64,000 nucleotides of DNA from Candidatus Kerfeldbacteria bacterium (GTDB taxonomy: Bacteria > Patescibacteriota > Patescibacteriia > UBA9570 > XYC2-FULL-38-9). Both the position numbers and the translations under genes were made by a program. The stretch is taken from contig JBDRKW010000020.1 in the NCBI GenBank assembly GCA_043813585.1, positions 265,034 through 329,033 of the forward strand. The letters are read 5' to 3'. The notes beneath the pieces were generated by a model, which saw only the letters and a list, made by a program, of their open reading frames with translations, was not told where the DNA came from and did not search any database. Below, one piece after another: positions 1 through 64,000 of the stretch. Within the stretch, counting starts at the first letter, position 1; each line of letters begins with the position of its first letter.

Positions 1-682
1 GCACGTCGCCCGCAACAATGCGCTGGGCCAACCCTTCGACAATGGCAGTCTTCCCCGTTCCGGGTTCGCCGATCAATACAGGATTGTTCTTCGTGCGCCG
101 GGACAGCACTTGCATGGCGCGGCGAATTTCGTCATCTCGGCCAATCACAGGATCGAGCTTTTCTTCTCGCGCCAACTGGGTCAGATTTTGCGCGTATTTT
201 TCCAACGCCTGGTATTTTGATTCCGGCTCCGGTGAATCAACCGTATGGCTGCCTCGAATCTCGGTAACAATTGCACCTGTACTTTTTGGGTCAAGCCCAA
301 CCTTCGCTAGTATAGCCTGCGCCGATGATTTCACATCAAACAACGCCATAAACAGATGCTCAACAGAAACATATTCATCCTTTAATTTCTTTGCTAATTT
401 ATCAGCCTGGAACAATACCGCATTCATCTCCTGGCTCACAAATACCTGGCCTGGCTGGTTCATGCGGGGCAGCGACCGTATCGAGCTCGCAACCAGCTTC
501 CCAACCTGCTCAATTTGCACATTCTGGCGCTCCAAAATCGGACGTACCATCGTCTCTTCCTGCTCAATTAACGCCATTAGAAGATGGGCCGGCACAATCT
601 GCTGCTGGCCTGAAGACATGGCAATGCCATGTGCATTTTGAAGCGCCTCCTGCGCTTTGCGCGTGAGTTTATTCAGATCCAT
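1..682 (-). CDS. clpB: ATP-dependent chaperone ClpB, N-terminal part only; runs off the window start
   Basis: Reverse-strand translation from the ATG at 682 reads [17 protein letters not shown], a Clp N-domain. It continues to the Walker A segment [21 protein letters not shown] at positions 1-90. The ORF track misses it because there is no in-window stop. The 18..641 + ORF is its antisense shadow. Confidence 0.8.
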
Positions 683-744
683 AGTGTATAAAAAAAGTGT
701 TCATATATAATGTGCGCTGATGGTAGCAAAAACCTCTCCGCAAG

Positions 745-1389
745 TCAAGATGCGCCATTTGCTTCATCCATTAACTTTTTTGCTTCCGGATATGTCGTCT
801 GATCGAATGACTCATAAAACTGTCCTACCGACATGAATTGATCAGGCGTATCCAGCACAACAAATTCATCTACTATCTTTCTTAGACGTTTTGCAGCATC
901 GATTGAACTGACCGGCACGGCTACCACAACCTTTGCAGCGCTGTTTGCCCGCAATGATTGAATCGCTGCCTGCATGGTATAGCCGGTTGCAATCCCGTCG
1001 TCTACAAGGATAACTGTTTTGCCTTTAACCTGTTGAACTGCGCGGCCTTCGCGCATCATGCGCTCCTTCTCACGAGCCTGCTCCTGTAAATCCGCAATCT
1101 CTACCTTAAGATCCCCTGGCGTTATTCCCAGTGCCGTGAGCACATCATTATCAAAAGCTACATTACCATCAGTATCAATGCTTCCAATCGCGTATTCAGG
1201 ATTTCCAGGCGCTCCAATCTTTTTAGTAACAATCACATCCAGCGGGAGCTTCAGTTTTTTCGCCAGTTCATAGCCCAGCACCACTCCGCCGCGGGGGATT
1301 GCCGCAATTAAACAATCCGGATTCCCGGCATAATGATTGAGCTTTTCAGCCAGCTGACGTCCGGCATCATGTCTGTCTGCAAACGTCAT
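745..1389 (-). CDS. Type I phosphoribosyltransferase-fold protein (COG1926-like predicted PRTase). The ORF track extends it to 1512; the probable start is the Met at 1389.
   Basis: Carries the PRPP-binding motif VILVDDGIATGYTMQAAI. It is about 215 aa when started at MTFADRHDAGRQLAEKL. The upstream extension overlaps the end of the preceding gene. Confidence 0.65.
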   Translation of the reverse strand: MTFADRHDAGRQLAEKLNHYAGNPDCLIAAIPRGGVVLGYELAKKLKLPLDVIVTKKIGAPGNPEYAIGSIDTDGNVAFDNDVLTALGITPGDLKVEIADLQEQAREKERMMREGRAVQQVKGKTVILVDDGIATGYTMQAAIQSLRANSAAKVVVAVPVSSIDAAKRLRKIVDEFVVLDTPDQFMSVGQFYESFDQTTYPEAKKLMDEANGAS

Positions 1390-1399
1390 AATTAAAGTA

Positions 1400-3304
1400 T
1401 TAATTATCCGAACCTGTCTGCGGCGAATTGGCTGGTTTCTTTTTTCGCCGGCGCCGTTTCCGCTTTGCAGTCGGCTTATCCGAAACCGGAAGCGCCCCGA
1501 GCGCATCGCCAAGCGAAGAAAAATCAGTTTTGATGCGCTGGCGCTGTCCCTGTTGCGGCCTTACATCCTGCTTTTCCTTCTTTGTATCCCTCTGTGCAGG
1601 GCGGGACCGCTCCGTCTTTTGAGCTTCCGGCCGCCGCTTCTGGCGGACGGGCTGCGTTTGCTGCGGTTCGTTCTGCTCTTTATCAGCTACAAAACTCAGC
1701 TCTTTTTTGCGCAGCGGCGCCAGGCCGTTCTGTTCTGCCGCTTTTGGCGGCTGAGGAACCTCTTGTTTCTTTGGCGGCATTGGAACATCCTCACGGGAAA
1801 TAGTTGGTTTAGCCGGCGCCGGCGTCGGCGTTGGAGGCGCATCCGCTCTCGGTTTTTGCCGCTGCGGAGGCTTCCCTCCCTTTTTTTCGTATTTCCTTTC
1901 TTCTTTTCGATACGATTTCTTTGCCTGTTGCGGCTGCTCCTCATCATCAGACCCGTCATCATCCATGTTATAGCCGGACCACCGCAGAATTGCCTCTTCT
2001 ACCTTTGCCTGCACATTTGCATATCGTTCCCGGGAAACCTGAATAACCGTCTCCTTATTCCCTGTCTCGCCGGATAGCGGAGGCAGCGTAGTTGCGGAAA
2101 ACGGCTCAGACGCCACACCGTCAATCATCAAACGCAAATAAATTTGATACGACGGCAGCGCCACAAGATCTTCCTGCGTAAACAACGGCAAATATTCCTT
2201 CTCAAGCTCTTCTGCGTCAACCGCACCAACACGGAAAGTAATCATCGTTCCAACATTGCCGAACACCGCAGCTTTAACCTCATCGCTTAACTGCTCAACA
2301 TATTGGTGGGCCATAATCAGATCCAGCCGGTATTTTCTTGCCTCCGATAAAATATTTGCAAAAGCCTCTGTTGAAAAATTCTGAAACTCATCAACATACA
2401 GGAAAAAATCACGGCGTTCCTTTTCCGGAATATCGACGCGGCTCATCGCTGCCAGCTGAATCTTCGTAATCATCATGGCACCGAGCAGCGCGGCATTTTC
2501 CTCGCCAATACGGCCCTTGGACAAATTCATCAAAAGAATCTTCCCGCTGTCCATAATCTCGCGCATATTGATCGTGCTCTTTGGCTGGCCGACAATATTT
2601 CGGATAAGCGAAGAGGACAAAAACTGCCCGACTTTATTCTGGATCGGAGCAATCGCTTCGTTGCGGAACTTTTCCGAATAGTTGTTATATTCGTCAATCC
2701 AGAACGATTTCACGACCGGGTCTGTAATGTTGCGCACCACCTTTTTCCGGTACTTCGCGTCAACAAGCATGCGCGTAACGCCAAGCAGCGTCGAACCCGG
2801 ATATTCAATAAGGGCGAGAATAGAGTTAATCAAAATGTATTCCAAGCGCGGGCCCCAGGAGTCTGCCCAAATCTTCTTAAACACGCCCACAAGGCCGTTT
2901 GAAACCAAATTCTTATATTCCAGCTCCACATTCTCAAGAATGTTAAAGGCAATCGGATTGGCGACATCGGCCGGATTAAAATAGACAACATCATTGATGC
3001 GATTGGACGGAATAAAATCAACAATCTTCTCCACCAAATCGCCGTGCGGATCAACGACTGCCAGCCCGTGTCCGTTGCGGATATCCTGGATAATCATGTT
3101 CTCAAGCATCGTCGACTTCCCCATGCCGGTCTTGCCGATCACGTACATATGGCGGCGGCGGTCATCCCCTTTAATGCCAAAACGCCTGTTCTCATTCCTA
3201 AAATTCGTGCCTGCAAAAAACGTTACCTGTTGTTCGTCAAAGGCGTACGGTTGCGGCTCTTGTTCCGGTTGTTCCGGCTGTGCTGTTGGCTCGTCGTTCA
3301 TCAT
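1400..3304 (-). CDS. Soluble VirD4/TraG/TraD-like type IV coupling protein homologue (FtsK-HerA superfamily P-loop ATPase) with a ~190-aa basic, Pro/Gln/Lys-rich disordered C-terminal tail
   Basis: Walker A is VIGKTGMGKST and it is followed by VVDPHGD. Walker B is FLYVDEFQNF. A TraG-D_C-like segment reads RKYRLDLIMAHQYVEQL...FGNVGTMITFRVG. There are no N-terminal TM helices. Its start overlaps the stop of the upstream gene in an ATGA. Confidence 0.6.
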   Translation of the reverse strand: MMNDEPTAQPEQPEQEPQPYAFDEQQVTFFAGTNFRNENRRFGIKGDDRRRHMYVIGKTGMGKSTMLENMIIQDIRNGHGLAVVDPHGDLVEKIVDFIPSNRINDVVYFNPADVANPIAFNILENVELEYKNLVSNGLVGVFKKIWADSWGPRLEYILINSILALIEYPGSTLLGVTRMLVDAKYRKKVVRNITDPVVKSFWIDEYNNYSEKFRNEAIAPIQNKVGQFLSSSLIRNIVGQPKSTINMREIMDSGKILLMNLSKGRIGEENAALLGAMMITKIQLAAMSRVDIPEKERRDFFLYVDEFQNFSTEAFANILSEARKYRLDLIMAHQYVEQLSDEVKAAVFGNVGTMITFRVGAVDAEELEKEYLPLFTQEDLVALPSYQIYLRLMIDGVASEPFSATTLPPLSGETGNKETVIQVSRERYANVQAKVEEAILRWSGYNMDDDGSDDEEQPQQAKKSYRKEERKYEKKGGKPPQRQKPRADAPPTPTPAPAKPTISREDVPMPPKKQEVPQPPKAAEQNGLAPLRKKELSFVADKEQNEPQQTQPVRQKRRPEAQKTERSRPAQRDTKKEKQDVRPQQGQRQRIKTDFSSLGDALGALPVSDKPTAKRKRRRRKKKPANSPQTGSDN

Positions 3305-4992
3305 ACAGGAAGGTTAGGTGGAGGCGTGCCCCCGCTAGTAGGTGTTGAATCCGGCCGGTCAGCCTGATTGCCGGTTTGAGGTGATGGCGGCGCCAGTGGA
3401 ACTGCTTCCTCTCCGCGTATCGGCACTTCCCGTACGGGAGTCGGCTGTTCAACCGCCTTAACGCCCGGCGGCAACCCCGGCATGGAATGCAGCTGTTCAG
3501 GAACAGGCTGCTCCACCGGCGCAAAACGTTCGGTTACCGGCGGCTCTCCTGGCTCCGGCGGCGGCGGCGGGGCGGGAATGGTTTCTGAAACCGGTTCAGG
3601 TTCCGGCGTTACCACCTGCTCAGTTTGTGCATCAGGTAAAGTTTGTACGGCAATACGATCATGGCCTTTGCGCAGACGCTCAAACGGAGATGCGCCAACA
3701 GGAAGATGGGCAGGCGGCTCCGCTTTTTTGGAAACCGTCTTGGAAACCAACGGCGCTTTGACCTCCTGAACCGGAAAATGAAATAAAGTTGCGATTTCCA
3801 CATGCGACATCACATAAGACGACTCGCCGATCCAGTTCGAGCGATACTTATATCCTGCCATTAATTTATTTTTGCGCGCTTCGGAACGCCGCTTCGGAAA
3901 AAAATATTCCGGCCCGCTCGTAACGGTGCGGCCGCCGGCTGTAAACGAATTTAAATCAAGGGAATTAAACTGCTTGAACGCCCCAAAAATCGAACCGACC
4001 ACGCGGTAGGAATTCATTATCTCTTTTGGAGCAATGTACACAAAACGAAATTTCGTCTGGAAATGAAGCCGCGCCGCTTTCTTCTGCACCTCTTCAACAA
4101 TGATCTTTTCCCCTGTCGTCAAACCCATGAAGCTCCCATCCATTTCATCCTTATCCTGCCGTTGTTCCTTGTATCCTCCTTCCGGAGCCGTGAACACGGA
4201 ATCATGAACCGTTTCCAGCGTCTTTTGCGTCGCGTTCGTCAGGTAATCAGCAATATCCTTCTTATATTCCTGCGGTTTACCGATTAAGTCATTAACCTCT
4301 CGTTTGCTTTTCTCCCGCCATTCATGCCCTTCAGGTGTTATAACAAACTGAAGCCAGACCTGTTCTCCCGGCTGCAGCCTGCTGAGCAGTTCCAGTACAG
4401 CTGCCATTGGGTCCGCAAACAGGCCGGATAATGAATGCTCAAAAAATTCATACGTCTTAATCGGGTAGGCATCGCTGTTTGCCAGAGTAAATTCAGTCCC
4501 CCATAAATCATACTCCTTGTTCGGATATTCCTGCGGCACATTCTGCACATAATCCTCTACCTCGATAATCTCCGCATCCGCATACTGCGCATACACCGCG
4601 CCTTTCACCAGTTCCGCATTGTAATCATCGCACCGGATAAAATACTGGATATACCCGTCAATACTGACGATTTCCAGGGAAAATTTATCCTGAATGACGC
4701 CCAGCCAGTACGCTTCACGCTTCGTAGGGCTAAAATGCACGCCATGCAGCGCTGAAATAATATTCTCGACCGAACGCATGGTGGTTTCATGCATTTTCGG
4801 AACATCGATGGCCAACAAAACGAATTTCTTCTTCATATCGTACTTGTTCTGAAGCCAGTTCACCCAGCCGGTCCACATCATCCAGATTAACAGAGGAAAG
4901 AAAACAATAAGACCGCCCCACTGAAAGAAGAGTTGAATAATGGCTAACGGGCTAGACCCGAGACCGGCAATGTCAGTCCACTCAAATGGCAT
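3301..4992 (-). CDS. Hypothetical membrane protein: an N-terminal hydrophobic hairpin, a large soluble domain and a Pro-rich C-terminal tail. It is translationally coupled to the coupling-ATPase gene downstream.
   Basis: N-terminus is LAIIQLFFQWGGLIVFFPLLIWMMWTGWVNWL. I recognise no family for the rest. The C-terminal tail contains PAPPPPPEPGEPP. There is a 4-bp ATGA overlap with 1400..3304. Confidence 0.5.
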   Translation of the reverse strand: MPFEWTDIAGLGSSPLAIIQLFFQWGGLIVFFPLLIWMMWTGWVNWLQNKYDMKKKFVLLAIDVPKMHETTMRSVENIISALHGVHFSPTKREAYWLGVIQDKFSLEIVSIDGYIQYFIRCDDYNAELVKGAVYAQYADAEIIEVEDYVQNVPQEYPNKEYDLWGTEFTLANSDAYPIKTYEFFEHSLSGLFADPMAAVLELLSRLQPGEQVWLQFVITPEGHEWREKSKREVNDLIGKPQEYKKDIADYLTNATQKTLETVHDSVFTAPEGGYKEQRQDKDEMDGSFMGLTTGEKIIVEEVQKKAARLHFQTKFRFVYIAPKEIMNSYRVVGSIFGAFKQFNSLDLNSFTAGGRTVTSGPEYFFPKRRSEARKNKLMAGYKYRSNWIGESSYVMSHVEIATLFHFPVQEVKAPLVSKTVSKKAEPPAHLPVGASPFERLRKGHDRIAVQTLPDAQTEQVVTPEPEPVSETIPAPPPPPEPGEPPVTERFAPVEQPVPEQLHSMPGLPPGVKAVEQPTPVREVPIRGEEAVPLAPPSPQTGNQADRPDSTPTSGGTPPPNLPV

Positions 4993-5015
4993 TTATCTTT
5001 GTTTGATTTACTCCT

Positions 5016-6185
5016 TTAGCTGGAGGCCTCATCGGCAGCTTCTGTCTGTATTTTCTCCTCCGGTTGATGACTCTCTCCAGAATCCTCTGCCAATGCATAC
5101 CTCCCATCCTTGGTCTTATTAAATAGTGACTTGTCAGTCAATGCGAGATGGATAGTATTTTTTTTCACGATGCGCTGCTTCAGAACCATATCAACAATAT
5201 CCGAACGCTTCATCGGCTGGCCTGCCTGCTTAAGGATATCCTGAATCACGCTGGCGACAACGCCCTCTTTAAATCCCCATTCTTTCAACGCGTAAATGCC
5301 CCGTCCGACTAAAACGTATTCGTCGTTGAGGATGAGCTCGTTATGAACAGTCGGAGGATACGCAGCTTTCTTAAAGATTTTCGTAATGCGTTTGGCAATC
5401 TCTTCAAAATGCATCGGCTGGCCTTCTTTTTGCAGAACAAGAAATACGCGGTCATTCATCCGCTTCGGCTGAATTAATCCCCAGTCAGCCAGTCCATATT
5501 CGTCAAACGGGTTTCGCGCGAGCCTGGTTGAAACCTCCAGGTACGATGCAACTGAATCTTCAGTCAGCTTCTGGTCATGGTTCTTGTAGAACTCTGTTTC
5601 CTGCAATTTTTCATATAGTTCATCAAACGTTGCCGGTTTTCCAATTTGTTCAACCAGCTTCTCCAGTTCCTGGATGCCCTGATCAATAAAATCCATTGAA
5701 GTCAGGCGCAGTTTCCAGCCCGGATGGTATTTCTTGGTTTTTGGAATCTCCTCGAGCTTTTCATCTAAGAGCTGCGTAATGATAAACGAGACAGCCAGCT
5801 TATACTGCTCACTGTCCTTGTGAACGCCTAAAAGCGTCTCATACAGCATCTGCTCAGTTATCAGCCCGCCATGTTTATCGACCAGAGTTGAAACAAGATG
5901 TTCGACAGGCCGCATGATCTCCGAAAAGGCGCTGCCAGATTTTATTTTTGCGATTGATTGATTCTCGATTTGGCGAATGCGCTCGCGCGTGACGTTGTAA
6001 AACGATCCGATTGTTTCCAAAGTTTCCTTGCCTTGGTCAGTCAGACCATACCTCCGCCGTACAACATCCGCTTCTTTGGAGCCCAAAGACTTCAGGAGCG
6101 TATTCACAACCTCGAGAGGATTAAAATCCTGCTTTTCTTGGTCCTCCTTGCTTGAAAGGACCTTATCTAGAATAGAATCGGTCAT
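5016..6185 (-). CDS. Sigma-70 region 4 domain protein with two C-terminal HARE-HTH-like (RNAP delta-subunit-like) modules
   Basis: The region 4.2 HTH is ADVVRRRYGLTDQGKETLETIGSFYNVTRERIRQIENQSIAKIK. HARE-HTH-like motifs are EYGLADWGLIQP and VLVGRGIYALKEWGF. A consensus promoter lies directly upstream. Confidence 0.55.
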   Translation of the reverse strand: MTDSILDKVLSSKEDQEKQDFNPLEVVNTLLKSLGSKEADVVRRRYGLTDQGKETLETIGSFYNVTRERIRQIENQSIAKIKSGSAFSEIMRPVEHLVSTLVDKHGGLITEQMLYETLLGVHKDSEQYKLAVSFIITQLLDEKLEEIPKTKKYHPGWKLRLTSMDFIDQGIQELEKLVEQIGKPATFDELYEKLQETEFYKNHDQKLTEDSVASYLEVSTRLARNPFDEYGLADWGLIQPKRMNDRVFLVLQKEGQPMHFEEIAKRITKIFKKAAYPPTVHNELILNDEYVLVGRGIYALKEWGFKEGVVASVIQDILKQAGQPMKRSDIVDMVLKQRIVKKNTIHLALTDKSLFNKTKDGRYALAEDSGESHQPEEKIQTEAADEASS

Positions 6186-6211
6186 AGGTGTGATTAAATT
6201 GTATCGTCGCT

Positions 6212-6240
6212 AGTATACCATTTCCTTGCAAACGTGTCAA
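6212..6240 (-). promoter_or_regulatory. Sigma-70-type promoter for the 5016..6185 gene: TTGACA, 17-bp spacer, TGgTATACT
   Basis: On the minus strand the -35 TTGACA is at 6240..6235 and the extended -10 TGGTATACT at 6220..6212. That places the TSS about 20 nt upstream of the ATG at 6185. Confidence 0.6.
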
Positions 6241-6290
6241 TATTTTTCCCTAATCACTATCCACTGATTGTTGTATTGAAAAAAAAGGCG

Positions 6291-6296
6291 TATAAT
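6291..6296 (+). promoter_or_regulatory. Candidate -10 box TATAAT for the plus-strand gene 6325..6759; the -35 is poorly spaced
   Basis: TATAAT lies at 6291-6296, about 29 nt upstream of the ATG. The upstream TTGAAA and TTGTAT hexamers are too close to it (9 and 14 nt). Confidence 0.35.
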
Positions 6297-6324
6297 AGGT
6301 AAAAATAAGCAAAAAAATACGTTT

Positions 6325-6759
6325 ATGCCTGATATGGACATACCAACGCCTCCGGCGGCTAATGCGCCGGAAAATACCTTCGAAACAACCGGTACAGTCA
6401 TGAGTACTTCGAATGCAAAGATGATTGACTTTGATGAAACAATAGCAATGCTGCAAACCGGCATTGAATATCTCCAGGAAACACGCTCAGACTTTGAAAC
6501 AACAGGCCCTCAAAAATGGATTTCTGACACTGCCGATCACATGAACGCAGCACTGGACAATATCCAGGATCTTGAAACCAACCACATGGATGACCTGGCC
6601 AAGTGGAAAAACGAGTCGGGTGAAATATGCGATGTGCTTGTTCGCATGCAGGATGAAGCAGGATTTGATGAAGCCGTACGCTTATTCACTAGAGCGCTCG
6701 ATTCGTTCGACGACTATTTCAATAAACACATCAATCTGCTGAAAAGCAAAAGGAAATAG
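6325..6759 (+). CDS. Hypothetical acidic protein of 144 aa; the only plus-strand gene in the window
   Basis: A clean ORF transcribed divergently from the sigma-4 gene and convergent with secF. I recognise no motif. Confidence 0.5.
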   Translation: MPDMDIPTPPAANAPENTFETTGTVMSTSNAKMIDFDETIAMLQTGIEYLQETRSDFETTGPQKWISDTADHMNAALDNIQDLETNHMDDLAKWKNESGEICDVLVRMQDEAGFDEAVRLFTRALDSFDDYFNKHINLLKSKRK

Positions 6760-6768
6760 TATTTTTTA

Positions 6769-7662
6769 TTACCTCTTGAGCAACCGCTGCCCTACCAAAA
6801 GCAACGGACTTGCTATAAAAATTGATGAATAGGTTCCGGTAAGAATACCAAGTATCAGCGCCAGCACAAACCACTGGATGGATGCGCCGCCGAACAGATA
6901 CAGCGCAAGCAGGACAAGCAATGTGGAAAAGGATGTGTTTATCGAACGCACCAGCGTCGTATTGATGCTCTCGTTTATAATTTCCTTGAACGATTTCTTT
7001 GCGCGGTCTTTAAGCCCCTCTCTGATGCGGTCATACACGACAATCGTGTCATGAACCGAAAAACCGAGAATCGTCAGCAATGCAGTGACAAACAAAGTAT
7101 CGACCTGTACGTCCATAAAGTGCCCCAGTAGAATAAATGCCCCGACTACGAGGAGAATATCATGCGCAAGTGCCACAATGGCTCCGAGCCCAAACACCCA
7201 TGATGGAACCGGTCCGTTCGAGACCTTGCGAAAGGCGTACGAGATGTACCCGATAATCGCAAATAGGACGAGGAGAAGCGCTATGACAGCCTTTCTCTTG
7301 AGCTCTTCACCAAGCGTCGGGCCGATGCTGGTATAGTTCTCCTCTACGACATCCTGGTCTTTATACGCATCCAAAATCTGCTGGCGGGTCTTATTTTCAA
7401 TATGCTGCATTTTGAGGATCAGATTTGATTCACCTGCAGTCTGAATGCGCATATCACTCACACCAAGGTCAGTCACGGTGGTCGTAATATTTTCTACAGA
7501 CGGTCGCGATTCTATGTCGGGAAAACGCAACTCCATCGAGGTTCCGCCGGTAAAATCAATACCGAGGTTCAATCCCCATACAAACCACAATACTACGGTT
7601 GCCGCAATGCCAATGATAGAGAGGGTACTCCAATATTTCGTTGTATGGATAATCCTGTACAT
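6769..7662 (-). CDS. secF: Protein translocase subunit SecF
   Basis: Has a six-TM SecD/SecF fold. Starts MYRIIHTTKYWSTLSIIGIA and contains FTGGTSMELRF. It lies immediately downstream of secD. Confidence 0.9.
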   Translation of the reverse strand: MYRIIHTTKYWSTLSIIGIAATVVLWFVWGLNLGIDFTGGTSMELRFPDIESRPSVENITTTVTDLGVSDMRIQTAGESNLILKMQHIENKTRQQILDAYKDQDVVEENYTSIGPTLGEELKRKAVIALLLVLFAIIGYISYAFRKVSNGPVPSWVFGLGAIVALAHDILLVVGAFILLGHFMDVQVDTLFVTALLTILGFSVHDTIVVYDRIREGLKDRAKKSFKEIINESINTTLVRSINTSFSTLLVLLALYLFGGASIQWFVLALILGILTGTYSSIFIASPLLLVGQRLLKR

Positions 7663-7664
7663 AT

Positions 7665-9347
7665 CTATTCTTTCTTTCGCTTATTGATTCCGTACCACCA
7701 CGTATTTTGCAGCCGGATAACGCCGAGTAAGTTCCGCGTAATGGTAATGGCTGAAAACATTGAAATGAGGATTCCGATAGCAAGCGTTACTGCAAAACCG
7801 CGAATCAGCGATGAACCGAACCAATACAGGATCAGGCAGGTAATGAGCGAAGAAACGTTCGAATCGCGGATTGATGTCCATGCGCGCTTAAATCCGTCGT
7901 CAATACTCTGGCCGATCGGCTTGCCGCGCCGAAGCTCTTCCTTGAAACGCTCAAATATTAGGACGTTTGCGTCCACAGCCATGCCGATCGATAAAATGAA
8001 TCCCGCAATTCCGGCAAGGGTCAGCGTAACCGGGAACAGCTTGAACACCGCAAGTACAACCAAGGAATAGATCGTCAGTGCCAGAACAGACATTACTCCC
8101 GGAAGCCGATAGTATACGATCATGAAAATCGAAAGCAGGACCAGCCCGAATATGCCAGCAAACAGGCTGCGTTCAATGGATGCCTGGCCGAGTGTCGGAC
8201 CGACGTTCTGCTGGCTGATCAGTTCGACAGGTACCGGCAATGCACCTGCATTCAGCCGCTGCGCCAGCAGTTTGGATTCTTCGAGCGTAAAATTGCCCGA
8301 GATAACCGCTTCGCCGCCGGTAATCTCCTGCTGCACCACCGGAGCACTGATAACCACGCCATCAAGATAAATCGCGACCGTTTTGCCGACATTATCTTTT
8401 GTGATCTGCGCAAACAGCTCTCGGCCCTCTTTATTGAACTGCAATGAAACGGTCGGGAGCCCGGTATTCGGGTCAAACGTCACATCCGCGTTTTCCAGCT
8501 GCTCGCCGGTCAGCGGCGTCGATTCATAGGTCGGCTCTAATAAAAGAGGTTGCTCAGATTCCTTCACAAACAAAATATGGTGAGCGCGCGCGATTTTCCC
8601 TACTTCTGTTCCTTCCTCATTATTTGCAGGCTCCTCGCGCAATTCATCCACCCTTATTATATGGTATCCAAACAGCGTTTCAACAAGCTCCGGATAAACA
8701 ACTCCAACTTCGGCTTTAGTAAATACAACGTCATCAAACTCATCCACCATCATACCCTGGCTAAATTCGCCCAAATCGCCGCCCTGTTCAGCCGATCCTG
8801 GGTCGTCAGAATATTCTGTTGCCAATGCGGCAAAATCAGCATCCGCCTTTTGCGCCTTTTTCAAAACAGTGTTCGCCTGTTTTTTGATCTTCTTATTCTC
8901 TTCCCGAACCTTTTCCCTCTCTTCATCCGTAAGTTCCGGCGGCTCGCCCTCGGTCTTAAACTCCAAAAGCGGCGTCTCACCGATTCGGTTAATCGCCTCT
9001 GTAATATCCGTTACGCCCGGCAATTCAACAAGAACGCGCCATTCGTCGCCTGAACGGACCGTCTGGATGTTCGGCTCGCCCACGCCAAACGCGTTAATGC
9101 GCCGTTCAATCACATCACGAACGCCTTCAAGCGCTGATGTGCGTTCTGTCTCGTCAATCTGCGAAACATCCGCTTTATACAAAAGTGAAGTCCCGCCCTG
9201 CAAATCCAGGCCAAGATGAACTTTAATTTCACGAAATGTATCGCCAAATGAGATATCCGGCCCTTTTGGATAATCAACAACACCAGCCAAAACAGTCAAT
9301 ACAAGTATGCCCAGGAGCGATAATCTGATTTTCGTACGCGCTTTCAT
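7665..9347 (-). CDS. secD: Protein translocase subunit SecD with a parvulin (PpiC)-type PPIase-like domain inserted in periplasmic domain P1
   Basis: SecD TM core includes [11 protein letters not shown] and [24 protein letters not shown]. Residues ~126-240 read [64 protein letters not shown], which matches the PrsA/SurA parvulin signature. Confidence 0.9.
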
Positions 9348-9384
9348 ACCGAATCAGTATACAGAACAAGTTATTTTGACGCAA

Positions 9385-10830
9385 TCAATAGTGGGTCCAC
9401 ACCAAAGTGCCAATATCAGCCCAATTATAAAGGAATTTTGCGTCATTATAGCGCATGTTGACGCAACCATGGCTCATTGGGTGGCCGAAATTATTATGCC
9501 AATAAGCAGAATGCAGATAGAACCGCATTCCATTGCCGGCTGTGGCAAAGGCAAGGTTATACGGCGTATTCGGCAGGTAGTAACCCGGGCCTGAATACAA
9601 ATGGTTTAAGATCTTGTTAAATACGGAAAATTCGCCGACAGGAGTTGGCGTGCCCGGCAAACCTGAAGAAATAAGGAAAACATTGCGCAGGTACCCGTCC
9701 TCCCACACATATTCGATCTGTTCAGTAAGGTTCACTTCAATGTAACGCGCCGGCCGCTCCGGATCCGCTTTGGGATGCTGGAGGCCCGGACTGATAATAA
9801 TCTCCGGTGTTTGATCTTTGTCTATAGATGCAACGGAAATATTCATTCCGCCGCGGAAACCTTCTTCAAATAAATATTGCGAATCCACGTCAAGCGGGGT
9901 CCCGTCGCCCCTGAAATATTTTACCTCTGCCTGCTGGTCCCCTGCCGGAACGACCGCGATCTCCTCTGTACCGTCGCCATCAGCGTCGATTGCTGCCATC
10001 TCAACGCCGCTCCGGAATTCGCGCGACCATGCCTGGAATTCCGCCAGCACGGGGTACTCGCGATTTGCGTCAATGCGGTAACCCTTAATCCAGGTTTGCC
10101 CCCCGTTATCAAAACCAACATACAGGTCGCTATGCTCGCCGCCGCCTGTGTTTATGGCCGCCGCAATCAAGCCATAGGTATCTGTTTCTGAAAACGGCGA
10201 AATATCCGGTGCCTGCATAACCCCGTTGCTGTCCAGAATGCGCACCAGAGGAAACAATCCGCCAACGGTTGCTGCAATAATTTCCTCTTCCGGGCCGTTT
10301 AATACATTTCCAACTGCAATGGCAGTGCCAGCCGGAAACTCCGGAAACGCTTCAAACGTGCCGGCTGTATCCGTATCTTCCTGTAGCATCCCATCCAGGA
10401 TCCATACTTTTGATGAAGCGCCGTCCGGAACTGAAACGATTATCTCGTCTTCACCGTCACCGTCCACGTCGCCGCATTCGACATCAAGATAGGTCCAGTC
10501 GTTTGTTCCGTGGAAAATTGCCGTTTGCGATATGAGTGAATGGTCGCCCCTGAACACTTTAATAATGCCCAGCGCATCCGGTCCGCCGGCCTGCGCAACA
10601 ACGATTTCGTTAATGCCATCGCCGCCGACATCACCGACCGCAACATCAACGCCGCCCTGATAGGACTCGTCGAATGCCAGCCATGAATCCTGAACCTCGC
10701 GCGTTTCAAAATCAATCACCTGGATCTCCGGCGCGCGGTTCGGCACGGCTGCGGCAGAAAATGGAACACACAGGAAGATAACCGGCACCCACCAGAACAC
10801 GGTTCGCAGATATGGTCGTTGTTCGGACAT
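9385..10830 (-). CDS. Secreted protein: FG-GAP/VCBS beta-propeller repeats fused to a C-terminal L,D-transpeptidase (YkuD) catalytic domain
   Basis: Has an N-terminal signal peptide. The repeat motifs include VGDVGGDGINEIVV, GDVDGDGEDEII and IDADGDGTEEIAV. The C-terminus FYLHSAYWHNNFGHPMSHGCVNM carries the His/Cys YkuD motif. Confidence 0.75.
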   Translation of the reverse strand: MSEQRPYLRTVFWWVPVIFLCVPFSAAAVPNRAPEIQVIDFETREVQDSWLAFDESYQGGVDVAVGDVGGDGINEIVVAQAGGPDALGIIKVFRGDHSLISQTAIFHGTNDWTYLDVECGDVDGDGEDEIIVSVPDGASSKVWILDGMLQEDTDTAGTFEAFPEFPAGTAIAVGNVLNGPEEEIIAATVGGLFPLVRILDSNGVMQAPDISPFSETDTYGLIAAAINTGGGEHSDLYVGFDNGGQTWIKGYRIDANREYPVLAEFQAWSREFRSGVEMAAIDADGDGTEEIAVVPAGDQQAEVKYFRGDGTPLDVDSQYLFEEGFRGGMNISVASIDKDQTPEIIISPGLQHPKADPERPARYIEVNLTEQIEYVWEDGYLRNVFLISSGLPGTPTPVGEFSVFNKILNHLYSGPGYYLPNTPYNLAFATAGNGMRFYLHSAYWHNNFGHPMSHGCVNMRYNDAKFLYNWADIGTLVWTHY

Positions 10831-10929
10831 ATTATAGTTATGCCGCTTATCCCTCCCGCACAGCTTTTCTCGCTCAACTTTGAGAATTTCGCTCCTAAAA
10901 GCTGCGCTCGCGGGATTCGCTACATTACG

Positions 10930-12387
10930 TTATTCGTGGACAATGACCTTGTCGCCGACATCGGCCCAGTCATAGATCCATTGGGAGTTTTCCAGATTGA
11001 CGTTGATGCAGCCGTGGCTCATGACATGTCCGAAGTTGTTGTGCCAATAGGCATAGTGAATATAGTGGTGTTGGCGAAACCGCAAATTGTTCACCACGCC
11101 AGGCAGGTCATAATTGTCCGGGTGGCCCGGTCCGTACGTCCATTCATAATCATGCACCGGCAATTTAGCGAGCACCTCGGTTTCCCCGGTCGGCGTCGCG
11201 TACCGCGCAACTCCGGTAGACACATAAAATTCTTTTTCTTTCACACCGTTCCGGTAGGCCCGTAAAATCTGTTCGGACAAATCCACATCAATATATTTGA
11301 AAATGTCCGTCCTGCCTTCCACGATTTTCTTTTGCGGTATAGTGACTATTTCAATCTTTGCGTCTGCATCCACATTTCCCGCTGTAACCGATACGCCGCC
11401 CCGAAAATCTTCCTCATACGCAAGAAAGCCAGGATTATAAAGCTTTCCCTTCTTCCCCTTAAAGATACGAATGTGCGGTCCGCCGGACTGCCGAGGCGCA
11501 GTAATAATTTCATCAATACCGTCCATATCAACATCCGCACTCGCTAGGTTTACGCCGCCTCTGAAGTTAGCGTCATACGCCAGGAACTCGCTGATGATCG
11601 TATCATTCGCATCTGCCTTGTACACCTTGATGCGCGGCTCGCCAAACGAATGGATGGCCGTCACAACCTCTTCATCCTTCCCGCCATCAACATTCGCGGT
11701 CGCAACTGAAACGCCGCCCCGGTCTGTATCGGCAAACGGAAAAAAATCGATACCAATATAATTTCCATATTTATCAAAGACACGAACATGGGGTCCGCCG
11801 CCGGGCCCGGCGCCGGTGATAATATCTGCGCTCCCGCGTCCGTCAACATTCCCAACTGCAACATTTACGCCGCCGCGGAAATGTTCATCATATGCAAAGA
11901 ACCCCGGGGTAAATTTCTCTTTCCCTTTCATGTTAAACACGCGCACCTGCGGTCCGCCGCCGCGCCCTGCTCCAACAACAATCTCATCTTTACCATCGCC
12001 ATTCAGGTCGCCTGCAGCAACATTGACGCCCACGCGGACATTATCGCCAAATGCCAAAAATTCGGAGACTTTCGCACCGCCAGGCGTGAATACGGTGACG
12101 GTCGGGCTTGATCCCGGCCCGGCGCCGACGATAACTTCATCTTTTCCGTCGCCGTTGAAGTCTCCGGTTGCGACCGTCCCCCCATTTTCGTTTGCCTCAT
12201 CAAACGCCAGAAACGATTCCTGCTGGCTGGCGACAGTTCCTTTGTTTTGCATTTCAAAAACGCGGACTTCCGGCTGGCGGTAATCCGCGGCGTGCACTGG
12301 CTGTGCGGTAACTGCAACAAACGCAGCAAGTGCGCAGATGCCACCGCCAACAAACAGCACAGGTCTAAAATTACGATGCCTTATCAT
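10930..12387 (-). CDS. Secreted FG-GAP-repeat plus L,D-transpeptidase protein; tandem paralogue of 9385..10830
   Basis: Has a signal peptide and about six FG-GAP repeats (GDFNGDGKDEVIVGAGPG, GDLNGDGKDEIVVGAGRGGGP, and others). The C-terminus reads HYAYWHNNFGHVMSHGCINV. Confidence 0.75.
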   Translation of the reverse strand: MIRHRNFRPVLFVGGGICALAAFVAVTAQPVHAADYRQPEVRVFEMQNKGTVASQQESFLAFDEANENGGTVATGDFNGDGKDEVIVGAGPGSSPTVTVFTPGGAKVSEFLAFGDNVRVGVNVAAGDLNGDGKDEIVVGAGRGGGPQVRVFNMKGKEKFTPGFFAYDEHFRGGVNVAVGNVDGRGSADIITGAGPGGGPHVRVFDKYGNYIGIDFFPFADTDRGGVSVATANVDGGKDEEVVTAIHSFGEPRIKVYKADANDTIISEFLAYDANFRGGVNLASADVDMDGIDEIITAPRQSGGPHIRIFKGKKGKLYNPGFLAYEEDFRGGVSVTAGNVDADAKIEIVTIPQKKIVEGRTDIFKYIDVDLSEQILRAYRNGVKEKEFYVSTGVARYATPTGETEVLAKLPVHDYEWTYGPGHPDNYDLPGVVNNLRFRQHHYIHYAYWHNNFGHVMSHGCINVNLENSQWIYDWADVGDKVIVHE

Positions 12388-12420
12388 TTGACAACGCTAT
12401 TATATGGATTAACTAAATGT

Positions 12421-12449
12421 ATTATAACATTTCCGGAACGCCCGGTCAA
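12421..12449 (-). promoter_or_regulatory. Sigma-70-type promoter (TTGACC, 17-bp spacer, TATAAT) upstream of the FG-GAP/Ldt gene 10930..12387
   Basis: On the minus strand the -35 TTGACC is at 12449..12444 and the -10 TATAAT at 12426..12421, with a 17-bp spacer. It sits in the 70-bp gap between the secA stop and the ATG of the downstream gene. Confidence 0.6.
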
Positions 12450-12457
12450 CAACCGAC

Positions 12458-15262
12458 CTACGCCCCGTGGCATTTCTTATACTTCTTCCCCGATCCGCAC
12501 GGACACGGATCGTTGCGTCCGATCTTTTTTCCGTCAACGCTCTTTTTTTGCGAAACGAATGGCTGCTTCTGCTCCTGTTTTTCCTGGCCCTGTTGCGGCC
12601 GCTGTTCCGTCATCTCTTTCTGTGGAGCAATGTAATTGACATGTTCGCCATGCATGCGCCGATCTGCCACCATTCTCGCGTCGCGCAACTTATAAATATT
12701 ATAAACAACCTGCTTCTGAATATTATCGAGTAACTCCTGGAACATCTGATAAGACTCGCGCTTATATTCAACCAGCGGATCACGCTGGCCATAGCCGCGC
12801 AGCCCGATGGAATCACGGAGGAATGACATCTGGTCCAAGTGCTCAATCCAAAGCGTATCGATGGCGCGGAGCGTAAATCCTTTTTCCACCCGGTGGCTCA
12901 GCTCTTCGTCTCCGATCTCGTCGATCATCTTCTTGTACGCCTGCTGCGCCTGCTCCTGGAAGTAATCAATCATCTTCGTCCGCGCCTCCGCATGCTCCAG
13001 CTTCCCGTCGCCCTTGTCCGCAAGCTGATTAACGGCAACCATGCACGCCTGTTCGGTCATCGGGAAAATCGTCTTCATGACCTCGCACACCTCTTTCATG
13101 TCCCATGCCTCGGATTCTTCCTGGTTGGTATGGAACGAAACAACATGCTCTATCTCGCCTTCAATCATCTCTGAAATAGTTGCGCGCAATTTTTCCGGCT
13201 CATCGTCAAGAATCGAATTCCTCCGGCGGTAGATCGTTTCACGATGTTTATTGATAACATCGTCATATTCCAGAAGGTGCTTGCGAATATCAAAGTTCCG
13301 CGACTCCACCTTGGATTGCGCCGATTCAATCGATCGCGATACCATCTTGTTCTCGATAGGCATGTCGTCCGGCACGCCGAGCTTTCCCATAAACGACTTC
13401 ATCCGGTCGGAACCGAAAATGCGCATGAGTTCGTCATCCATGGACACGAAGAACTGGCTTGTTCCGGGATCGCCCTGGCGTCCGGTTCGCCCACGCAGCT
13501 GGTTGTCGATGCGGCGGGCTTCATGGCGTTCTGTGCCGATAACGGCCAGGCCTCCCAATTCTATCACCTTACGCGCCTCCTCAATACTGGGCGGATTGCC
13601 GCCGAGAATGATGTCAACGCCGCGGCCGGCCATATTGGTTGCCACCGTCACTGCTCCGAGCCTGCCCGCTTGCGCAATGACCTCTGCCTCTCTCTCATGC
13701 TGTTTTGCGTTCAATACGTTATGGGGGATTCCGCTGGCTGTCAACATTTGACTGAACAGTTCATTCTGTTCAATGGATATCGTGCCGACCAGCACCGGCT
13801 GCCCCTTGTCATGCAGCTCTTTGATCTGGTTGATAACCGCCTGGAACTTGCCCTGCAGATTTTTGTACACGCGGTCGGAGTAATCCGTTCGCTGCAGATC
13901 CCGATTGGTGGGAATGACCACAACGTCCAACCCGTAAATCTTGAAAAATTCCTCTGCCTCTGTTTCCGCCGTACCGGTCATGCCGCTTAATTTTTTGTAC
14001 ATGCGGAAATAATTCTGAAGTGTAATGGTTGCAAGCGTCTGTGATTCCTGCTTGATTTTTAATCCTTCTTTTGCCTCAATTGCCTGGTGCAGCCCTTCTG
14101 AATATCGCCGTCCGTGCATCAGGCGGCCTGTAAACTCATCAACGATCAACACTTCGTCTTCCTTTACGACGTAATCCTTCTCGCGCGTGAACAAACAGCG
14201 CGCTTTCAATGCCTGTTCAATATGATGAACCGTGCGCAGTCCGCCGGCCGTATAGATATTTTCAACGTTCAGCGCCTTCTCTAGTTTTTCGATCCCCTGC
14301 TCAGAGAGCGACACGGACTTCATTTTCTCGTCCACGTTGAAATCCTCGTTTTCCGTAAGCGCAGAAACAAGCTGTGAAAACTGGTAGTATTGGTCAGTCG
14401 CCTCTGCTGCCGGCGCAGAAATAATAAGCGGCGTCCTTGCTTCGTCAATTAATATGGAATCGACTTCATCAATGATAGCGAAAAACAGCTGGCGCTGAAC
14501 CCGGTCTTCCGTATTCTGCACCATATTGTCGCGCAGATAGTCAAACCCGAATTCGTTGTTCGTGCCAAAGGTGATATCGGCCTGGTACGCTTCACGGCGC
14601 GACGCTTCGCGCAGGTGGTCCATGTCGGCGACGATGAGCGACTCATTTCCCCCGCCTTCTGTTGACGGCTCGCCCTTCTCTTCATCCTGACGTTCGTCCA
14701 CGTCTTTCGGCCGGCGAACTTTCTTGATATCCGCATCATAAATAAACGCTGCCTGGTTTTGGATGCACGAAACGGTCAAACCCAAAAAATAATAGACCTG
14801 GCCCATCCAGTCCGCATCGCGGCGGGCGAGGTAATCATTCACCGTCACCACATGAACGCCTTTTCCCTCAAGTGCATTCAGGTACGCGGCGGTTGTTGCC
14901 GCCAGCGTCTTGCCTTCACCAGTGCGCATCTCCGAAATTTTGCCCCGGTGCAGCGCAAAACCGCCCATGATTTGAACATCATAATGCCGCTGCCCCAGCG
15001 TTCTCCATGCCGCCTCCCTGACAACCGCAAACGCCTCATGCGCAATATCATCAGGTGAAGCGCCGTTTTTCAGCTTCTCCTTAAACTCTGCTGTTTTTGA
15101 AGACAACGACTCGTCAGAAAGAGATTTTACCGAATCCTCCAGAGCATTGACCTTTTCTACGTCAGCCTGGATTTCCTTCAATTTCTTCTTATTTTGATCG
15201 CCAAATAATTTTTCGACGAATTTAATTGTAGCCATACGTTCGTACTCTAGTGCTTCAGACAA
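12458..15262 (-). CDS. secA: Preprotein translocase ATPase SecA
   Basis: Is 934 aa and starts [12 protein letters not shown]. Contains the DEAD-like motor and a C-terminal zinc finger [14 protein letters not shown]. Confidence 0.95.
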
Positions 15263-16247
15263 AAACCGTCAACCGCGGTTCAAGCGCCAATTTTCGTATT
15301 TCCACATATTGCGGCGTAACACGCACTGACGCGAGCGAATCTTCATATATCCGGCCATTATTCATATCATCGCTGGTATACTCCGGATAGAAGCGAATCT
15401 CGTCATTTCTCCCGATTCTGGTATGAACTGCTGAACCTTTCTGACTAAGGTGGGTCATCTGGCCTTTGGTCAGGAAAAAACGCTCCGGCGCTCCATATGT
15501 GCCAATGCGATTGGGAAATGACAGCTCCAACTGCATGCCTTGTTGTACGCGATTCCGCGGTATAGTTGCTTTTGGATCAACGTCAAACCGTTCAACAGGC
15601 TCAGGATCCAAAATTAACATATCGTGCGAAAACAACAGAGGGTCAAACACGCGTACATGCGCCGGAATCCTGAAATGCTTGCCTTCATTCCGTATACTGA
15701 CATGAATCGGCTGGACTTCGCCAATCCATTCCGGCTCCCGTTCATACACGCGGTCCAGTTCTGACATCTTTTTCGCATACTGGAATTTCTCATTGAATTG
15801 CCGGACTGAATCAACTTCGCCTAACTGGAACATGTCCTGAAGACGCAACGAGCTCGAAGCTGAAAGCACAGCCGAATATAATTTATAGAGCACTGCTTCA
15901 TCAAACAGCGCAGCCAGCACGGCAAATTCCCTGTACGCCTGTGAAAGCGCTCCAACGTCACCGTCGCCGGTTTTAAACGCCGTTATTGTCTCTTCAGTTT
16001 GGGGGAAGACCCGAACGACATCGTTATACCCCATCCACTCGGCAACAACGCGAATAAAACGCGACCCGCCCTTTTCCATGCTTTGATTCAGCCACTGAAC
16101 AGTCTTATAGACAGACGGATCCGCTACAGTGCGAATGAACTCGTCCGCGCTTTCCGGATCGAGCGGTTCGGGAACGCCGCAGAGCCACGAAACAAGCCGG
16201 CACTTTGCCGCATCAAGAGAATCTGATTGTAATTGGCTGGTATGCAT
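15255..16247 (-). CDS. Hypothetical protein of 330 aa that overlaps the secA start by 8 bp
   Basis: A clean ORF with coding-like composition. I recognise no family. It sits between hpf and secA, so it is probably co-transcribed with them. Confidence 0.5.
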
Positions 16248-16256
16248 CCTTCCTCC

Positions 16257-16652
16257 TTAGTCGCCCTGCTCTTTCCAAAATGTCAGTATTGATTTTAAAT
16301 TACGCGTATGCTTTCGCGCCTTCTTGTTTTTTGTCTCGAATTTCTCCTTGTACCTCCGGACCTGACGCTCCATCTCATCGCGACATACATCAATCGACGC
16401 ATACAAATCCTCCTGCGTCTGCTCGCACCGCAATAACTGGTTCGGTACCGAAACATTCATGCGCGTGTTGAACACATCTCCTTTTTTGTGATGCGTATTG
16501 CGCGACACCTCCACGTCAATCTCTATGATATTGTTGTAATACTTTGTAAGGCTTGCGGTCTTTTCCATGACGTACGACTTGATCGCATCGGTAAGATCCA
16601 TGTTCTTACCTGAAATATTGGTTGGCATAGGAATACCATTAATAATTGGCAC
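16257..16652 (-). CDS. hpf: Ribosome hibernation-promoting factor / RaiA (YfiA) family protein; the start may be the internal Met at about 16628
   Basis: TNISGKNMDLTDAIKSYVMEKTASLTKYY aligns with the HPF N-terminus MNINITGHHVEITDALREYV, and a C-terminal basic tail follows. Among ribosome-associated inhibitors I cannot separate the short HPF from RaiA. Confidence 0.75.
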   Translation of the reverse strand: MPIINGIPMPTNISGKNMDLTDAIKSYVMEKTASLTKYYNNIIEIDVEVSRNTHHKKGDVFNTRMNVSVPNQLLRCEQTQEDLYASIDVCRDEMERQVRRYKEKFETKNKKARKHTRNLKSILTFWKEQGD

Positions 16653-16697
16653 TCCTATTGTACCATATCTTGGCTGTTCGTAGTATTGAAAAAACAG

Positions 16698-17585
16698 TTA
16701 AAAACCGATGTATTCGATCTCTTCCTGGAGCTGCACGCCTTTCTTATCCCGAACCTGCTGTTTAACGTAGGAAATAAGCATTACAACGTCTTTTGCTGTT
16801 GCGTTTCCCGTATTGACAATGAAATTGGCATGCTTTTCAGACACTTTTGCCCCGCCCATCTGCTTCCCTTTCAAATCCAGCTCGTCGATCAATTGGCCGG
16901 CGCTTTTATCAGTCTGCCCAACCGGGTTTGCAAACGCACACCCGGCGCTCAACGCACCGATATCCTGCGTTTCTGTACGCATAGAAGCCAGCTCTTTTGT
17001 TGCTACCCTGATTTCATCCTGATTCCCTTTCTGGAGCTGGAACAGCGCATCAACAATAACATGCGGCTCCTTCTTAAATATACTGTTGCGGTACGAAAAC
17101 TGGCAGTCATTAACCGAAAGAACCCGCTCTTCTCCGTTTTGGGTGATCGCAGCAGCCTCAATCAATACATCTTTTATCTCATGGCCGCGCGCACCAAGAT
17201 TGGCCCAGACAGCTCCGCCCACGGTTGCCGGAACGCCAATGGCAAATTCCAAGCCGGTCAGCTCCCTCTGCATGCATTCTGTAATTAATTTTCCCATCTT
17301 CACGCCGGCTTCTGCGCGTACCTGCATTAGATTCTCATCGAATTCGATTGCATTCAATTCCAATTTTATCGCCAATCCTTTGAACCCATCATCCGAAATC
17401 AAAACATCAGAACCGCCGCCCAGGAGAAACCAATCAATATCATTTGCCCGGGCCTGGGCAAGCGCTTCCTTCAGTTCTGCACGAGTGTTCACAACAGCAA
17501 AATACTGCGCCGGACCGCCAATTTTAAATGTCGTGTACGGAGCGAGCTCTATCTGTTCCTGCATATTGGGCAATGAAAGCGCCAT
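16698..17585 (-). CDS. murB: UDP-N-acetylenolpyruvoylglucosamine reductase MurB
   Basis: Starts with the FAD-binding segment APYTTFKIGGPAQYF and contains LLGGGSDVL and SAGCAF. Confidence 0.9.
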   Translation of the reverse strand: MALSLPNMQEQIELAPYTTFKIGGPAQYFAVVNTRAELKEALAQARANDIDWFLLGGGSDVLISDDGFKGLAIKLELNAIEFDENLMQVRAEAGVKMGKLITECMQRELTGLEFAIGVPATVGGAVWANLGARGHEIKDVLIEAAAITQNGEERVLSVNDCQFSYRNSIFKKEPHVIVDALFQLQKGNQDEIRVATKELASMRTETQDIGALSAGCAFANPVGQTDKSAGQLIDELDLKGKQMGGAKVSEKHANFIVNTGNATAKDVVMLISYVKQQVRDKKGVQLQEEIEYIGF

Positions 17586-17587
17586 AT

Positions 17588-18955
17588 CTAATCTGTGAGT
17601 GATTGAGCGAGCAGATAAATATCGCCTGCTCCCATAATAAGAAGAATGTCCTTCTTTACTATAATATCATCAATTATTTCGCGTGTCGCTTCGGCGTTTG
17701 GCGAAAACGCAGCAAACATCCCCCGCTGCTCCAGCGCATCGCACAACTGTTTTGAGCTGATCTCAAGGCGTTCCTGTTCGCGTCCTGCGACATCGAATAT
17801 TTCCTGCACCACTGCATAATCCGCCCGGGCCAGTGCATCGGCAAACTGATCAAAGAACTTGATTGTGCGCGACCGCTGATGCGGTTGGAACACCACAACA
17901 ACCCTCCGCCCGGGATACAGCTGCCGAGCTGCGTCAATCGTCGACGCTACAGCAGTCGGGTGATGGGCATAATCCGAAACAACCGTGGCGCGCCTGTACT
18001 CGCCGAGTATCTCAAACCGCCGCCAAACGCCGGTGAATCCGGAAAGCGCCTGCCTGGTTGTATCTTCAGACAATTCCAAATGCTTGCCAAGCGCAATGCT
18101 CGGCAATGCATTCAATATATTAAACGTACCCGGGACGCGAAGTTCATACTGAGCACCGCCGGCTGTAAATGCCTGAACGCCGTCTCCGGCCTGAATTTGT
18201 TCTGCTTTAATATCAGCATCCTGTTCAATGCCGAATGTGATTCGCTTCGCCGGACTGGCCAGCGCGGCCGCCTCTTTATCATCGGCATTGGCAATAAGCA
18301 GGCCGCCCTCCGGAAGCTTCCCAACATATGACTGGAACGCGCTCCTGATATGATCCATATCCCTGTAGTAATCCAGGTGCTCTTCCTCGATATTGGTCAG
18401 CACAATCACGGTCGGAGAAAGTTCCAACATATGCTCCTGATGTTCGCATGCTTCAACAATAATCAGGTCGCGGCTGCCGGACCGCGCATTGCTTCCAAAT
18501 TCTTTTACTATGCTTCCCACAATAACCGTCGGATCCAGTCCTCCTGCAAGCAGCGTCTGCGCGAGCATGGCGGTGGTCGTCGTCTTCCCGTGGGTACCGG
18601 ACACGGCGATGCGCGTTGCAAACTGCATCATGTATTCGCCCAGTGCCTGGAAATAATTCATGGATGGAATGCCGAGCTCTGCCGCCTTCATCCGTTCGGG
18701 ATGGTCTTCCGGGACTGCGCCGGAATAAATAAAATAATCCATATTGTCTGTAATCCCGCTGCCATCCTGAATAAAATTAACTGCTATCCCAGCTTGCTTA
18801 AGCATTTCCGTGACCTTTGATTCGGCAATTTCAGATCCGCTGACTGCTGTTCCGCCGGCATGAAGAAGCTGCGCCAACGCAGAGGTACCGATTCCTCCGA
18901 TCCCTGAAAAATAGATTGTTTTAGCGTCCCGGAGCTTCATGGATAATAGATGCAA
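17588..18955 (-). CDS. murC: UDP-N-acetylmuramate--L-alanine ligase MurC; the probable start is MKLRD at 18940
   Basis: Contains IYFSGIGGIGTSALA and the Mur ligase P-loop VSGTHGKTTTTAML. Confidence 0.9.
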   Translation of the reverse strand: MHLLSMKLRDAKTIYFSGIGGIGTSALAQLLHAGGTAVSGSEIAESKVTEMLKQAGIAVNFIQDGSGITDNMDYFIYSGAVPEDHPERMKAAELGIPSMNYFQALGEYMMQFATRIAVSGTHGKTTTTAMLAQTLLAGGLDPTVIVGSIVKEFGSNARSGSRDLIIVEACEHQEHMLELSPTVIVLTNIEEEHLDYYRDMDHIRSAFQSYVGKLPEGGLLIANADDKEAAALASPAKRITFGIEQDADIKAEQIQAGDGVQAFTAGGAQYELRVPGTFNILNALPSIALGKHLELSEDTTRQALSGFTGVWRRFEILGEYRRATVVSDYAHHPTAVASTIDAARQLYPGRRVVVVFQPHQRSRTIKFFDQFADALARADYAVVQEIFDVAGREQERLEISSKQLCDALEQRGMFAAFSPNAEATREIIDDIIVKKDILLIMGAGDIYLLAQSLTD

Positions 18956-19961
18956 ATTGCTGAACAGCGTCCTGTTTATAGAACTCTTTAATGCGAGCCC
19001 GCAGTGTACGCATTTTTTCCGGATTATTCAAGAGCGCGTTAATCTCCCGTACTAAAGATTCGGGCGTAAGCTCTTTTTGCGAAAGCACCACGGCAGCGCT
19101 ATGTTGTTGCAGCAACACAGCGTTCGCTTCCTGATGCGTACCCGGCATCGGAATAATAATTGCCGGCTTCCCCAGCGCGGCCAGCTCTGAAATGGTGCCC
19201 AATCCGGCACGCGCTACGACCACGTCGGCTTTCGCAAACGCTTCTTTCATCTCTTCATGCAAATATTCATATCGATGGTAGCGGTCATGCTCAAACGGTT
19301 CGCCATCCCTGCCCGACCCGGTCATATGGATTACGTTCATGGTGTCGCACAATGCCGGCGATACCAGTGCGTTGATCGCCTTGGCTCCTGTTCCTCCCCC
19401 AAAAATGAATAGGGTCGGAACGGAACGATCAACTGCAAGGGTATCCGTCACGGGCGTAAGGTCGCGAACTGGGTTTCCAACCCAGCGCGCCTTCCCTTTT
19501 GCAAAATGCCTTAACGACTCTTCAAATGCCACGGTAATGGCTGACGCGCACGGAGACATCAATCTATTCGCAAGGCCGGGCTGGATGTCCTGCTGATGGA
19601 TAACGCTCGGGATGCGCTTGAACCATCCGGCCCATACGACGGGGACGGAAACAAAGCCGCCGGCAGATACAATAACGTCCGGCGCAATGCGCTTCACCAA
19701 CCGGCATGCGCGGATCAAAGAAATGATCATCTGAAATGGCACCGCGAAATGTCGAAACGAGAAATAGCGCCTCAATTTTGGCGCAGGCAACGCATAAAAC
19801 GGAATGGACAGCGCTTCCACTGAAATGCGCTCCGGACCGTTAGGCGTGCCGATAAACTGAATAGCATCTCCGCGCCGACGAAGCTCCGGAACAACCGCAA
19901 GCAGCGGGCTCACAGGCCCCATCGTTCCTCCGCCGGTTAACAGTATTTTCATATTGAGCAA
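18921..19961 (-). CDS. murG: Lipid II synthase MurG (undecaprenyl-PP-MurNAc-pentapeptide GlcNAc transferase)
   Basis: Has the N-terminal glycine-rich loop MKILLTGGGTMGPVSP and a GT28 C-domain. Its position between ftsW and murC is the conserved one. Confidence 0.85.
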   Translation of the reverse strand: MLNMKILLTGGGTMGPVSPLLAVVPELRRRGDAIQFIGTPNGPERISVEALSIPFYALPAPKLRRYFSFRHFAVPFQMIISLIRACRLVKRIAPDVIVSAGGFVSVPVVWAGWFKRIPSVIHQQDIQPGLANRLMSPCASAITVAFEESLRHFAKGKARWVGNPVRDLTPVTDTLAVDRSVPTLFIFGGGTGAKAINALVSPALCDTMNVIHMTGSGRDGEPFEHDRYHRYEYLHEEMKEAFAKADVVVARAGLGTISELAALGKPAIIIPMPGTHQEANAVLLQQHSAAVVLSQKELTPESLVREINALLNNPEKMRTLRARIKEFYKQDAVQQFASIIHEAPGR

Positions 19962-21230
19962 TTAGGATTTCTGACGCTGCGCCGTATGCGACGAACCGCG
20001 CGATATGTTCACTAAAATTCCTGCCGCAAACAATAGCATGATAAGCGAAGAGCTGCCATAACTGATGAACGGCAGCGTAATGCCGGTAAGCGGCAACAGG
20101 GACAGCATTGCTCCGATATTGACGAACGCCTGGAAGCCGACCCATGTCGCAATGCCGACCGCCAACAGCTTGCCAAACTGGTCCGGCGCATTCCTGGCGA
20201 CCTTCAGCGCCTGCAATGTAAAAATTAAGAACAGAGCCACAACACCCAGCGCAAATATGAAACCGAGTTCCTCGGCAATAATCGCAAAAATCGAATCGGT
20301 CGCAACTTCCGGCAGATAGTTGAACTTCTGCCGTGAATGTCCGAGACCCAGCCCGAAAAAGCCGCCCGAACCGATTGCCAGCAACGCCTGGTTCACATGG
20401 TAGCCGATCCCCTGCGGATCAATCTCAGGATTCAGGAACACCGTCAGACGGGCGGCGCGATACGGCGCAATCTTAATAAGCCCGGCAAGGGCAATAATGC
20501 CGCCCAAAAAAATGAGGCCCAGATGTTTCCATGGCGCTCCTGCGATAAAATACATAGTGACGGAAATGACTGCGATTACAATCGTCGTTCCGAGGTCTTT
20601 CTGCGCCACTGCGATCATCAGCACGAGTGCGCCCAGCATGACCAGAAACGACACAAATCCATACGAAAGATCCTCAACATCCTTACCCCTCTTCTCGAGC
20701 CATGCCGCCAAATAGATGAGGAAGGTCAACTTCACAACTTCGGACGGCTGAAAGTAAAAACCGCCGAGATTGATCCACCGTTTCGCGCCAAGAAGCTCCA
20801 CGCCAATGCCGGGAAGGAATACCGCAAACAACAGCAGCACCGTTACTGCGGCAATCGGGAAAGCATATTTTCGCCAGTAGCGATAATCTACCTTGGCCAT
20901 AATATAGAAACCCACGCCACCCAGCAAAACGCCATAAAACAATTGGTGCTTCAGGTAATGATAACTGTCGCCAAAGGCCTGGTAGGATAATACAGAACTG
21001 GCAGACGACAGCATGATCAACCCGAACAATATAATAACGCCCAGCAGTATGATAAGCGTCATATCCGGCTCTCCGAGTGAGTTCTTCAGTAACGACCGTG
21101 CCCCGGAACGCTTTCTGACATTCACTCTGCTTTCCGGAACGGCTGTGGTAATCTTCCTGCTGATACGCGAAAACGAGCGTTTTGCACGCCCGCGCTTTCT
21201 CCGCTCTTCCGGTGTATAGGACCTCGGCAT
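19962..21230 (-). CDS. ftsW: SEDS-family peptidoglycan glycosyltransferase FtsW/RodA; the N-terminal 56 basic residues may be an over-extension, with an alternative start at 21062
   Basis: A polytopic protein containing the SEDS segments NLGGFYFQPSE and AIGSGGFFGLGLG. The order ftsW-murG-murC-murB matches the conserved division/cell-wall gene-cluster order. Confidence 0.85.
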   Translation of the reverse strand: MPRSYTPEERRKRGRAKRSFSRISRKITTAVPESRVNVRKRSGARSLLKNSLGEPDMTLIILLGVIILFGLIMLSSASSVLSYQAFGDSYHYLKHQLFYGVLLGGVGFYIMAKVDYRYWRKYAFPIAAVTVLLLFAVFLPGIGVELLGAKRWINLGGFYFQPSEVVKLTFLIYLAAWLEKRGKDVEDLSYGFVSFLVMLGALVLMIAVAQKDLGTTIVIAVISVTMYFIAGAPWKHLGLIFLGGIIALAGLIKIAPYRAARLTVFLNPEIDPQGIGYHVNQALLAIGSGGFFGLGLGHSRQKFNYLPEVATDSIFAIIAEELGFIFALGVVALFLIFTLQALKVARNAPDQFGKLLAVGIATWVGFQAFVNIGAMLSLLPLTGITLPFISYGSSSLIMLLFAAGILVNISRGSSHTAQRQKS

Positions 21231-21287
21231 ACGCAGATTATACCAGAAAATGACAGGTTTTTCATCCTGAACGCCATCAATAAAAAA

Positions 21288-21310
21288 GCAGGGTCAGCGC
21301 CCTGCTTTTT
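21288..21310. terminator. Bidirectional intrinsic terminator: stem GCAGGG/CCCTGC with a 6-nt loop, flanked by an A-run and a T-run
   Basis: The plus strand reads aaaaaaGCAGGGtcagcgCCCTGCttttt. On the minus strand it ends the ~410-nt noncoding transcript that lies upstream of ftsW. Confidence 0.7.
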
Positions 21311-21717
21311 CAGTATCTTCCTACATGGTGTGAAAGGACAAGATCTGGGCTGATCTGCCAAATTGCGCGCCCCAATCAACGGCCAGACCTGAACAAAGTT
21401 CAGGCGAGGAGAGAGATTTAGGCCGAAGTTGAGTACAATTTTGCAATCCAGAACGTTTGCCCTTTCATGACCAGGCAGGAAGATCGCGTCATTCTCTCCT
21501 TCTTATCCGGGTAGTTATACCCAGAAAGGTAGTGCCATCGATTATGCTGAGGAGGAGTCACATAATGGAGGCACCACCTTTCCAGGGCTAATCAAACAGA
21601 ACCTCGGGTTTGCTGATTAGCAGCGTTTCTGGGTTAACGTTCCTCCCAGAGGTGTGATGTCTCTAGAACATGCGTTGGAGGAATTGCATATTCGAGACAT
21701 CACACCTTTGAGGTGAA
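21311..21717 (-). ncRNA. Candidate structured noncoding RNA of about 410 nt, class unknown, driven by a near-consensus promoter and ended by the 21288..21310 terminator
   Basis: There is a ~500-bp gap between lepA and ftsW in an otherwise tightly packed region, and it contains no ORF of 60 aa or more. The promoter is TTGACA, 16-bp spacer, TATAAT. A 14-bp perfect-stem hairpin occupies 21650..21707. A 12-bp imperfect hairpin spans 21521..21591. The unit ends in an intrinsic terminator. Confidence 0.55.
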
Positions 21718-21723
21718 CAAGCC

Positions 21724-21751
21724 ATTATACATGAAACAGTATCTTTGTCAA
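21724..21751 (-). promoter_or_regulatory. Near-consensus sigma-70 promoter (TTGACA, 16-bp spacer, TATAAT preceded by TG) reading into the lepA-ftsW intergenic region
   Basis: On the minus strand the -35 TTGACA is at 21751..21746 and the -10 TATAAT at 21729..21724. This places the TSS near 21717. Confidence 0.6.
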
Positions 21752-21809
21752 GGCTCTATTTGGGGATGAAAAAACAGCATCTATGACTAATCTTAGCCAA
21801 ATTATGCTG

Positions 21810-23609
21810 TTATCGCTTTAAAATAGCCAAGAATGCCTCTTGCGGAATATCCACCTTGCCCATTGATTTCATCTTTTTCTTTCCTTTTTTCTGTTTTTCA
21901 AGGAGTTTGCGCTTTCGTGACACATCCCCGCCATAGAGTTTTGCCGTAACATCCTTGCGCATTGGCGGAATCCGCTCGCCTGCAATAACCTTACTGCCAA
22001 TTGCCGCCTGTATCTTCACTTCAAACATCTGGCGCGGCAACAGATCCTTTAACGCCTTCACCACACTGCGGCCGGCCCGCTCAGCTTCATCCCGGTACAC
22101 CATTGATGCCAATGCACCAATCGACTCTTCAGCAACTAGTATATCCATCCGGACGATATTCGCATTCTGATACCCGTTGAACTCATAGTTGAGTGACCCG
22201 TAACCGGACGTAACATTTTTCAATTTATCATAAAAATCCACCACCAAGCCGGCAAGCGGCACTACGTAGTGAATGATCACGCGCGTTTCATCTATATATT
22301 CCAATTCATTTTTTGCGGGAGTCGCGCGCTTTTCCGAAAGCAGCTGCATCACTGCGCCAATATAAGTGGTAGGCGTCACGATGTCTGCGGTCATAACCGG
22401 CTCTTCAATATGTTCGATAGTGGACGGATCCGGCAGATCCAGAGGGGAAGATACAATCTGGTTCTTTCCGTCGTTCGTGAAGACCCGGTACGCCACCGAC
22501 GGCGTTGTGACGATCAGGTCCAGGTCAAACTCCCTCCGCAGCCGTTCACTGATAATATCAAGATGCAGCATCCCAAGAAATCCGCACCTGAATCCAAAAC
22601 CAAGCGCAACCGAGTTTTCCGGCTCATACACCAGCGCGGCATCATTGAGCTTCAAACGGCCCACGGCTTCGCGCAGCTCAGGATATCTTGACGTATCTTT
22701 TGCGTAGATGCCGGCGTACACCATCGGCCTTACTTCCTTGTATCCCGGTAACGGATCCTCTGCCTGATGTGCGCGCAACGTCACCGTATCGCCAACGCGC
22801 GCATCGCTGACCCCTTTAAATCCCGTTACGATATAACCAATCTCTCCTGCTCCGAGGGAATCCTTCTTTTGGAGCGATGGGTGAAACGTCCCGACTTCCA
22901 ATGCTTCTGAATGCGTCCCCTGTCCCATCAAATAAATGCTGTCCCCGGTTTTTATTGACCCGTCTTCAACGCGGACATATGCAATCACGCCGCGGTAATC
23001 ATCAAATACAGAATCGAAAATAAGCGCGCGTGTCCATTCCGGCGTTGTCTCCACCGGCGGCGGAACCTGGGCAACAATCGCCTGTAAGACCTGTTCGACA
23101 TTTTCACCTGTCTTGGCGGATATTTTAATGATATCATCGTCCGAACATCCAATCAGCTTTTGTATCTCAGCGCTCACGCGCGGCACATCGGCAACCGGAA
23201 GGTCGATTTTATTGATCACGGGAATAATGGTGAGATCCTGCTCCAGCGCAAGGTACAGATTCGCAAGCGTTTGAGCCTGTATGCCCTGGGAAGCATCGAC
23301 AACCAAAAGCGCTCCCTCGCAGGCCTGAAGCGACCGGGATACTTCATATGAAAAATCAACATGCCCGGGGGTATCGATCAAATTTATTATGTACTCCCTA
23401 CCGTCCACCGTATACCGCATGCGCGCGGGCTGCAGCTTAATCGTAATGCCGCGTTCGCGCTCAAGATCCATCTGATCAAGAACCTGTTCTTTCATCTCGC
23501 GCTTGTCGACAGTGTGCGTCAATTCCAACAGCCGGTCCGCCAGCGTGGACTTTCCGTGGTCAATATGAGCGAGTATGCAGAAATTTCGTATCTGATCCAT
23601 AGCGTGCAT
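21810..23609 (-). CDS. lepA: Elongation factor 4 (LepA)
   Basis: Has the GTPase motifs AHIDHGKST and DTPGHVDF, and the LepA-specific C-terminal domain. Confidence 0.95.
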   Translation of the reverse strand: MHAMDQIRNFCILAHIDHGKSTLADRLLELTHTVDKREMKEQVLDQMDLERERGITIKLQPARMRYTVDGREYIINLIDTPGHVDFSYEVSRSLQACEGALLVVDASQGIQAQTLANLYLALEQDLTIIPVINKIDLPVADVPRVSAEIQKLIGCSDDDIIKISAKTGENVEQVLQAIVAQVPPPVETTPEWTRALIFDSVFDDYRGVIAYVRVEDGSIKTGDSIYLMGQGTHSEALEVGTFHPSLQKKDSLGAGEIGYIVTGFKGVSDARVGDTVTLRAHQAEDPLPGYKEVRPMVYAGIYAKDTSRYPELREAVGRLKLNDAALVYEPENSVALGFGFRCGFLGMLHLDIISERLRREFDLDLIVTTPSVAYRVFTNDGKNQIVSSPLDLPDPSTIEHIEEPVMTADIVTPTTYIGAVMQLLSEKRATPAKNELEYIDETRVIIHYVVPLAGLVVDFYDKLKNVTSGYGSLNYEFNGYQNANIVRMDILVAEESIGALASMVYRDEAERAGRSVVKALKDLLPRQMFEVKIQAAIGSKVIAGERIPPMRKDVTAKLYGGDVSRKRKLLEKQKKGKKKMKSMGKVDIPQEAFLAILKR

Positions 23610-23641
23610 AGGGTACCAAACAAGCCGGTAAAATCAAGTGT

Positions 23642-25225
23642 TCACCCGGTAATCTGCCTCCACATGCTTATGGCTTTATCCCGAATGGTATACGCCTCCT
23701 TGAAACGGAACTGTGCGGCGATCAGGATGTATGTTACGCCACCTGCAAGAATCGCTGCCAAACTCTGAATAAGTATTCCTTTAAATGTCTGCATATCCAC
23801 CATCGGGGCAACAATATATTTCGCTCCTTGGATGACCAGGCCCATTCCGAGTGAAGCGATAATAATCTTCCAGGTTGAAGAGATAAGCAGTTCGTCATCC
23901 AGGTCGCCATGGCGCACGCGAAGAGTGGCAAGCAATGCGACCATTTGGAACAGTGCCGCTATGGAAAACGCGAGCGCCAGTCCGGTTACTCCCATGGAAC
24001 CGGCCAGCGAAAGCGCGAGCACGATATTTAACGCCATTGCAATTGAACTTATAACGACCGGGGTCTTCGTGTCCTGCTTTGCGAAGAACGAGCGTGCCAG
24101 AAGCGGTATGGCCGCCTGCGCAAACATGGAGAGTGCAAACATTCCAAGAGTTTGCGCAGTTAAAATCGTATCAGTCCAGTCAAACTCGCCGGAACCATAG
24201 ACGAGACGAACGATCTGGGCACGAAGCAGCAGCGTCGCGATAGAAATCGGAATAATAAAAAATAAAATCCGGCGAAAACTTTCAGAAAACAGCTTTTTAA
24301 ACGCGTTGATATCTTTTTTTGCAAACGCCTCGGAAAAAACCGGAAATGCAGCAAGCGCAAGCGACACGCCAAAAATATTAATGGGAAAGTGCTGCAAGTT
24401 ATCCGCAAATTGCCAAATTGAACGCGTCCCTTCGTCCATCGTAGATGCAATCGCGAATATGATTATGATATTCAATTGCGTCAGTCCCAGGGCAAACGCC
24501 CGCGGCGGCATCAGTTTAATGATTTGGCGTACTCCCGCATTCCTCAGCTGCATAATCGGTGCGTAGCGGAAACCGGCACGCATAGCACCAGGTAGCAAAA
24601 TGAGAAAATGAAGTGCCGCTCCAAGAACAACACCAAGCGCCAGGCCAATGTCTCCAATCATCGGCTTCAATACCAGGATGCCTATAATGATTCCGACATT
24701 GTACAAAATCGGCGCCATGGCATACACGAAAAATTTCTTGTACGCGTGCAGAACTCCCGATAACACATTACTCACTCCCAGAAGAACCAAAGAGGCAAGC
24801 ATGAGCCTCGTAAAGAGAACCGTCGTCTCCTGTTGCGCCGCAGTATCGCCAAACGCGATCAACGAAACTATCCACGGGGCAAAAATAAAGCAGAGTACGG
24901 CAAAACCGATGAGGGACAAAAGCGCAAGGTTCAATACCGAATTAGCGATCTTCATCGCTTCCTGTTCGCCCTTGTTCTTTTTAAACTCGATAAACACCGG
25001 CACAAACGCCGCTGACAGCAGACCGAGAACAAAAATATTAAAGATAAAATCCGGAATCTTGAACGCAGTAAAATAACTGTCGAGCAGTTCCCCAGGGCCG
25101 ATTGTTGCTGATAATAAACGGTCGCGTAACAGGCCCAAAATACGACTTAACACTGAAGCAGAGCCGATGATGATGGCTCCGCCCGCTATTGTCTTTTGAA
25201 GTTTTCCGATAAATCGCTCTGGCAT
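23642..25225 (-). CDS. murJ: Lipid II flippase MurJ (MviN)
   Basis: Is 527 aa with 14 TM segments. Contains LSRILGLLRDRLLSATIG and FFIIPISIATLL, typical of the MurJ/MOP family. Confidence 0.85.
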   Translation of the reverse strand: MPERFIGKLQKTIAGGAIIIGSASVLSRILGLLRDRLLSATIGPGELLDSYFTAFKIPDFIFNIFVLGLLSAAFVPVFIEFKKNKGEQEAMKIANSVLNLALLSLIGFAVLCFIFAPWIVSLIAFGDTAAQQETTVLFTRLMLASLVLLGVSNVLSGVLHAYKKFFVYAMAPILYNVGIIIGILVLKPMIGDIGLALGVVLGAALHFLILLPGAMRAGFRYAPIMQLRNAGVRQIIKLMPPRAFALGLTQLNIIIIFAIASTMDEGTRSIWQFADNLQHFPINIFGVSLALAAFPVFSEAFAKKDINAFKKLFSESFRRILFFIIPISIATLLLRAQIVRLVYGSGEFDWTDTILTAQTLGMFALSMFAQAAIPLLARSFFAKQDTKTPVVISSIAMALNIVLALSLAGSMGVTGLALAFSIAALFQMVALLATLRVRHGDLDDELLISSTWKIIIASLGMGLVIQGAKYIVAPMVDMQTFKGILIQSLAAILAGGVTYILIAAQFRFKEAYTIRDKAISMWRQITG

Positions 25226-25239
25226 GATGTTCTACATAA

Positions 25240-27693
25240 TTAGTCCGCCTGGCTCAGCACAATGCCGGCAAAATAGTCACTCGTTAGCATCATCTGGTCT
25301 TCGCCGGTATAGGTCTCCGGGAAAAAACGGACCGCCTCGATTGTTGACGGCAACGCCACTTCCGACACGAAGAAATTCCCAAAGCTGCCGGGCTGTTTCT
25401 GTACCAATAGCGAATACCGGTCAGTCTGGTTCCATATCGATCCGACATCGATGACAAATGGCAGCTGGTACTGCAGTTCCACGGTTGAGCTTTCGCCAGG
25501 CTCCGTCTGAATCCATCCGCCGAATACCGTCTTTTCAAACTCATTATTCGTCGTTATGCCAAGCGCGCCAAATGTCGTACTGTCGCCGGTAATACGCATC
25601 AGATCCTCATCTTCCAGCGCGTTCTTGTCCGGATCCAGGAAATAGGATGACTCAGGCGTATCAAAGCCCTGCGCTGTCAGAAGCCGGCTGCCCTGCGGTA
25701 CGTAGAATCTTGCATAATCAATATTTTTCACGCCGCTGAACGCACTGCCTGAATCCCCTTTATGGATGCGCGTCAGTGTTACTGTATCAATCACTGAACC
25801 GTCCGGCTGGATTTCAGCACGATGCTTGACGACCTCCTCAATGGCTCCGTCCGTCTTACCGCCGGAGATATTCGCGTGAATCACCGCCAGGTAATCGCGG
25901 TCGGTCACTTTGAGTTCCCCTGCCCAGTCATGTTCCGAAACTTCCTGCTGCGCAGTAATGTCGTTCATCGCGACAAGAATATCCTTTTCTTCAAGCGCCG
26001 TGCGCAGCATTGTCACAAGCCGCAACAGGCTCTGCGGATCTTCAGCCGACGCAAAGAGCTTGTTAAACAGTATCGGCGTCATATCGGTAAGGATCTTCTT
26101 TGACTCCCGTGTCACGTCATACTTCTCTTCGGCGCGCACCTGTACCTCGTCATAAAAATTTTCCGAATCGATTATCACGCCGTAATCTTCTGTCATGTCA
26201 ATCGGGCCCGTTATCTCCAGCATTCGCTCAATAACGCTTGGAACGAGGGTGATAACGCCATCAACAGGCTCCCCGCCGCTCTCTTCATAAAACCACTGTA
26301 TCTTCCGCGCGCTTGAAGGAAAATGCGGAAACCAGTTCGCGTCCTGCAAATTCCAGTATGGATTCACCAGATGGAGCGGTTCAGGCGCAATTAATTTCTG
26401 TCCAAACTGGCCGGAGATATCGTACACGCCGCCGCCGGGAACATCCAGGCCGGTAACAACGCCGTTGTAGACATCAATTACGGCCAAACTCCCGATAAAC
26501 CCGCCGGTCGGGCGCATTTCATAATTATTCTGGAATAAAACCAAGTACCGTTTTTGCTCATCATGCCCAAGGACGGTAAGCAACAATTCGGTCATATCAA
26601 GTCCATCCCGCAGCGCGCGCTGCACCGCCGGCAGCGATGTTGTTGCTGACGCCACAATACCACGCTTATCTTCCGGAACAGCTTCGAGCGATACTTCATT
26701 TAAATGCATTGCCGCTGAATCGATGTATTGAACTGACGAATCAAGAGCGGAATGCACCACGAGTAGCACGGCGGTTAACCCCTGCTTATTATCCTGCGCT
26801 ACTGCCGATAAATCTACCGAAGATAAAACGCCAAGCGCTTTTGACATTTGCTCGCCTGCAGCTGCCAGGTCCTCTCCTGCCGAAACCAGATGCGTGCCTG
26901 AATAGAGTTGCTTTCCTTTTCCAGGAATATATTTTGCCACAGAAACAATAACCGAATTCAGCGAAGCCAGCTCCGCCTGCACCGATTCAAAGCGGTCCGA
27001 AGCAAGGCCGAACTCTGTCTCCGCTTCGGTAAAATCAAAACCCATCAGGCTGTCACCGGCGAGCTGCAAGTGTTCAAACGCTTCTTCAGAGGACTTCACA
27101 ACGACCCGCTCGAGGTCTGAGCTGGTGTTCAGCATTGCTGAAACGCTGGCCGGCAATACAAATACCAACGCCAGCAACACAAATGCACCAAGCGGCTTCC
27201 CGACCGTTGTAAACGACAGCCCGAATATCGGCAGTTTGTCCTTCTTCGCCTCTGACATCTGCGCATTAGTAATCGGACGATTCCAATACGACTCGCGCGG
27301 TTTCTTCTGTTTCTTTTGCCGCACAGGTTTTACAGCGCTTTTTGGCTTTTTCGGCGCTTCCACCCGTGAAAACAATCCTGCCTTCTTATTTTTTCCTGTC
27401 GTTTTCGCTATTGAAAATGGCACCGAAAGATCATCCTCTGGCGCGCTTTTACCCCTCTTTGCTTTCTTTATCTTTTTTCGCTGCGTCTTCAGTACAGCCT
27501 GCTTTTCTCTTCGCTCTTTCTTTCCGCTTACTGCCTCTTGTTTAGCGACAATACTGCGCAAATCCAAAACATTCAAATGAGGAATCGTTTCTTGTTCCGG
27601 AGATGATTCGCCTTTATATGTTGAGATTCGAATCGTTTCAACCTTTGGCCTGCTCCGACGTGTTGTTTTCTTTGTGTTTTCCAAGTTGCTCAT
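25240..27693 (-). CDS. DUF4012-like envelope protein: a Lys-rich cytoplasmic N-terminal tail, a single TM and a large extracytoplasmic domain
   Basis: About 160 Lys/Arg-rich residues precede the TM helix LGAFVLLALVFVLPA. LVLFQNNYEMRPTGGFIGSLAV resembles the DUF4012 signature. Its start overlaps the GT4 gene by 56 bp. Confidence 0.5.
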   Translation of the reverse strand: MSNLENTKKTTRRSRPKVETIRISTYKGESSPEQETIPHLNVLDLRSIVAKQEAVSGKKERREKQAVLKTQRKKIKKAKRGKSAPEDDLSVPFSIAKTTGKNKKAGLFSRVEAPKKPKSAVKPVRQKKQKKPRESYWNRPITNAQMSEAKKDKLPIFGLSFTTVGKPLGAFVLLALVFVLPASVSAMLNTSSDLERVVVKSSEEAFEHLQLAGDSLMGFDFTEAETEFGLASDRFESVQAELASLNSVIVSVAKYIPGKGKQLYSGTHLVSAGEDLAAAGEQMSKALGVLSSVDLSAVAQDNKQGLTAVLLVVHSALDSSVQYIDSAAMHLNEVSLEAVPEDKRGIVASATTSLPAVQRALRDGLDMTELLLTVLGHDEQKRYLVLFQNNYEMRPTGGFIGSLAVIDVYNGVVTGLDVPGGGVYDISGQFGQKLIAPEPLHLVNPYWNLQDANWFPHFPSSARKIQWFYEESGGEPVDGVITLVPSVIERMLEITGPIDMTEDYGVIIDSENFYDEVQVRAEEKYDVTRESKKILTDMTPILFNKLFASAEDPQSLLRLVTMLRTALEEKDILVAMNDITAQQEVSEHDWAGELKVTDRDYLAVIHANISGGKTDGAIEEVVKHRAEIQPDGSVIDTVTLTRIHKGDSGSAFSGVKNIDYARFYVPQGSRLLTAQGFDTPESSYFLDPDKNALEDEDLMRITGDSTTFGALGITTNNEFEKTVFGGWIQTEPGESSTVELQYQLPFVIDVGSIWNQTDRYSLLVQKQPGSFGNFFVSEVALPSTIEAVRFFPETYTGEDQMMLTSDYFAGIVLSQAD

Positions 27694-28813
27694 AAAGATT
27701 GAGGGTTTGTCTCGCCATGTCGCTCCACGAATACTTCTTCACCTGAAGAAAACCCTTATTGATCAGCTCTTGCCTTGTTGAAGGGTTATCACTAACCGTT
27801 TTAATGGCGTTTATTATACCAGAAACGTCCTCCGGATGGAAGTATAGTGCCGCGTCCCCTAGTATCTCATGCAGGCAGGATGATTTTGCCGCCAGTACCG
27901 GTGCGCCATAGCTCATCGCTTCCAATGGCGGAAGGCCAAAACCCTCATACCGCGAAGGAAAAATATACGCCAGCGCATTTCTATACAGCGCCGGTAGCTC
28001 TTTGTCCGGAACAAACTCGGTAAACAGGACGTTGTCATCAACGTTCTTCGCCCATGCATCCTGCTTCAATCGTTTATAAAAATGATCCATCTTGCCAACG
28101 AGTACGAACTTCCATGGCACCTGGTCATAAGTATCATTCAGCATTTTGGCAACGTCCAGCAGCGTCTCCAGGTTTTTATGCGGATACGCGTTGCCAACAT
28201 ACAACACGTACGGCTTCTTTATGGAGTAGCCGGCCAACACGCTTTCGTCATCCGACACGTCTTCATCCTGCCGCGGGGCATCGGCCGCCTCATAGGTTAC
28301 CGTGACTTTCTCGCCAGGAATATCGTAATAGCGAACTATATCCTGCTTGGAAAATTCCGACACCGTAATGATTTGCTGCGAATTACGCACCGCATGGCGC
28401 ATGACCATCTTACCGGCCCAATGCTTGAACTTATACAGCAGCGGTCCTAGCGTTGTTGCGCGCTCTGTAGGAAAATGAATGATGATAAGGTCATGGATTG
28501 TCGCGATGAAAGGTTTCCGGTACATCAACGGCACGTTAAAATGAGGGAAGTGCATGAAATCAACACCTGCTCTCCAAATCTTCAGCGGCATAAACACCTG
28601 CTCTTTAAACGTATACCAGTGGTATGGTGCGAGGACTGGCGTAAATTTCGGATTGGAAATCTTCCAGTTCTTAAAAGAGTCTTCCTGAAGAAAAACCACA
28701 TATTCATTGTCGTGGTCGTATTCAGCGAGGTATTCAATCAGCTTCTGCGTATACCGTCCTAACCCCTTTGACTGCTCGCCGCCATAAAATCGTGCGTCGA
28801 TGCCAATCTTCAT
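27638..28813 (-). CDS. GT4-family glycosyltransferase
   Basis: The C-terminal EX7E region is EGFGLPPLEAMSYGAPVLAAKSSCLHEILGDAALYF. Confidence 0.75.
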   Translation of the reverse strand: MKIGIDARFYGGEQSKGLGRYTQKLIEYLAEYDHDNEYVVFLQEDSFKNWKISNPKFTPVLAPYHWYTFKEQVFMPLKIWRAGVDFMHFPHFNVPLMYRKPFIATIHDLIIIHFPTERATTLGPLLYKFKHWAGKMVMRHAVRNSQQIITVSEFSKQDIVRYYDIPGEKVTVTYEAADAPRQDEDVSDDESVLAGYSIKKPYVLYVGNAYPHKNLETLLDVAKMLNDTYDQVPWKFVLVGKMDHFYKRLKQDAWAKNVDDNVLFTEFVPDKELPALYRNALAYIFPSRYEGFGLPPLEAMSYGAPVLAAKSSCLHEILGDAALYFHPEDVSGIINAIKTVSDNPSTRQELINKGFLQVKKYSWSDMARQTLNLYEQLGKHKENNTSEQAKG

Positions 28814-29523
28814 TTAACGGCTTTGAAAATAATAAATGGCGGATGGTGGCGTTCCTCCCCTAACCGTTTGTCATCCTGGTATTCAACCGCAATCGGCTCC
28901 AGAACGCCCGTAATCATGAAGCCTGCTCCCTTTATCACATCCTCGTAGTCTTTCCGGGTCCAATAATAGTCATCGAACTCCAGGTCTATGCTGTTGGTGA
29001 AAAGCCGGACATGCACACGATCGCCGCTTTTTTCGTCATGTATTTCATCGGACTGAAATGACGTAAACTTCTTCCCGTGCGTTTCCGGATGCGGATCCAT
29101 AAGCACAAAAACTCCGCCGTCAGGAAGCTTATTGTAGATGCGCTGCGTCAGGTCTTGCAGCGTTTCCTTGTTTGGAATAGTGCAGTAGACAAAATTTGCG
29201 CAGACACGGTCAAACTCGAATGCATCCACCTCTTCATGAGTAATGATATGGTGGTACTCAATGCCCAAACTGGTCTCCGTGCGGCGCAGCGCATTATCTA
29301 TTGCAGCCTGGGATGTATCAACCCCGATAATGCGCGATAACGGGTATTGGCGCGCAGTATAGCGCGTAAACCTGCCGTTGCCGCACCCGTAATCGAGTAT
29401 GGTCCGACGGTTAAGGTCGCCGAACAATTTGAGTACGCTCGGGTAACCCAACAACCAGTCAGTCGTCGCGTTAACCGCCTGGTACATGTCTGCCAATTCA
29501 TCCCAATACTGCTTCGTATCCAT
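28810..29523 (-). CDS. Class I SAM-dependent methyltransferase
   Basis: Motif I is ILDYGCGNGRFT. There is a 4-bp overlap with the downstream GT4 gene. Confidence 0.75.
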   Translation of the reverse strand: MDTKQYWDELADMYQAVNATTDWLLGYPSVLKLFGDLNRRTILDYGCGNGRFTRYTARQYPLSRIIGVDTSQAAIDNALRRTETSLGIEYHHIITHEEVDAFEFDRVCANFVYCTIPNKETLQDLTQRIYNKLPDGGVFVLMDPHPETHGKKFTSFQSDEIHDEKSGDRVHVRLFTNSIDLEFDDYYWTRKDYEDVIKGAGFMITGVLEPIAVEYQDDKRLGEERHHPPFIIFKAVK

Positions 29524-29542
29524 AATGATAGTATACCACGAT

Positions 29543-30694
29543 TCATGAAGAACGGATGGTATCGCGTATTTCTTTCATAAGCTGCATGTAAAACGTGATA
29601 TTATGCTCGGTCATGAGCCGGGCGGCGACCGGTTCATCCACTGTTAATAAATGGCGAAGATACCGGCGAGTCAGCGTACCGGCGCACAGCGTGCACGGAC
29701 AGAAACCGTCAACCGAAGTGTCTGAATCCTTATGCGTTTCTGCATTCATATTTACCTTGTGATAACTGACCTCTTGCAGCGAATCATCAACAAGCCGACC
29801 ATTGCCTTTTGGATCGCGAATGAACACGGTTCCATGGCGGGCATTGCGGGTCGGAATGACGCAATCAAACATATCGATTCCACGCTTCACTGCTTCAAGA
29901 ATCTGTTCCGGCGGCCCGACGCCCATAAGATAATGCGGTTTGTTCTCCGGCAATAACGAAACGGTAACGTCCAGCACCTTATACATCTCTTCCGGCGGTT
30001 CACCAACGGCCAGTCCGCCTACTGCAAATCCGTCAAACGGCATCGCGGTCAACTCTGCAGCGCTCTGCCTGCGCAGGTCATCGAATGTTGAACCCTGGAC
30101 AATGCCAAAGAGCATGTTCCTTTTCCGTTCCTGCTTCCCAGCATCATAGCCTTTTTTCCAGTCAACGCATCGCGCCGCCCATGCGCTGGTAAGTTCCACA
30201 GACCGTTGGGCATCCTTTCGTTTGGCTGGATGTCCGGGAAAATAATCAAACGCCATCCAGATATCTGCGCTAATGACCGACTGCACCTCCATTGAATGTT
30301 CGGGCGTGAACATATGCTTACTACCATCCAGATGTGAACTGAACTCCACACCGTTATCCGTCAACTTACGCAGATGGGCCAGTGAAAAAATCTGAAAGCC
30401 GCCCGAATCAGTAAGAATCGGATTATTCCACCCGGCAAAATGATGCAGGCCGCCGGCGTTGCGCAATACGTCCAGTCCGGGCTTCAAGTACAGGTGGTAG
30501 GTATTTGAAAGCATTACGGGTGTTGTTGAAGGATCAACCCGCTGCTGAAACACATCCAATTCACCGGGCGTCAGCGTCTTTACCGTACCTTTTGTAGCAA
30601 TAGGAAGAAAAAAGGGAGTCTGGACTCCCCCATGAGCCGTTTCAAGAAGGCCCAACCTCGCGCCTGACGCGTGTGTTTTTATTAATTCAAACAT
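29543..30694 (-). CDS. tgt: Queuine tRNA-ribosyltransferase (tRNA-guanine transglycosylase)
   Basis: Contains LFGIVQGS and LMGVGPPEQILEAVKRGIDMFDCVIPTRNARHG, and the zinc site CPCTLCAGTLTRRYLRHL. Confidence 0.9.
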   Translation of the reverse strand: MFELIKTHASGARLGLLETAHGGVQTPFFLPIATKGTVKTLTPGELDVFQQRVDPSTTPVMLSNTYHLYLKPGLDVLRNAGGLHHFAGWNNPILTDSGGFQIFSLAHLRKLTDNGVEFSSHLDGSKHMFTPEHSMEVQSVISADIWMAFDYFPGHPAKRKDAQRSVELTSAWAARCVDWKKGYDAGKQERKRNMLFGIVQGSTFDDLRRQSAAELTAMPFDGFAVGGLAVGEPPEEMYKVLDVTVSLLPENKPHYLMGVGPPEQILEAVKRGIDMFDCVIPTRNARHGTVFIRDPKGNGRLVDDSLQEVSYHKVNMNAETHKDSDTSVDGFCPCTLCAGTLTRRYLRHLLTVDEPVAARLMTEHNITFYMQLMKEIRDTIRSS

Positions 30695-30697
30695 CCT

Positions 30698-32617
30698 TTA
30701 CAATTTACCCTCGACGACTCCTTTATTCTTCGCACCCTCATCATTAGGTAGGTCTGTCGTAATGCGCTCGAGTTGCATTGATATCTCTTCGCCGGTTACC
30801 GTGTCTGTTGCGCTTACCACTGTTTCGCCTGTCAGCACCAACAAACGGTCCAGGTCGTCGTTGGTCGGCGCCACGCTGATTGTAAACTCCACGGAAGTTT
30901 CTGTATTTGCCTGGATCGTCTCTTTGGTATACGTAACCTTGCGCGTCTTTGAATCATATTCAATATCATCGCTCGCATCTTTTTTCCAGATCACATCTTT
31001 TGGCAGCGTCGTTGTTATTTTTGCGTTCTGAACTGTGTTGGCTCCGCCCACAATACTCCACCAAACGATATATGTCGTTTCATAATTCACCACAGGCGGC
31101 AACGGTCCATCACCGATCTTTTTTAAATTCTCATCAAAATATCGGCCTTCGGCAGTAACTGAAAATCCTCCGCGCACCTTAAGCACGGCCGTTTCTATAT
31201 TCGGGAACGTCACTTCATTTCCTTCTACAACAGCCGAACCGATCTGGAGCGTGATCTCCTGGCTGCCGATTGAACCGTCAATCGCGCCCGCAAGCGTAAT
31301 CGTCGTTTCGCGCTCTTTCGATTCAAACGGCTTTAGTGACTTAATTACCTCAAACGAATACTGCTCGGCCATAAACAGATCTCCGTCAAATAACAGCTCT
31401 GGCGTCACATCCTCAATTTCGGCGTCTGATGTATTCTTTATCGTCGCTGAAATCGTCACCTCATCTCCCGGATTAACAAACTCAGGAATAACCAGCGTGA
31501 GCTCAACTTCAGGATTTACAACCACTACAAGCGACGTTTGTTCCATCTGCACGCTAAAGGTGTTATCAATCTCAATCAAACCGAGTTGAAAATGGAACTC
31601 TTTCGTATCGCCAGATGTACCGTCAAGAATGCCGATAATTTCAAGCGTTTGCGTTTCACCTGGATTCAGCACATCAACGCGCCATTCGTTGTCCGTGCCA
31701 AACGTATCGAGCGATGAGCTGGAATAGGTAAAGCCGTCAGGATAGTCCATGGCAATCTTAATGCCGTTCAACGGGAGCTTTGCCGTATTCGTGAATTCCA
31801 CACTATACGTCATCTCCTGGCCGGACTGCACCTGGCTCGGCGCATCTATGGACAACTCAACAATGGATGATGTTATCTTAACAGTTGTTGAATCATTTTC
31901 CTGAAAATCAGTTGAAAAATTCTTCGGCTGGTATGAAAGCAAAGCGGAGATCTCTTTCTCTTCGCCTTGAATGCCGACCATCTGCCCGGTTATCCGAATA
32001 GTCCCACCTGCTCCCGGCCGTACATCGCCAATGTAAAACATGCGATTGTTATCACTATTCGGTTCAGCTGATGCGCTTTGATAATAAAACCCTTCCGGGT
32101 AAAAAACCTCAACCTCCGCATCAATAATATCTACATTCCGGTGATTCTCGTACTTTACCTCTATTGAAACCAAATCGCCGCTTGCTACCATGTCATCTTC
32201 TACCGATACTGAAAATTCCACCTCACCAGTCATTGTCGGCGATCCAAAATCCTTGTCAAACACGCGGTACCCGATATACGCGGCAGCCGCCAGAACCAGT
32301 ATTGAAGCGGCAATAATGATGTACCATTTGCCCCTCCCCTGCTTTTGATCGAGTTTCGTTAAATCAACCGGGCCTTCACCGTCAATATCATAAATGGAAT
32401 TAATGTCGGCTGTCTCTTTCACGTCCGGAAGAGATGAAATGGACTTAAACTCAACCTTCTTCTTTGGCGATGCCTGTTTCTTTTTTGCGGTTTCCGCTTC
32501 TGCTTCAGTCGCCGGCGTCGTCGGTGCCTCTTTTTTCTTGGCAAACGAAGAAACGCGGGTAGGTGGTATTGTCCGCTTCTTATTTGGCACCTTTTTTCCT
32601 TTTTGAACCCTGGCCAT
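30698..32617 (-). CDS. Large single-pass membrane protein: a Lys-rich cytoplasmic N-terminus, one TM, and repeated beta-sandwich-like extracytoplasmic domains
   Basis: The TM is WYIIIAASILVLAAAAYIGY. After it the sequence is Thr/Ser/Val-rich with a repetitive pattern that looks like CARDB/DUF11-type domains. This is my own reading of the composition. Confidence 0.45.
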   Translation of the reverse strand: MARVQKGKKVPNKKRTIPPTRVSSFAKKKEAPTTPATEAEAETAKKKQASPKKKVEFKSISSLPDVKETADINSIYDIDGEGPVDLTKLDQKQGRGKWYIIIAASILVLAAAAYIGYRVFDKDFGSPTMTGEVEFSVSVEDDMVASGDLVSIEVKYENHRNVDIIDAEVEVFYPEGFYYQSASAEPNSDNNRMFYIGDVRPGAGGTIRITGQMVGIQGEEKEISALLSYQPKNFSTDFQENDSTTVKITSSIVELSIDAPSQVQSGQEMTYSVEFTNTAKLPLNGIKIAMDYPDGFTYSSSSLDTFGTDNEWRVDVLNPGETQTLEIIGILDGTSGDTKEFHFQLGLIEIDNTFSVQMEQTSLVVVVNPEVELTLVIPEFVNPGDEVTISATIKNTSDAEIEDVTPELLFDGDLFMAEQYSFEVIKSLKPFESKERETTITLAGAIDGSIGSQEITLQIGSAVVEGNEVTFPNIETAVLKVRGGFSVTAEGRYFDENLKKIGDGPLPPVVNYETTYIVWWSIVGGANTVQNAKITTTLPKDVIWKKDASDDIEYDSKTRKVTYTKETIQANTETSVEFTISVAPTNDDLDRLLVLTGETVVSATDTVTGEEISMQLERITTDLPNDEGAKNKGVVEGKL

Positions 32618-32619
32618 AA

Positions 32620-33399
32620 CTACGCCTTCTTATTCTTGGGTGAATATCGATACAAATAATACCATAAACCAAGGCCGATAACAACCATTCCTATTGCCGC
32701 ATATTGAGGCATGGTGAGCCCGGCATAGCGGGTATCTACAGCTTCCAGGTCTGTCGCCCTGAAAAAATCCAGGATGAACCGCACGATGCCGTACCATACA
32801 AGGAAAAGCGCCGTATAAAAACCCGGTTTTCGATCTGCCTTTATCCTCCAAATTACCAAAAAAAGAATCATCAGCAGTAACCCGCTTAATGAAAGGTATA
32901 AACCGTGGTTGTGGCGCACAATGCCGTCGATATATTCCTGACCGAGAAAAAAAGAGGTTGGTGTTCCTGGATGATCGTATACAAAGAAGCAGCCGAGCCT
33001 GCCGATCCAAAGTCCAACCGGCAAACCAAATATAATTATGTCTGAATATGTTAAAAAATCCTTTTTCTTATGGCGCAAATAGAACCAACCGGCTGTAAAG
33101 GCGCCGATGAAGCCGCCAATAATTGACATGCCGCCCTCCCATACCTTGAAAACATCGATTAATGAATCTGCGTATGAGCTGAATTCGAGCGCAACATACA
33201 ACAAACGGCCTCCTATCATGCTGCCCAGGATACCCCAAAACGCGAGATCAATAATGTCTTCCCGGGGAACACCGCGTCGTTTCGCTTCTATTACAGACAA
33301 CACAATTGCCGCAACAACTCCCAAAGCAACCATAAGCCCCCATATGCGGATTGGGATCGGTCCTATATCAAATTGGATGATTCGAAAATATGGAATCAT
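32620..33399 (-). CDS. lgt: Prolipoprotein diacylglyceryl transferase Lgt
   Basis: Starts MIPYFRIIQFDIGPIPIRIWGLMVALG and contains GGRLLY and GRLGCFF, the Lgt signature region. Confidence 0.85.
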   Translation of the reverse strand: MIPYFRIIQFDIGPIPIRIWGLMVALGVVAAIVLSVIEAKRRGVPREDIIDLAFWGILGSMIGGRLLYVALEFSSYADSLIDVFKVWEGGMSIIGGFIGAFTAGWFYLRHKKKDFLTYSDIIIFGLPVGLWIGRLGCFFVYDHPGTPTSFFLGQEYIDGIVRHNHGLYLSLSGLLLMILFLVIWRIKADRKPGFYTALFLVWYGIVRFILDFFRATDLEAVDTRYAGLTMPQYAAIGMVVIGLGLWYYLYRYSPKNKKA

Positions 33400-34586
33400 T
33401 GGGAGATGATTATCGGCGGCCTCCCGTTTCCATTTGACTCTTTGTTAGTATTTTCTTCAATTAAATCCTGGCTTGCATTATTATCTTCCTCGATGGGCTG
33501 AACAGACTCTGTTTCCACAGGAACTTCTTCTGCATCCCCGTCTTGTTGTTCAGTATCATCGACTTGCGTCGCCTCCTCAACATCAGGAAGGCCGATTGCT
33601 CTCTCGCGAAGCAATGTTTCTATCCATGCCACAACAGCACTATATCCCTGCTCAAATCCATCCGCGGCAGGATCAGAAAGAAAATCATGCTCGCCGTTCT
33701 CAATGTCCAGCATTAATACTGTCAGTGCTGTTTGCACGTGCATTACCGTCAAACGCTCGCTTTGAATAGCCGGCACAAGAGCATCCTTTGAATTATGGAG
33801 TACCAGCATCGGCACTGTCTCGTCATATTCATCAGTCACTGCCAGACTGCGTAAACACTGTTCTTCCTGCAAAGCTGTAGTACACCCCGTCTGCTGAAGG
33901 AATGTTTGTGCCGTTACCTGATTCGTGTTGTTAAGATGCTTGAACTGGTCAGCCGGATCAATATATGGATACGCGATGATAATCCCGTCAACCTGGACGT
34001 CGCGCGTCGCCAGCAAAGAAAGATACGCGCCATACCCCAGCCCCAGTACGATGACCGGCTCGTCCTTAACATGGACAAAGTCGGACATCTCATCAACAGC
34101 TGATATAACATCTGTCAGGTCGTCCTCCGCAAAATCGCTGTCGCGCCAGTCAACCGTAAAGGTCAAAGCGTTAAACTGTTCCATCAGCCGCTCTCCTAAT
34201 ACGTCATGCACGCGGTCTGTTGCCCTGCTTGAAGCCGGAGCATCATGTATAATGATAATCGCCGGAAATGGCCCATCGCCTTCCGGTTTGGACAACCGGG
34301 CGCGCACTGTTTCACCGTCACGGGCAATATAGCCTGCCTCGTATCCATGGAGAGCTTCAATGCCCAGTTTCGGTTCAAAGAGCGATTCAATCTCCTCAGT
34401 ATCCGGAATCGCCTGATCCAGTATTTCATCCAAAGAAGGAACATCTGCTGACCGCTGCTGCAAAAAAGCCTGCCCTTTGTCGGAAAGCTGCAAATATTTC
34501 AAAATAACAACCGCTACAATCATGATCACGATGACGGCAGCCGTTAACGGCTTGATAATTTCCTGTGTGAGTTTCCTCCGGGGCAT
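33396..34586 (-). CDS. Membrane-anchored alpha/beta-hydrolase-fold protein whose nucleophile motif reads GYG instead of GxSxG (a possible pseudo-enzyme), with an acidic C-terminal tail
   Basis: Has an N-terminal TM helix. PFPAIIIIHDAPAS and VIVLGLGYGAYLSL occupy the nucleophile-elbow position, but no Ser or Cys is present there. Confidence 0.45.
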   Translation of the reverse strand: MPRRKLTQEIIKPLTAAVIVIMIVAVVILKYLQLSDKGQAFLQQRSADVPSLDEILDQAIPDTEEIESLFEPKLGIEALHGYEAGYIARDGETVRARLSKPEGDGPFPAIIIIHDAPASSRATDRVHDVLGERLMEQFNALTFTVDWRDSDFAEDDLTDVISAVDEMSDFVHVKDEPVIVLGLGYGAYLSLLATRDVQVDGIIIAYPYIDPADQFKHLNNTNQVTAQTFLQQTGCTTALQEEQCLRSLAVTDEYDETVPMLVLHNSKDALVPAIQSERLTVMHVQTALTVLMLDIENGEHDFLSDPAADGFEQGYSAVVAWIETLLRERAIGLPDVEEATQVDDTEQQDGDAEEVPVETESVQPIEEDNNASQDLIEENTNKESNGNGRPPIIISQ

Positions 34587-34607
34587 ACAAGATTAGTATA
34601 AAAGCGA

Positions 34608-34985
34608 TTAATGACTCCCTTTCTTCGGCAGCTCAATCTTGTGGATCTCGTAGATGAGGAAATAACTGATGACTGTCCTGATAACCACCAGGGCGAACAG
34701 CTGGCCTATCTCCGTCCACGACGGCAGGAACATTGTTTCCAAAACATCCTTAGCAATAAAAAATTCAAGGCCAAAATTGATATACTGCCCGAATTCAAAG
34801 CGGATAGGGTCCAGGCGCGCTTTGGCAATGTTCACATCGGGATGATGTTTCTGGAACAACCCTTGGACAAAGCGGCCCGTGGCAATAAGCGTTCCAAGAA
34901 TGATCATAATGGCGCCCAAGACACCGGCAGCAATAGCTGCAATATCCGCAACAGATGATATAAGTCCCAACGATTCTACTTCCAT
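34608..34985 (-). CDS. DUF1622-family small integral membrane protein
   Basis: Is 125 aa with 3-4 TM segments, arranged like DUF1622. Confidence 0.5.
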   Translation of the reverse strand: MEVESLGLISSVADIAAIAAGVLGAIMIILGTLIATGRFVQGLFQKHHPDVNIAKARLDPIRFEFGQYINFGLEFFIAKDVLETMFLPSWTEIGQLFALVVIRTVISYFLIYEIHKIELPKKGSH

Positions 34986-35006
34986 ACGCTATCGCTTAGT
35001 TAATAT

Positions 35007-36002
35007 TTAAGATTTTGCTTTTTTGCGCTTCATGACGCGAAGTACTGCATTAATAACTGCATCCGGACCAAGACCGAATTGCTCCCATAACTCCGCTTTT
35101 GAACCGGATTCGCCAAACTTGTCATCAATGCCCAGCATCTCAACCGGTGCCGGCAATTCTCTCGCCAACAGCTCCGAAACAGCACTCCCCATGCCGCCGG
35201 CCAGCTGGTGCTCTTCAACAGTCACAACGCGGCCGGTCTTTCTTACAGATTTCAAAATAGTCGCCGCGTCCAGCGGTTTTACAGTGTGGCAGTTAATCAC
35301 CTCAACCGAGGCCTTCCGTCCCAGCGTTTTCGCTGCAACTAAAGCATCGTGCACCGGCAACCCGCATGCAATCACGGTGACGTCCTTGCCGCTCCAATAC
35401 ACATCTGCCTTGCCTATTGCAAAAGGCGTCCGGGCTGAAGTGAATTCCGGTGTTTTTTCCCGGGACAGTCGAAGGTATCCCGGAACAGGGCTCTTTGCCA
35501 TCGCCAGCGTGGCATTTTTTGCCTGCTCTGCATCTGCCGGAACAATGATTTCCATATTCGGAATCGCGCGCAAAATGGCAATATCTTCAAGCGCCTGATG
35601 CGTTGCTCCGTCCGGCCCGGTAGAAATTCCGGCGTGTGAACCGATGATCTTCACATTCTGGTCGTTATAGCAAATGGTCGTGCGAATCTGTTCCCAGTTC
35701 CGTCCGGGTGAAAACATCGCAAATGATGCGGCAAACGGAATCTTACCTTCTGCCGCCATTCCGGATGCCACGGCCGCCATGTTCTGCTCCGCAACGCCGA
35801 CCTGGAAGAAACGCTCAGGAAACGCTTCTGCAAACGGCTTCACGCGCGTTGAACCGCACAGGTCCGCGCACAATGCGACAATATTCTTATTCTTCTTGCC
35901 CGCTGCAAGCAACCCTTCGCCAAAACCATTGCGCGTCGGCGCTATCGAAGCCTTTTCGCTGAAAAGGTTCTTTTTTAGAAATGCATTCTTGTTAATCGCC
36001 AT
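35007..36002 (-). CDS. Transketolase, C-terminal subunit (pyrimidine-binding plus C-terminal domains of a split enzyme)
   Basis: Contains FPERFFQVGVAEQNMAAVASGMAAEGKIPFAASFAMF. It directly follows the N-terminal subunit gene. Confidence 0.9.
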   Translation of the reverse strand: MAINKNAFLKKNLFSEKASIAPTRNGFGEGLLAAGKKNKNIVALCADLCGSTRVKPFAEAFPERFFQVGVAEQNMAAVASGMAAEGKIPFAASFAMFSPGRNWEQIRTTICYNDQNVKIIGSHAGISTGPDGATHQALEDIAILRAIPNMEIIVPADAEQAKNATLAMAKSPVPGYLRLSREKTPEFTSARTPFAIGKADVYWSGKDVTVIACGLPVHDALVAAKTLGRKASVEVINCHTVKPLDAATILKSVRKTGRVVTVEEHQLAGGMGSAVSELLARELPAPVEMLGIDDKFGESGSKAELWEQFGLGPDAVINAVLRVMKRKKAKS

Positions 36003-36009
36003 AGGTCAG

Positions 36010-36879
36010 CTAGTAATCGTATGTATCATCAGTGATTTTATTGCGCACGTCCTCGAGCTCGGCCAGCGCTTTCTCCAGCTCGTCATCATCCGGCGCTTTT
36101 CCGTGCCATTTGAAATCATCTTCCATAAAACTAACGCCTTTGCCCGGCACGGTAATGGCGACAATAAGCGTTGGTTTCTTCTTGTAGTATTTTGCTCGAT
36201 TGATAGCGTCAATAATCTGTTCGATGTTATGCCCGTCGACTTCCAAAACATTCCAGTTAAACGCTTCATATTTTTCACGCACCGGATCGAGTGGCATCAC
36301 GTCTTCCGTGTTACCGTCAATCTGGATATAGTTCCGGTCCATAATCTGAATAATGTTGTCCAACTTGTATTTTGCGGCAAACATCACAGACTCCCACATG
36401 TTTCCTTCCTCATGTTCGCCGTCCGATGTCAGCGTAAAAATATGATGGTCTTTCTTATTCAGCCTGGCTGCCGCTGCCATGCCGCATGCCTGCGCCAGGC
36501 CGCACCCGAGCGGCCCACTTGATGTTTCCAGCCCCGGAATGGCCGAACGATGAGGATGGCCCTGCAAACGGCTTCCCAGTTTGCGCAGCGTCAGCAACTC
36601 ATCAACAGGCAGGTATCCAGCATGTGCCATAGCCGCATACATCACGGGACAAATATGCCCGTTCGACAGCACAAGCCGGTCGCGGTCCGGCCAATTGGGC
36701 TTTTTCGGATCGTGCATCATGGAATGAAAATAGAGCACGGTAAATACATCTGCCATGCCGAGGGATCCCGCTGGATGGCCGGACTTTGCAGCATTCAACG
36801 CTCGCAACAAATCCTGCCGAACCGCATTGGCGATTAACGCAAGCTCTTTTGTTTCAGTTATCGGTGAAAATACTGCCAT
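36010..36879 (-). CDS. Transketolase, N-terminal (thiamine-pyrophosphate-binding) subunit
   Basis: Contains SGHPAGSLGMADVFTVLYF, DRDRLVLSNGH and GPLGCGLAQACGMA. Confidence 0.9.
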   Translation of the reverse strand: MAVFSPITETKELALIANAVRQDLLRALNAAKSGHPAGSLGMADVFTVLYFHSMMHDPKKPNWPDRDRLVLSNGHICPVMYAAMAHAGYLPVDELLTLRKLGSRLQGHPHRSAIPGLETSSGPLGCGLAQACGMAAAARLNKKDHHIFTLTSDGEHEEGNMWESVMFAAKYKLDNIIQIMDRNYIQIDGNTEDVMPLDPVREKYEAFNWNVLEVDGHNIEQIIDAINRAKYYKKKPTLIVAITVPGKGVSFMEDDFKWHGKAPDDDELEKALAELEDVRNKITDDTYDY

Positions 36880-36881
36880 TG

Positions 36882-37547
36882 TTATTGTTTCACTTTTTTC
36901 CAGTCGTTCGAAAATTTCTTCATGCCTGCGTCCGTGAGCTTGTGGTTGAACAACTCATGAAACACATCCGGCGGAACGGTTGCCGCATCAGCGCCGGCAA
37001 GAGCTGCGCGGCGGACATGCTCGGTTTTTCTGATGCTCGCGGCCAATACGGCTGTATCGAACCCGTACATATCGTACAGTAGGGATATTTCCTCCACCAG
37101 CTCCATGCCGTCCACGCCGCTGTCATCCAAACGGCCGACGAATGGTGAAACAAACGTTGCGCCTGCTTTTGCAGCAAGCAACGCCTGATTCGCATGAAAT
37201 ACCAGAGTGACATTCACTTTTGCGCCCTGTTTGCGTAATTTAGCGCATGCCTTGATGCCCTCTTCGGTCATCGGCACCTTGATGGTAATATTTTTATGAA
37301 TCTTCAACAGCGGTTGAGCTTCTTTGACCATATCATTCGCCTTCTCAGCCGTGACTTCGGCGCTGATCGGTCCATTCACAATCATTGCAATATCCTTCAC
37401 GACCTCTGAAAACTTCCTTCCGGATTTCAAAATTAATGACGGATTTGTCGTTACGCCGTCTACCATGCCGGTTTCTGCTGCTGCGCGGATCTCCTCCACG
37501 TCAGCACTATCTATAAATATTTTCATGCAGGGTTTATAAAATATCAC
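36882..37547 (-). CDS. Fructose-6-phosphate aldolase / type 3 transaldolase (Fsa/TalC family); the likely start is MKIFIDSAD at 37526
   Basis: Starts [14 protein letters not shown] and contains GVTTNPSLI, with the Schiff-base Lys in [11 protein letters not shown]. Confidence 0.85.
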
Positions 37548-37621
37548 GGCTTATTATACCACTTTTTGCAAATGATAACAAAAACGCCCGTTGCGGGCGT
37601 TCACTTCTGAATATCACCACT

Positions 37622-38260
37622 TTAGTGGCTGCCTTTCAAACGATCAATTGCCTGCTGAGGATCTTTCGCATTCCAGATATAACTGGCGGTAGACAGCATA
37701 TCTGCGCCCGCTTCAATGATTTTCTTGCTGGTGGCATCGCTTACTCCGCCATCAACACCGACAAGCAGCTCCGACCGCTCTTTCTTCAACTCTTTGATCT
37801 TTTCAAGGACATCATACTGGAAAGACTGTCCGGAAAATCCCGGATTCACCCCCATGACCAGTACCATCTCGATATTATTAATAATATCGCGGAGATCAAA
37901 TGTCGACGTTTCAGGGTTAATTGCCACTCCGGCCTCAATACCGGCATCATGAATCTGCTTCACAATATGCTGCAGGTTGCCGGCAGCTTCATAATGGACA
38001 ATGATCCTCTTCACATTGGGCAGGAACCACCTCTGAATTGCCAAATCCGGCTTTTCAATCATTAAATGCAGCTCAAGGTTAATATCGAGCGTCTTGATCT
38101 TCTGTGTATCGTTAAATGTTACGTTCGGCACAAACACGCCGTCCATCACATCCAGCTGGATCATGGGGGCATACGGCTTAATGCGTTTTACCTTATCCTG
38201 AATACCCTCCCAGGTCTGTTCAAGGACGGCAGGTATGACTTCAATCTTGCCATTACTCAT
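37622..38260 (-). CDS. rpe: Ribulose-phosphate 3-epimerase
   Basis: Contains MIQLDVMDGVFVPN, LELHLMIEKPD and VLVMGVNPGFSGQSF. Confidence 0.9.
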   Translation of the reverse strand: MSNGKIEVIPAVLEQTWEGIQDKVKRIKPYAPMIQLDVMDGVFVPNVTFNDTQKIKTLDINLELHLMIEKPDLAIQRWFLPNVKRIIVHYEAAGNLQHIVKQIHDAGIEAGVAINPETSTFDLRDIINNIEMVLVMGVNPGFSGQSFQYDVLEKIKELKKERSELLVGVDGGVSDATSKKIIEAGADMLSTASYIWNAKDPQQAIDRLKGSH

Positions 38261-38727
38261 TTGTATTGCTGTTCTTCGTAATCAATTATTTTTCGGACGC
38301 GGCGCGCATGGCGGTCAATGCCGTCAAATTTCGCATCAAGGAATGCGTTTACAATACCGGGAACGTCTTTTTCTTCCAGCAACTTGCCGGCCAAGGCAAG
38401 AACGTTTGCATTATCGTGCTCCCGCGATTGCCGCGCCATATATTCGTTCATTGCCAGCGCAGCTCGGACACCCTTCACCTTGTTGGCCGCAATATCAACG
38501 CCAACGCCAGAACCGCAAATAACGATACCAACATCATCCTTGCCTTCCGCGGCTGCAGCGCGTACCGCTTCGGCCACCGGGAATGCAAAATCAGGAAAAT
38601 CAGCATCTTCGACAGTGCCGTCTGTACCAAAATCCTCATACTCGACGCTCCGTTCGTCCAGCAGCGCTTTTATTTGTTCCTTTATCGCTACCCCGTGGTT
38701 ATCTGAACCTAGATAAATGGTCATCAA
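38257..38727 (-). CDS. rpiB: Ribose-5-phosphate isomerase B
   Basis: Contains IYLGSDNHG and GIVICGSGVGVDIAANKVKGVRAAL. There is a 4-bp overlap with rpe. Confidence 0.9.
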   Translation of the reverse strand: MMTIYLGSDNHGVAIKEQIKALLDERSVEYEDFGTDGTVEDADFPDFAFPVAEAVRAAAAEGKDDVGIVICGSGVGVDIAANKVKGVRAALAMNEYMARQSREHDNANVLALAGKLLEEKDVPGIVNAFLDAKFDGIDRHARRVRKIIDYEEQQYK

Positions 38728-38730
38728 TCC

Positions 38731-39042
38731 TTATCCTTTAATGCCAAGAAGTTCCTCAAGTTTGTCGCGGTCAAACCCAATGACCACCTCTTCCTTTTTT
38801 GAAGCAGCCATGTCGCCCGGGATGACTATGACCGGCACGCCCATTTGCCCTGATTTTTCAATCATCTCTTGGGCGCGATCCTGGTCTGCCGCAACATCGA
38901 CATCTTCGTATTCCACTTTGTTCTCCTTAAAATAGTCCTTTGCCATCTTGCAATACGGACATGTTGGAGTTGAATAAATTGTTACCGCCATAACGATTAA
39001 TTTAATTATTGCGTTCTTCAAGATACGTAATGATTTCCTCAA
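38731..39042 (-). CDS. Glutaredoxin/NrdH-like small thiol oxidoreductase; the probable start is the Met at 38991
   Basis: VTIYSTPTCPYCKMAKDYF carries the CPYC active site, and GVPVIVI carries the cis-Pro motif. Confidence 0.75.
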   Translation of the reverse strand: MRKSLRILKNAIIKLIVMAVTIYSTPTCPYCKMAKDYFKENKVEYEDVDVAADQDRAQEMIEKSGQMGVPVIVIPGDMAASKKEEVVIGFDRDKLEELLGIKG

Positions 39043-39745
39043 ATCCGTCTTCAGTAACCACGCCGCTTACCCGGTTGCCGTTAAAGAAAAAGGTCGGCGT
39101 ACCTGAGACTCCGGCCTGCAACCCGTCCTGAAAATCCGCCTTAACCTCATCTGTAGTGTCGCCCCTATCAAGGCAATTGTCAAATTGCGCCGTATTCAGC
39201 CCCACGTCGCCTGCAGCCTGTTTTAGGCTGGTGATATCAAGGGCACTAGGGTTTTGAAATAACCGGTCGTAGTACGGCCAAAACTGCCCCTGTTCATGGG
39301 CGCATTGTCCTGCTTCGTGAGCTTTCAACGATTCCGGATGCGCACTTTCCAACGGAAAATCCCTGAACACAAAACGAATATTATCCGGGTGGCGTGCCAG
39401 CATTGCGTTCACGTTAGCGTAGGCGCGCTGGCAATACGGGCATTGAAAATCCTCGAACGCCACAATTGTAATCGCAGCGTCATCCGGTCCGACAGACGGA
39501 TCATCCGCAAAATTATCGACAAACGCATTATCAATATCCTGCACCTCTGTCGTCTGCCCGCTTACCGCTGATACCTCGCCCTCTGAAGCAGCGTTGAAAT
39601 CAAACTCACCTTCCTGTATTTGATTGTATGTCGTATACACCATGCGCCCGAAATAGGCAGCGACAAGAATAACAAAAATGGCGCAAATGAGACCGATGGC
39701 TTTCCACCAACTTGACTTTTTCTGTTCCTGCGGTGATTCTTCCAT
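39002..39745 (-). CDS. Membrane-anchored DsbA/BdbD-like thiol-disulfide oxidoreductase
   Basis: Has an N-terminal TM helix. The thioredoxin fold carries the CPYC active site within FEDFQCPYCQRA. The C-terminal strand is GTPTFFFNG. Confidence 0.75.
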   Translation of the reverse strand: MEESPQEQKKSSWWKAIGLICAIFVILVAAYFGRMVYTTYNQIQEGEFDFNAASEGEVSAVSGQTTEVQDIDNAFVDNFADDPSVGPDDAAITIVAFEDFQCPYCQRAYANVNAMLARHPDNIRFVFRDFPLESAHPESLKAHEAGQCAHEQGQFWPYYDRLFQNPSALDITSLKQAAGDVGLNTAQFDNCLDRGDTTDEVKADFQDGLQAGVSGTPTFFFNGNRVSGVVTEDGFEEIITYLEERNN

Positions 39746-39781
39746 ACGCGCTAGTATTTTTCCTATTTTGGTTCAAACCGC

Positions 39782-40729
39782 TTAATGATTTCCAGATTGG
39801 ATGCTGGAAAGCCCATTTACATATTCAATCGCGGATAACGCCGCAATCACGCCCTGGCCGGTGGCAATCGCAATTTGCTTGAACGGCATATCTGTGACAT
39901 CGCCTGCAGCGTATAATCCCGCAATGTTGGTCTCCATCTTTGCACTCACCTGTATTCCGTTCCATTTGTCTTTGTTCACCTCATCTCCCGCCATGTCACT
40001 GTTAGGTATCCAGCCAATATGGATAAACGCACCGTCAGCCTCAATCATTTTTTCTTCACCCGACTCCTTGTCTTTATAGGTTAAGGATTTCATCAGCATC
40101 TCGCCTTCAATGCGCTGTGTTTCGCTGTTATAAATAATCGTGACCTTATCGTTTGAGTTCGCTTTATCAATAAGCACCTGGTCCCCTTTGAACTGGCCGT
40201 GGATATTAATAATAGTCACCGCATCTGCAATTTCAGCAAGCATGAGCGCTGACTCAAGAGCGGAGTTACCCCCGCCGATGGTGACGACCTTCTTATTCTT
40301 GAACAGCGGGCCATCGCACGTGGTGCAATAGCTGACGCCCTTGCCGCGGAACTCTTCCTCGCCGGGCACGCCAAGATGCCGCGGATGCACGCCGGTTGCA
40401 ATAATGACGGCCTTTGCCTCATACACAACATCCCCGCCGCTTTTTACAGCCATAACCGCAAATGACCCGTCCTGCTGTTTTTTCACCGTTTGCACCTCTA
40501 CGCCCGTTTCCGGTTCAATTTCATTAAACTTCAACTGATCCTGGAATTTTTCCACCAAATCCGTACCGGTCGTTTGCGAAAACCCCGGATAGTTCAATAC
40601 CTCGCCGGATAACGCTACCTCACCTCCTAAATCTTTCGATACCATGACAAAATCAAGCTTTCGCCGCGCTGCATATACTGCAGCTGCCGTTCCTGCTGCA
40701 GATCCACCGATAATGATCAAATCCTTCAT
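39782..40729 (-). CDS. trxB: Thioredoxin-disulfide reductase
   Basis: Has a GGSAAG FAD site. The redox-active site is CTTC within SYCTTCDGPLF. The NADPH site is GGGNSALE. Confidence 0.9.
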   Translation of the reverse strand: MKDLIIIGGSAAGTAAAVYAARRKLDFVMVSKDLGGEVALSGEVLNYPGFSQTTGTDLVEKFQDQLKFNEIEPETGVEVQTVKKQQDGSFAVMAVKSGGDVVYEAKAVIIATGVHPRHLGVPGEEEFRGKGVSYCTTCDGPLFKNKKVVTIGGGNSALESALMLAEIADAVTIINIHGQFKGDQVLIDKANSNDKVTIIYNSETQRIEGEMLMKSLTYKDKESGEEKMIEADGAFIHIGWIPNSDMAGDEVNKDKWNGIQVSAKMETNIAGLYAAGDVTDMPFKQIAIATGQGVIAALSAIEYVNGLSSIQSGNH

Positions 40730-40835
40730 AATTTCAATAAATAATGGTGCACATTCCTGACCATTCTACCACACGAAGAGACAACAGTAAAAAGATGGCC
40801 GATACACTCCTCGGTCTGCTAATATTAGCATAATT

Positions 40836-41546
40836 CTACTGATTTAACGCAGCATCGATCGCTTTTGGAAGCTCAACCGATACTGGCGCTCCTTCAACCT
40901 TTGTTCCATTGACGAAAAAGGTCGGTGTTGCATTGACTGAAAGATCGCGCGCCTCGCGAATATCTTCATTCACCAGGTCGGCTGCTTCATCCCCCGTCAC
41001 GCATGAATCAAATGCGGCCATATCAAGCCCGAGATCCTGCGCATACGCTGTAAAGGTGTCGAGCGCGTCATCAACGCTCATCGGCGACCATGTCGCCTGG
41101 TTCTCAAACAGCAAATCATGGTACTCCCAAAACGCGCCCTGCTTAAAGGCGCATTGCGCACCGACGGCCGCGTTGCTTGCATGCTCGTGCTGCGGCAGAG
41201 GAAAGTCGTTGTATTCGAAGCGGATCGCATCGCCATACCGTTCTATGATGTCTTTCACCACAGGCGCGACTCCTGCGCATGCCGGGCACTGGAATTCGCT
41301 GAACTCTTCAACGAGCACCGGTGCGTTATCCGGACCGTGAGAAGGATCGGCGCTCTCGGCGGTTACTGCTGAACTCTCCGGTCTGAATTCAAACCACACA
41401 ATCAGCCCGCCTGCAATGACAATAATAGCGGCCACCGTCCCCCATCGAACCAATGAATTTTTTTTATTTTCCTTGGCAAGCTGTTCGGCCTTTTCCTTGC
41501 GTTTTATTTCGCGCCGTTCGCGCTTTGTTAATCGAAGTTCTTCCAT
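40836..41546 (-). CDS. Second membrane-anchored DsbA/BdbD-like thiol-disulfide oxidoreductase; a paralogue of 39002..39745
   Basis: Has an N-terminal TM helix. Contains FSEFQCPACAGV and ends with TPTFFVNG. Confidence 0.75.
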   Translation of the reverse strand: MEELRLTKRERREIKRKEKAEQLAKENKKNSLVRWGTVAAIIVIAGGLIVWFEFRPESSAVTAESADPSHGPDNAPVLVEEFSEFQCPACAGVAPVVKDIIERYGDAIRFEYNDFPLPQHEHASNAAVGAQCAFKQGAFWEYHDLLFENQATWSPMSVDDALDTFTAYAQDLGLDMAAFDSCVTGDEAADLVNEDIREARDLSVNATPTFFVNGTKVEGAPVSVELPKAIDAALNQ

Positions 41547-41552
41547 TGATTA

Positions 41553-42542
41553 TCATTGATAAAGATCTTTGGCTTCATCAAGCGATATCTGCCTGATATC
41601 GGGTGCATGTCCTGCAGCCCCGAATTGTTCCATCCGCTCCTTAATGACCTCGCGCAATGCGTCGCGCGCCGGCCCCAAGTATGAACGCGGGTCAAATTCT
41701 TCCGGATGCTCCTTAAGAACTTTCCTGATCGCACCGGTTATTGCAATACGTCCATCCGTATCCACATTTATTTTCGACACGCCGTGCGGCAGTGTCTTCT
41801 GCAGCTCTCCGATGTCAACGCCTCTGGCATCGGGCATCCTGCCGCCATTATTATTCACAACGTCCACAAGCTCCTTCGGCACGGAAGACGAGCCATGCAT
41901 GACCAACGGCGTATGCGGCAGCTTCTCATGAATCTCCTGCAGCACATCGTGCGCAAGTTTGCACTCGCCTTTGAACTTGAACGCCCCGTGCGACGTTCCG
42001 ATGGCAATCGCCAATGAATCTACCGGAGCTTCCTCAATAAACGTTTTGGCCTGAGCCGGATCGGTTAAATGGATTTCGCCGGAACCGACCTCATCTTCTA
42101 TCCCGCCAAGCGTCCCGATCTCCGCCTCAACTGAAACGCCAAACGGGCGCGCGTACTCCAGCACCTCCTTTGTTACCTTCACATTGTCTTCGTAGCTCTG
42201 CGCAATCTTGCCGGTTTCATCCAGCGAACCGTCGATCATGACGGATGTAAAGCCGAGCTCTATCGCCTGCTTTACCGTTTCCAGGCTGTTGCCGTGGTCC
42301 AAATGCAGAACAACGGGAATCTCCGGATGCTCTTCAACTGCAGCCTGGACGATATTACGAAGATAAATCATGCGCGAATATTTCAGCGCCCCGCGGGATA
42401 CCTGGATGATCACAGGTGATTTCGTTTCGGCAGCCGCGTCGATAATCGCCTGAACCTGTTCCATGTTGTTTGCGTTAAACGCCCCGACAGCGTATCCATT
42501 TTTAAACGCGTGGTCGAGAACAATTTTACCTGGTACAAGCAT
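41553..42542 (-). CDS. fba: Class II fructose-bisphosphate aldolase
   Basis: Contains YAVGAFNANNMEQVQAIIDAA, PVVLHLDHG and VMHGSSSVP. Confidence 0.9.
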   Translation of the reverse strand: MLVPGKIVLDHAFKNGYAVGAFNANNMEQVQAIIDAAAETKSPVIIQVSRGALKYSRMIYLRNIVQAAVEEHPEIPVVLHLDHGNSLETVKQAIELGFTSVMIDGSLDETGKIAQSYEDNVKVTKEVLEYARPFGVSVEAEIGTLGGIEDEVGSGEIHLTDPAQAKTFIEEAPVDSLAIAIGTSHGAFKFKGECKLAHDVLQEIHEKLPHTPLVMHGSSSVPKELVDVVNNNGGRMPDARGVDIGELQKTLPHGVSKINVDTDGRIAITGAIRKVLKEHPEEFDPRSYLGPARDALREVIKERMEQFGAAGHAPDIRQISLDEAKDLYQ

Positions 42543-42574
42543 AATAAAAGTTTGCTAATTGTCTTATGAATGGT

Positions 42575-43549
42575 CTATTGGAAAATCGTGTCCAGCCGTT
42601 CGCGATCCAGCGCATGAATGGAATCAACAAACCGGTAGGTTCCTTCCTGCAGCGACATCACCAGCGTATGTGCGCGCGCTCCACCGCCGAAAAACCGGAC
42701 GCCTGTCAGCATATCGCCGTTCGTCACGCCCGTTGCTGCAAACAGAATATTCTTTCCGGGCGCAAGATCGTTAATGGTCAATACCTTTGTCGGGTCGCTG
42801 ATGCCGGCTGCTTTTAATCGCTTTTCGTCTTCATCATCGCGTACGACAAAGTTTGCCTGCATATGGCCTTTCAAACATTTTAACGCGGATGCAGCCAGCA
42901 CTCCCTCCGGTGCGGCGCCAACGCCCATGACCGCATGCACATTAGGCCCGTGAACAGTTGCCGCTATGGCCGGCATGATATCTCCGTCCTGGATCAGGCG
43001 AATGCGCGCGCCCGTTGCGCGGATCTCTTTGATGAGATCGTCATGGCGGTCGCGTTCCAGCACAACCACGACCAGCTCTTCGACAGTCCGGTCGAGCGCC
43101 TGTGCCAGCGCATGAAGGTTTTCCTTCACCGGCGCATTGATGTCCACTTTTCCTTCTGCTTCCGGGCTGACGATAAGTTTATTCATGTAGATGTCAGGGG
43201 CATGCAATAGGCCGCCTTTCTCCGCCATTGCCATTACTGCAACAGAATTATTTGCCCCAGCCGCGCATAGGTTCGTTCCTTCAAGCGGATCAACCGCAAT
43301 ATCAATTTCGGGCGCGCCTTTCTGTTTGGTACCGACTTTTTCGCCGATATAGAGCATCGGCGCCTCATCGCGTTCGCCCTCGCCGATAACGACCGTTCCG
43401 TTAATATCAAGCTGGTTCAGGCGTTCGCGCATGGCAACAACTGCCGCATCGTCCGCCTCATTTTTTTCGCCTTTGCCCATTAGTCGCGATGCTGCTATTG
43501 CCGCGTCCTCCACGATCCGGACCAAATCAAGCTCTAAAATTTTATGCAT
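42575..43549 (-). CDS. glpX: Class II fructose-1,6-bisphosphatase GlpX
   Basis: Contains VVIGEGERDEAPMLYIGEKVG, DIAVDPLEGT and the GlpX C-terminal region. Confidence 0.9.
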   Translation of the reverse strand: MHKILELDLVRIVEDAAIAASRLMGKGEKNEADDAAVVAMRERLNQLDINGTVVIGEGERDEAPMLYIGEKVGTKQKGAPEIDIAVDPLEGTNLCAAGANNSVAVMAMAEKGGLLHAPDIYMNKLIVSPEAEGKVDINAPVKENLHALAQALDRTVEELVVVVLERDRHDDLIKEIRATGARIRLIQDGDIMPAIAATVHGPNVHAVMGVGAAPEGVLAASALKCLKGHMQANFVVRDDEDEKRLKAAGISDPTKVLTINDLAPGKNILFAATGVTNGDMLTGVRFFGGGARAHTLVMSLQEGTYRFVDSIHALDRERLDTIFQ

Positions 43550-43615
43550 ACGTATCCAAATTTACTGCTTTTTTAGCATACAATAGTATACCATATTCAG
43601 TGCAGACCGGAACAT

Positions 43616-44473
43616 CTACCGCGGAAAACAGCTGAAATCAGACCCATTTGTCAAGCATGTTACCGGCCCGTCCTCATCAGTGCGAAATACTGCACTACCG
43701 AATGACTCCAGGCGCCGAACCACTTCTGCATGCGGATGGCCGAACGTGTTGTCTTTGCCAACAGAAATAAGCGTAATTTGACTGTTCATAATTTCCAACA
43801 ACCGCCTGCTAGTGCTCGTACGGCTGCCGTGATGGCCGGCTTTAAGTATGTCGACTTCAGCAATTTCATCGCCGAAGCGGCCAAGAACCTGCTCTTCTAT
43901 CTCGACCGGAGCATCACCCGTAAACAAGGCAGAAAAATCGCGGTAGCGAAGGAGGAAGACAACGCTGTCGTCATTGATATCAGGGTGGAAATTAGGCGGA
44001 TCGGGATGAAAAAACAGAAGATCAAGGCCCTCCTCCACATGAAGCAACCATCCCTGGTGCGCCTGCAGCACCTCTACGCCGTCCGATGCCCACGTTGCAA
44101 GCTCGTCTGAAAAATTCGTCCCGCTGGCAACGCCGCTTGTTATCAGCGTTTTAATCTCGTACGTATCAGGCAACTCGGTCAATCCGGCAATATGGTCTGC
44201 ATCCTCATGCGATGCAATCATCAGTTCGATCGTATGGTCGGTCGGCGGCATCACGCGGCCGAGCTCCGACACGACGCTTCGGTCCGGACCCCCGTCAACC
44301 ACAATATCCATCCCGCCCGGCGTCCTGATATGGAACGCGTCCCCCTGCCCGACATCCAGCATGTGAATTTCCAGTTGGTCGCTTGTGGCCGGAACCCATT
44401 GGCCGCGAACATACGCGACAAATGAAAGAACGAGCACAATAATGATGGTAACTGATGGTATCGAACGCTTCAT
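43616..44473 (-). CDS. comEC: ComEC C-terminal-type MBL-fold metallo-hydrolase encoded as a separate ORF with its own signal-anchor. The ORF track extends it to 44665; the start was chosen as the Met at 44473.
   Basis: The MBL domain reads HMLDVGQGDAFHI...HEDADHIAGL...AGHHGSRTST. An ATG at 44473 gives MKRSIPSVTIIIVLVLSF, a TM anchor. It overlaps the stop of the ComEC channel ORF in an ATGA. Confidence 0.7.
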   Translation of the reverse strand: MKRSIPSVTIIIVLVLSFVAYVRGQWVPATSDQLEIHMLDVGQGDAFHIRTPGGMDIVVDGGPDRSVVSELGRVMPPTDHTIELMIASHEDADHIAGLTELPDTYEIKTLITSGVASGTNFSDELATWASDGVEVLQAHQGWLLHVEEGLDLLFFHPDPPNFHPDINDDSVVFLLRYRDFSALFTGDAPVEIEEQVLGRFGDEIAEVDILKAGHHGSRTSTSRRLLEIMNSQITLISVGKDNTFGHPHAEVVRRLESFGSAVFRTDEDGPVTCLTNGSDFSCFPR

Positions 44474-45906
44474 CGCTCTGTTGCCAGTACGCGCACTGCG
44501 GCCAGCACAACAACACCCAGCGCGCCTATGAAGACCAGCGGACTGAATTGCGGGATACTCAATGATGCATTCGGAATCTCGGCCGCCCGTTGAACAACCC
44601 CAACCATGAGATGCAGGGAATAATACAGCGGGATGCCGGCGAGCGATGCGGCAGCCGGCCAGCATATCGCCGTTATCACAACAATGACAGCCATGGTTAA
44701 TACGATAGGCATCAGCGGGACAAGGATGATATTCAACGGCAGCGCTATCAATGAAAACTGATGGAACGAATACGCAATAACAGGAGCGGTTGCAATAATT
44801 GCACTCAAGGATGTTGCAGCAGCACCGCGCAGTCCAAGAACATTCGGAATGAAGCGGCAGTATCGCTCAAACCGCTTTGAAAAAACAATTATTCCCGCAG
44901 TTGCGCCAAACGACAGCTGAAAGCCGGCATCATAGAATAGCAACAGCGGGTTCAATGCCAGCATGCCCGTTGCAGCCAGCACAAGCAAACGCAGCGACTG
45001 ATTTCGCCGCCCGAACAATTCCGCAACCAGCACCGCGCTGCCAAACATCGCAGCCCTGATTGCAGATGATTGCATGCCGGAAGCGAAGACATACGCAATG
45101 AGAAATAAAATCACTGAAACGATGAGCCAACGTCGTCTGATTCGCATCTGCTTCAGAACTATCGCCGCCATCTGGGTGAGCAGCGATACATGCAATCCGG
45201 AAATGACCAATAAATGCGATGTGCCTGTTGCACGAAAGGCATCCATTATTTCAGCCGGAATTGCGCGCTTGTCCCCGAACAGTGCGCCAAGCACGATGGT
45301 CTGTTCCGGCGGTGCAACAACGTACTGAAACGATGATTTCAATCGCTGCTTCGCATCAAGAATAATTGTCGACAACGACGTTTCGCGGCCGGCAAGATGG
45401 ATACTGGGGCGGTAGCACTGCGCTGTAATGCCGTAACGCTCCAGGTATTTATCGTACCGAAAGCCGTCAAACGGCTCGGGCTGCTCAAGTTCACACGACA
45501 ACTTCACCATGTCGCCAACCCGGTAGCGCGGCTGCAATGATGCGGTTACCAGCACCAGACCGTCTACCGCGTCTGTTTGTACAACCAACCGTTGCGATGA
45601 AAGACGCAGCTCCGGTTCGCGGACGATTATACCGGCAGCCGATTCCACCCAGCCGAACGCTTCAGAATGCACTTGCTCCTGGCGCGCACCTCGCAGCATC
45701 CCTAGCGAACATGCCAATCCACATATTGCAAAAATACAAACAGTCGGCTGCCGCTTTCCCAACAGATAAACCGCAGCTGATACGGCCGCCGCGCCGACCA
45801 ATACATTGAACCGAACATCAAACATCTGACCAGCGCAGATTCCAACAATAAACCCGGCGCAGGCTAGCAGTAGCTTGTTCGATTTATGCAATTGCGAATG
45901 AAACAT
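44470..45906 (-). CDS. comEC: ComEC/Rec2 membrane channel part (DUF4131 plus competence domain)
   Basis: The ComEC core motif is DKRAIPAEIMDAFRATGTSHLLVISGLHVSLL, and the protein is polytopic. Confidence 0.8.
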   Translation of the reverse strand: MFHSQLHKSNKLLLACAGFIVGICAGQMFDVRFNVLVGAAAVSAAVYLLGKRQPTVCIFAICGLACSLGMLRGARQEQVHSEAFGWVESAAGIIVREPELRLSSQRLVVQTDAVDGLVLVTASLQPRYRVGDMVKLSCELEQPEPFDGFRYDKYLERYGITAQCYRPSIHLAGRETSLSTIILDAKQRLKSSFQYVVAPPEQTIVLGALFGDKRAIPAEIMDAFRATGTSHLLVISGLHVSLLTQMAAIVLKQMRIRRRWLIVSVILFLIAYVFASGMQSSAIRAAMFGSAVLVAELFGRRNQSLRLLVLAATGMLALNPLLLFYDAGFQLSFGATAGIIVFSKRFERYCRFIPNVLGLRGAAATSLSAIIATAPVIAYSFHQFSLIALPLNIILVPLMPIVLTMAVIVVITAICWPAAASLAGIPLYYSLHLMVGVVQRAAEIPNASLSIPQFSPLVFIGALGVVVLAAVRVLATER

Positions 45907-45908
45907 AA

Positions 45909-45935
45909 AACTCTCCCCAAGTCTGCGGGAGAGTT
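45909..45935 (-). terminator. Intrinsic terminator after glmS: a 9-bp stem AACTCTCCC/GGGAGAGTT followed by a T-rich tail
   Basis: The minus strand reads AACUCUCCCgcagacuugGGGAGAGUUUUAUGUUU. The T-rich tail overlaps the comEC ATG at 45906. Confidence 0.5.
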
Positions 45936-45977
45936 GTCATCTCTGCTATCGTATCAAAATAAAGCGCCTAACGCAAG

Positions 45978-47813
45978 CTATTCCACAGTTACAGACTTTG
46001 CCAGGTTCCTCGGCTGGTCCACATCGCACTTGCGCAATACCGCCGTATGGTAGGCCAGTAGCTGCAGAGGAATAATCGCGAGGATCGGCGTCAGCATCTC
46101 CAGCGTTTTCGGTATTGTAATAACGTCATCTGCAATATCATCGAATTCAGTTGTTCCTTCGGTTGTCAGCACAATAGCCTTTCCATTGCGCGCCCGCAGC
46201 TCCTGCAGATTCGAAAGGTTCTTTTCAAATACGGAATCCTTCGGCGCGATAAATACGGAATAAAACCGGTCGTCGATAAGCGCCAATGGCCCGTGCTTCA
46301 ACTCGCCCGACTGATACCCTTCTGCATGCACATACGAAATCTCCTTCATCTTTTGCGCGCCCTCTTTGGCTGTACCAAAGTTATATTTTCGTCCCAGATA
46401 AAATGCATGATCCAGCTTCTGGTATTTTTTTGCGATTTGAAGAATGTCGTCACTTTGTTCGAGTACTTTTTTTATTTTATTCGGCAGCGCCCATAATTCT
46501 TTGGCGATACGCTGTCCGGTAACGACCGACATGCCACGCTGCCGCCCGAGCGCTATTGTCAACAACGCGAACATATTCAGCATGCCGACATATGCCTTTG
46601 TCGATGCGACGGCGATCTCCGGACCCGCATGCACGTACGCACCGCTGTCAACCTCGCGTGCAATGGTTGAACCGACCACATTGACTATTCCGAACGTCAG
46701 CGCGCCATGGCGCTTTGCCTCTCGAAGTGATGCGATCGTGTCCGCGGTTTCGCCTGATTGCGATACAACAATAACCGCGGTCATATCATCTATGACGGGC
46801 TGCCGATACCGAAACTCCGAACCAACCTCCACCTCCACTGAAATCCCGGCATACTCCTCAAGCATATATTCACCGACAGTTGCGGCGTAGGACGCCGATC
46901 CGCAGGCAACAAGAATGATCCGTTTGATTTTCCGCCATTCTTTCTGTTTCTCGATAAATCCACCCAGGTGAGCTAAGCCCTCTTCCGGCAGCAGACGGCC
47001 GCGTAACCCATTTTTTATAACATCCGGCTGCTCCATGATCTCCTTCAGCATAAAATGCGGATAACCCTGTTTTTCCGCTTCGGCAATATCCCATTCAATG
47101 CGGTTCGCGGTCTTTGATACCTCTTTATTATCCAGAGTTTTTATTGAATATCCATCCGGCGTCACTGTTGCAATCTCCCCTTCATCCATGTAAATGACTT
47201 CCCGCGTATACGGAAGGATTGCTGTCACATCAGATGCGATAATGAATTCCCCTTCCCCGATGATTCCAAGAACGAGCGGACTCCCCAGCCGGGCTGCCAC
47301 GATCTTTTCCGGATCGCGGGATGACACTACTGCGATTCCATATGCGCCGACCACTTCCTTTAACGCGGCCTGCACCGCATCCTCGAGGCTGACGCCGTCC
47401 GGATGGTGCATCTCGATAAGATGGGCAAGCACTTCGGTATCTGTTTCAGTGGTAAAGGTATGGTTCTTCTTCTGCAATTTTTTCTTCAGCTCGGGATAAT
47501 TTTCAATTATGCCATTATGGACAATAAACACTTCATCGCGGCAATCTGAATGAGGATGGGCATTCACGTCGCTCGGCTCCCCGTGCGTCGCCCACCGGAT
47601 ATGTCCAATGCCAACAGAACCGGTCACGTCCTGGCTTTCCAGCGCCGATAATAAATTCGACAGCTTGCCCTGGCGCTTGCAGATTTTTACATTCTGATCC
47701 TCCAATATAGCAAGACCGGCAGAGTCATACCCACGGTATTCCATCCGCTTTAAACCCTCAAGAATAACGGGTTTCGCCTGTGATTTTCCCAAATATCCTA
47801 TTATTCCGCACAT
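45978..47813 (-). CDS. glmS: Glutamine--fructose-6-phosphate aminotransferase
   Basis: Starts with the catalytic Cys in MCGIIGY. The Ntn glutaminase domain is followed by two SIS domains. Confidence 0.95.
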   Translation of the reverse strand: MCGIIGYLGKSQAKPVILEGLKRMEYRGYDSAGLAILEDQNVKICKRQGKLSNLLSALESQDVTGSVGIGHIRWATHGEPSDVNAHPHSDCRDEVFIVHNGIIENYPELKKKLQKKNHTFTTETDTEVLAHLIEMHHPDGVSLEDAVQAALKEVVGAYGIAVVSSRDPEKIVAARLGSPLVLGIIGEGEFIIASDVTAILPYTREVIYMDEGEIATVTPDGYSIKTLDNKEVSKTANRIEWDIAEAEKQGYPHFMLKEIMEQPDVIKNGLRGRLLPEEGLAHLGGFIEKQKEWRKIKRIILVACGSASYAATVGEYMLEEYAGISVEVEVGSEFRYRQPVIDDMTAVIVVSQSGETADTIASLREAKRHGALTFGIVNVVGSTIAREVDSGAYVHAGPEIAVASTKAYVGMLNMFALLTIALGRQRGMSVVTGQRIAKELWALPNKIKKVLEQSDDILQIAKKYQKLDHAFYLGRKYNFGTAKEGAQKMKEISYVHAEGYQSGELKHGPLALIDDRFYSVFIAPKDSVFEKNLSNLQELRARNGKAIVLTTEGTTEFDDIADDVITIPKTLEMLTPILAIIPLQLLAYHTAVLRKCDVDQPRNLAKSVTVE

Positions 47814-47834
47814 AGGATTTGAATTATACGTATT

Positions 47835-48956
47835 TTAATCGTCGTTGGCAATGCCATCTTTCTTCCTTTCACCCTGCTTCCAGCGCAGGTATGCTTCCAT
47901 AAAACCTTCCAAATCGCCATCCAGTACAGCATCCGGATTCTTCACCTCATGCTTCGTCCGGTGGTCTTTGACCATCTTGTACGGATGCAGCACATACGAG
48001 CGGATCTGGCTCCCCCATTCTGCTGAAGAGTATTCGCCGCGCAGCTTCTTCCGCTCTTCTTCGCGCTCAGATTCATACAACTGGTGCAGCCGGCTTTTGA
48101 GAATATGCATGGCGTTCGCCTTGTTCTGCTGCTGTGACCGCTCGCTCTGGCATGTAACTGTTATGTTTGTCGGAATATGGACGATGCGCACCGCTGAATC
48201 GGTCGTGTTCACGCTCTGGCCGCCGTGGCCGCTTGCCCTGAACACGTCGATGCGAAGATCCTGCTCGTCTATGTCAAGCTCAACGTTTTCTCCCAAATCC
48301 GGTATGACTTCAACTAACGCAAAACTGGTATGACGCATCGCCTCCGCGTCAAAAGGAGAAATGCGCACGAGGCGGTGGACACCGTTCTCCGACTGGAGGT
48401 ATCCGTATGCATACCGGCCCTTCACATGTAGAGTCGCGCTCTTTATCCCCGCTTCAGAGCCTTTGGAAATTTCATGGATGGTGGCTTTCCAGCCGCGCCG
48501 TTCGCAAAACCGCAAATACATGCGCAGCAGCATCTCCGCCCAATCCTGGGAATCGGTGCCTCCGGCTCCGGCATGGATCGAAAGTATTGCATCTCTTGAA
48601 TCATGCTCTTCACTCAGCATTAGATAAAACTCCAATTCCTCAAACCGCTTCATCAGTTCTGCCGTTCGCGCATCGATGTCTTTCCTGACCGAAGCGTCCT
48701 TTTCTTGCTCTGCAATCGCGGATAACTCTATAAGGTCGTCAACCTCTTGCTGAATTACTTCCCACTGGCCGACTTCTTCCAGCAGCTCATTCAACTCCTG
48801 GGAACGCTCCTTCGCTTTTTCCTGATCCTTCCAAAAATCCGGCTCTGCTGTTTCGACTTCCAAATCCAAAATCCGCTGCTTCGACTCATCGAGCCGGAGC
48901 AGCTCCCAAGTTCTTTTGATCTTCTTTTTCAGTTGTTGTAAATCGATGGATGCCAT
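47835..48956 (-). CDS. prfB: Peptide chain release factor 2, encoded without a programmed +1 frameshift
   Basis: The SPF tripeptide is in RISPFDA and the GGQ motif in SGHGGQSVNT. The 373-aa ORF is contiguous. Confidence 0.9.
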   Translation of the reverse strand: MASIDLQQLKKKIKRTWELLRLDESKQRILDLEVETAEPDFWKDQEKAKERSQELNELLEEVGQWEVIQQEVDDLIELSAIAEQEKDASVRKDIDARTAELMKRFEELEFYLMLSEEHDSRDAILSIHAGAGGTDSQDWAEMLLRMYLRFCERRGWKATIHEISKGSEAGIKSATLHVKGRYAYGYLQSENGVHRLVRISPFDAEAMRHTSFALVEVIPDLGENVELDIDEQDLRIDVFRASGHGGQSVNTTDSAVRIVHIPTNITVTCQSERSQQQNKANAMHILKSRLHQLYESEREEERKKLRGEYSSAEWGSQIRSYVLHPYKMVKDHRTKHEVKNPDAVLDGDLEGFMEAYLRWKQGERKKDGIANDD

Positions 48957-49034
48957 ATATGCTATTCGTTAACAGAACCGCGCAAACCGATTACAAAAGT
49001 GGCAACAAATGCGATTGCTGCATTCTGCATGGTT

Positions 49035-49295
49035 TCAATTATTATCTGAATCTGACTCTTGTTCTGTCCCCTTTGCAGCATCCGCAGTATCCACGACTTC
49101 CTGTAGGTCTTTCACCATGTTATCGGCGTCTTCATCAGACAAACCGTGCACCATCGCTCCGTTTCCGATCGTGTCGTACATCTTCCCTGGGCAGGTTAAA
49201 CAATAGGCCTCGCCCAAATACTTGCGAAGGACCTCCACTGTATCAGGATACTCATTCAATAGCTCTCCGAAAATGGTTTTTTTTGTGACATTCAT
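49035..49295 (-). CDS. DUF1858-like small redox protein
   Basis: KKTIFGELLNEYPDTVEVL...CLTCPG...TIGNGAMVHGL matches the DUF1858 pattern, and an acidic C-terminal tail follows. Confidence 0.5.
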   Translation of the reverse strand: MNVTKKTIFGELLNEYPDTVEVLRKYLGEAYCLTCPGKMYDTIGNGAMVHGLSDEDADNMVKDLQEVVDTADAAKGTEQESDSDNN

Positions 49296-49306
49296 ATGAT
49301 TATTGG

Positions 49307-49660
49307 TTAATGAGGAGTTTGCGTATATAAATCCATAAATGTTCCCGAGTCTGATCCTGTTGTTCCGAGAACTCCGGAGTACATGTCAAAAATTGGTTGG
49401 AAACTGTCCATTATCCATGGCAGCGCAATGATAGAAATGATAAGAGGCACGACAAGAAAAATAACTACTGCAATGAAACGCGCCACCTGCATCCACTTCA
49501 TGTGCTTGGTGATCTTCAAAATCTCCAGCAGGATCTTGTGATTCTGGTTGGCAAGAGCATTCGTGTCGATGCTCAGCGCAACCGTATCCACGTCGCGCTT
49601 CGCCGTTTTTTTACTGGCGGCCGTATCTGCCTGTCCGGTTTGTTTATCGATCTTTGCCAT
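49307..49660 (-). CDS. Hypothetical small membrane protein
   Basis: Has one or two TM segments (VARFIAVVIFLVVPLIISIIALPWI). I recognise no family. Confidence 0.4.
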   Translation of the reverse strand: MAKIDKQTGQADTAASKKTAKRDVDTVALSIDTNALANQNHKILLEILKITKHMKWMQVARFIAVVIFLVVPLIISIIALPWIMDSFQPIFDMYSGVLGTTGSDSGTFMDLYTQTPH

Positions 49661-50249
49661 AGGATGCGCAATTCAAGTCTCCTCCCGCCTGAACCTGCTC
49701 ATTCCTGCGCGCCAGCCACTGCGGCGCCCGCTTCCATGCATGCAATGCGATGAACGATACGCTTGGAACAATGATCAACGTCCCGATCATCTGATATTTC
49801 AGAAACGGCAACCCGGCAACATACGACATCACCAAACCATCAAGCGTCTTTGGATACATCCACCCCATCTGCCACACGCCAAAATTTGTCCAGGCATAAA
49901 AGAAGACATTCGCAAACAGGCCCATGCCTGTCAGCTCGAACGAATGGCGCAGCGGCGTTTTGCCGCGTTTCCGCACTGCCCAGCCAAACAAGCCGACTGC
50001 CGCCCACGCAGACCAGGTATAGAGCATAATGCTCGTATTCCCGATAAAGATATCCGTGATCGCTACAACTACAAGACCGACAATGATTGTCCATACTCCT
50101 CCCAGCAGCGATCCAGCCAACAGTGCGACTACCGTAATTGTCTCAATATTCGGCACATCCTTCAGAAGATACCGGCCGCCTGCGCCAAATGCAATCAAAA
50201 CAACGGCAGAAACGACCTTCAAAACGGTAAATTGTTTATTCATGTTCAT
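49644..50249 (-). CDS. Polytopic membrane protein resembling an ECF-transporter S-component; substrate unknown
   Basis: Is about 200 aa with 5-6 TM segments. It lies immediately downstream of nrdJ. The assignment rests only on size and topology, so it is weak. Confidence 0.3.
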   Translation of the reverse strand: MNMNKQFTVLKVVSAVVLIAFGAGGRYLLKDVPNIETITVVALLAGSLLGGVWTIIVGLVVVAITDIFIGNTSIMLYTWSAWAAVGLFGWAVRKRGKTPLRHSFELTGMGLFANVFFYAWTNFGVWQMGWMYPKTLDGLVMSYVAGLPFLKYQMIGTLIIVPSVSFIALHAWKRAPQWLARRNEQVQAGGDLNCASYGKDR

Positions 50250-50345
50250 ACAGCCAATTATACGGAGTTATTGATAATCCTTCAAGGCCATTCAGGCCGA
50301 AAAGCCCCGACTAGTCAATCGAGGCTTTGGAAGAAATATCCTTTA

Positions 50346-52706
50346 TCAAGTGCATTTGGAATAGCCGCAACCGTGGCAGGTCATACAACCCTCTGCCATG
50401 GTAAGGATGCCGCCGCAGTCGGGGCATTCAGGCGCCATGCCGACGTTGGCAATGGACGCAGACGACCTCTCTTCTTCTGACGCTTCACCGCCAACCGCCA
50501 CCTCTTCCAACTTGCCTATCATCTCGTCGGCTGACTGTAGCGGTTCGCCTTCTTCAAGCTCCTTTGCCGGAGTCGACTCTTCCCTAAACAGCAGGTTCAG
50601 CTTGCCTTGCGCCGATTTCATGTGTTCCGTCAGGACCTGGGCAATGGCATCCGGGATAGAAAGGATCTGGCCGTGCTTGCCCCAGCTCGGCATCGGGCCG
50701 CGAATCCCTTTCATCTGGTCGATAATCGTATCAACGGGGATACCGGAACGCAGGCTGAGCGAAATCAACCGGCAGATCGCTTCTGATTTTGCGGCGAAGA
50801 ACCCGCCTGCTTTCCCGATGGTTGCGAACACCTCAAACGGCTTGCCTTCCTCGTCATGGTTAATAGTCACAAACATGGTGCCGTACCCGGTCTTGATCTT
50901 ATACGTCGCACCAGGGACAACCTCGGGCCGCACGCGCGGCGCCAGCTCTTTCCTGGACGCCTCTGCATCCGATGGCGCTTGTTCGCTCGCTTTCTTCGCA
51001 TTATCAGCTCCAGAGTCCTTATCCGTAATTGACTCGAGTACCGCTGCATCGCGGGAGCCGTCCCGATAGTATGCAATCCCTTTGCACCCTAACTTATGCG
51101 CGTCCATATACAACTTTTGCACATCCTCAACTTTATGGTCATGAGGGGCGTTCACTGTTTTCGAGATAGATGAATCCGTGTATTTCTGAATGACGGCCTG
51201 CATCTTCACATGCTCGAGCGGAGTCAACTCTTTGGCGGTAATAAAATATTCCGGTTTATCCTCATCTTTCGTTTCGGGATTGACATTCTTCCACCGCTCA
51301 TAAATGGGATGGAATACAATATGCTCGCCCAGCCGGTCTTTGCGCTTGAATGCAAAGTCAAATACCGGTTCAATGCCGGAGCTCGCGCCTGCGAGAATGC
51401 CGGTGCTGCCGGTCGGCGCCTGGGTCAGCAACAAGCCATTTCGGATGCCGTATTGGCCGATATCCTGCCGAATGTCTTCAGGGAGGCGCTGGATAAACCG
51501 GCCCTGTAAATATTTTTCTGCATGGAACTCCGGGAAAGTGCCCTTTTCCTTGGCCAGCTCAATGGACTCGCGATACGCTTCGTCGCGGATGAGCGCGTAC
51601 ACGTCATCGCACCATGCAATCGCTTCATCCGTGCCATACCGAATCTTTGATTTTATCAGCGCATCGGCAAGACCCATGGTGCCCAAACCGGTCCGCCGGA
51701 TCCGCAGCTGCGCCTGCTCGTTCTCCTTGAAGAAATACGGAGTCACATCAACAACATTATCCAGGAACCGAATTGCCGTGCGCACTGTCATTTTCAATCC
51801 TTCGCGGTCAAACACGCCGTCATCACTGACAAACGCCGAAAGATTAACAGAACCGAGGTTGCAGACGCCCCATGCCGGAAGCCCCTGCTCGCCGCACGGA
51901 TTCACGCAGATTATATCCTCAAAATACCAGCTGTTCGATTCCTTGTTATACCGTTCCATAAACACGACCCCCGGCTCGCCGGATGCGTGCGCCGAATCGC
52001 AGATCGTAACCCACAGCTCGCGCGCCTTGATGGTCTTGAACACCTCTCCCCCCCATTTCAAATCCCAGTCCGCATCATTTTCCACCGCTTCCATAAACCG
52101 GTCAGAAACGCAGACCGACAGGTTGGCGTTCGTCACCTTGCCCATCTCCCGCTTGACTGTGATGAACTCTTCAATGTCCGGATGGTCGTCGTTGAGCATG
52201 AGCATGAGCGCGCCGCGGCGCGATCCGCCCTGAATAATCAGGCCGGTCGCGAATGAATACAGTCCTCCAAACGACACTGCTCCGGATGCGCTTCCGTTGA
52301 CTCCCTGCACATACGCACCGCGCGGCCGCAATGTTGAAAGGTTAACTCCAACTCCGCCGCCCCGGGACATAATCTCCACCATCGTCCGGACAGATTCAAA
52401 AATCCCGCCGCGGCTGTCATCCGGAGACGGAATAACATAACAATTGTAAAACGTCAGTTCAACGCCGGAGCCGGAGCCGGAAAGAATGCGCCCGCCGGGA
52501 ACAAACTTAAACCCCTCCAGTGCATCAAAAAACTTCTTTTCCCACTCCTGCTTTTTCTCCAGCGTGGTCTCGTTTGATGCGATTGCGCGCGCAACACGGT
52601 GCCACATCTCGTCCGGCGTATCCTCAACCCGGTCGCCTTTTTCATTTTTGAGTGCGTACCTGTCATGGAAGACCTGCCGCCGCAATCCCGTCAATTCATA
52701 GCTCAT
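50346..52706 (-). CDS. nrdJ: Class II (adenosylcobalamin-dependent) ribonucleotide reductase NrdJ with a C-terminal zinc ribbon. The ORF track extends it to 52784; the probable start is MSYELTG at 52706.
   Basis: The RNR barrel motifs are NPCGEQGLPAWGVCNLGSVNL and VTNANLSVCV. The C-terminus is CPDCGG...CHGCGYSKC. It lacks the Cys radical-loop partners of class I and class III RNR. Confidence 0.85.
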   Translation of the reverse strand: MSYELTGLRRQVFHDRYALKNEKGDRVEDTPDEMWHRVARAIASNETTLEKKQEWEKKFFDALEGFKFVPGGRILSGSGSGVELTFYNCYVIPSPDDSRGGIFESVRTMVEIMSRGGGVGVNLSTLRPRGAYVQGVNGSASGAVSFGGLYSFATGLIIQGGSRRGALMLMLNDDHPDIEEFITVKREMGKVTNANLSVCVSDRFMEAVENDADWDLKWGGEVFKTIKARELWVTICDSAHASGEPGVVFMERYNKESNSWYFEDIICVNPCGEQGLPAWGVCNLGSVNLSAFVSDDGVFDREGLKMTVRTAIRFLDNVVDVTPYFFKENEQAQLRIRRTGLGTMGLADALIKSKIRYGTDEAIAWCDDVYALIRDEAYRESIELAKEKGTFPEFHAEKYLQGRFIQRLPEDIRQDIGQYGIRNGLLLTQAPTGSTGILAGASSGIEPVFDFAFKRKDRLGEHIVFHPIYERWKNVNPETKDEDKPEYFITAKELTPLEHVKMQAVIQKYTDSSISKTVNAPHDHKVEDVQKLYMDAHKLGCKGIAYYRDGSRDAAVLESITDKDSGADNAKKASEQAPSDAEASRKELAPRVRPEVVPGATYKIKTGYGTMFVTINHDEEGKPFEVFATIGKAGGFFAAKSEAICRLISLSLRSGIPVDTIIDQMKGIRGPMPSWGKHGQILSIPDAIAQVLTEHMKSAQGKLNLLFREESTPAKELEEGEPLQSADEMIGKLEEVAVGGEASEEERSSASIANVGMAPECPDCGGILTMAEGCMTCHGCGYSKCT

Positions 52707-52838
52707 ATACGTTTCCTTAGTTTGATACTTTTTTTGAGAGTGAAAGACACAGCCGCCACAGGCGTGGCGTTCTGGCTGCGCCATTGATTTTCCTCCTCAT
52801 CGTCTCCGTTGCTCCTTTTTGCGAACTTCAGCAGAAAT

Positions 52839-52848
52839 CTATATATAG
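52839..52848. promoter_or_regulatory. Candidate NrdR box: the perfect palindrome CTATATATAG, 133 nt upstream of the nrdJ start
   Basis: It matches the core of the NrdR-box consensus acaCwAtATaTwGtgt. A degenerate second half-site, TACATATGGTA, lies about 35 bp away. Confidence 0.4.
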
Positions 52849-53009
52849 TATAAAAAATGAGTCTGAATAACTACATATGGTATCTAGAGCGTGAAATTAT
52901 TCTATCACGCTTTATTTGGCATGACAATACGGCCAAGGCGTGTGGAAAAGCCCAAAATAACCAAAAACACCCCAACATCTTGGGGTGTTTTTTGTCTACC
53001 CTCAGAATT

Positions 53010-53837
53010 CTATTTGAAATAGATATCTTTTATTCTGGTTTGGCCGAATCGTATCTTTTTTCCTATTTTTCTGGCTACCCGCCGGGGGGTACTCTTTGCC
53101 ACAACGCGATATCGTCGATCTTTCTTGACCGGGTAAAATTCATAATACCCGTTCGCATCCGTATATGTTGTCATTAGAATCTTCGTTTTTTTCCAATTTT
53201 TCAGGTGGACTTTTACCCCGGACATCGGGAATGCCTTCTCTGACGCTGTTTCATAAACAGTTCCGTTGATGCGCGGCGGGAAACGCCGTTTTACGCTGAT
53301 GCTATCCATATAAAGGACCGTGGGTTCGCCAACATTATTTCGCATCTCGACGTTTAATCGTAAAGGTTTGCTCGCCAAAAAAACAGGAAGGCGGACTTTT
53401 ATTGATGTCCATCCACCAACGGCATCGCCGGGATAAAACACCTTTCGATAATGAGCACCGCCGGATTCTGTATCGCGAATCTCGATAAACCCATAGTCAT
53501 CTCTGCTATCGGCCGGCTCTTCCGTTTCTACCTTATACTTATATTTTAGAACGAACTTACCGCGTGTATCATTCACTTTGGGGCCCTGCTGCTGTGCCAT
53601 CCCCTGATACACGCCCTGCTCGCCGACCCGAAAAAACGTATTGCCATTATCAGCATCGATACAACGGGTATTATCATCGTTTTCACAACCGCCGTAATAC
53701 GACCAAAACGATTCCGCCCATTCACCGAAGAAAAAATCATACGATTCAACCCCTTCGGCTCGCGCAGGCAATACACTGCATAGCGACGCGCCAACAACGA
53801 ATCCGATGATGGTGAGGAGATTGTAAACTCTTTTCAT
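53010..53837 (-). CDS. Secreted hypothetical protein with a C-terminal SdrD-B/carboxypeptidase-regulatory-like domain. The ORF track extends it to 53888; the start was chosen at the signal-peptide Met.
   Basis: The signal peptide is MKRVYNLLTIIGFVVGASLCSVLPARA. The C-terminus contains TDANGYYEF. Confidence 0.5.
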   Translation of the reverse strand: MKRVYNLLTIIGFVVGASLCSVLPARAEGVESYDFFFGEWAESFWSYYGGCENDDNTRCIDADNGNTFFRVGEQGVYQGMAQQQGPKVNDTRGKFVLKYKYKVETEEPADSRDDYGFIEIRDTESGGAHYRKVFYPGDAVGGWTSIKVRLPVFLASKPLRLNVEMRNNVGEPTVLYMDSISVKRRFPPRINGTVYETASEKAFPMSGVKVHLKNWKKTKILMTTYTDANGYYEFYPVKKDRRYRVVAKSTPRRVARKIGKKIRFGQTRIKDIYFK

Positions 53838-53847
53838 ATGTTGGGTA

Positions 53848-54417
53848 TTAATGCTCGATGCCCCGCCGCGGAACAAAGTCCTCATCATAGGGAGACCGTG
53901 TTGCCGTCATCACGGTAACAATGTCGGCCGCATTCAGCAGTTCAGGCGGTGCGTCGCGCCCGGTCAGAATCAATTCGGTATTTTGATTCTTATTATCAAT
54001 AAAATCCAGCACCTCATTCAGATCCACAAGGCCGTGCGCCGCTGCCGTGTTAATCTCGTCCAGCACCATCACGTCCGGGCGCTCCGTGCGCATTGCTTTG
54101 CGCGCAAACTCCATCCCCTGGTTTGCCAGGTAGATATCCATTGCTGCCGGATCATCCAGGTCGGTATAGTCGGGCGTCCCAAATTGAATGATCTCAATAA
54201 ACGGGCTTAACTTTCCCTGGATAATGAGCTCGCCATAATCCTTATGCCCCTTGATAAAATGGATAATCATGACTTTCAGCTGCTGGCCGGCAGCACGCAC
54301 CGCCAGGCCGAGCGCAGCCGTGCTCTTCCCCTTCCCTTCTCCCGTGTAAACGTGGACAAGGCCGAGCCGCTTCCTCGGGTTGAATTCATTTGACGGGGGT
54401 ACTTTATGCCAATGCAT
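53848..54417 (-). CDS. cobO: Cob(I)yrinic acid a,c-diamide / corrinoid adenosyltransferase (CobO/BtuR family)
   Basis: The P-loop is VYTGEGKGKSTAALGLAVRAAG. IHFIKG and VMVLDEINTAAAHGLVDLNEVL match the CobA/BtuR pattern. Confidence 0.8.
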   Translation of the reverse strand: MHWHKVPPSNEFNPRKRLGLVHVYTGEGKGKSTAALGLAVRAAGQQLKVMIIHFIKGHKDYGELIIQGKLSPFIEIIQFGTPDYTDLDDPAAMDIYLANQGMEFARKAMRTERPDVMVLDEINTAAAHGLVDLNEVLDFIDNKNQNTELILTGRDAPPELLNAADIVTVMTATRSPYDEDFVPRRGIEH

Positions 54418-54426
54418 AGGCGTTGT

Positions 54427-54915
54427 TTATTGTTTTGATTTTTTGATTGGTTTCCTTTTTTTTGTGCCCAATTTCTCAAGTTCATCGGCAAACTCCGCAA
54501 TATCCTCGAACGACCGGTAGACAGAGGCAAAGCGGACATACGCGACCTTATCCAGCTTTCGCAAGTGCTTCATCACGATCTCTCCGATTTCCTGGGTTGA
54601 TATGCGGTTGTCATGCGCTTTCGTCTGGATCTCCTGTTCAATCCTGTTTACGGTTTTTTTCAATGCCGCTGTATTCGCAGCCGGCCTTTTTTGAAGAGCA
54701 ATGCGAAGGCTCTGCGCCAGCTTTTCCTTGTTGTACGGCTCTTCAGAACCGTCTGCTTTGCGAACAGTCAACTGCAATATTTCCAGTTCTTCCAGTGTCG
54801 TAAACCGGAACGAGCATTTCTCGCACGCGCGGCGTCTTCGGATCGCAGCGCCGTCTTCTATGACGCGCGAGTCAATGACGCGCGTATCTTCAGCATGGCA
54901 GGCAGCACAGCGCAT
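54427..54915 (-). CDS. nrdR: Transcriptional repressor NrdR
   Basis: Starts MRCAACHAEDTRVIDSR. The zinc ribbon CxxC...CxxC is followed by an ATP-cone domain. Confidence 0.9.
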   Translation of the reverse strand: MRCAACHAEDTRVIDSRVIEDGAAIRRRRACEKCSFRFTTLEELEILQLTVRKADGSEEPYNKEKLAQSLRIALQKRPAANTAALKKTVNRIEQEIQTKAHDNRISTQEIGEIVMKHLRKLDKVAYVRFASVYRSFEDIAEFADELEKLGTKKRKPIKKSKQ

Positions 54916-54929
54916 GCCACTACTGTACC

Positions 54930-54960
54930 AAAAAGCCGGTCCAGATGCAATGGACCGGCT
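54930..54960 (-). terminator. Intrinsic terminator after the beta-helix gene: an 8-bp GC-rich stem GCCGGTCC/GGACCGGC followed by TTTTT
   Basis: The minus strand reads AGCCGGUCCauugcaucuGGACCGGCUUUUUGG. It lies only 15 bp upstream of the nrdR ATG. Confidence 0.7.
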
Positions 54961-54977
54961 TCAAGAATATTCAGATG

Positions 54978-57656
54978 TTATTTCTTGTATTCGTCTGCGC
55001 CTATATCGACCGGTGTGCCAGATTTTGCCGGACGAGATTGTCCGTCAATATCAGTTTTGAGCATCTTTCCTGCAGTGCTGGATGGTGAATAGGGATTAGT
55101 CGACGATCCGGCATCGATCGCATAGGACTTCGCCTTTAACCGGCCTTTCGAGGTGAGATAGGTCCTCTTGTTGATCGATTTTGTATCATACCCGTAGGTC
55201 CCGTTCTTGTTCTTCCAATCGCCAAAGTGAATCTTTTCAGCATTGTCGATATCGTAGACCAGCCGTTCCTTCGAGCTTGACTTGCTATTGTAGTACAAGT
55301 TGTAGTTGAAATACAACGTATTTGCATCAACATTGTTCATCCCGATGACGAGAGCGTATGCGCCGGTCCCGGCAGCATGAAGGATATTGTTACGCAGACG
55401 ATACTCTTTGCCGCCCTGGATATACAACGGATACCGCCACTTGGCAATGGTGTTGTTGATAAGATGCGCGTCAGCCGTACCCTTTCCCTGGAATTTTACG
55501 CCCACATGCTCATCCGCGCTGCTCTTCGATTCGCTCATGACAACATTATTAAACGCGCGCACCCCGCTTGCATCATCACGGAACAGAATACCGTACATGT
55601 AGAGATCTCCATTCGACGTACAGGTAAAATTCCTGATGACATTGCTGTTGATGAAGAGCGGATATGACGACGAGACGTACATGCCCGTGCAGTAATTATC
55701 GCCTGACGACCCCGTCATCGCAGATTTGATGCCGCGCAGCTGGTTGCCGCGAATAGTCGTCCCGTGGCTGTCGTTCAGGTACATGCCGTATGTTTCCAGA
55801 TACCCTTGTGACCCGGCCGAACTTTCGATGCCATACGCCTTATTCTTGTTGATTGTTGAATGCACTACATCTTCAACATACAAACCATACGTATAGAGGC
55901 CGCCGTAGTTCGTGCCGGCACCTGTCAATTTATTCACGGAAGAGCGAACGGTATTGTTTTTAACGGTTGCATTGCTCAAATCCGCTAAGCGCAAGCCATA
56001 CCACACGCCGCTCATGGTCGATGATTCGGATGAATCGGTCGTATTCAACGTCATATCAAGGCTATGCAGCGTATTCTTTTCAATTAAGAGATTGTCGGCT
56101 TCTTTGGCGGATATTCCGTACTGCGTGCACTTTGCATAACCGTTATGTCCCGAATCAACATACAGACAGTCAAAACCGTTCACTGCATTACTTTTCACAT
56201 CAGAGTTATGGCTGTCTTCGATCAGCACTCCATAGATTGTGCCGGCGTCGGAATAATGGTCCGCATCGCTGTTATTGGTTTTTGAATTGAAATTTTGAAA
56301 TGTATTCTTCCTGATTTTCGTTCCAGGCGAACCCCAGGCGTTGATGCCATATATCTTCTGTTCAGACGATGTATAGTCGCCGGAATACGAACTGACAGAA
56401 TCGAGCCCTCCTATGGTGTTGTCGATCAACATTACATTGGAAGAAAGGTACGGTCCGTCAACTCCATAGACATACGAGTACAGTGTCGACGCCTCTGATT
56501 TCGTTATTGTATAGAGAGATTTTATGCGATTTTCGTACACCTTGAGGTTGCTGGCATACGAAATCTTCATGCCAGTAGAAATACCGGTACAGTCTGAACC
56601 CTTGCATGATGATGTTAAATTCCGGACATTGTTGTTATATACGTAATTTTCACCATCTTCATTTTCTACTGCGTCGTAAATGTAAATACCCGCCAGGTAG
56701 CTCTGGCCGGTTGAGGTTGAACTGGTTAAATCAACTTTTGCCGACAACGGATCAACTTCATTGCCGCGTATTTTAAGATCAACGCTGTTATTCGCATAAA
56801 TGCCATAGGTGTTTGCATACTGATGCGTGTTATTCAGCGAACTGGTTTCCAGTGAGCGCAGCCCTTGCAGCGTATTGCCGCGGATTGCCATCGATTTCGA
56901 ATCATTCACGTAAATTCCATAAACGCTTGACGTATGGCTATTCGCAGTCGCCTGAGCGGTGTTTATTGCCTTAATCTTCGATATGGTGTTCTTTCGAACC
57001 GTCGTATCGTAGACGTATGTCAGATACATGCCATACATCGAATCAGATCCGCTTTTATCCGTAAGATTGAGAACGTTGTCCTTGATTGTATTTTCCCGGA
57101 ATAAACCGTTTTTTATATTGTAGGCCTGGATACCGATAACGCTGCCACTAGTGTTTGTCAGATCATAAATCGTATTGTATTTGATCTCCGCACCGTCCAT
57201 CAGCTTTGAGGACGATCCATACAGATACAGTCCGACAACTGAATTTGCAATTTTAATTCGATCAATTTTCAATCCGTCAATATACCGGGCAGTTAATGCC
57301 GCATAGCGGCCGGTACCGTCAAGCAGCGGCTTATTGTTTGCATCCCAGGCAGTCAACCGCAGACCTGTTAAATTCGCACCCGCATCTCCATCGATCACAA
57401 GATCCTCGTTAAACGTTCCTTTCAGATACATCGTGCTGTTGCTTGGATCATTCAAGTCTTTGATCTTGTTCAGCGCACCCTGTATGGTCTTACACGGTTT
57501 TGCGGTTGTTTTGCAGCTGTTGCCGTTATTTCCGTTTGCGGAATGGACATAAAACGAACCGGCTGCAAGCGCATCCGGCACAGCCAGTGAAAAAACGCCG
57601 ACTGCAACCAGCGCGGCAATAAATACTTGGATCTTTTTTCCCATACGATTATGCAT
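54978..57656 (-). CDS. Secreted right-handed parallel beta-helix (pectate-lyase-fold-like) repeat protein of 892 aa
   Basis: The signal peptide is KIQVFIAALVAVGVFSLAVPDALA. Repeats of about 22-25 aa recur, such as NTISKIKAINTA..., YGIYVNDS and IRGN. The composition is Asn/Ser/Thr/Tyr-rich. The gene is flanked by terminators on both sides. Confidence 0.6.
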   Translation of the reverse strand: MHNRMGKKIQVFIAALVAVGVFSLAVPDALAAGSFYVHSANGNNGNSCKTTAKPCKTIQGALNKIKDLNDPSNSTMYLKGTFNEDLVIDGDAGANLTGLRLTAWDANNKPLLDGTGRYAALTARYIDGLKIDRIKIANSVVGLYLYGSSSKLMDGAEIKYNTIYDLTNTSGSVIGIQAYNIKNGLFRENTIKDNVLNLTDKSGSDSMYGMYLTYVYDTTVRKNTISKIKAINTAQATANSHTSSVYGIYVNDSKSMAIRGNTLQGLRSLETSSLNNTHQYANTYGIYANNSVDLKIRGNEVDPLSAKVDLTSSTSTGQSYLAGIYIYDAVENEDGENYVYNNNVRNLTSSCKGSDCTGISTGMKISYASNLKVYENRIKSLYTITKSEASTLYSYVYGVDGPYLSSNVMLIDNTIGGLDSVSSYSGDYTSSEQKIYGINAWGSPGTKIRKNTFQNFNSKTNNSDADHYSDAGTIYGVLIEDSHNSDVKSNAVNGFDCLYVDSGHNGYAKCTQYGISAKEADNLLIEKNTLHSLDMTLNTTDSSESSTMSGVWYGLRLADLSNATVKNNTVRSSVNKLTGAGTNYGGLYTYGLYVEDVVHSTINKNKAYGIESSAGSQGYLETYGMYLNDSHGTTIRGNQLRGIKSAMTGSSGDNYCTGMYVSSSYPLFINSNVIRNFTCTSNGDLYMYGILFRDDASGVRAFNNVVMSESKSSADEHVGVKFQGKGTADAHLINNTIAKWRYPLYIQGGKEYRLRNNILHAAGTGAYALVIGMNNVDANTLYFNYNLYYNSKSSSKERLVYDIDNAEKIHFGDWKNKNGTYGYDTKSINKRTYLTSKGRLKAKSYAIDAGSSTNPYSPSSTAGKMLKTDIDGQSRPAKSGTPVDIGADEYKK

Positions 57657-57734
57657 TAATATATTGTAAATATCTACAATGAGTATACTGATTTCCAGTA
57701 AATAAGTAAATATCTGCGAATAAAATTGGGGAGA

Positions 57735-57765
57735 AACAAAATCTGCCGCACGATGCGGCAGATTC
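57735..57765 (-). terminator. Intrinsic terminator after ftsZ: an 11-bp stem AATCTGCCGCA/TGCGGCAGATT followed by a T-run
   Basis: The minus strand reads AAUCUGCCGCAucgUGCGGCAGAUUUUGUUUCU. Confidence 0.75.
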
Positions 57766-57793
57766 TTCTATGTACTAACTATGTGTTCACGTG

Positions 57794-58963
57794 CTACATC
57801 ATCTTCTTGCGGATGAACGCCGGGATATCAAGATCTTCTTCCTCTGAATTGTCTACTTTTTCTTCATCCATGATGCTCTTTGCGGCTGGTGCTGCCGGCA
57901 TCGGCGCCGCCGGCTCTTCGCGCTGCGGTTGAATTGCTTCGATATCCCTGAACGGGTTTGTCGCCTCAACCTTTTTTGAAGAACGCGGTGTATTGCCAAA
58001 GCCCGTTGCGACAACAGTCACCTGCACTTCATCCTTCATATTATCGTCAATCACAGAGCCAAAAATAATTTGTGCGTTTGGATCAGCCATTTCCGTGATA
58101 ACGCGCGCCGCTTCGTTTACTTCAAACATGCCGAGGTTGGATCCGCCGGTGATAGTGAAGAGGATGCCTTTTGCTCCGTCAATAGAAACTTCAAGCAGCG
58201 GACTGTCGATTGCAGCTTTGGCCGCATCAATCGCGCGATTCTCACCGCCCGAACGTCCGATACCCATCAGGGCCGAACCGGCATCCGCCATAATAGCTTT
58301 TACATCGGCAAAGTCGACGTTGATGAGGCCCGGTACGGTGATGAGGTCAGAGATGCCCTGGACGCCCTGCCGCAAAATCTCATCTACCACTGAAAAAGCA
58401 TCCAATAATGATGTCTTTTTGTCGATTATCTGCAGGATTCTGTCGTTAGGGATAGTAATAATCGTATCCACCTTTTCTGATAGTTCATGCAGCGAACTCT
58501 CTGAAATTTGCTGGCGCTGCGCTCCTTCAAACTCAAACGGCTTGGTCACTACAGCAACCGTCAGAGCGCCTGCTTCCTTCGCCATCTGGGCAATCAACGG
58601 ACCTGCTCCTGAACCGGTACCGCCGCCCAGACCGCATGTGATAAATACCATATCGCAGCCTTTCAGGGCTTGCTGGATCTCTTCTTGATTTTCTTCCGCC
58701 GCTTTATATCCAAGTTCCGGGTCCATTCCTGCGCCGAGGCCTCTGGTTGTGGTTTTCCCGATGTGAATTTTATTTTTTGCAGGTGAATGATGCAGAGCCT
58801 GGGCATCTGTATTCACCGCCAAGAACTCTACTCCTTTGACACCGCCTTCCATCATACGTTCAATAGCGGCCCCTCCGGATCCGCCGACGCCAATTACTTT
58901 AATCTTTGCAAATGTTTCTATCTCGGGTTTAACTTCCATAGATGATTTCTTACTTTTTTTCAT
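57794..58963 (-). CDS. ftsZ: Cell division GTPase FtsZ
   Basis: Contains GVGGSGGAAI and GLGGGTGSGAGP, the tubulin signature. The C-terminal tail ends DIPAFIRKK. Confidence 0.95.
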   Translation of the reverse strand: MKKSKKSSMEVKPEIETFAKIKVIGVGGSGGAAIERMMEGGVKGVEFLAVNTDAQALHHSPAKNKIHIGKTTTRGLGAGMDPELGYKAAEENQEEIQQALKGCDMVFITCGLGGGTGSGAGPLIAQMAKEAGALTVAVVTKPFEFEGAQRQQISESSLHELSEKVDTIITIPNDRILQIIDKKTSLLDAFSVVDEILRQGVQGISDLITVPGLINVDFADVKAIMADAGSALMGIGRSGGENRAIDAAKAAIDSPLLEVSIDGAKGILFTITGGSNLGMFEVNEAARVITEMADPNAQIIFGSVIDDNMKDEVQVTVVATGFGNTPRSSKKVEATNPFRDIEAIQPQREEPAAPMPAAPAAKSIMDEEKVDNSEEEDLDIPAFIRKKMM

Positions 58964-59071
58964 GTTGAGACAAAAATGTATTCAATATATTATACAATTT
59001 TTGACATGAAACTAGTCTATCCTATACTCAAAAAAATGGCAAGACTTTCTGTATAAAAAATGTATACGTTC

Positions 59072-59094
59072 AAAAAAACAGCTCCCACGAGCTG
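59072..59094 (-). terminator. Short intrinsic terminator or attenuator between ftsA and ftsZ: a 6-bp stem followed by T7
   Basis: The minus strand reads CAGCUCgugGGAGCUGUUUUUUUG. A TATAAT -10 lies at 58994..58989, upstream of ftsZ. Confidence 0.45.
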
Positions 59095-59118
59095 TCTCAC
59101 CATACCAGTGTTTACCTG

Positions 59119-60369
59119 TTACGGCATGAGTGATTTCAGCCACTTTCCCATCCGGCCGGTCACATCTGTGACAGTAGACAAATTGCGCAGACCCGGACGG
59201 TTGGCTCCTTCATGCAGGCCTTGGCCCCACAGTACCAGACCAATCGCAGTTGCGAAACTCGGGTCTTCAATCTTATCAATCGGCGTCTGAATGTGCTTCG
59301 GGTATCCGATAGAAGCAGACATGCGGAAATGCGTCTTCGCCATATCGATAAGGCCGTTCAGTTTTGCTCCTCCCCCGGTAAAGATAATTCCTGCCGGCAG
59401 CTTGGCGTCACGGTCTATCGCACGGAGCTCATTGCGAATCATATCAAAAATTTCTTCCGTTCGGGCAGCGATGATTTCCGCAACCTCTTTTTTTGACACC
59501 AGCACTTTCTCATCCGGATTAATTTTGGCAAGGTCGATCTCATCGCGCTTGCCGACCTCTTCTGCCAATGCCGTTCCATATTGCTTCTTTACCTCTTCTG
59601 CAATGTCCACAGATGTCCGAAGCCCGATCGCGATATCATTTGTGATATGTCCCGAACCAACCGGTATGATCTTCGTATGAAGCACATCCCCATCTTCAAA
59701 CACCATCAGGCTGGTAGTCGCTCCTCCAATGTTGACCAGGGCAACACCCAGGTCTTTTTCACGCTTCGACAAAACACTTTCTGAAGATGCGAGCACCTCA
59801 ACCACTAATTCGTTGATATCAACGCCGGTTCGGTAGATTGATTTCGTGATATTCTTGACCTGCGATGTCATTCCAAGAATAATCTGCGCACTTACCTCCA
59901 GTTTAATTCCCGTCATGCCGACCGGATCCTTGATGCCGGTCTGGTCATCCACCGTAAATGTACGCGGAATAACATGCAATATTTCGTAATTGGGAGGTGT
60001 TGCCATGCTCTGGGCCGCTTCAATCGCACGGTCAATATCATCCTCGCCGATTTCACCGCTTGCCTTTGAAACGGCAACAATACCCTGGCTTTCCTGGGCA
60101 ATCACATGAGCGCCGTTCACGCTGACAATCGCATGCTCAATCGGCACGCCGGTCATGCGTTCACATTTCTCCAGAGCTGACGATATACTGGATACTGCAT
60201 CTTCAATTGAAACAACAGCGCCTTTGCTCACTCCTTCTGCCGGTGATTCTGCCGCCCCGATGATATGAACCGTCATTTCGCCGTCCTGGCCGGGCTTTAC
60301 CTGCCCACTTACAACACGGATCGATGACGATCCGATATCCAATCCTGTGATGATTTCGTCTTTAGCCAT
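59119..60369 (-). CDS. ftsA: Cell division protein FtsA
   Basis: Has an actin-like fold. Starts IITGLDIGSSSIRVV and contains VNIGGATTSL and IFTGGGAKL. Confidence 0.95.
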   Translation of the reverse strand: MAKDEIITGLDIGSSSIRVVSGQVKPGQDGEMTVHIIGAAESPAEGVSKGAVVSIEDAVSSISSALEKCERMTGVPIEHAIVSVNGAHVIAQESQGIVAVSKASGEIGEDDIDRAIEAAQSMATPPNYEILHVIPRTFTVDDQTGIKDPVGMTGIKLEVSAQIILGMTSQVKNITKSIYRTGVDINELVVEVLASSESVLSKREKDLGVALVNIGGATTSLMVFEDGDVLHTKIIPVGSGHITNDIAIGLRTSVDIAEEVKKQYGTALAEEVGKRDEIDLAKINPDEKVLVSKKEVAEIIAARTEEIFDMIRNELRAIDRDAKLPAGIIFTGGGAKLNGLIDMAKTHFRMSASIGYPKHIQTPIDKIEDPSFATAIGLVLWGQGLHEGANRPGLRNLSTVTDVTGRMGKWLKSLMP

Positions 60370-60400
60370 AATGAATCAACTGCTTTCGCATGTGCGGATA

Positions 60401-60787
60401 TTATAACACAAAATCAGCGATGAGTGTATAAAAATAGGGGTAAAAAATGATAAAACCTATCAACAATGCAGAAATCGATGATAGTAATACGAGCGCTGCC
60501 ATCATGTCTTTAATAATTTCACTATATACGTGGAGACGCGGCTGTAGAATATCAACAAATCGCTCCAAAACGGTATTCAGTATCTCCGCTGTCAGCACAA
60601 AAGCGACCATCAGGATCAATGCAACGGCCTCCCACTGCTTAATTCGGAACGCAGCCATGCAAATAACAACGATTATTGCGGCCAACAGCTGAAGCCTGAA
60701 GTTTTGCTCGTTTAAAAACGTATATTTTACTCCGCGCCACGCAAAGTAAAAGCTTTTCCGCAGTTTATTTATCTTCTTTTTTGCCAT
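60401..60787 (-). CDS. dgkA: Diacylglycerol/undecaprenol kinase (DgkA family)
   Basis: Is about 120 aa with three TM helices. SFYFAWRGVKYTFLNEQNFRLQ and AEILNTVLERFVD align with E. coli DgkA. Confidence 0.7.
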   Translation of the reverse strand: MAKKKINKLRKSFYFAWRGVKYTFLNEQNFRLQLLAAIIVVICMAAFRIKQWEAVALILMVAFVLTAEILNTVLERFVDILQPRLHVYSEIIKDMMAALVLLSSISALLIGFIIFYPYFYTLIADFVL

Positions 60788-61191
60788 AATTGTTCAATCG
60801 ATTCTTCTAATTGTTCTTGCTTCTGGGCCTGTTCTTGCGATTCTTCATGGTCATGCCCCATAACATGCACCAATCCATGGATAATCATACGCCGGGCTTC
60901 ATCCTCCACCGGAACTTGCAGTTCTTCAGCCTGCCGCCGTATCTGATCCGCACCGAGCAACAGTTCAGCGGTGGCCGTATCGTATCGGAACGACAGAACA
61001 TCCGTCGGACTGTCTTTCCCCCGGTATTTCTTGTTCACCGCTTGGATCTCCTCATCAGAAACCACAACAACCGTGACTGCAAGTTCTTCCGGTATTCCCA
61101 GTACCTCCTGTGCCGCCTCGAACGCTGCGGTAACCGCATATGCGGTCAATTCGGGCAGCGGCGTCTTTTCTATGAATTCAACTGATGGCAT
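60769..61191 (-). CDS. ybeY: rRNA maturation endoribonuclease YbeY
   Basis: The metal-binding motif is HGLVHVMGHDHEES. Contains DVLSF. Confidence 0.85.
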   Translation of the reverse strand: MPSVEFIEKTPLPELTAYAVTAAFEAAQEVLGIPEELAVTVVVVSDEEIQAVNKKYRGKDSPTDVLSFRYDTATAELLLGADQIRRQAEELQVPVEDEARRMIIHGLVHVMGHDHEESQEQAQKQEQLEESIEQLWQKRR

Positions 61192-61194
61192 GCG

Positions 61195-62355
61195 TTATTG
61201 CGTATTTGTATTGCTGTTGTTGTTAGTATTGGTATTGGTATTTGTTGTCGATGTCTTCTTCTTGGGCGTGTAGGCGAAACTGTCGACCATCATCTGGAAC
61301 GTCGTCTGAAAATGCACCTCATCTTTCGTTCCAAAATTATACAGGATGCCAATGATATAGTTGCTGTCGGCAAAGTAATAAGTGAAGCCGTCCGGACTGA
61401 CAATGCCTTTTAAGCTTCCAAGCGTAACCGCTTCAAGATCTCCCGGTTCAATATCCTCGTAGAGCGCGGCAAACCATTGCGCAGCAGTCTGTCCCTTCGG
61501 ATTATCCGATATAATGACTTCGACCAGTTCTCCATCGACGGAATCAGAGGTAAATACGATTTCCCTGTTCGTTTCGTCAAGAGGTTCTGCAAACCACTTT
61601 GCCGGATAATTCATCACCCATCCAAACTGCTTGTTGTCATACTGGATGACCTGGCCGGTATTCAAAAGTGTTTCATCCTTGTCGGACGGCGAAAAACCGT
61701 TTAAAACTTCTGTCCCGTCCACAAAGCCGTCGTGATCCGTATCAGGAAGCTCAAATTTCGTCCCATAGAGCGCTTCCTCTTCATCCGTCAGCTTATCCTT
61801 GTCCTTATCGCGCGCAGAGGTCACATCAGAGCGATCCGGAAACGGCACTGCCGCATTAGTGTTGGCATTCGCATTTGCGTTCTGATTGTCATTCGGGAAC
61901 AGTCCTTCATTGATATTCTCTCCCAGATCTTCATTCACATTCGTATTGAGCAGCGTGCCGAGGTTCGTATTGCTTTCCTCATTTGCGTTCTCGTTCATAT
62001 TTTCATTGGCTGCCGGCGTCGTATTGGCCGTATTGACATTAGATGTCGGCGTCGGTTCCTCCTGTTTCGTTGTCAGCTGCAACGCATACACAACGGCTGC
62101 AACAACGATGATGATAACAGCTACGACTAATGCGATAATAAAGGCAATTTTCTTGCCGCCGCCTGATCCTCCTTTACCGGATTTGGGAGGCATAAATTTC
62201 TCCGGCATCGTATACACACGGCTCTGTTCACCTGCCGAAGGCGATGGTGACGACGGAGACTGGCCGAGCCCGAGATTTCCTGTCTGCTGCGGAGCGACGG
62301 ATTGCGGCTGCATCGGCTGTTGGGGTTGTTGTGGCGGTTGGTTCTGTTCAAACAT
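61195..62355 (-). CDS. Single-pass membrane protein with a Gln/Pro-rich N-terminus, Asn-rich linker, TSP3/dockerin-like Ca-binding motif and a C-terminal TNTNTN repeat
   Basis: The TM is IAFIIALVVAVIIIVVAAVVYAL. The Ca-binding motif is DTDHDGFVDGTE. The linker contains NANANANTN, and the protein ends TNTNTNTNNNSNTNTQ. Confidence 0.5.
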   Translation of the reverse strand: MFEQNQPPQQPQQPMQPQSVAPQQTGNLGLGQSPSSPSPSAGEQSRVYTMPEKFMPPKSGKGGSGGGKKIAFIIALVVAVIIIVVAAVVYALQLTTKQEEPTPTSNVNTANTTPAANENMNENANEESNTNLGTLLNTNVNEDLGENINEGLFPNDNQNANANANTNAAVPFPDRSDVTSARDKDKDKLTDEEEALYGTKFELPDTDHDGFVDGTEVLNGFSPSDKDETLLNTGQVIQYDNKQFGWVMNYPAKWFAEPLDETNREIVFTSDSVDGELVEVIISDNPKGQTAAQWFAALYEDIEPGDLEAVTLGSLKGIVSPDGFTYYFADSNYIIGILYNFGTKDEVHFQTTFQMMVDSFAYTPKKKTSTTNTNTNTNNNSNTNTQ

Positions 62356-62360
62356 ATGAA

Positions 62361-63146
62361 TTATTCATTATTTTTTTCTTGTTCGTTGAATTCGCTGGCC
62401 ACATCTTTCACCTCCAGCAGCTTGCCGGGACCGTTTGGATTGAAGAAGTTGCGCACCTCTTCGCCATCCTTATACCCATCACCGTCTGTATCTTTATTGT
62501 TCGGGTCCGTCTTATAAATTTCCACTTCCTGCTTATCCGTTAACAGATCGTTATCCGTATCTACAAGTTGAGGATCCGTACCAAGCTCGGCTTCGCGCGA
62601 ATCCAGGAGACCGTCGCCGTCCGAATCCATAACAGGACCGGCCGCTTCCGGCTGCGCTTGCTCCGTATCAACAGGAGTTTCCTCAATAACCGGAGCAATT
62701 TGGTTAAGAGCATCAGTATTCGTGGGTGTTTGCGTTGAACCGTCGCCGCGTGTAATGACATAGTATGTAACACCGCCTGCAACGACGACGACAATCGCAG
62801 CAACCACAATGATCATTAGGCGCATCCTGCTTCCGCGGCCCACTTTCCGTTCCGCTTCCCTTTTCGGGCCGGCGACGCCTTCTGATTCCCGAGGCTGAAG
62901 CATAGGCCCTTCTTGTCCCATCGGAAGCAAATCAGCGAGCGGAAACTGCGTTGAAACATCCCCTGCCGGAGGTACCGGTTGCGCCGACTGCTTTGGCTGC
63001 GGTTGAACAGGCTCCGGCCTGGGCCGTACCGGCATCTGCGGACTGTCGGGCGCCGGATCGATATCACCGAAGATATCCTCCATTTCCGGAGGTGTTTGAC
63101 CTGCTGTCGTACCCGGTTGTGGTGGTTGATTGATTCCGTTTGTCAT
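62361..63146 (-). CDS. Single-pass membrane protein with a Pro-rich N-terminus and three thrombospondin-type-3-like Ca-binding repeats
   Basis: The TM is LMIIVVAAIVVVVAGGVTYYVI. The repeats are DSDGDGLLD, DTDNDLLTD and DTDGDGYKDGEE. Confidence 0.5.
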   Translation of the reverse strand: MTNGINQPPQPGTTAGQTPPEMEDIFGDIDPAPDSPQMPVRPRPEPVQPQPKQSAQPVPPAGDVSTQFPLADLLPMGQEGPMLQPRESEGVAGPKREAERKVGRGSRMRLMIIVVAAIVVVVAGGVTYYVITRGDGSTQTPTNTDALNQIAPVIEETPVDTEQAQPEAAGPVMDSDGDGLLDSREAELGTDPQLVDTDNDLLTDKQEVEIYKTDPNNKDTDGDGYKDGEEVRNFFNPNGPGKLLEVKDVASEFNEQEKNNE

Positions 63147-63164
63147 AGTATATGATGATTATTG

Positions 63165-64000
63165 TTAATCCCAGTCGCCGCCCGGATCAAGGACACTCGA
63201 AATTTCATAGTCAAAGCAATCCGGGCATGAAGCGTTCGAAATGCCCTGGCACGGACTTGCTGATAACGGATTCAGCTCAATGTAATCCTCTGTCGCTGTA
63301 CTCTCGTACTCGAAGTTTCCGTACAAATATGCATCATTTGCGTTTGACCGCTTCCACATATAAACATGAGAACTCACCGGACAGAAGAACAGGTTATTCA
63401 CCGGGTCCCAGCAGGTTCCCGCTTCATCCCAATAAATGTTGTTGTCCGGATCGTATTCACAATCTGGAGCATTCCCGTCGCTAATCCACGGCGTCGCGCT
63501 CGCTTCCCACGGCGTGTCCTGGATACTGGCATAGAAGAAGTTATACGGATCCTCCGGCAACGTAGCACCGAATAAATTGCCGAGCGCCCCCTGCCATGAA
63601 TTCCAGACGCTGGTCGTCAGCTCGCTGATATAGGAGCCGAAATTCTGGCTTTGCGGTTCAGGATACTCTCCATGAGCATCATAATAATCATTGGCTAACC
63701 CTGCAATCGTACCAAGGTCGGTTACGCGCTTCGTATCGCGCACCAGCTTGTATTTATCGGAGCCGTCGCAATCCTCATAGCTGATATTCATGTTAAACGT
63801 AAAGAAGTCGATGATCTGGGAAGCTATCTGGTCCATCTGGTCCTCGTCATTGAAAGTCAGCAGATAAATATTGTTATACAGCTCATCAATGCCGTCACCA
63901 TTCGTGTCGTCATCAATATTGCTCGCGCCGATATAATAGGAAGAACCATCGCGCACCGCTTCGTACCCGTCTACCGTTGTTGTGCCAGGTGAACCCGGCG
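63165..64000 (-). CDS. Cys-rich hypothetical protein, probably secreted; the 5' end is truncated by the window edge
   Basis: The listed ORF begins with a GTG, and the open frame continues upstream to position 64000. The protein is Asp-rich with about 10 Cys (CPDCFDYE, CEYDPDNN). Confidence 0.45.
   Translation of the reverse strand, partial: PGSPGTTTVDGYEAVRDGSSYYIGASNIDDDTNGDGIDELYNNIYLLTFNDEDQMDQIASQIIDFFTFNMNISYEDCDGSDKYKLVRDTKRVTDLGTIAGLANDYYDAHGEYPEPQSQNFGSYISELTTSVWNSWQGALGNLFGATLPEDPYNFFYASIQDTPWEASATPWISDGNAPDCEYDPDNNIYWDEAGTCWDPVNNLFFCPVSSHVYMWKRSNANDAYLYGNFEYESTATEDYIELNPLSASPCQGISNASCPDCFDYEISSVLDPGGDWD

Follow-up and report, generated by a model that had tools for sequence, protein, structure and literature searches.

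A lepA-linked structured RNA family of Candidatus Kerfeldbacteria with invariant anti-Shine-Dalgarno-like motifs: a putative riboregulator

The gap between lepA and ftsW in a Candidatus Kerfeldbacteria MAG appears to hold the gene of a conserved structured RNA of ~435 nt. Comparison of related loci gives good support to this RNA family, which has so far been found only in Kerfeldbacteria (CPR) and is new relative to Rfam. Its defining feature, overlooked by the earlier note on this DNA, is a set of invariant CU-rich, anti-Shine-Dalgarno (anti-SD)-like motifs in unpaired positions. By analogy with known small RNAs, we suggest that the lepA-ftsW RNA may be a non-coding, trans-acting riboregulator of ~437 nt that would bind, through its anti-SD-like seeds, to ribosome-binding sites rich in purines. 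We put the probability of this reading at roughly 45%.

Locus and predicted transcription unit

In the window (the whole 64-kb stretch of DNA analysed), Pfam places lepA at 21810-23609 and ftsW at 19962-21230, both on the minus strand, which leaves a gap of 579 bp (21231-21809). The earlier note had described this gap as free of ORFs of at least 60 aa and had placed in it, on the minus strand, a near-consensus sigma-70 promoter and a strong bidirectional terminator. All three descriptions hold. No ORF of that size lies wholly inside the gap; the internal ones are of 41, 44 and 47 aa, and an 85-aa ORF with a TTG start (21122-21379, minus strand) begins in the gap and then runs out of frame into ftsW. 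The promoter consists of TTGACA (21751-21746), a 16-nt spacer and TATAAT (21729-21724) and scored 12/12. Four promoter-like sites were observed in the region against 0.9 expected, all of them on the minus strand. The high expression suggested in the earlier note would have the consensus promoter as its only sign. The terminator contains an 11-nt perfect inverted repeat, is present in the MFE fold and reads as a terminator on both strands. An automatic terminator scan did not list it, probably because the A/U runs lengthen the stem and so consume the required U tail. With the transcription start placed 6-7 nt downstream of the -10 hexamer and the 3' end at the U-run of the terminator, the promoter-to-terminator unit proposed earlier stands, while its predicted length becomes ~437 nt instead of ~410 nt.

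The minus-strand fold of 21280-21720 has a free energy of -188.5 kcal/mol (z = -10.9), and 0 of 100 shuffled sequences were as stable. The strand was set by G-U pairs and by CM scores, which reached 82 and 70 bits on the minus strand vs 28 and 37 bits on the plus strand.

Table 1. Features of the lepA-ftsW gap, in the order of transcription.
Feature	Position	Strand	Sequence or basis
lepA terminator hairpin	21769..21810	-	ACAGCAU...AUGCUGU, then UUUUUU; sequence read
Palindrome within lepA terminator hairpin	21787-21798	-	GCUAAGAUUAGU
Degenerate (7/9) copy of TTATCCACA-like box	21761..21769	-	UCAUCCCCA
Predicted primary transcript, ~437 nt	21282..21718	-	ends inferred
Hairpin h1, paralogue of core hairpin	21640..21717	-	CM R1 70.5 bits, E = 5.7e-18; MFE
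h1 loop	21674-21685	-	AAUUCCUCCAAC; unpaired probability 0.99
Variable linker hairpin	21586..21624	-	GCUAAUCAGCAAACC...GGUUCUGUUUGAUUAGC; MFE
Core hairpin h2	21515..21591	-	CM R1 82.1 bits, E = 2.5e-21; in 13/13 related loci
h2 loop, invariant	21548-21559	-	GACUCCUCCUCA; unpaired probability 0.84
Purine box at 5' edge of 3' domain	21493..21499	-	GGAGAGA
3' domain, closed by long-range helices	21315..21484	-	inverted repeats I3, I9; RNAalifold consensus; CM R2 165 bits
P1	21475-21484 with 21315-21324	-	
P1b	21470-21473 with 21326-21329	-	
P2	21457-21467 with 21331-21341	-	
P3	21448-21452 with 21344-21348	-	
Unpaired CU-rich segment inside 3' domain	21406..21419	-	AAAUCUCUCUCCUC; unpaired probability 0.85-1.0
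Hairpin P5, directly 3' of CU-rich segment	21387..21405	-	GCCUGAAC-UUU-GUUCAGGU; MFE
Intrinsic terminator	21282..21310	-	AAAAAGCAGGG-CGCUGA-CCCUGCUUUUUU; 11-nt perfect inverted repeat I4; MFE
ftsW extended -10 promoter	21228..21245	-	TGGTATAAT, 6 nt, then ATG; scan match with TG at 21265-21237

As shown in Table 1, the predicted transcript is preceded by a lepA terminator hairpin, whose first nucleotide is also the final one of the lepA stop codon. The palindrome of this hairpin, in the form GCTAA-N2-TTAGY, recurs 40-55 nt upstream of the -35 hexamer in 8 of 13 related loci, and a promoter of the form TTGAC[ATG]-N16-17-TAnnnT lies at the equivalent place in all 13. The TTATCCACA-like box, which we take to match the DnaA-box consensus, also has a fixed position, its first base lying 16-18 nt before the -35 hexamer begins. 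At this position the relatives carry TTATCCACA in L105 (9/9), CTATCCACA in L083, TTTTCCACA in L111, TTATCCACC in L116 and TATTCCACA in L084.

On the ftsW side, 11 of 12 related loci carry the motif TGnTATAMT at a distance of 5-10 nt before the ATG of ftsW. An extended -10 at this distance implies a leaderless ftsW mRNA, so the lepA-ftsW RNA would not be the leader of ftsW. The idea of an ftsW leader or riboswitch is weakened both by this conserved element and by L116, where the lepA-linked RNA is kept although the downstream neighbour is not ftsW. Judged from its sequence, the RNA gene is a stand-alone predicted transcription unit, with the lepA terminator upstream, a promoter and a terminator of its own, and the ftsW promoter downstream.

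Conserved hairpins and 3' domain among relatives

Relatives were gathered by way of homologous lepA proteins and then the contigs encoding them. An exact-protein look-up with the lepA of the window gave no match, and nhmmer found nothing when the gap was compared with 80 other Patescibacteria lepA loci among the matches listed (all ≤64% identity). A pattern scan of metagenomes gave 21 loci, of which four were real (L092, L095, L105 and L109) and the remainder were chance matches without the hairpin; two pattern scans of viral contigs gave chance matches only. A hairpin of ~70 nt lies just after lepA, behind the conserved promoter, in each of the 13 distinct related lepA loci recovered. The RNA gene is always linked to lepA and present as one copy at a fixed locus, L116 included. 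Among these close relatives the RNA ranges from ~110 to ~900 nt in length, and the single loop-bearing hairpin is the shared core.

Neither the window nor any of 12 related loci matched a family of Rfam 15 at gathering thresholds, in line with the unrecognised class proposed in the earlier note. At E up to 10, the gap gave chance-level miRNA matches only (E at least 0.026).

The perfect 14-bp stem described earlier within 21650-21707 (AGGUGUGAUGUCUC/GAGACAUCACACCU) and the second hairpin at 21521-21591 were both confirmed. Both hairpins, h1 and h2, are longer than first stated, at ~78 nt each. Relatives carry one or two loop hairpins and the window carries two; in L085 the homologous h1 retains the canonical GACUCCUCCUCA loop. 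The linker hairpin between h1 and h2 is variable, and its sequence is not conserved in L081. The RNase-P-like string 'ACAGAACC' of the earlier note is a plus-strand reading of this linker hairpin.

Covariation analysis of the regions downstream of lepA in relatives, as the earlier note had recommended, gave a strong signal. Across 16 hairpins from 13 loci, 96.9% of the cells in the 24 pairs of the core stem are paired, and 19 of the 24 pairs show changes on both sides. Slid alignments gave only 35-50% paired cells, and none of 500 shuffles reached the observed values. While the stems diverge, every one of the 13 loci keeps GA(C/U)UCCUCCUCA as the loop of its core hairpin, L114 reading GAUUCC there, and UCCUCC is invariant in 16/16 hairpins. 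Across the 13 transcripts, the CU motifs have an unpaired probability of 0.84-1.0 vs a transcript mean of ~0.3. With 25-30 bp, the stems far exceed those of known anti-SD sRNAs in length and resemble RNase III substrates, which speaks against the riboregulator reading.

The 3' domain is common to the window and five relatives (six long-form loci), and its architecture is identical in independent MFE folds of the six homologues. In a model-fitted alignment of these six sequences, 88.5% of the cells are paired vs 47-62% in slid alignments, and eight pairs show double changes; the MAFFT alignment was poor in the variable interior, and the outer helices alone were scored. The terminator helix (helix 4) also shows compensatory changes across six homologues. 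Inside the domain, all six long-form loci share an unchanged AAUCUCUCUCCUC, which is unpaired in 6/6 MFE folds, and the position of P5 is taken by a hairpin of differing sequence in all six. GGAGAG is present in five of the six loci, L114 having GCGAGAG instead. From its sequence, the GGAGAGA box could form a pseudoknot with UCUCUCC of the CU-rich segment; an AUG 2 nt (AAUG) past the box opens a non-conserved 24-codon frame. The RNA's own purine boxes (GGGAGGAA and GGAGAGA; four GAGGAG in L084) could pair with the CU motifs intramolecularly, a further point against that reading.

Proposed role and competing readings

In the riboregulator reading, the long stable helices would be scaffolds that hold three CU-rich motifs single-stranded. 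The h1 loop (AAUUCCUCCAAC), the h2 loop (GACUCCUCCUCA) and the segment AAAUCUCUCUCCUC would serve as seeds, each resembling the anti-SD tail of 16S rRNA. These seeds may pair in antisense with purine-rich (GGAGG/GAGGAG) initiation regions of a small set of mRNAs, and such pairing would block ribosome binding, as with NfeR1/CcsR and the UCCC loops of S. aureus RNAIII. The seed core UCCUCC is complementary to GGAGGA. The expression of the RNA, its action in trans and the mRNAs with which it would pair are only inferred.

Two genes of the window with strong SDs stand out as candidate partners. The first, the ribonucleotide reductase gene at 50346-52784, has GAUGAGGAGGAAAAUCA-AUG. Here UGAGGAGGA matches the h2 loop by perfect complementarity over 9 nt, with a duplex energy of -17.4 kcal/mol vs a median of -8.2, although the target ranking within the 64-kb window is not discriminating and several genes score similarly. 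The second, the gene at 15255-16247, has AAGGAGGAAGG-AUG. SD-like motifs upstream of the 53 genes of the window occur at chance level (4 observed vs 4.5 in shuffles), so a role in blocking the SD would apply to few mRNAs. From these sequences, the host appears barely to use SD sequences and to have many apparently leaderless genes. In a bolder form of the proposal, which we regard as rather doubtful, a CPR-specific riboregulator would copy the anti-SD sequence and selectively silence the few SD-dependent mRNAs (e.g., that of ribonucleotide reductase) in a largely leaderless lineage, and its fixed position between lepA/EF4 and ftsW and the DnaA-box-like site ahead of its promoter in relatives would tie this control to the cell cycle.

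The R-Y closing pairs and all 12 loop nucleotides are invariant across 13 lineages, which exceeds the need of generic SD pairing; a single specific partner or a protein would fit equally well. The RNA could accordingly be a protein-binding or decoy RNA, whose loops mimic the 3' tail of 16S rRNA (GAUCACCUCCUUA) and titrate or recruit a protein that recognises this tail, or which acts as a scaffold. LepA/EF4 has been linked to 30S maturation and SD-dependent initiation, and the rarity of SD-led genes in the host genome and the constant linkage to lepA, even in L116 with no ftsW downstream, agree with such a role. We nevertheless consider it unlikely. No candidate protein was identified, and lepA linkage within one clade may be simple inherited synteny. 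Of the three CU motifs in the window, two are loops and one is an internal segment; their sequences and surroundings differ and only UCCUC is common to all, a pattern that suits a pairing seed more than one site for a protein.

A cis role at the lepA-ftsW junction is less probable still. Here a unit with strong transcription and strong termination would act on the leaderless ftsW-murG-murC promoter immediately downstream, insulating or modulating it, possibly by promoter occlusion, by transcriptional interference or by conditional read-through into an untranslatable leadered ftsW mRNA. The order of promoter, structured RNA, terminator and gene is attenuator-like, and at 11 of 12 loci the extended -10 of ftsW adjoins the terminator or, where the RNA is short, the core hairpin; several relatives have a TTATCCACA-like box ahead of the promoter, a hint of control by the cell cycle. 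However, insulation needs neither an invariant 12-nt loop nor a conserved 3' domain, no sign of an alternative anti-terminator pairing was seen, ftsW lacks an SD that the CU motifs could mask, and the RNA is kept in L116.

It is improbable, slightly more so than a cis role, that the RNA is a remnant of a small-protein mRNA or a dual-function one, like those of type I toxins, with the CU hairpins sequestering the SD in cis and the ORF lost from the window. In the aapA1 toxin mRNA of H. pylori, successive anti-SD hairpins trap the SD. Type I toxin mRNAs (aapA1, hok-type) are alike in their structured 5' hairpins with CU-rich anti-SD sequences and in the long-range closure of the 3' domain. A third likeness is the small hydrophobic SD-led ORFs embedded in the transcript of two relative lineages: L085/L109 and L092/L112 have GC-rich inserts of ~400-500 nt that separate the hairpin domain from the 3' domain and contain SD-led ORFs encoding hydrophobic peptides of 49-70 aa. 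In the window and L081, moreover, an SD-like box is followed after a few nt by an AUG at the same place. Against this, 9 of the 13 loci, all short forms included, have no such ORF yet retain the hairpin. The small ORFs of L085 and L092 share no homology, neither reached the cut-off of any Pfam family, and that of L092 is an orphan among 5.8 billion proteins; being unrelated and patchy, they look like lineage-specific insertions. No toxin ORF is conserved in the window or across loci, and no plus-strand promoter-like site that could serve an antisense antitoxin was detected. A coding reading was likewise rejected: no ORF is conserved, and the 47-aa and 24-codon frames of the window shift relative to L081, its closest relative. 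The apparent 'DSSS' peptide is a mere reflection of the invariant loop.

The last reading, a very divergent housekeeping RNA (as the earlier note had allowed) or selfish or REP-like hairpins that form an inert spacer, is largely refuted: a size of ~400 nt and a high structure content would fit RNase P or tmRNA, CPR lineages are noted for aberrant housekeeping RNAs and long near-perfect hairpins can be repeats, yet none of the RNase P, tmRNA, SRP and 6S models scores on the gap even at E up to 10, ARAGORN found 0 tRNA or tmRNA genes, the relatives differ widely in length with one hairpin in common, the two copies in the gap are the only ones that the CM detects in the 64 kb (next match 12 bits), which rules out a dispersed repeat (REP/MITE), and covariation together with the invariant loop excludes an inert spacer.

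Comparison with known RNAs

CPR/Patescibacteria are uncultured and have reduced genomes, and we came across no publications on the regulatory RNAs of this clade. If the bolder form of the proposal is true, the lepA-ftsW RNA would give Patescibacteria their first described family of regulatory sRNAs, and the cuckoo/NfeR1 design would have been invented independently, by convergence. The new RNA family has clear boundaries, covaries strongly and keeps an invariant motif, so that it could enter Rfam as an entry of its own. It may also offer a handle on the balance of SD-dependent and SD-independent translation in a host that is apparently leaderless-rich and SD-poor, and it yields specific predictions for metatranscriptomes.

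Like RNase P RNA, tmRNA, SRP RNA and 6S RNA, the lepA-ftsW RNA is an abundant-looking, highly structured RNA with a stand-alone gene of a few hundred nt and a consensus promoter. Unlike them, it has no CM match at any threshold used, and its length and domain content vary between close relatives.

RNAIII and the Rsa sRNAs of S. aureus, and likewise RsaE/RoxS, have C-rich loop motifs (UCCC in RNAIII and the Rsa sRNAs) that pair with the RBS of several mRNAs (PMC4615179). RNAIII resembles the lepA-ftsW RNA as a large (~500 nt) multi-hairpin RNA with several C-rich loops. However, the two share no sequence or structural similarity, and RNAIII also encodes delta-haemolysin. The motif of the lepA-ftsW RNA is longer and U-rich (CUCCUCCUC) compared with UCCC, and Firmicutes use strong SDs whereas the Kerfeldbacteria genome does not.

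The closest design is that of the cuckoo/alpha-r14 sRNAs of Alphaproteobacteria, which display an identical ultraconserved anti-SD motif in hairpin loops on highly variable stems (PMC4615179, PMC10746234). Members include NfeR1/SmelC397 of Sinorhizobium meliloti and CcsR1-4/RSs0680a-d of Rhodobacter sphaeroides; redundant anti-SD seeds have been shown to occlude ribosome-binding sites, and NfeR1 silences ntrB and ABC-transporter mRNAs in this way (PMC4615179, PMC10746234). The lepA-ftsW RNA likewise has an invariant loop (UCCUCC in all 16 hairpins) on variable stems (19 of 24 pairs double-changed), modular hairpins whose number varies between relatives, and an intergenic context with a terminator.

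There are also differences. Cuckoo RNAs have two to four adjacent hairpins with CCUCCUCCC. This motif is absent from the lepA-ftsW RNA, which carries CUCCUCCUC, UUCCUCC and UCUCUCUCCUC, the third motif lying in an internal segment. The alpha-r14 family model has hairpins of 24-50 nt, loops of 9-27 nt and no multiloops (PMC4615179), whereas the lepA-ftsW RNA has hairpins of ~70-78 nt with at least 24 pairs and stems of 25-30 bp, and a multi-helix 3' domain with nested long-range helices. Its host belongs to another phylum (Patescibacteria), being a member of Kerfeldbacteria that hardly uses SD sequences, no alpha-r14-type match was found at E up to 10, and it is present as one copy at a fixed lepA-linked locus in contrast to several paralogous loci. 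The likeness is analogy, not homology. The lepA-ftsW RNA would be a second, phylogenetically remote case of variable stems displaying invariant anti-SD loops, which argues for the convergent evolution of this regulatory solution.

The conserved hairpin downstream of lepA

The LepA protein of the window is 100% identical to that of a Candidatus Kerfeldbacteria MAG. In a scan of a genome collection, the matches listed were only distant Patescibacteria (LepA identity at most 64%), and nothing resembling the gap was found in their lepA loci. Thirteen distinct loci were obtained from the genomic context of LepA homologues at 73-79% identity and from one metagenome pattern scan: the window, L081-L085, L087, L089, L092 (= L112/L113/L095), L105, L111, L114 (= L115) and L116. 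The order murJ-lepA-gap-ftsW is kept in all of them except L116, where the RNA follows lepA, yet the next gene is not ftsW. Gap length varies between 180 and 1030 nt.

An earlier note had proposed looking for conservation and covariation in relatives, and both were found. A hairpin of ~70 nt lies shortly downstream of lepA in 13/13 loci, with the loop GACUCCUCCUCA (GAUUCCUCCUCA in L114). The window, L081 and L085 carry two copies, and the loop of the first copy has drifted to AAUUCCUCC(A/U)AC in the window and L081. Sixteen hairpins were aligned on a 24-pair structure for the covariation test. Standard pairs occupied 96.9% of cells, both-sided changes occurred in 19 of the 24 pairs, and none of 500 shuffles matched any observed pairing measure; pairing fell to 35-50% when the partner was moved by 1-3 columns. 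UCCUCC was invariant (16/16). G-U pairs were frequent and the covariance model gave minus-strand scores of 82 and 70 bits versus 28 and 37 bits for the plus strand, so the transcribed strand is that of lepA.

A dispersed repeat was considered and rejected, because the hairpin model found no further copy in the 64-kb window (next match 12 bits), in 80 other Patescibacteria lepA loci or in viral contigs. In L084, four GAGGAG(A) boxes flank the core hairpin (gap positions ~120-160 and 245-275). Each is complementary to the CU-rich motifs of the RNA, which suggests that intramolecular or dimer pairing may occur in some lineages.

Transcription signals and gene context

The sigma-70 promoter that the earlier note had placed on the minus strand gave 12/12 matches in the promoter scan. 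Four promoter-like sites were found around the gap, every one on the minus strand, versus 0.9 expected, and TTGAC[ATG]-N16-17-TAnnnT lies upstream of the first hairpin in 13/13 loci. The strong terminator claimed at 21288-21310 is likewise present, as an 11-nt perfect inverted repeat, AAAAAGCAGGG-CGCUGA-CCCUGCUUUUUU, in the MFE structure; the automatic scan did not list it, presumably because the stem is lengthened by the A and U runs on either side. The promoter-to-terminator unit stands, and its predicted transcript is nearer 437 nt than the ~410 nt first given. Region 21280-21720 folded at -188.5 kcal/mol on the minus strand (z = -10.9), and its plus-strand fold had z = -8.0.

As also claimed, an ORF scan found no ORF of at least 60 aa wholly within the gap; only an 85-aa TTG frame (21122-21379) overlaps its edge, starting in the gap and running out of frame into ftsW. 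A Shine-Dalgarno (SD)-like box and AUG at 21491-21499 open 24 codons in the window, a frame that is shifted in L081 with the nucleotides still conserved. Judged by its sequence, the RNA is non-coding.

Coordinates of features at the locus and elsewhere in the window
Feature	Position	Strand	Basis or remark
murJ	23642-25225	minus	Pfam
lepA	21810-23609	minus	Pfam
lepA's own terminator hairpin	21769-21810
lepA-ftsW gap	21231-21809		579 bp
RNA promoter, TTGACA-16-TATAAT	21751-21724	minus	promoter scan
First hairpin (h1)	21640-21717	minus
Core hairpin (h2)	21515-21591	minus
3' domain: closing helices P1, P1b, P2, P3; unpaired AAUCUCUCUCCUC segment, sequence invariant; hairpin of variable sequence right after it; intrinsic terminator	21315-21484 + terminator	minus
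RNA terminator	21282-21310	minus
ftsW extended -10 (region 21228-21245, -10 box near start)	21237-21245	minus	promoter scan
ftsW	19962-21230	minus	Pfam
murG, murC		minus	Pfam; flanking genes
Genes with a -10 box near start	28810-29523; 36882-37547; 45978-47813; 49644-50249; 33396-34586; 7665-9347; 54978-57656
Ribonucleotide reductase gene	50346-52784	minus	Pfam
Gap upstream of ribonucleotide reductase	52785-53009		225 nt
Hypothetical 330-aa protein gene	15255-16247	minus	no Pfam family
Ribosome hibernation factor gene (S30AE/HPF)	16257-16652	minus

In 11/12 ftsW-linked loci the ftsW ATG is preceded, at a distance of 5-10 nt, by a TGnTATAMT extended -10. Therefore ftsW appears to be leaderless from its own promoter, and the RNA is not its leader. 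Upstream of 53 window genes, SD-like motifs were at chance level (4 observed versus 4.5), and -10-like boxes (TATAAT/TATACT-like) 5-9 nt from the start codon were enriched (8/53 versus 0.85 expected). Judging from these motifs, initiation in this Kerfeldbacteria genome seems to be mostly leaderless or independent of SD sequences. Our search of the available literature library found nothing on Kerfeldbacteria RNAs or on leaderless/SD usage in Patescibacteria.

Two elements precede the RNA promoter. A palindrome, GCUAA-N2-UUAG(C/U), occurs just past the lepA stop codon (21787-21798, minus strand) in 8/13 loci, 40-55 nt upstream of the -35. The tip of the lepA terminator hairpin in the window consists of this palindrome, which might just as well serve as an operator-like site for a protein. 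A 9-mer like TTATCCACA, which we take to be the DnaA-box consensus, lies at 21761-21769 (minus strand), its start fixed 16-18 nt upstream of the -35 start (9/9 matches in L105; 8/9 in L083, L111 and L116; 7/9 in the window and L084). This 9-mer is a putative transcription-factor site that may tie the RNA to the cell cycle.

The 3' domain and variable modules

A second module, the 3' domain, is common to the window, L081, L084, L085, L092 and L114, with the same architecture in 6/6 independent folds. RNAalifold recovered P1-P3 and the terminator. In a model-fitted alignment 88.5% of cells were paired versus 47-62% in the slid control, with double changes in 8 pairs. This covariation support is moderate, because there are six sequences only and their alignment is biased in favour of the model. 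Ahead of the domain, 5/6 have a GGAGAG purine box (GCGAGAG in L114), which could form a candidate pseudoknot with UCUCUCC. The short forms L082, L083, L089, L105 and L111 are without the domain; in several, the apparent terminator is the core hairpin followed by a U-run.

In L085 (= L109; ~5265-5516) and L092/L112 (gap ~409-622), the hairpin module is separated from the 3' domain by a GC-rich insert of ~400-500 nt. Each insert has an SD-led ORF that would encode a small, hydrophobic peptide of 49-70 aa. The two ORFs are unrelated to each other, and neither has a Pfam family above cut-off; that of L092 is an orphan, with one near-identical cluster among 5.8 billion proteins. We read the inserts as lineage-specific insertions. 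L087 has a GC-rich, structured-looking segment between core hairpin and ftsW (gap ~400-530), without Rfam match and unrelated to the 3' domain of the window.

Predicted function and comparison with known RNAs

Three CU-rich motifs, in the h1 loop, the h2 loop and an internal unpaired segment of the 3' domain, resemble the anti-SD sequence; their predicted unpaired probability is 0.84-1.0 in 13/13 transcripts, versus a transcript mean of ~0.3. Because of these accessible motifs and a design like that of the cuckoo/alpha-r14 RNAs, we favour, at a probability of about 45%, a predicted trans-acting base-pairing riboregulator. Since SD-like motifs are at chance level in the window, its targets would be few. 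Only two window genes have strong SDs, and as candidate targets they are suggestive only. The class II-type ribonucleotide reductase gene (barrel and TSCPD domains) has GAUGAGGAGGAAAAUCA-AUG; its SD region GAUGAGGAGGA is a perfect 9-nt complement of the main (h2) loop, and the gap upstream has extra GGAG boxes and no Rfam match. The gene for the hypothetical 330-aa protein, immediately downstream of the hibernation factor gene, has AAGGAGGAAGG-AUG. Target ranking within the window did not discriminate between genes.

The invariant 12-nt loop and the linkage to lepA would also suit a protein-binding RNA or a mimic of the 16S tail, which we consider unlikely. Less probable again is a cis-acting element that insulates or modulates the leaderless ftsW promoter, as the RNA is kept in L116 without ftsW as the next gene, and the loop is invariant. 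Slightly below it we place a remnant or dual-function small-protein mRNA; no ORF common to the 13 loci was found, and for the L085 and L092 lineages the insert ORFs leave room for cis SD-sequestration or a toxin-like role. A divergent housekeeping RNA, which the earlier note had left as an option, or an inert spacer is essentially excluded. A cmscan of the whole window (4227 Rfam families), the check proposed in that note, gave no match at gathering thresholds, the gap at E up to 10 gave only chance matches to eukaryotic miRNA-type hairpins (best E = 0.026, 23 bits versus a gathering score of 70), and ARAGORN found no tRNA or tmRNA. The RNase-P-like 'ACAGAACC' string noticed in the earlier note was rejected, since it is what a linker hairpin at 21586-21624, itself not conserved, gives when read on the plus strand.

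In the alphaproteobacterial cuckoo/alpha-r14 family, the anti-SD loop motif is invariant, the stems vary freely and the number of modules is not fixed; one member, NfeR1, uses redundant seeds to block the ribosome-binding sites of mRNAs and so silences them (PMC4615179, PMC10746234). Like that family, the RNA described here has an invariant anti-SD-like loop, variable stems and a variable module number. However, its motif is not CCUCCUCCC, its hairpins are ~75 nt rather than 24-50 nt, it has a multi-helix domain, it matches no family model and it occurs in a different phylum. By analogy, it is predicted to work like a cuckoo/RNAIII-type anti-SD sRNA while falling outside the cuckoo family definition, and we regard it as a new family of an anti-SD-type sRNA kind that is already known.
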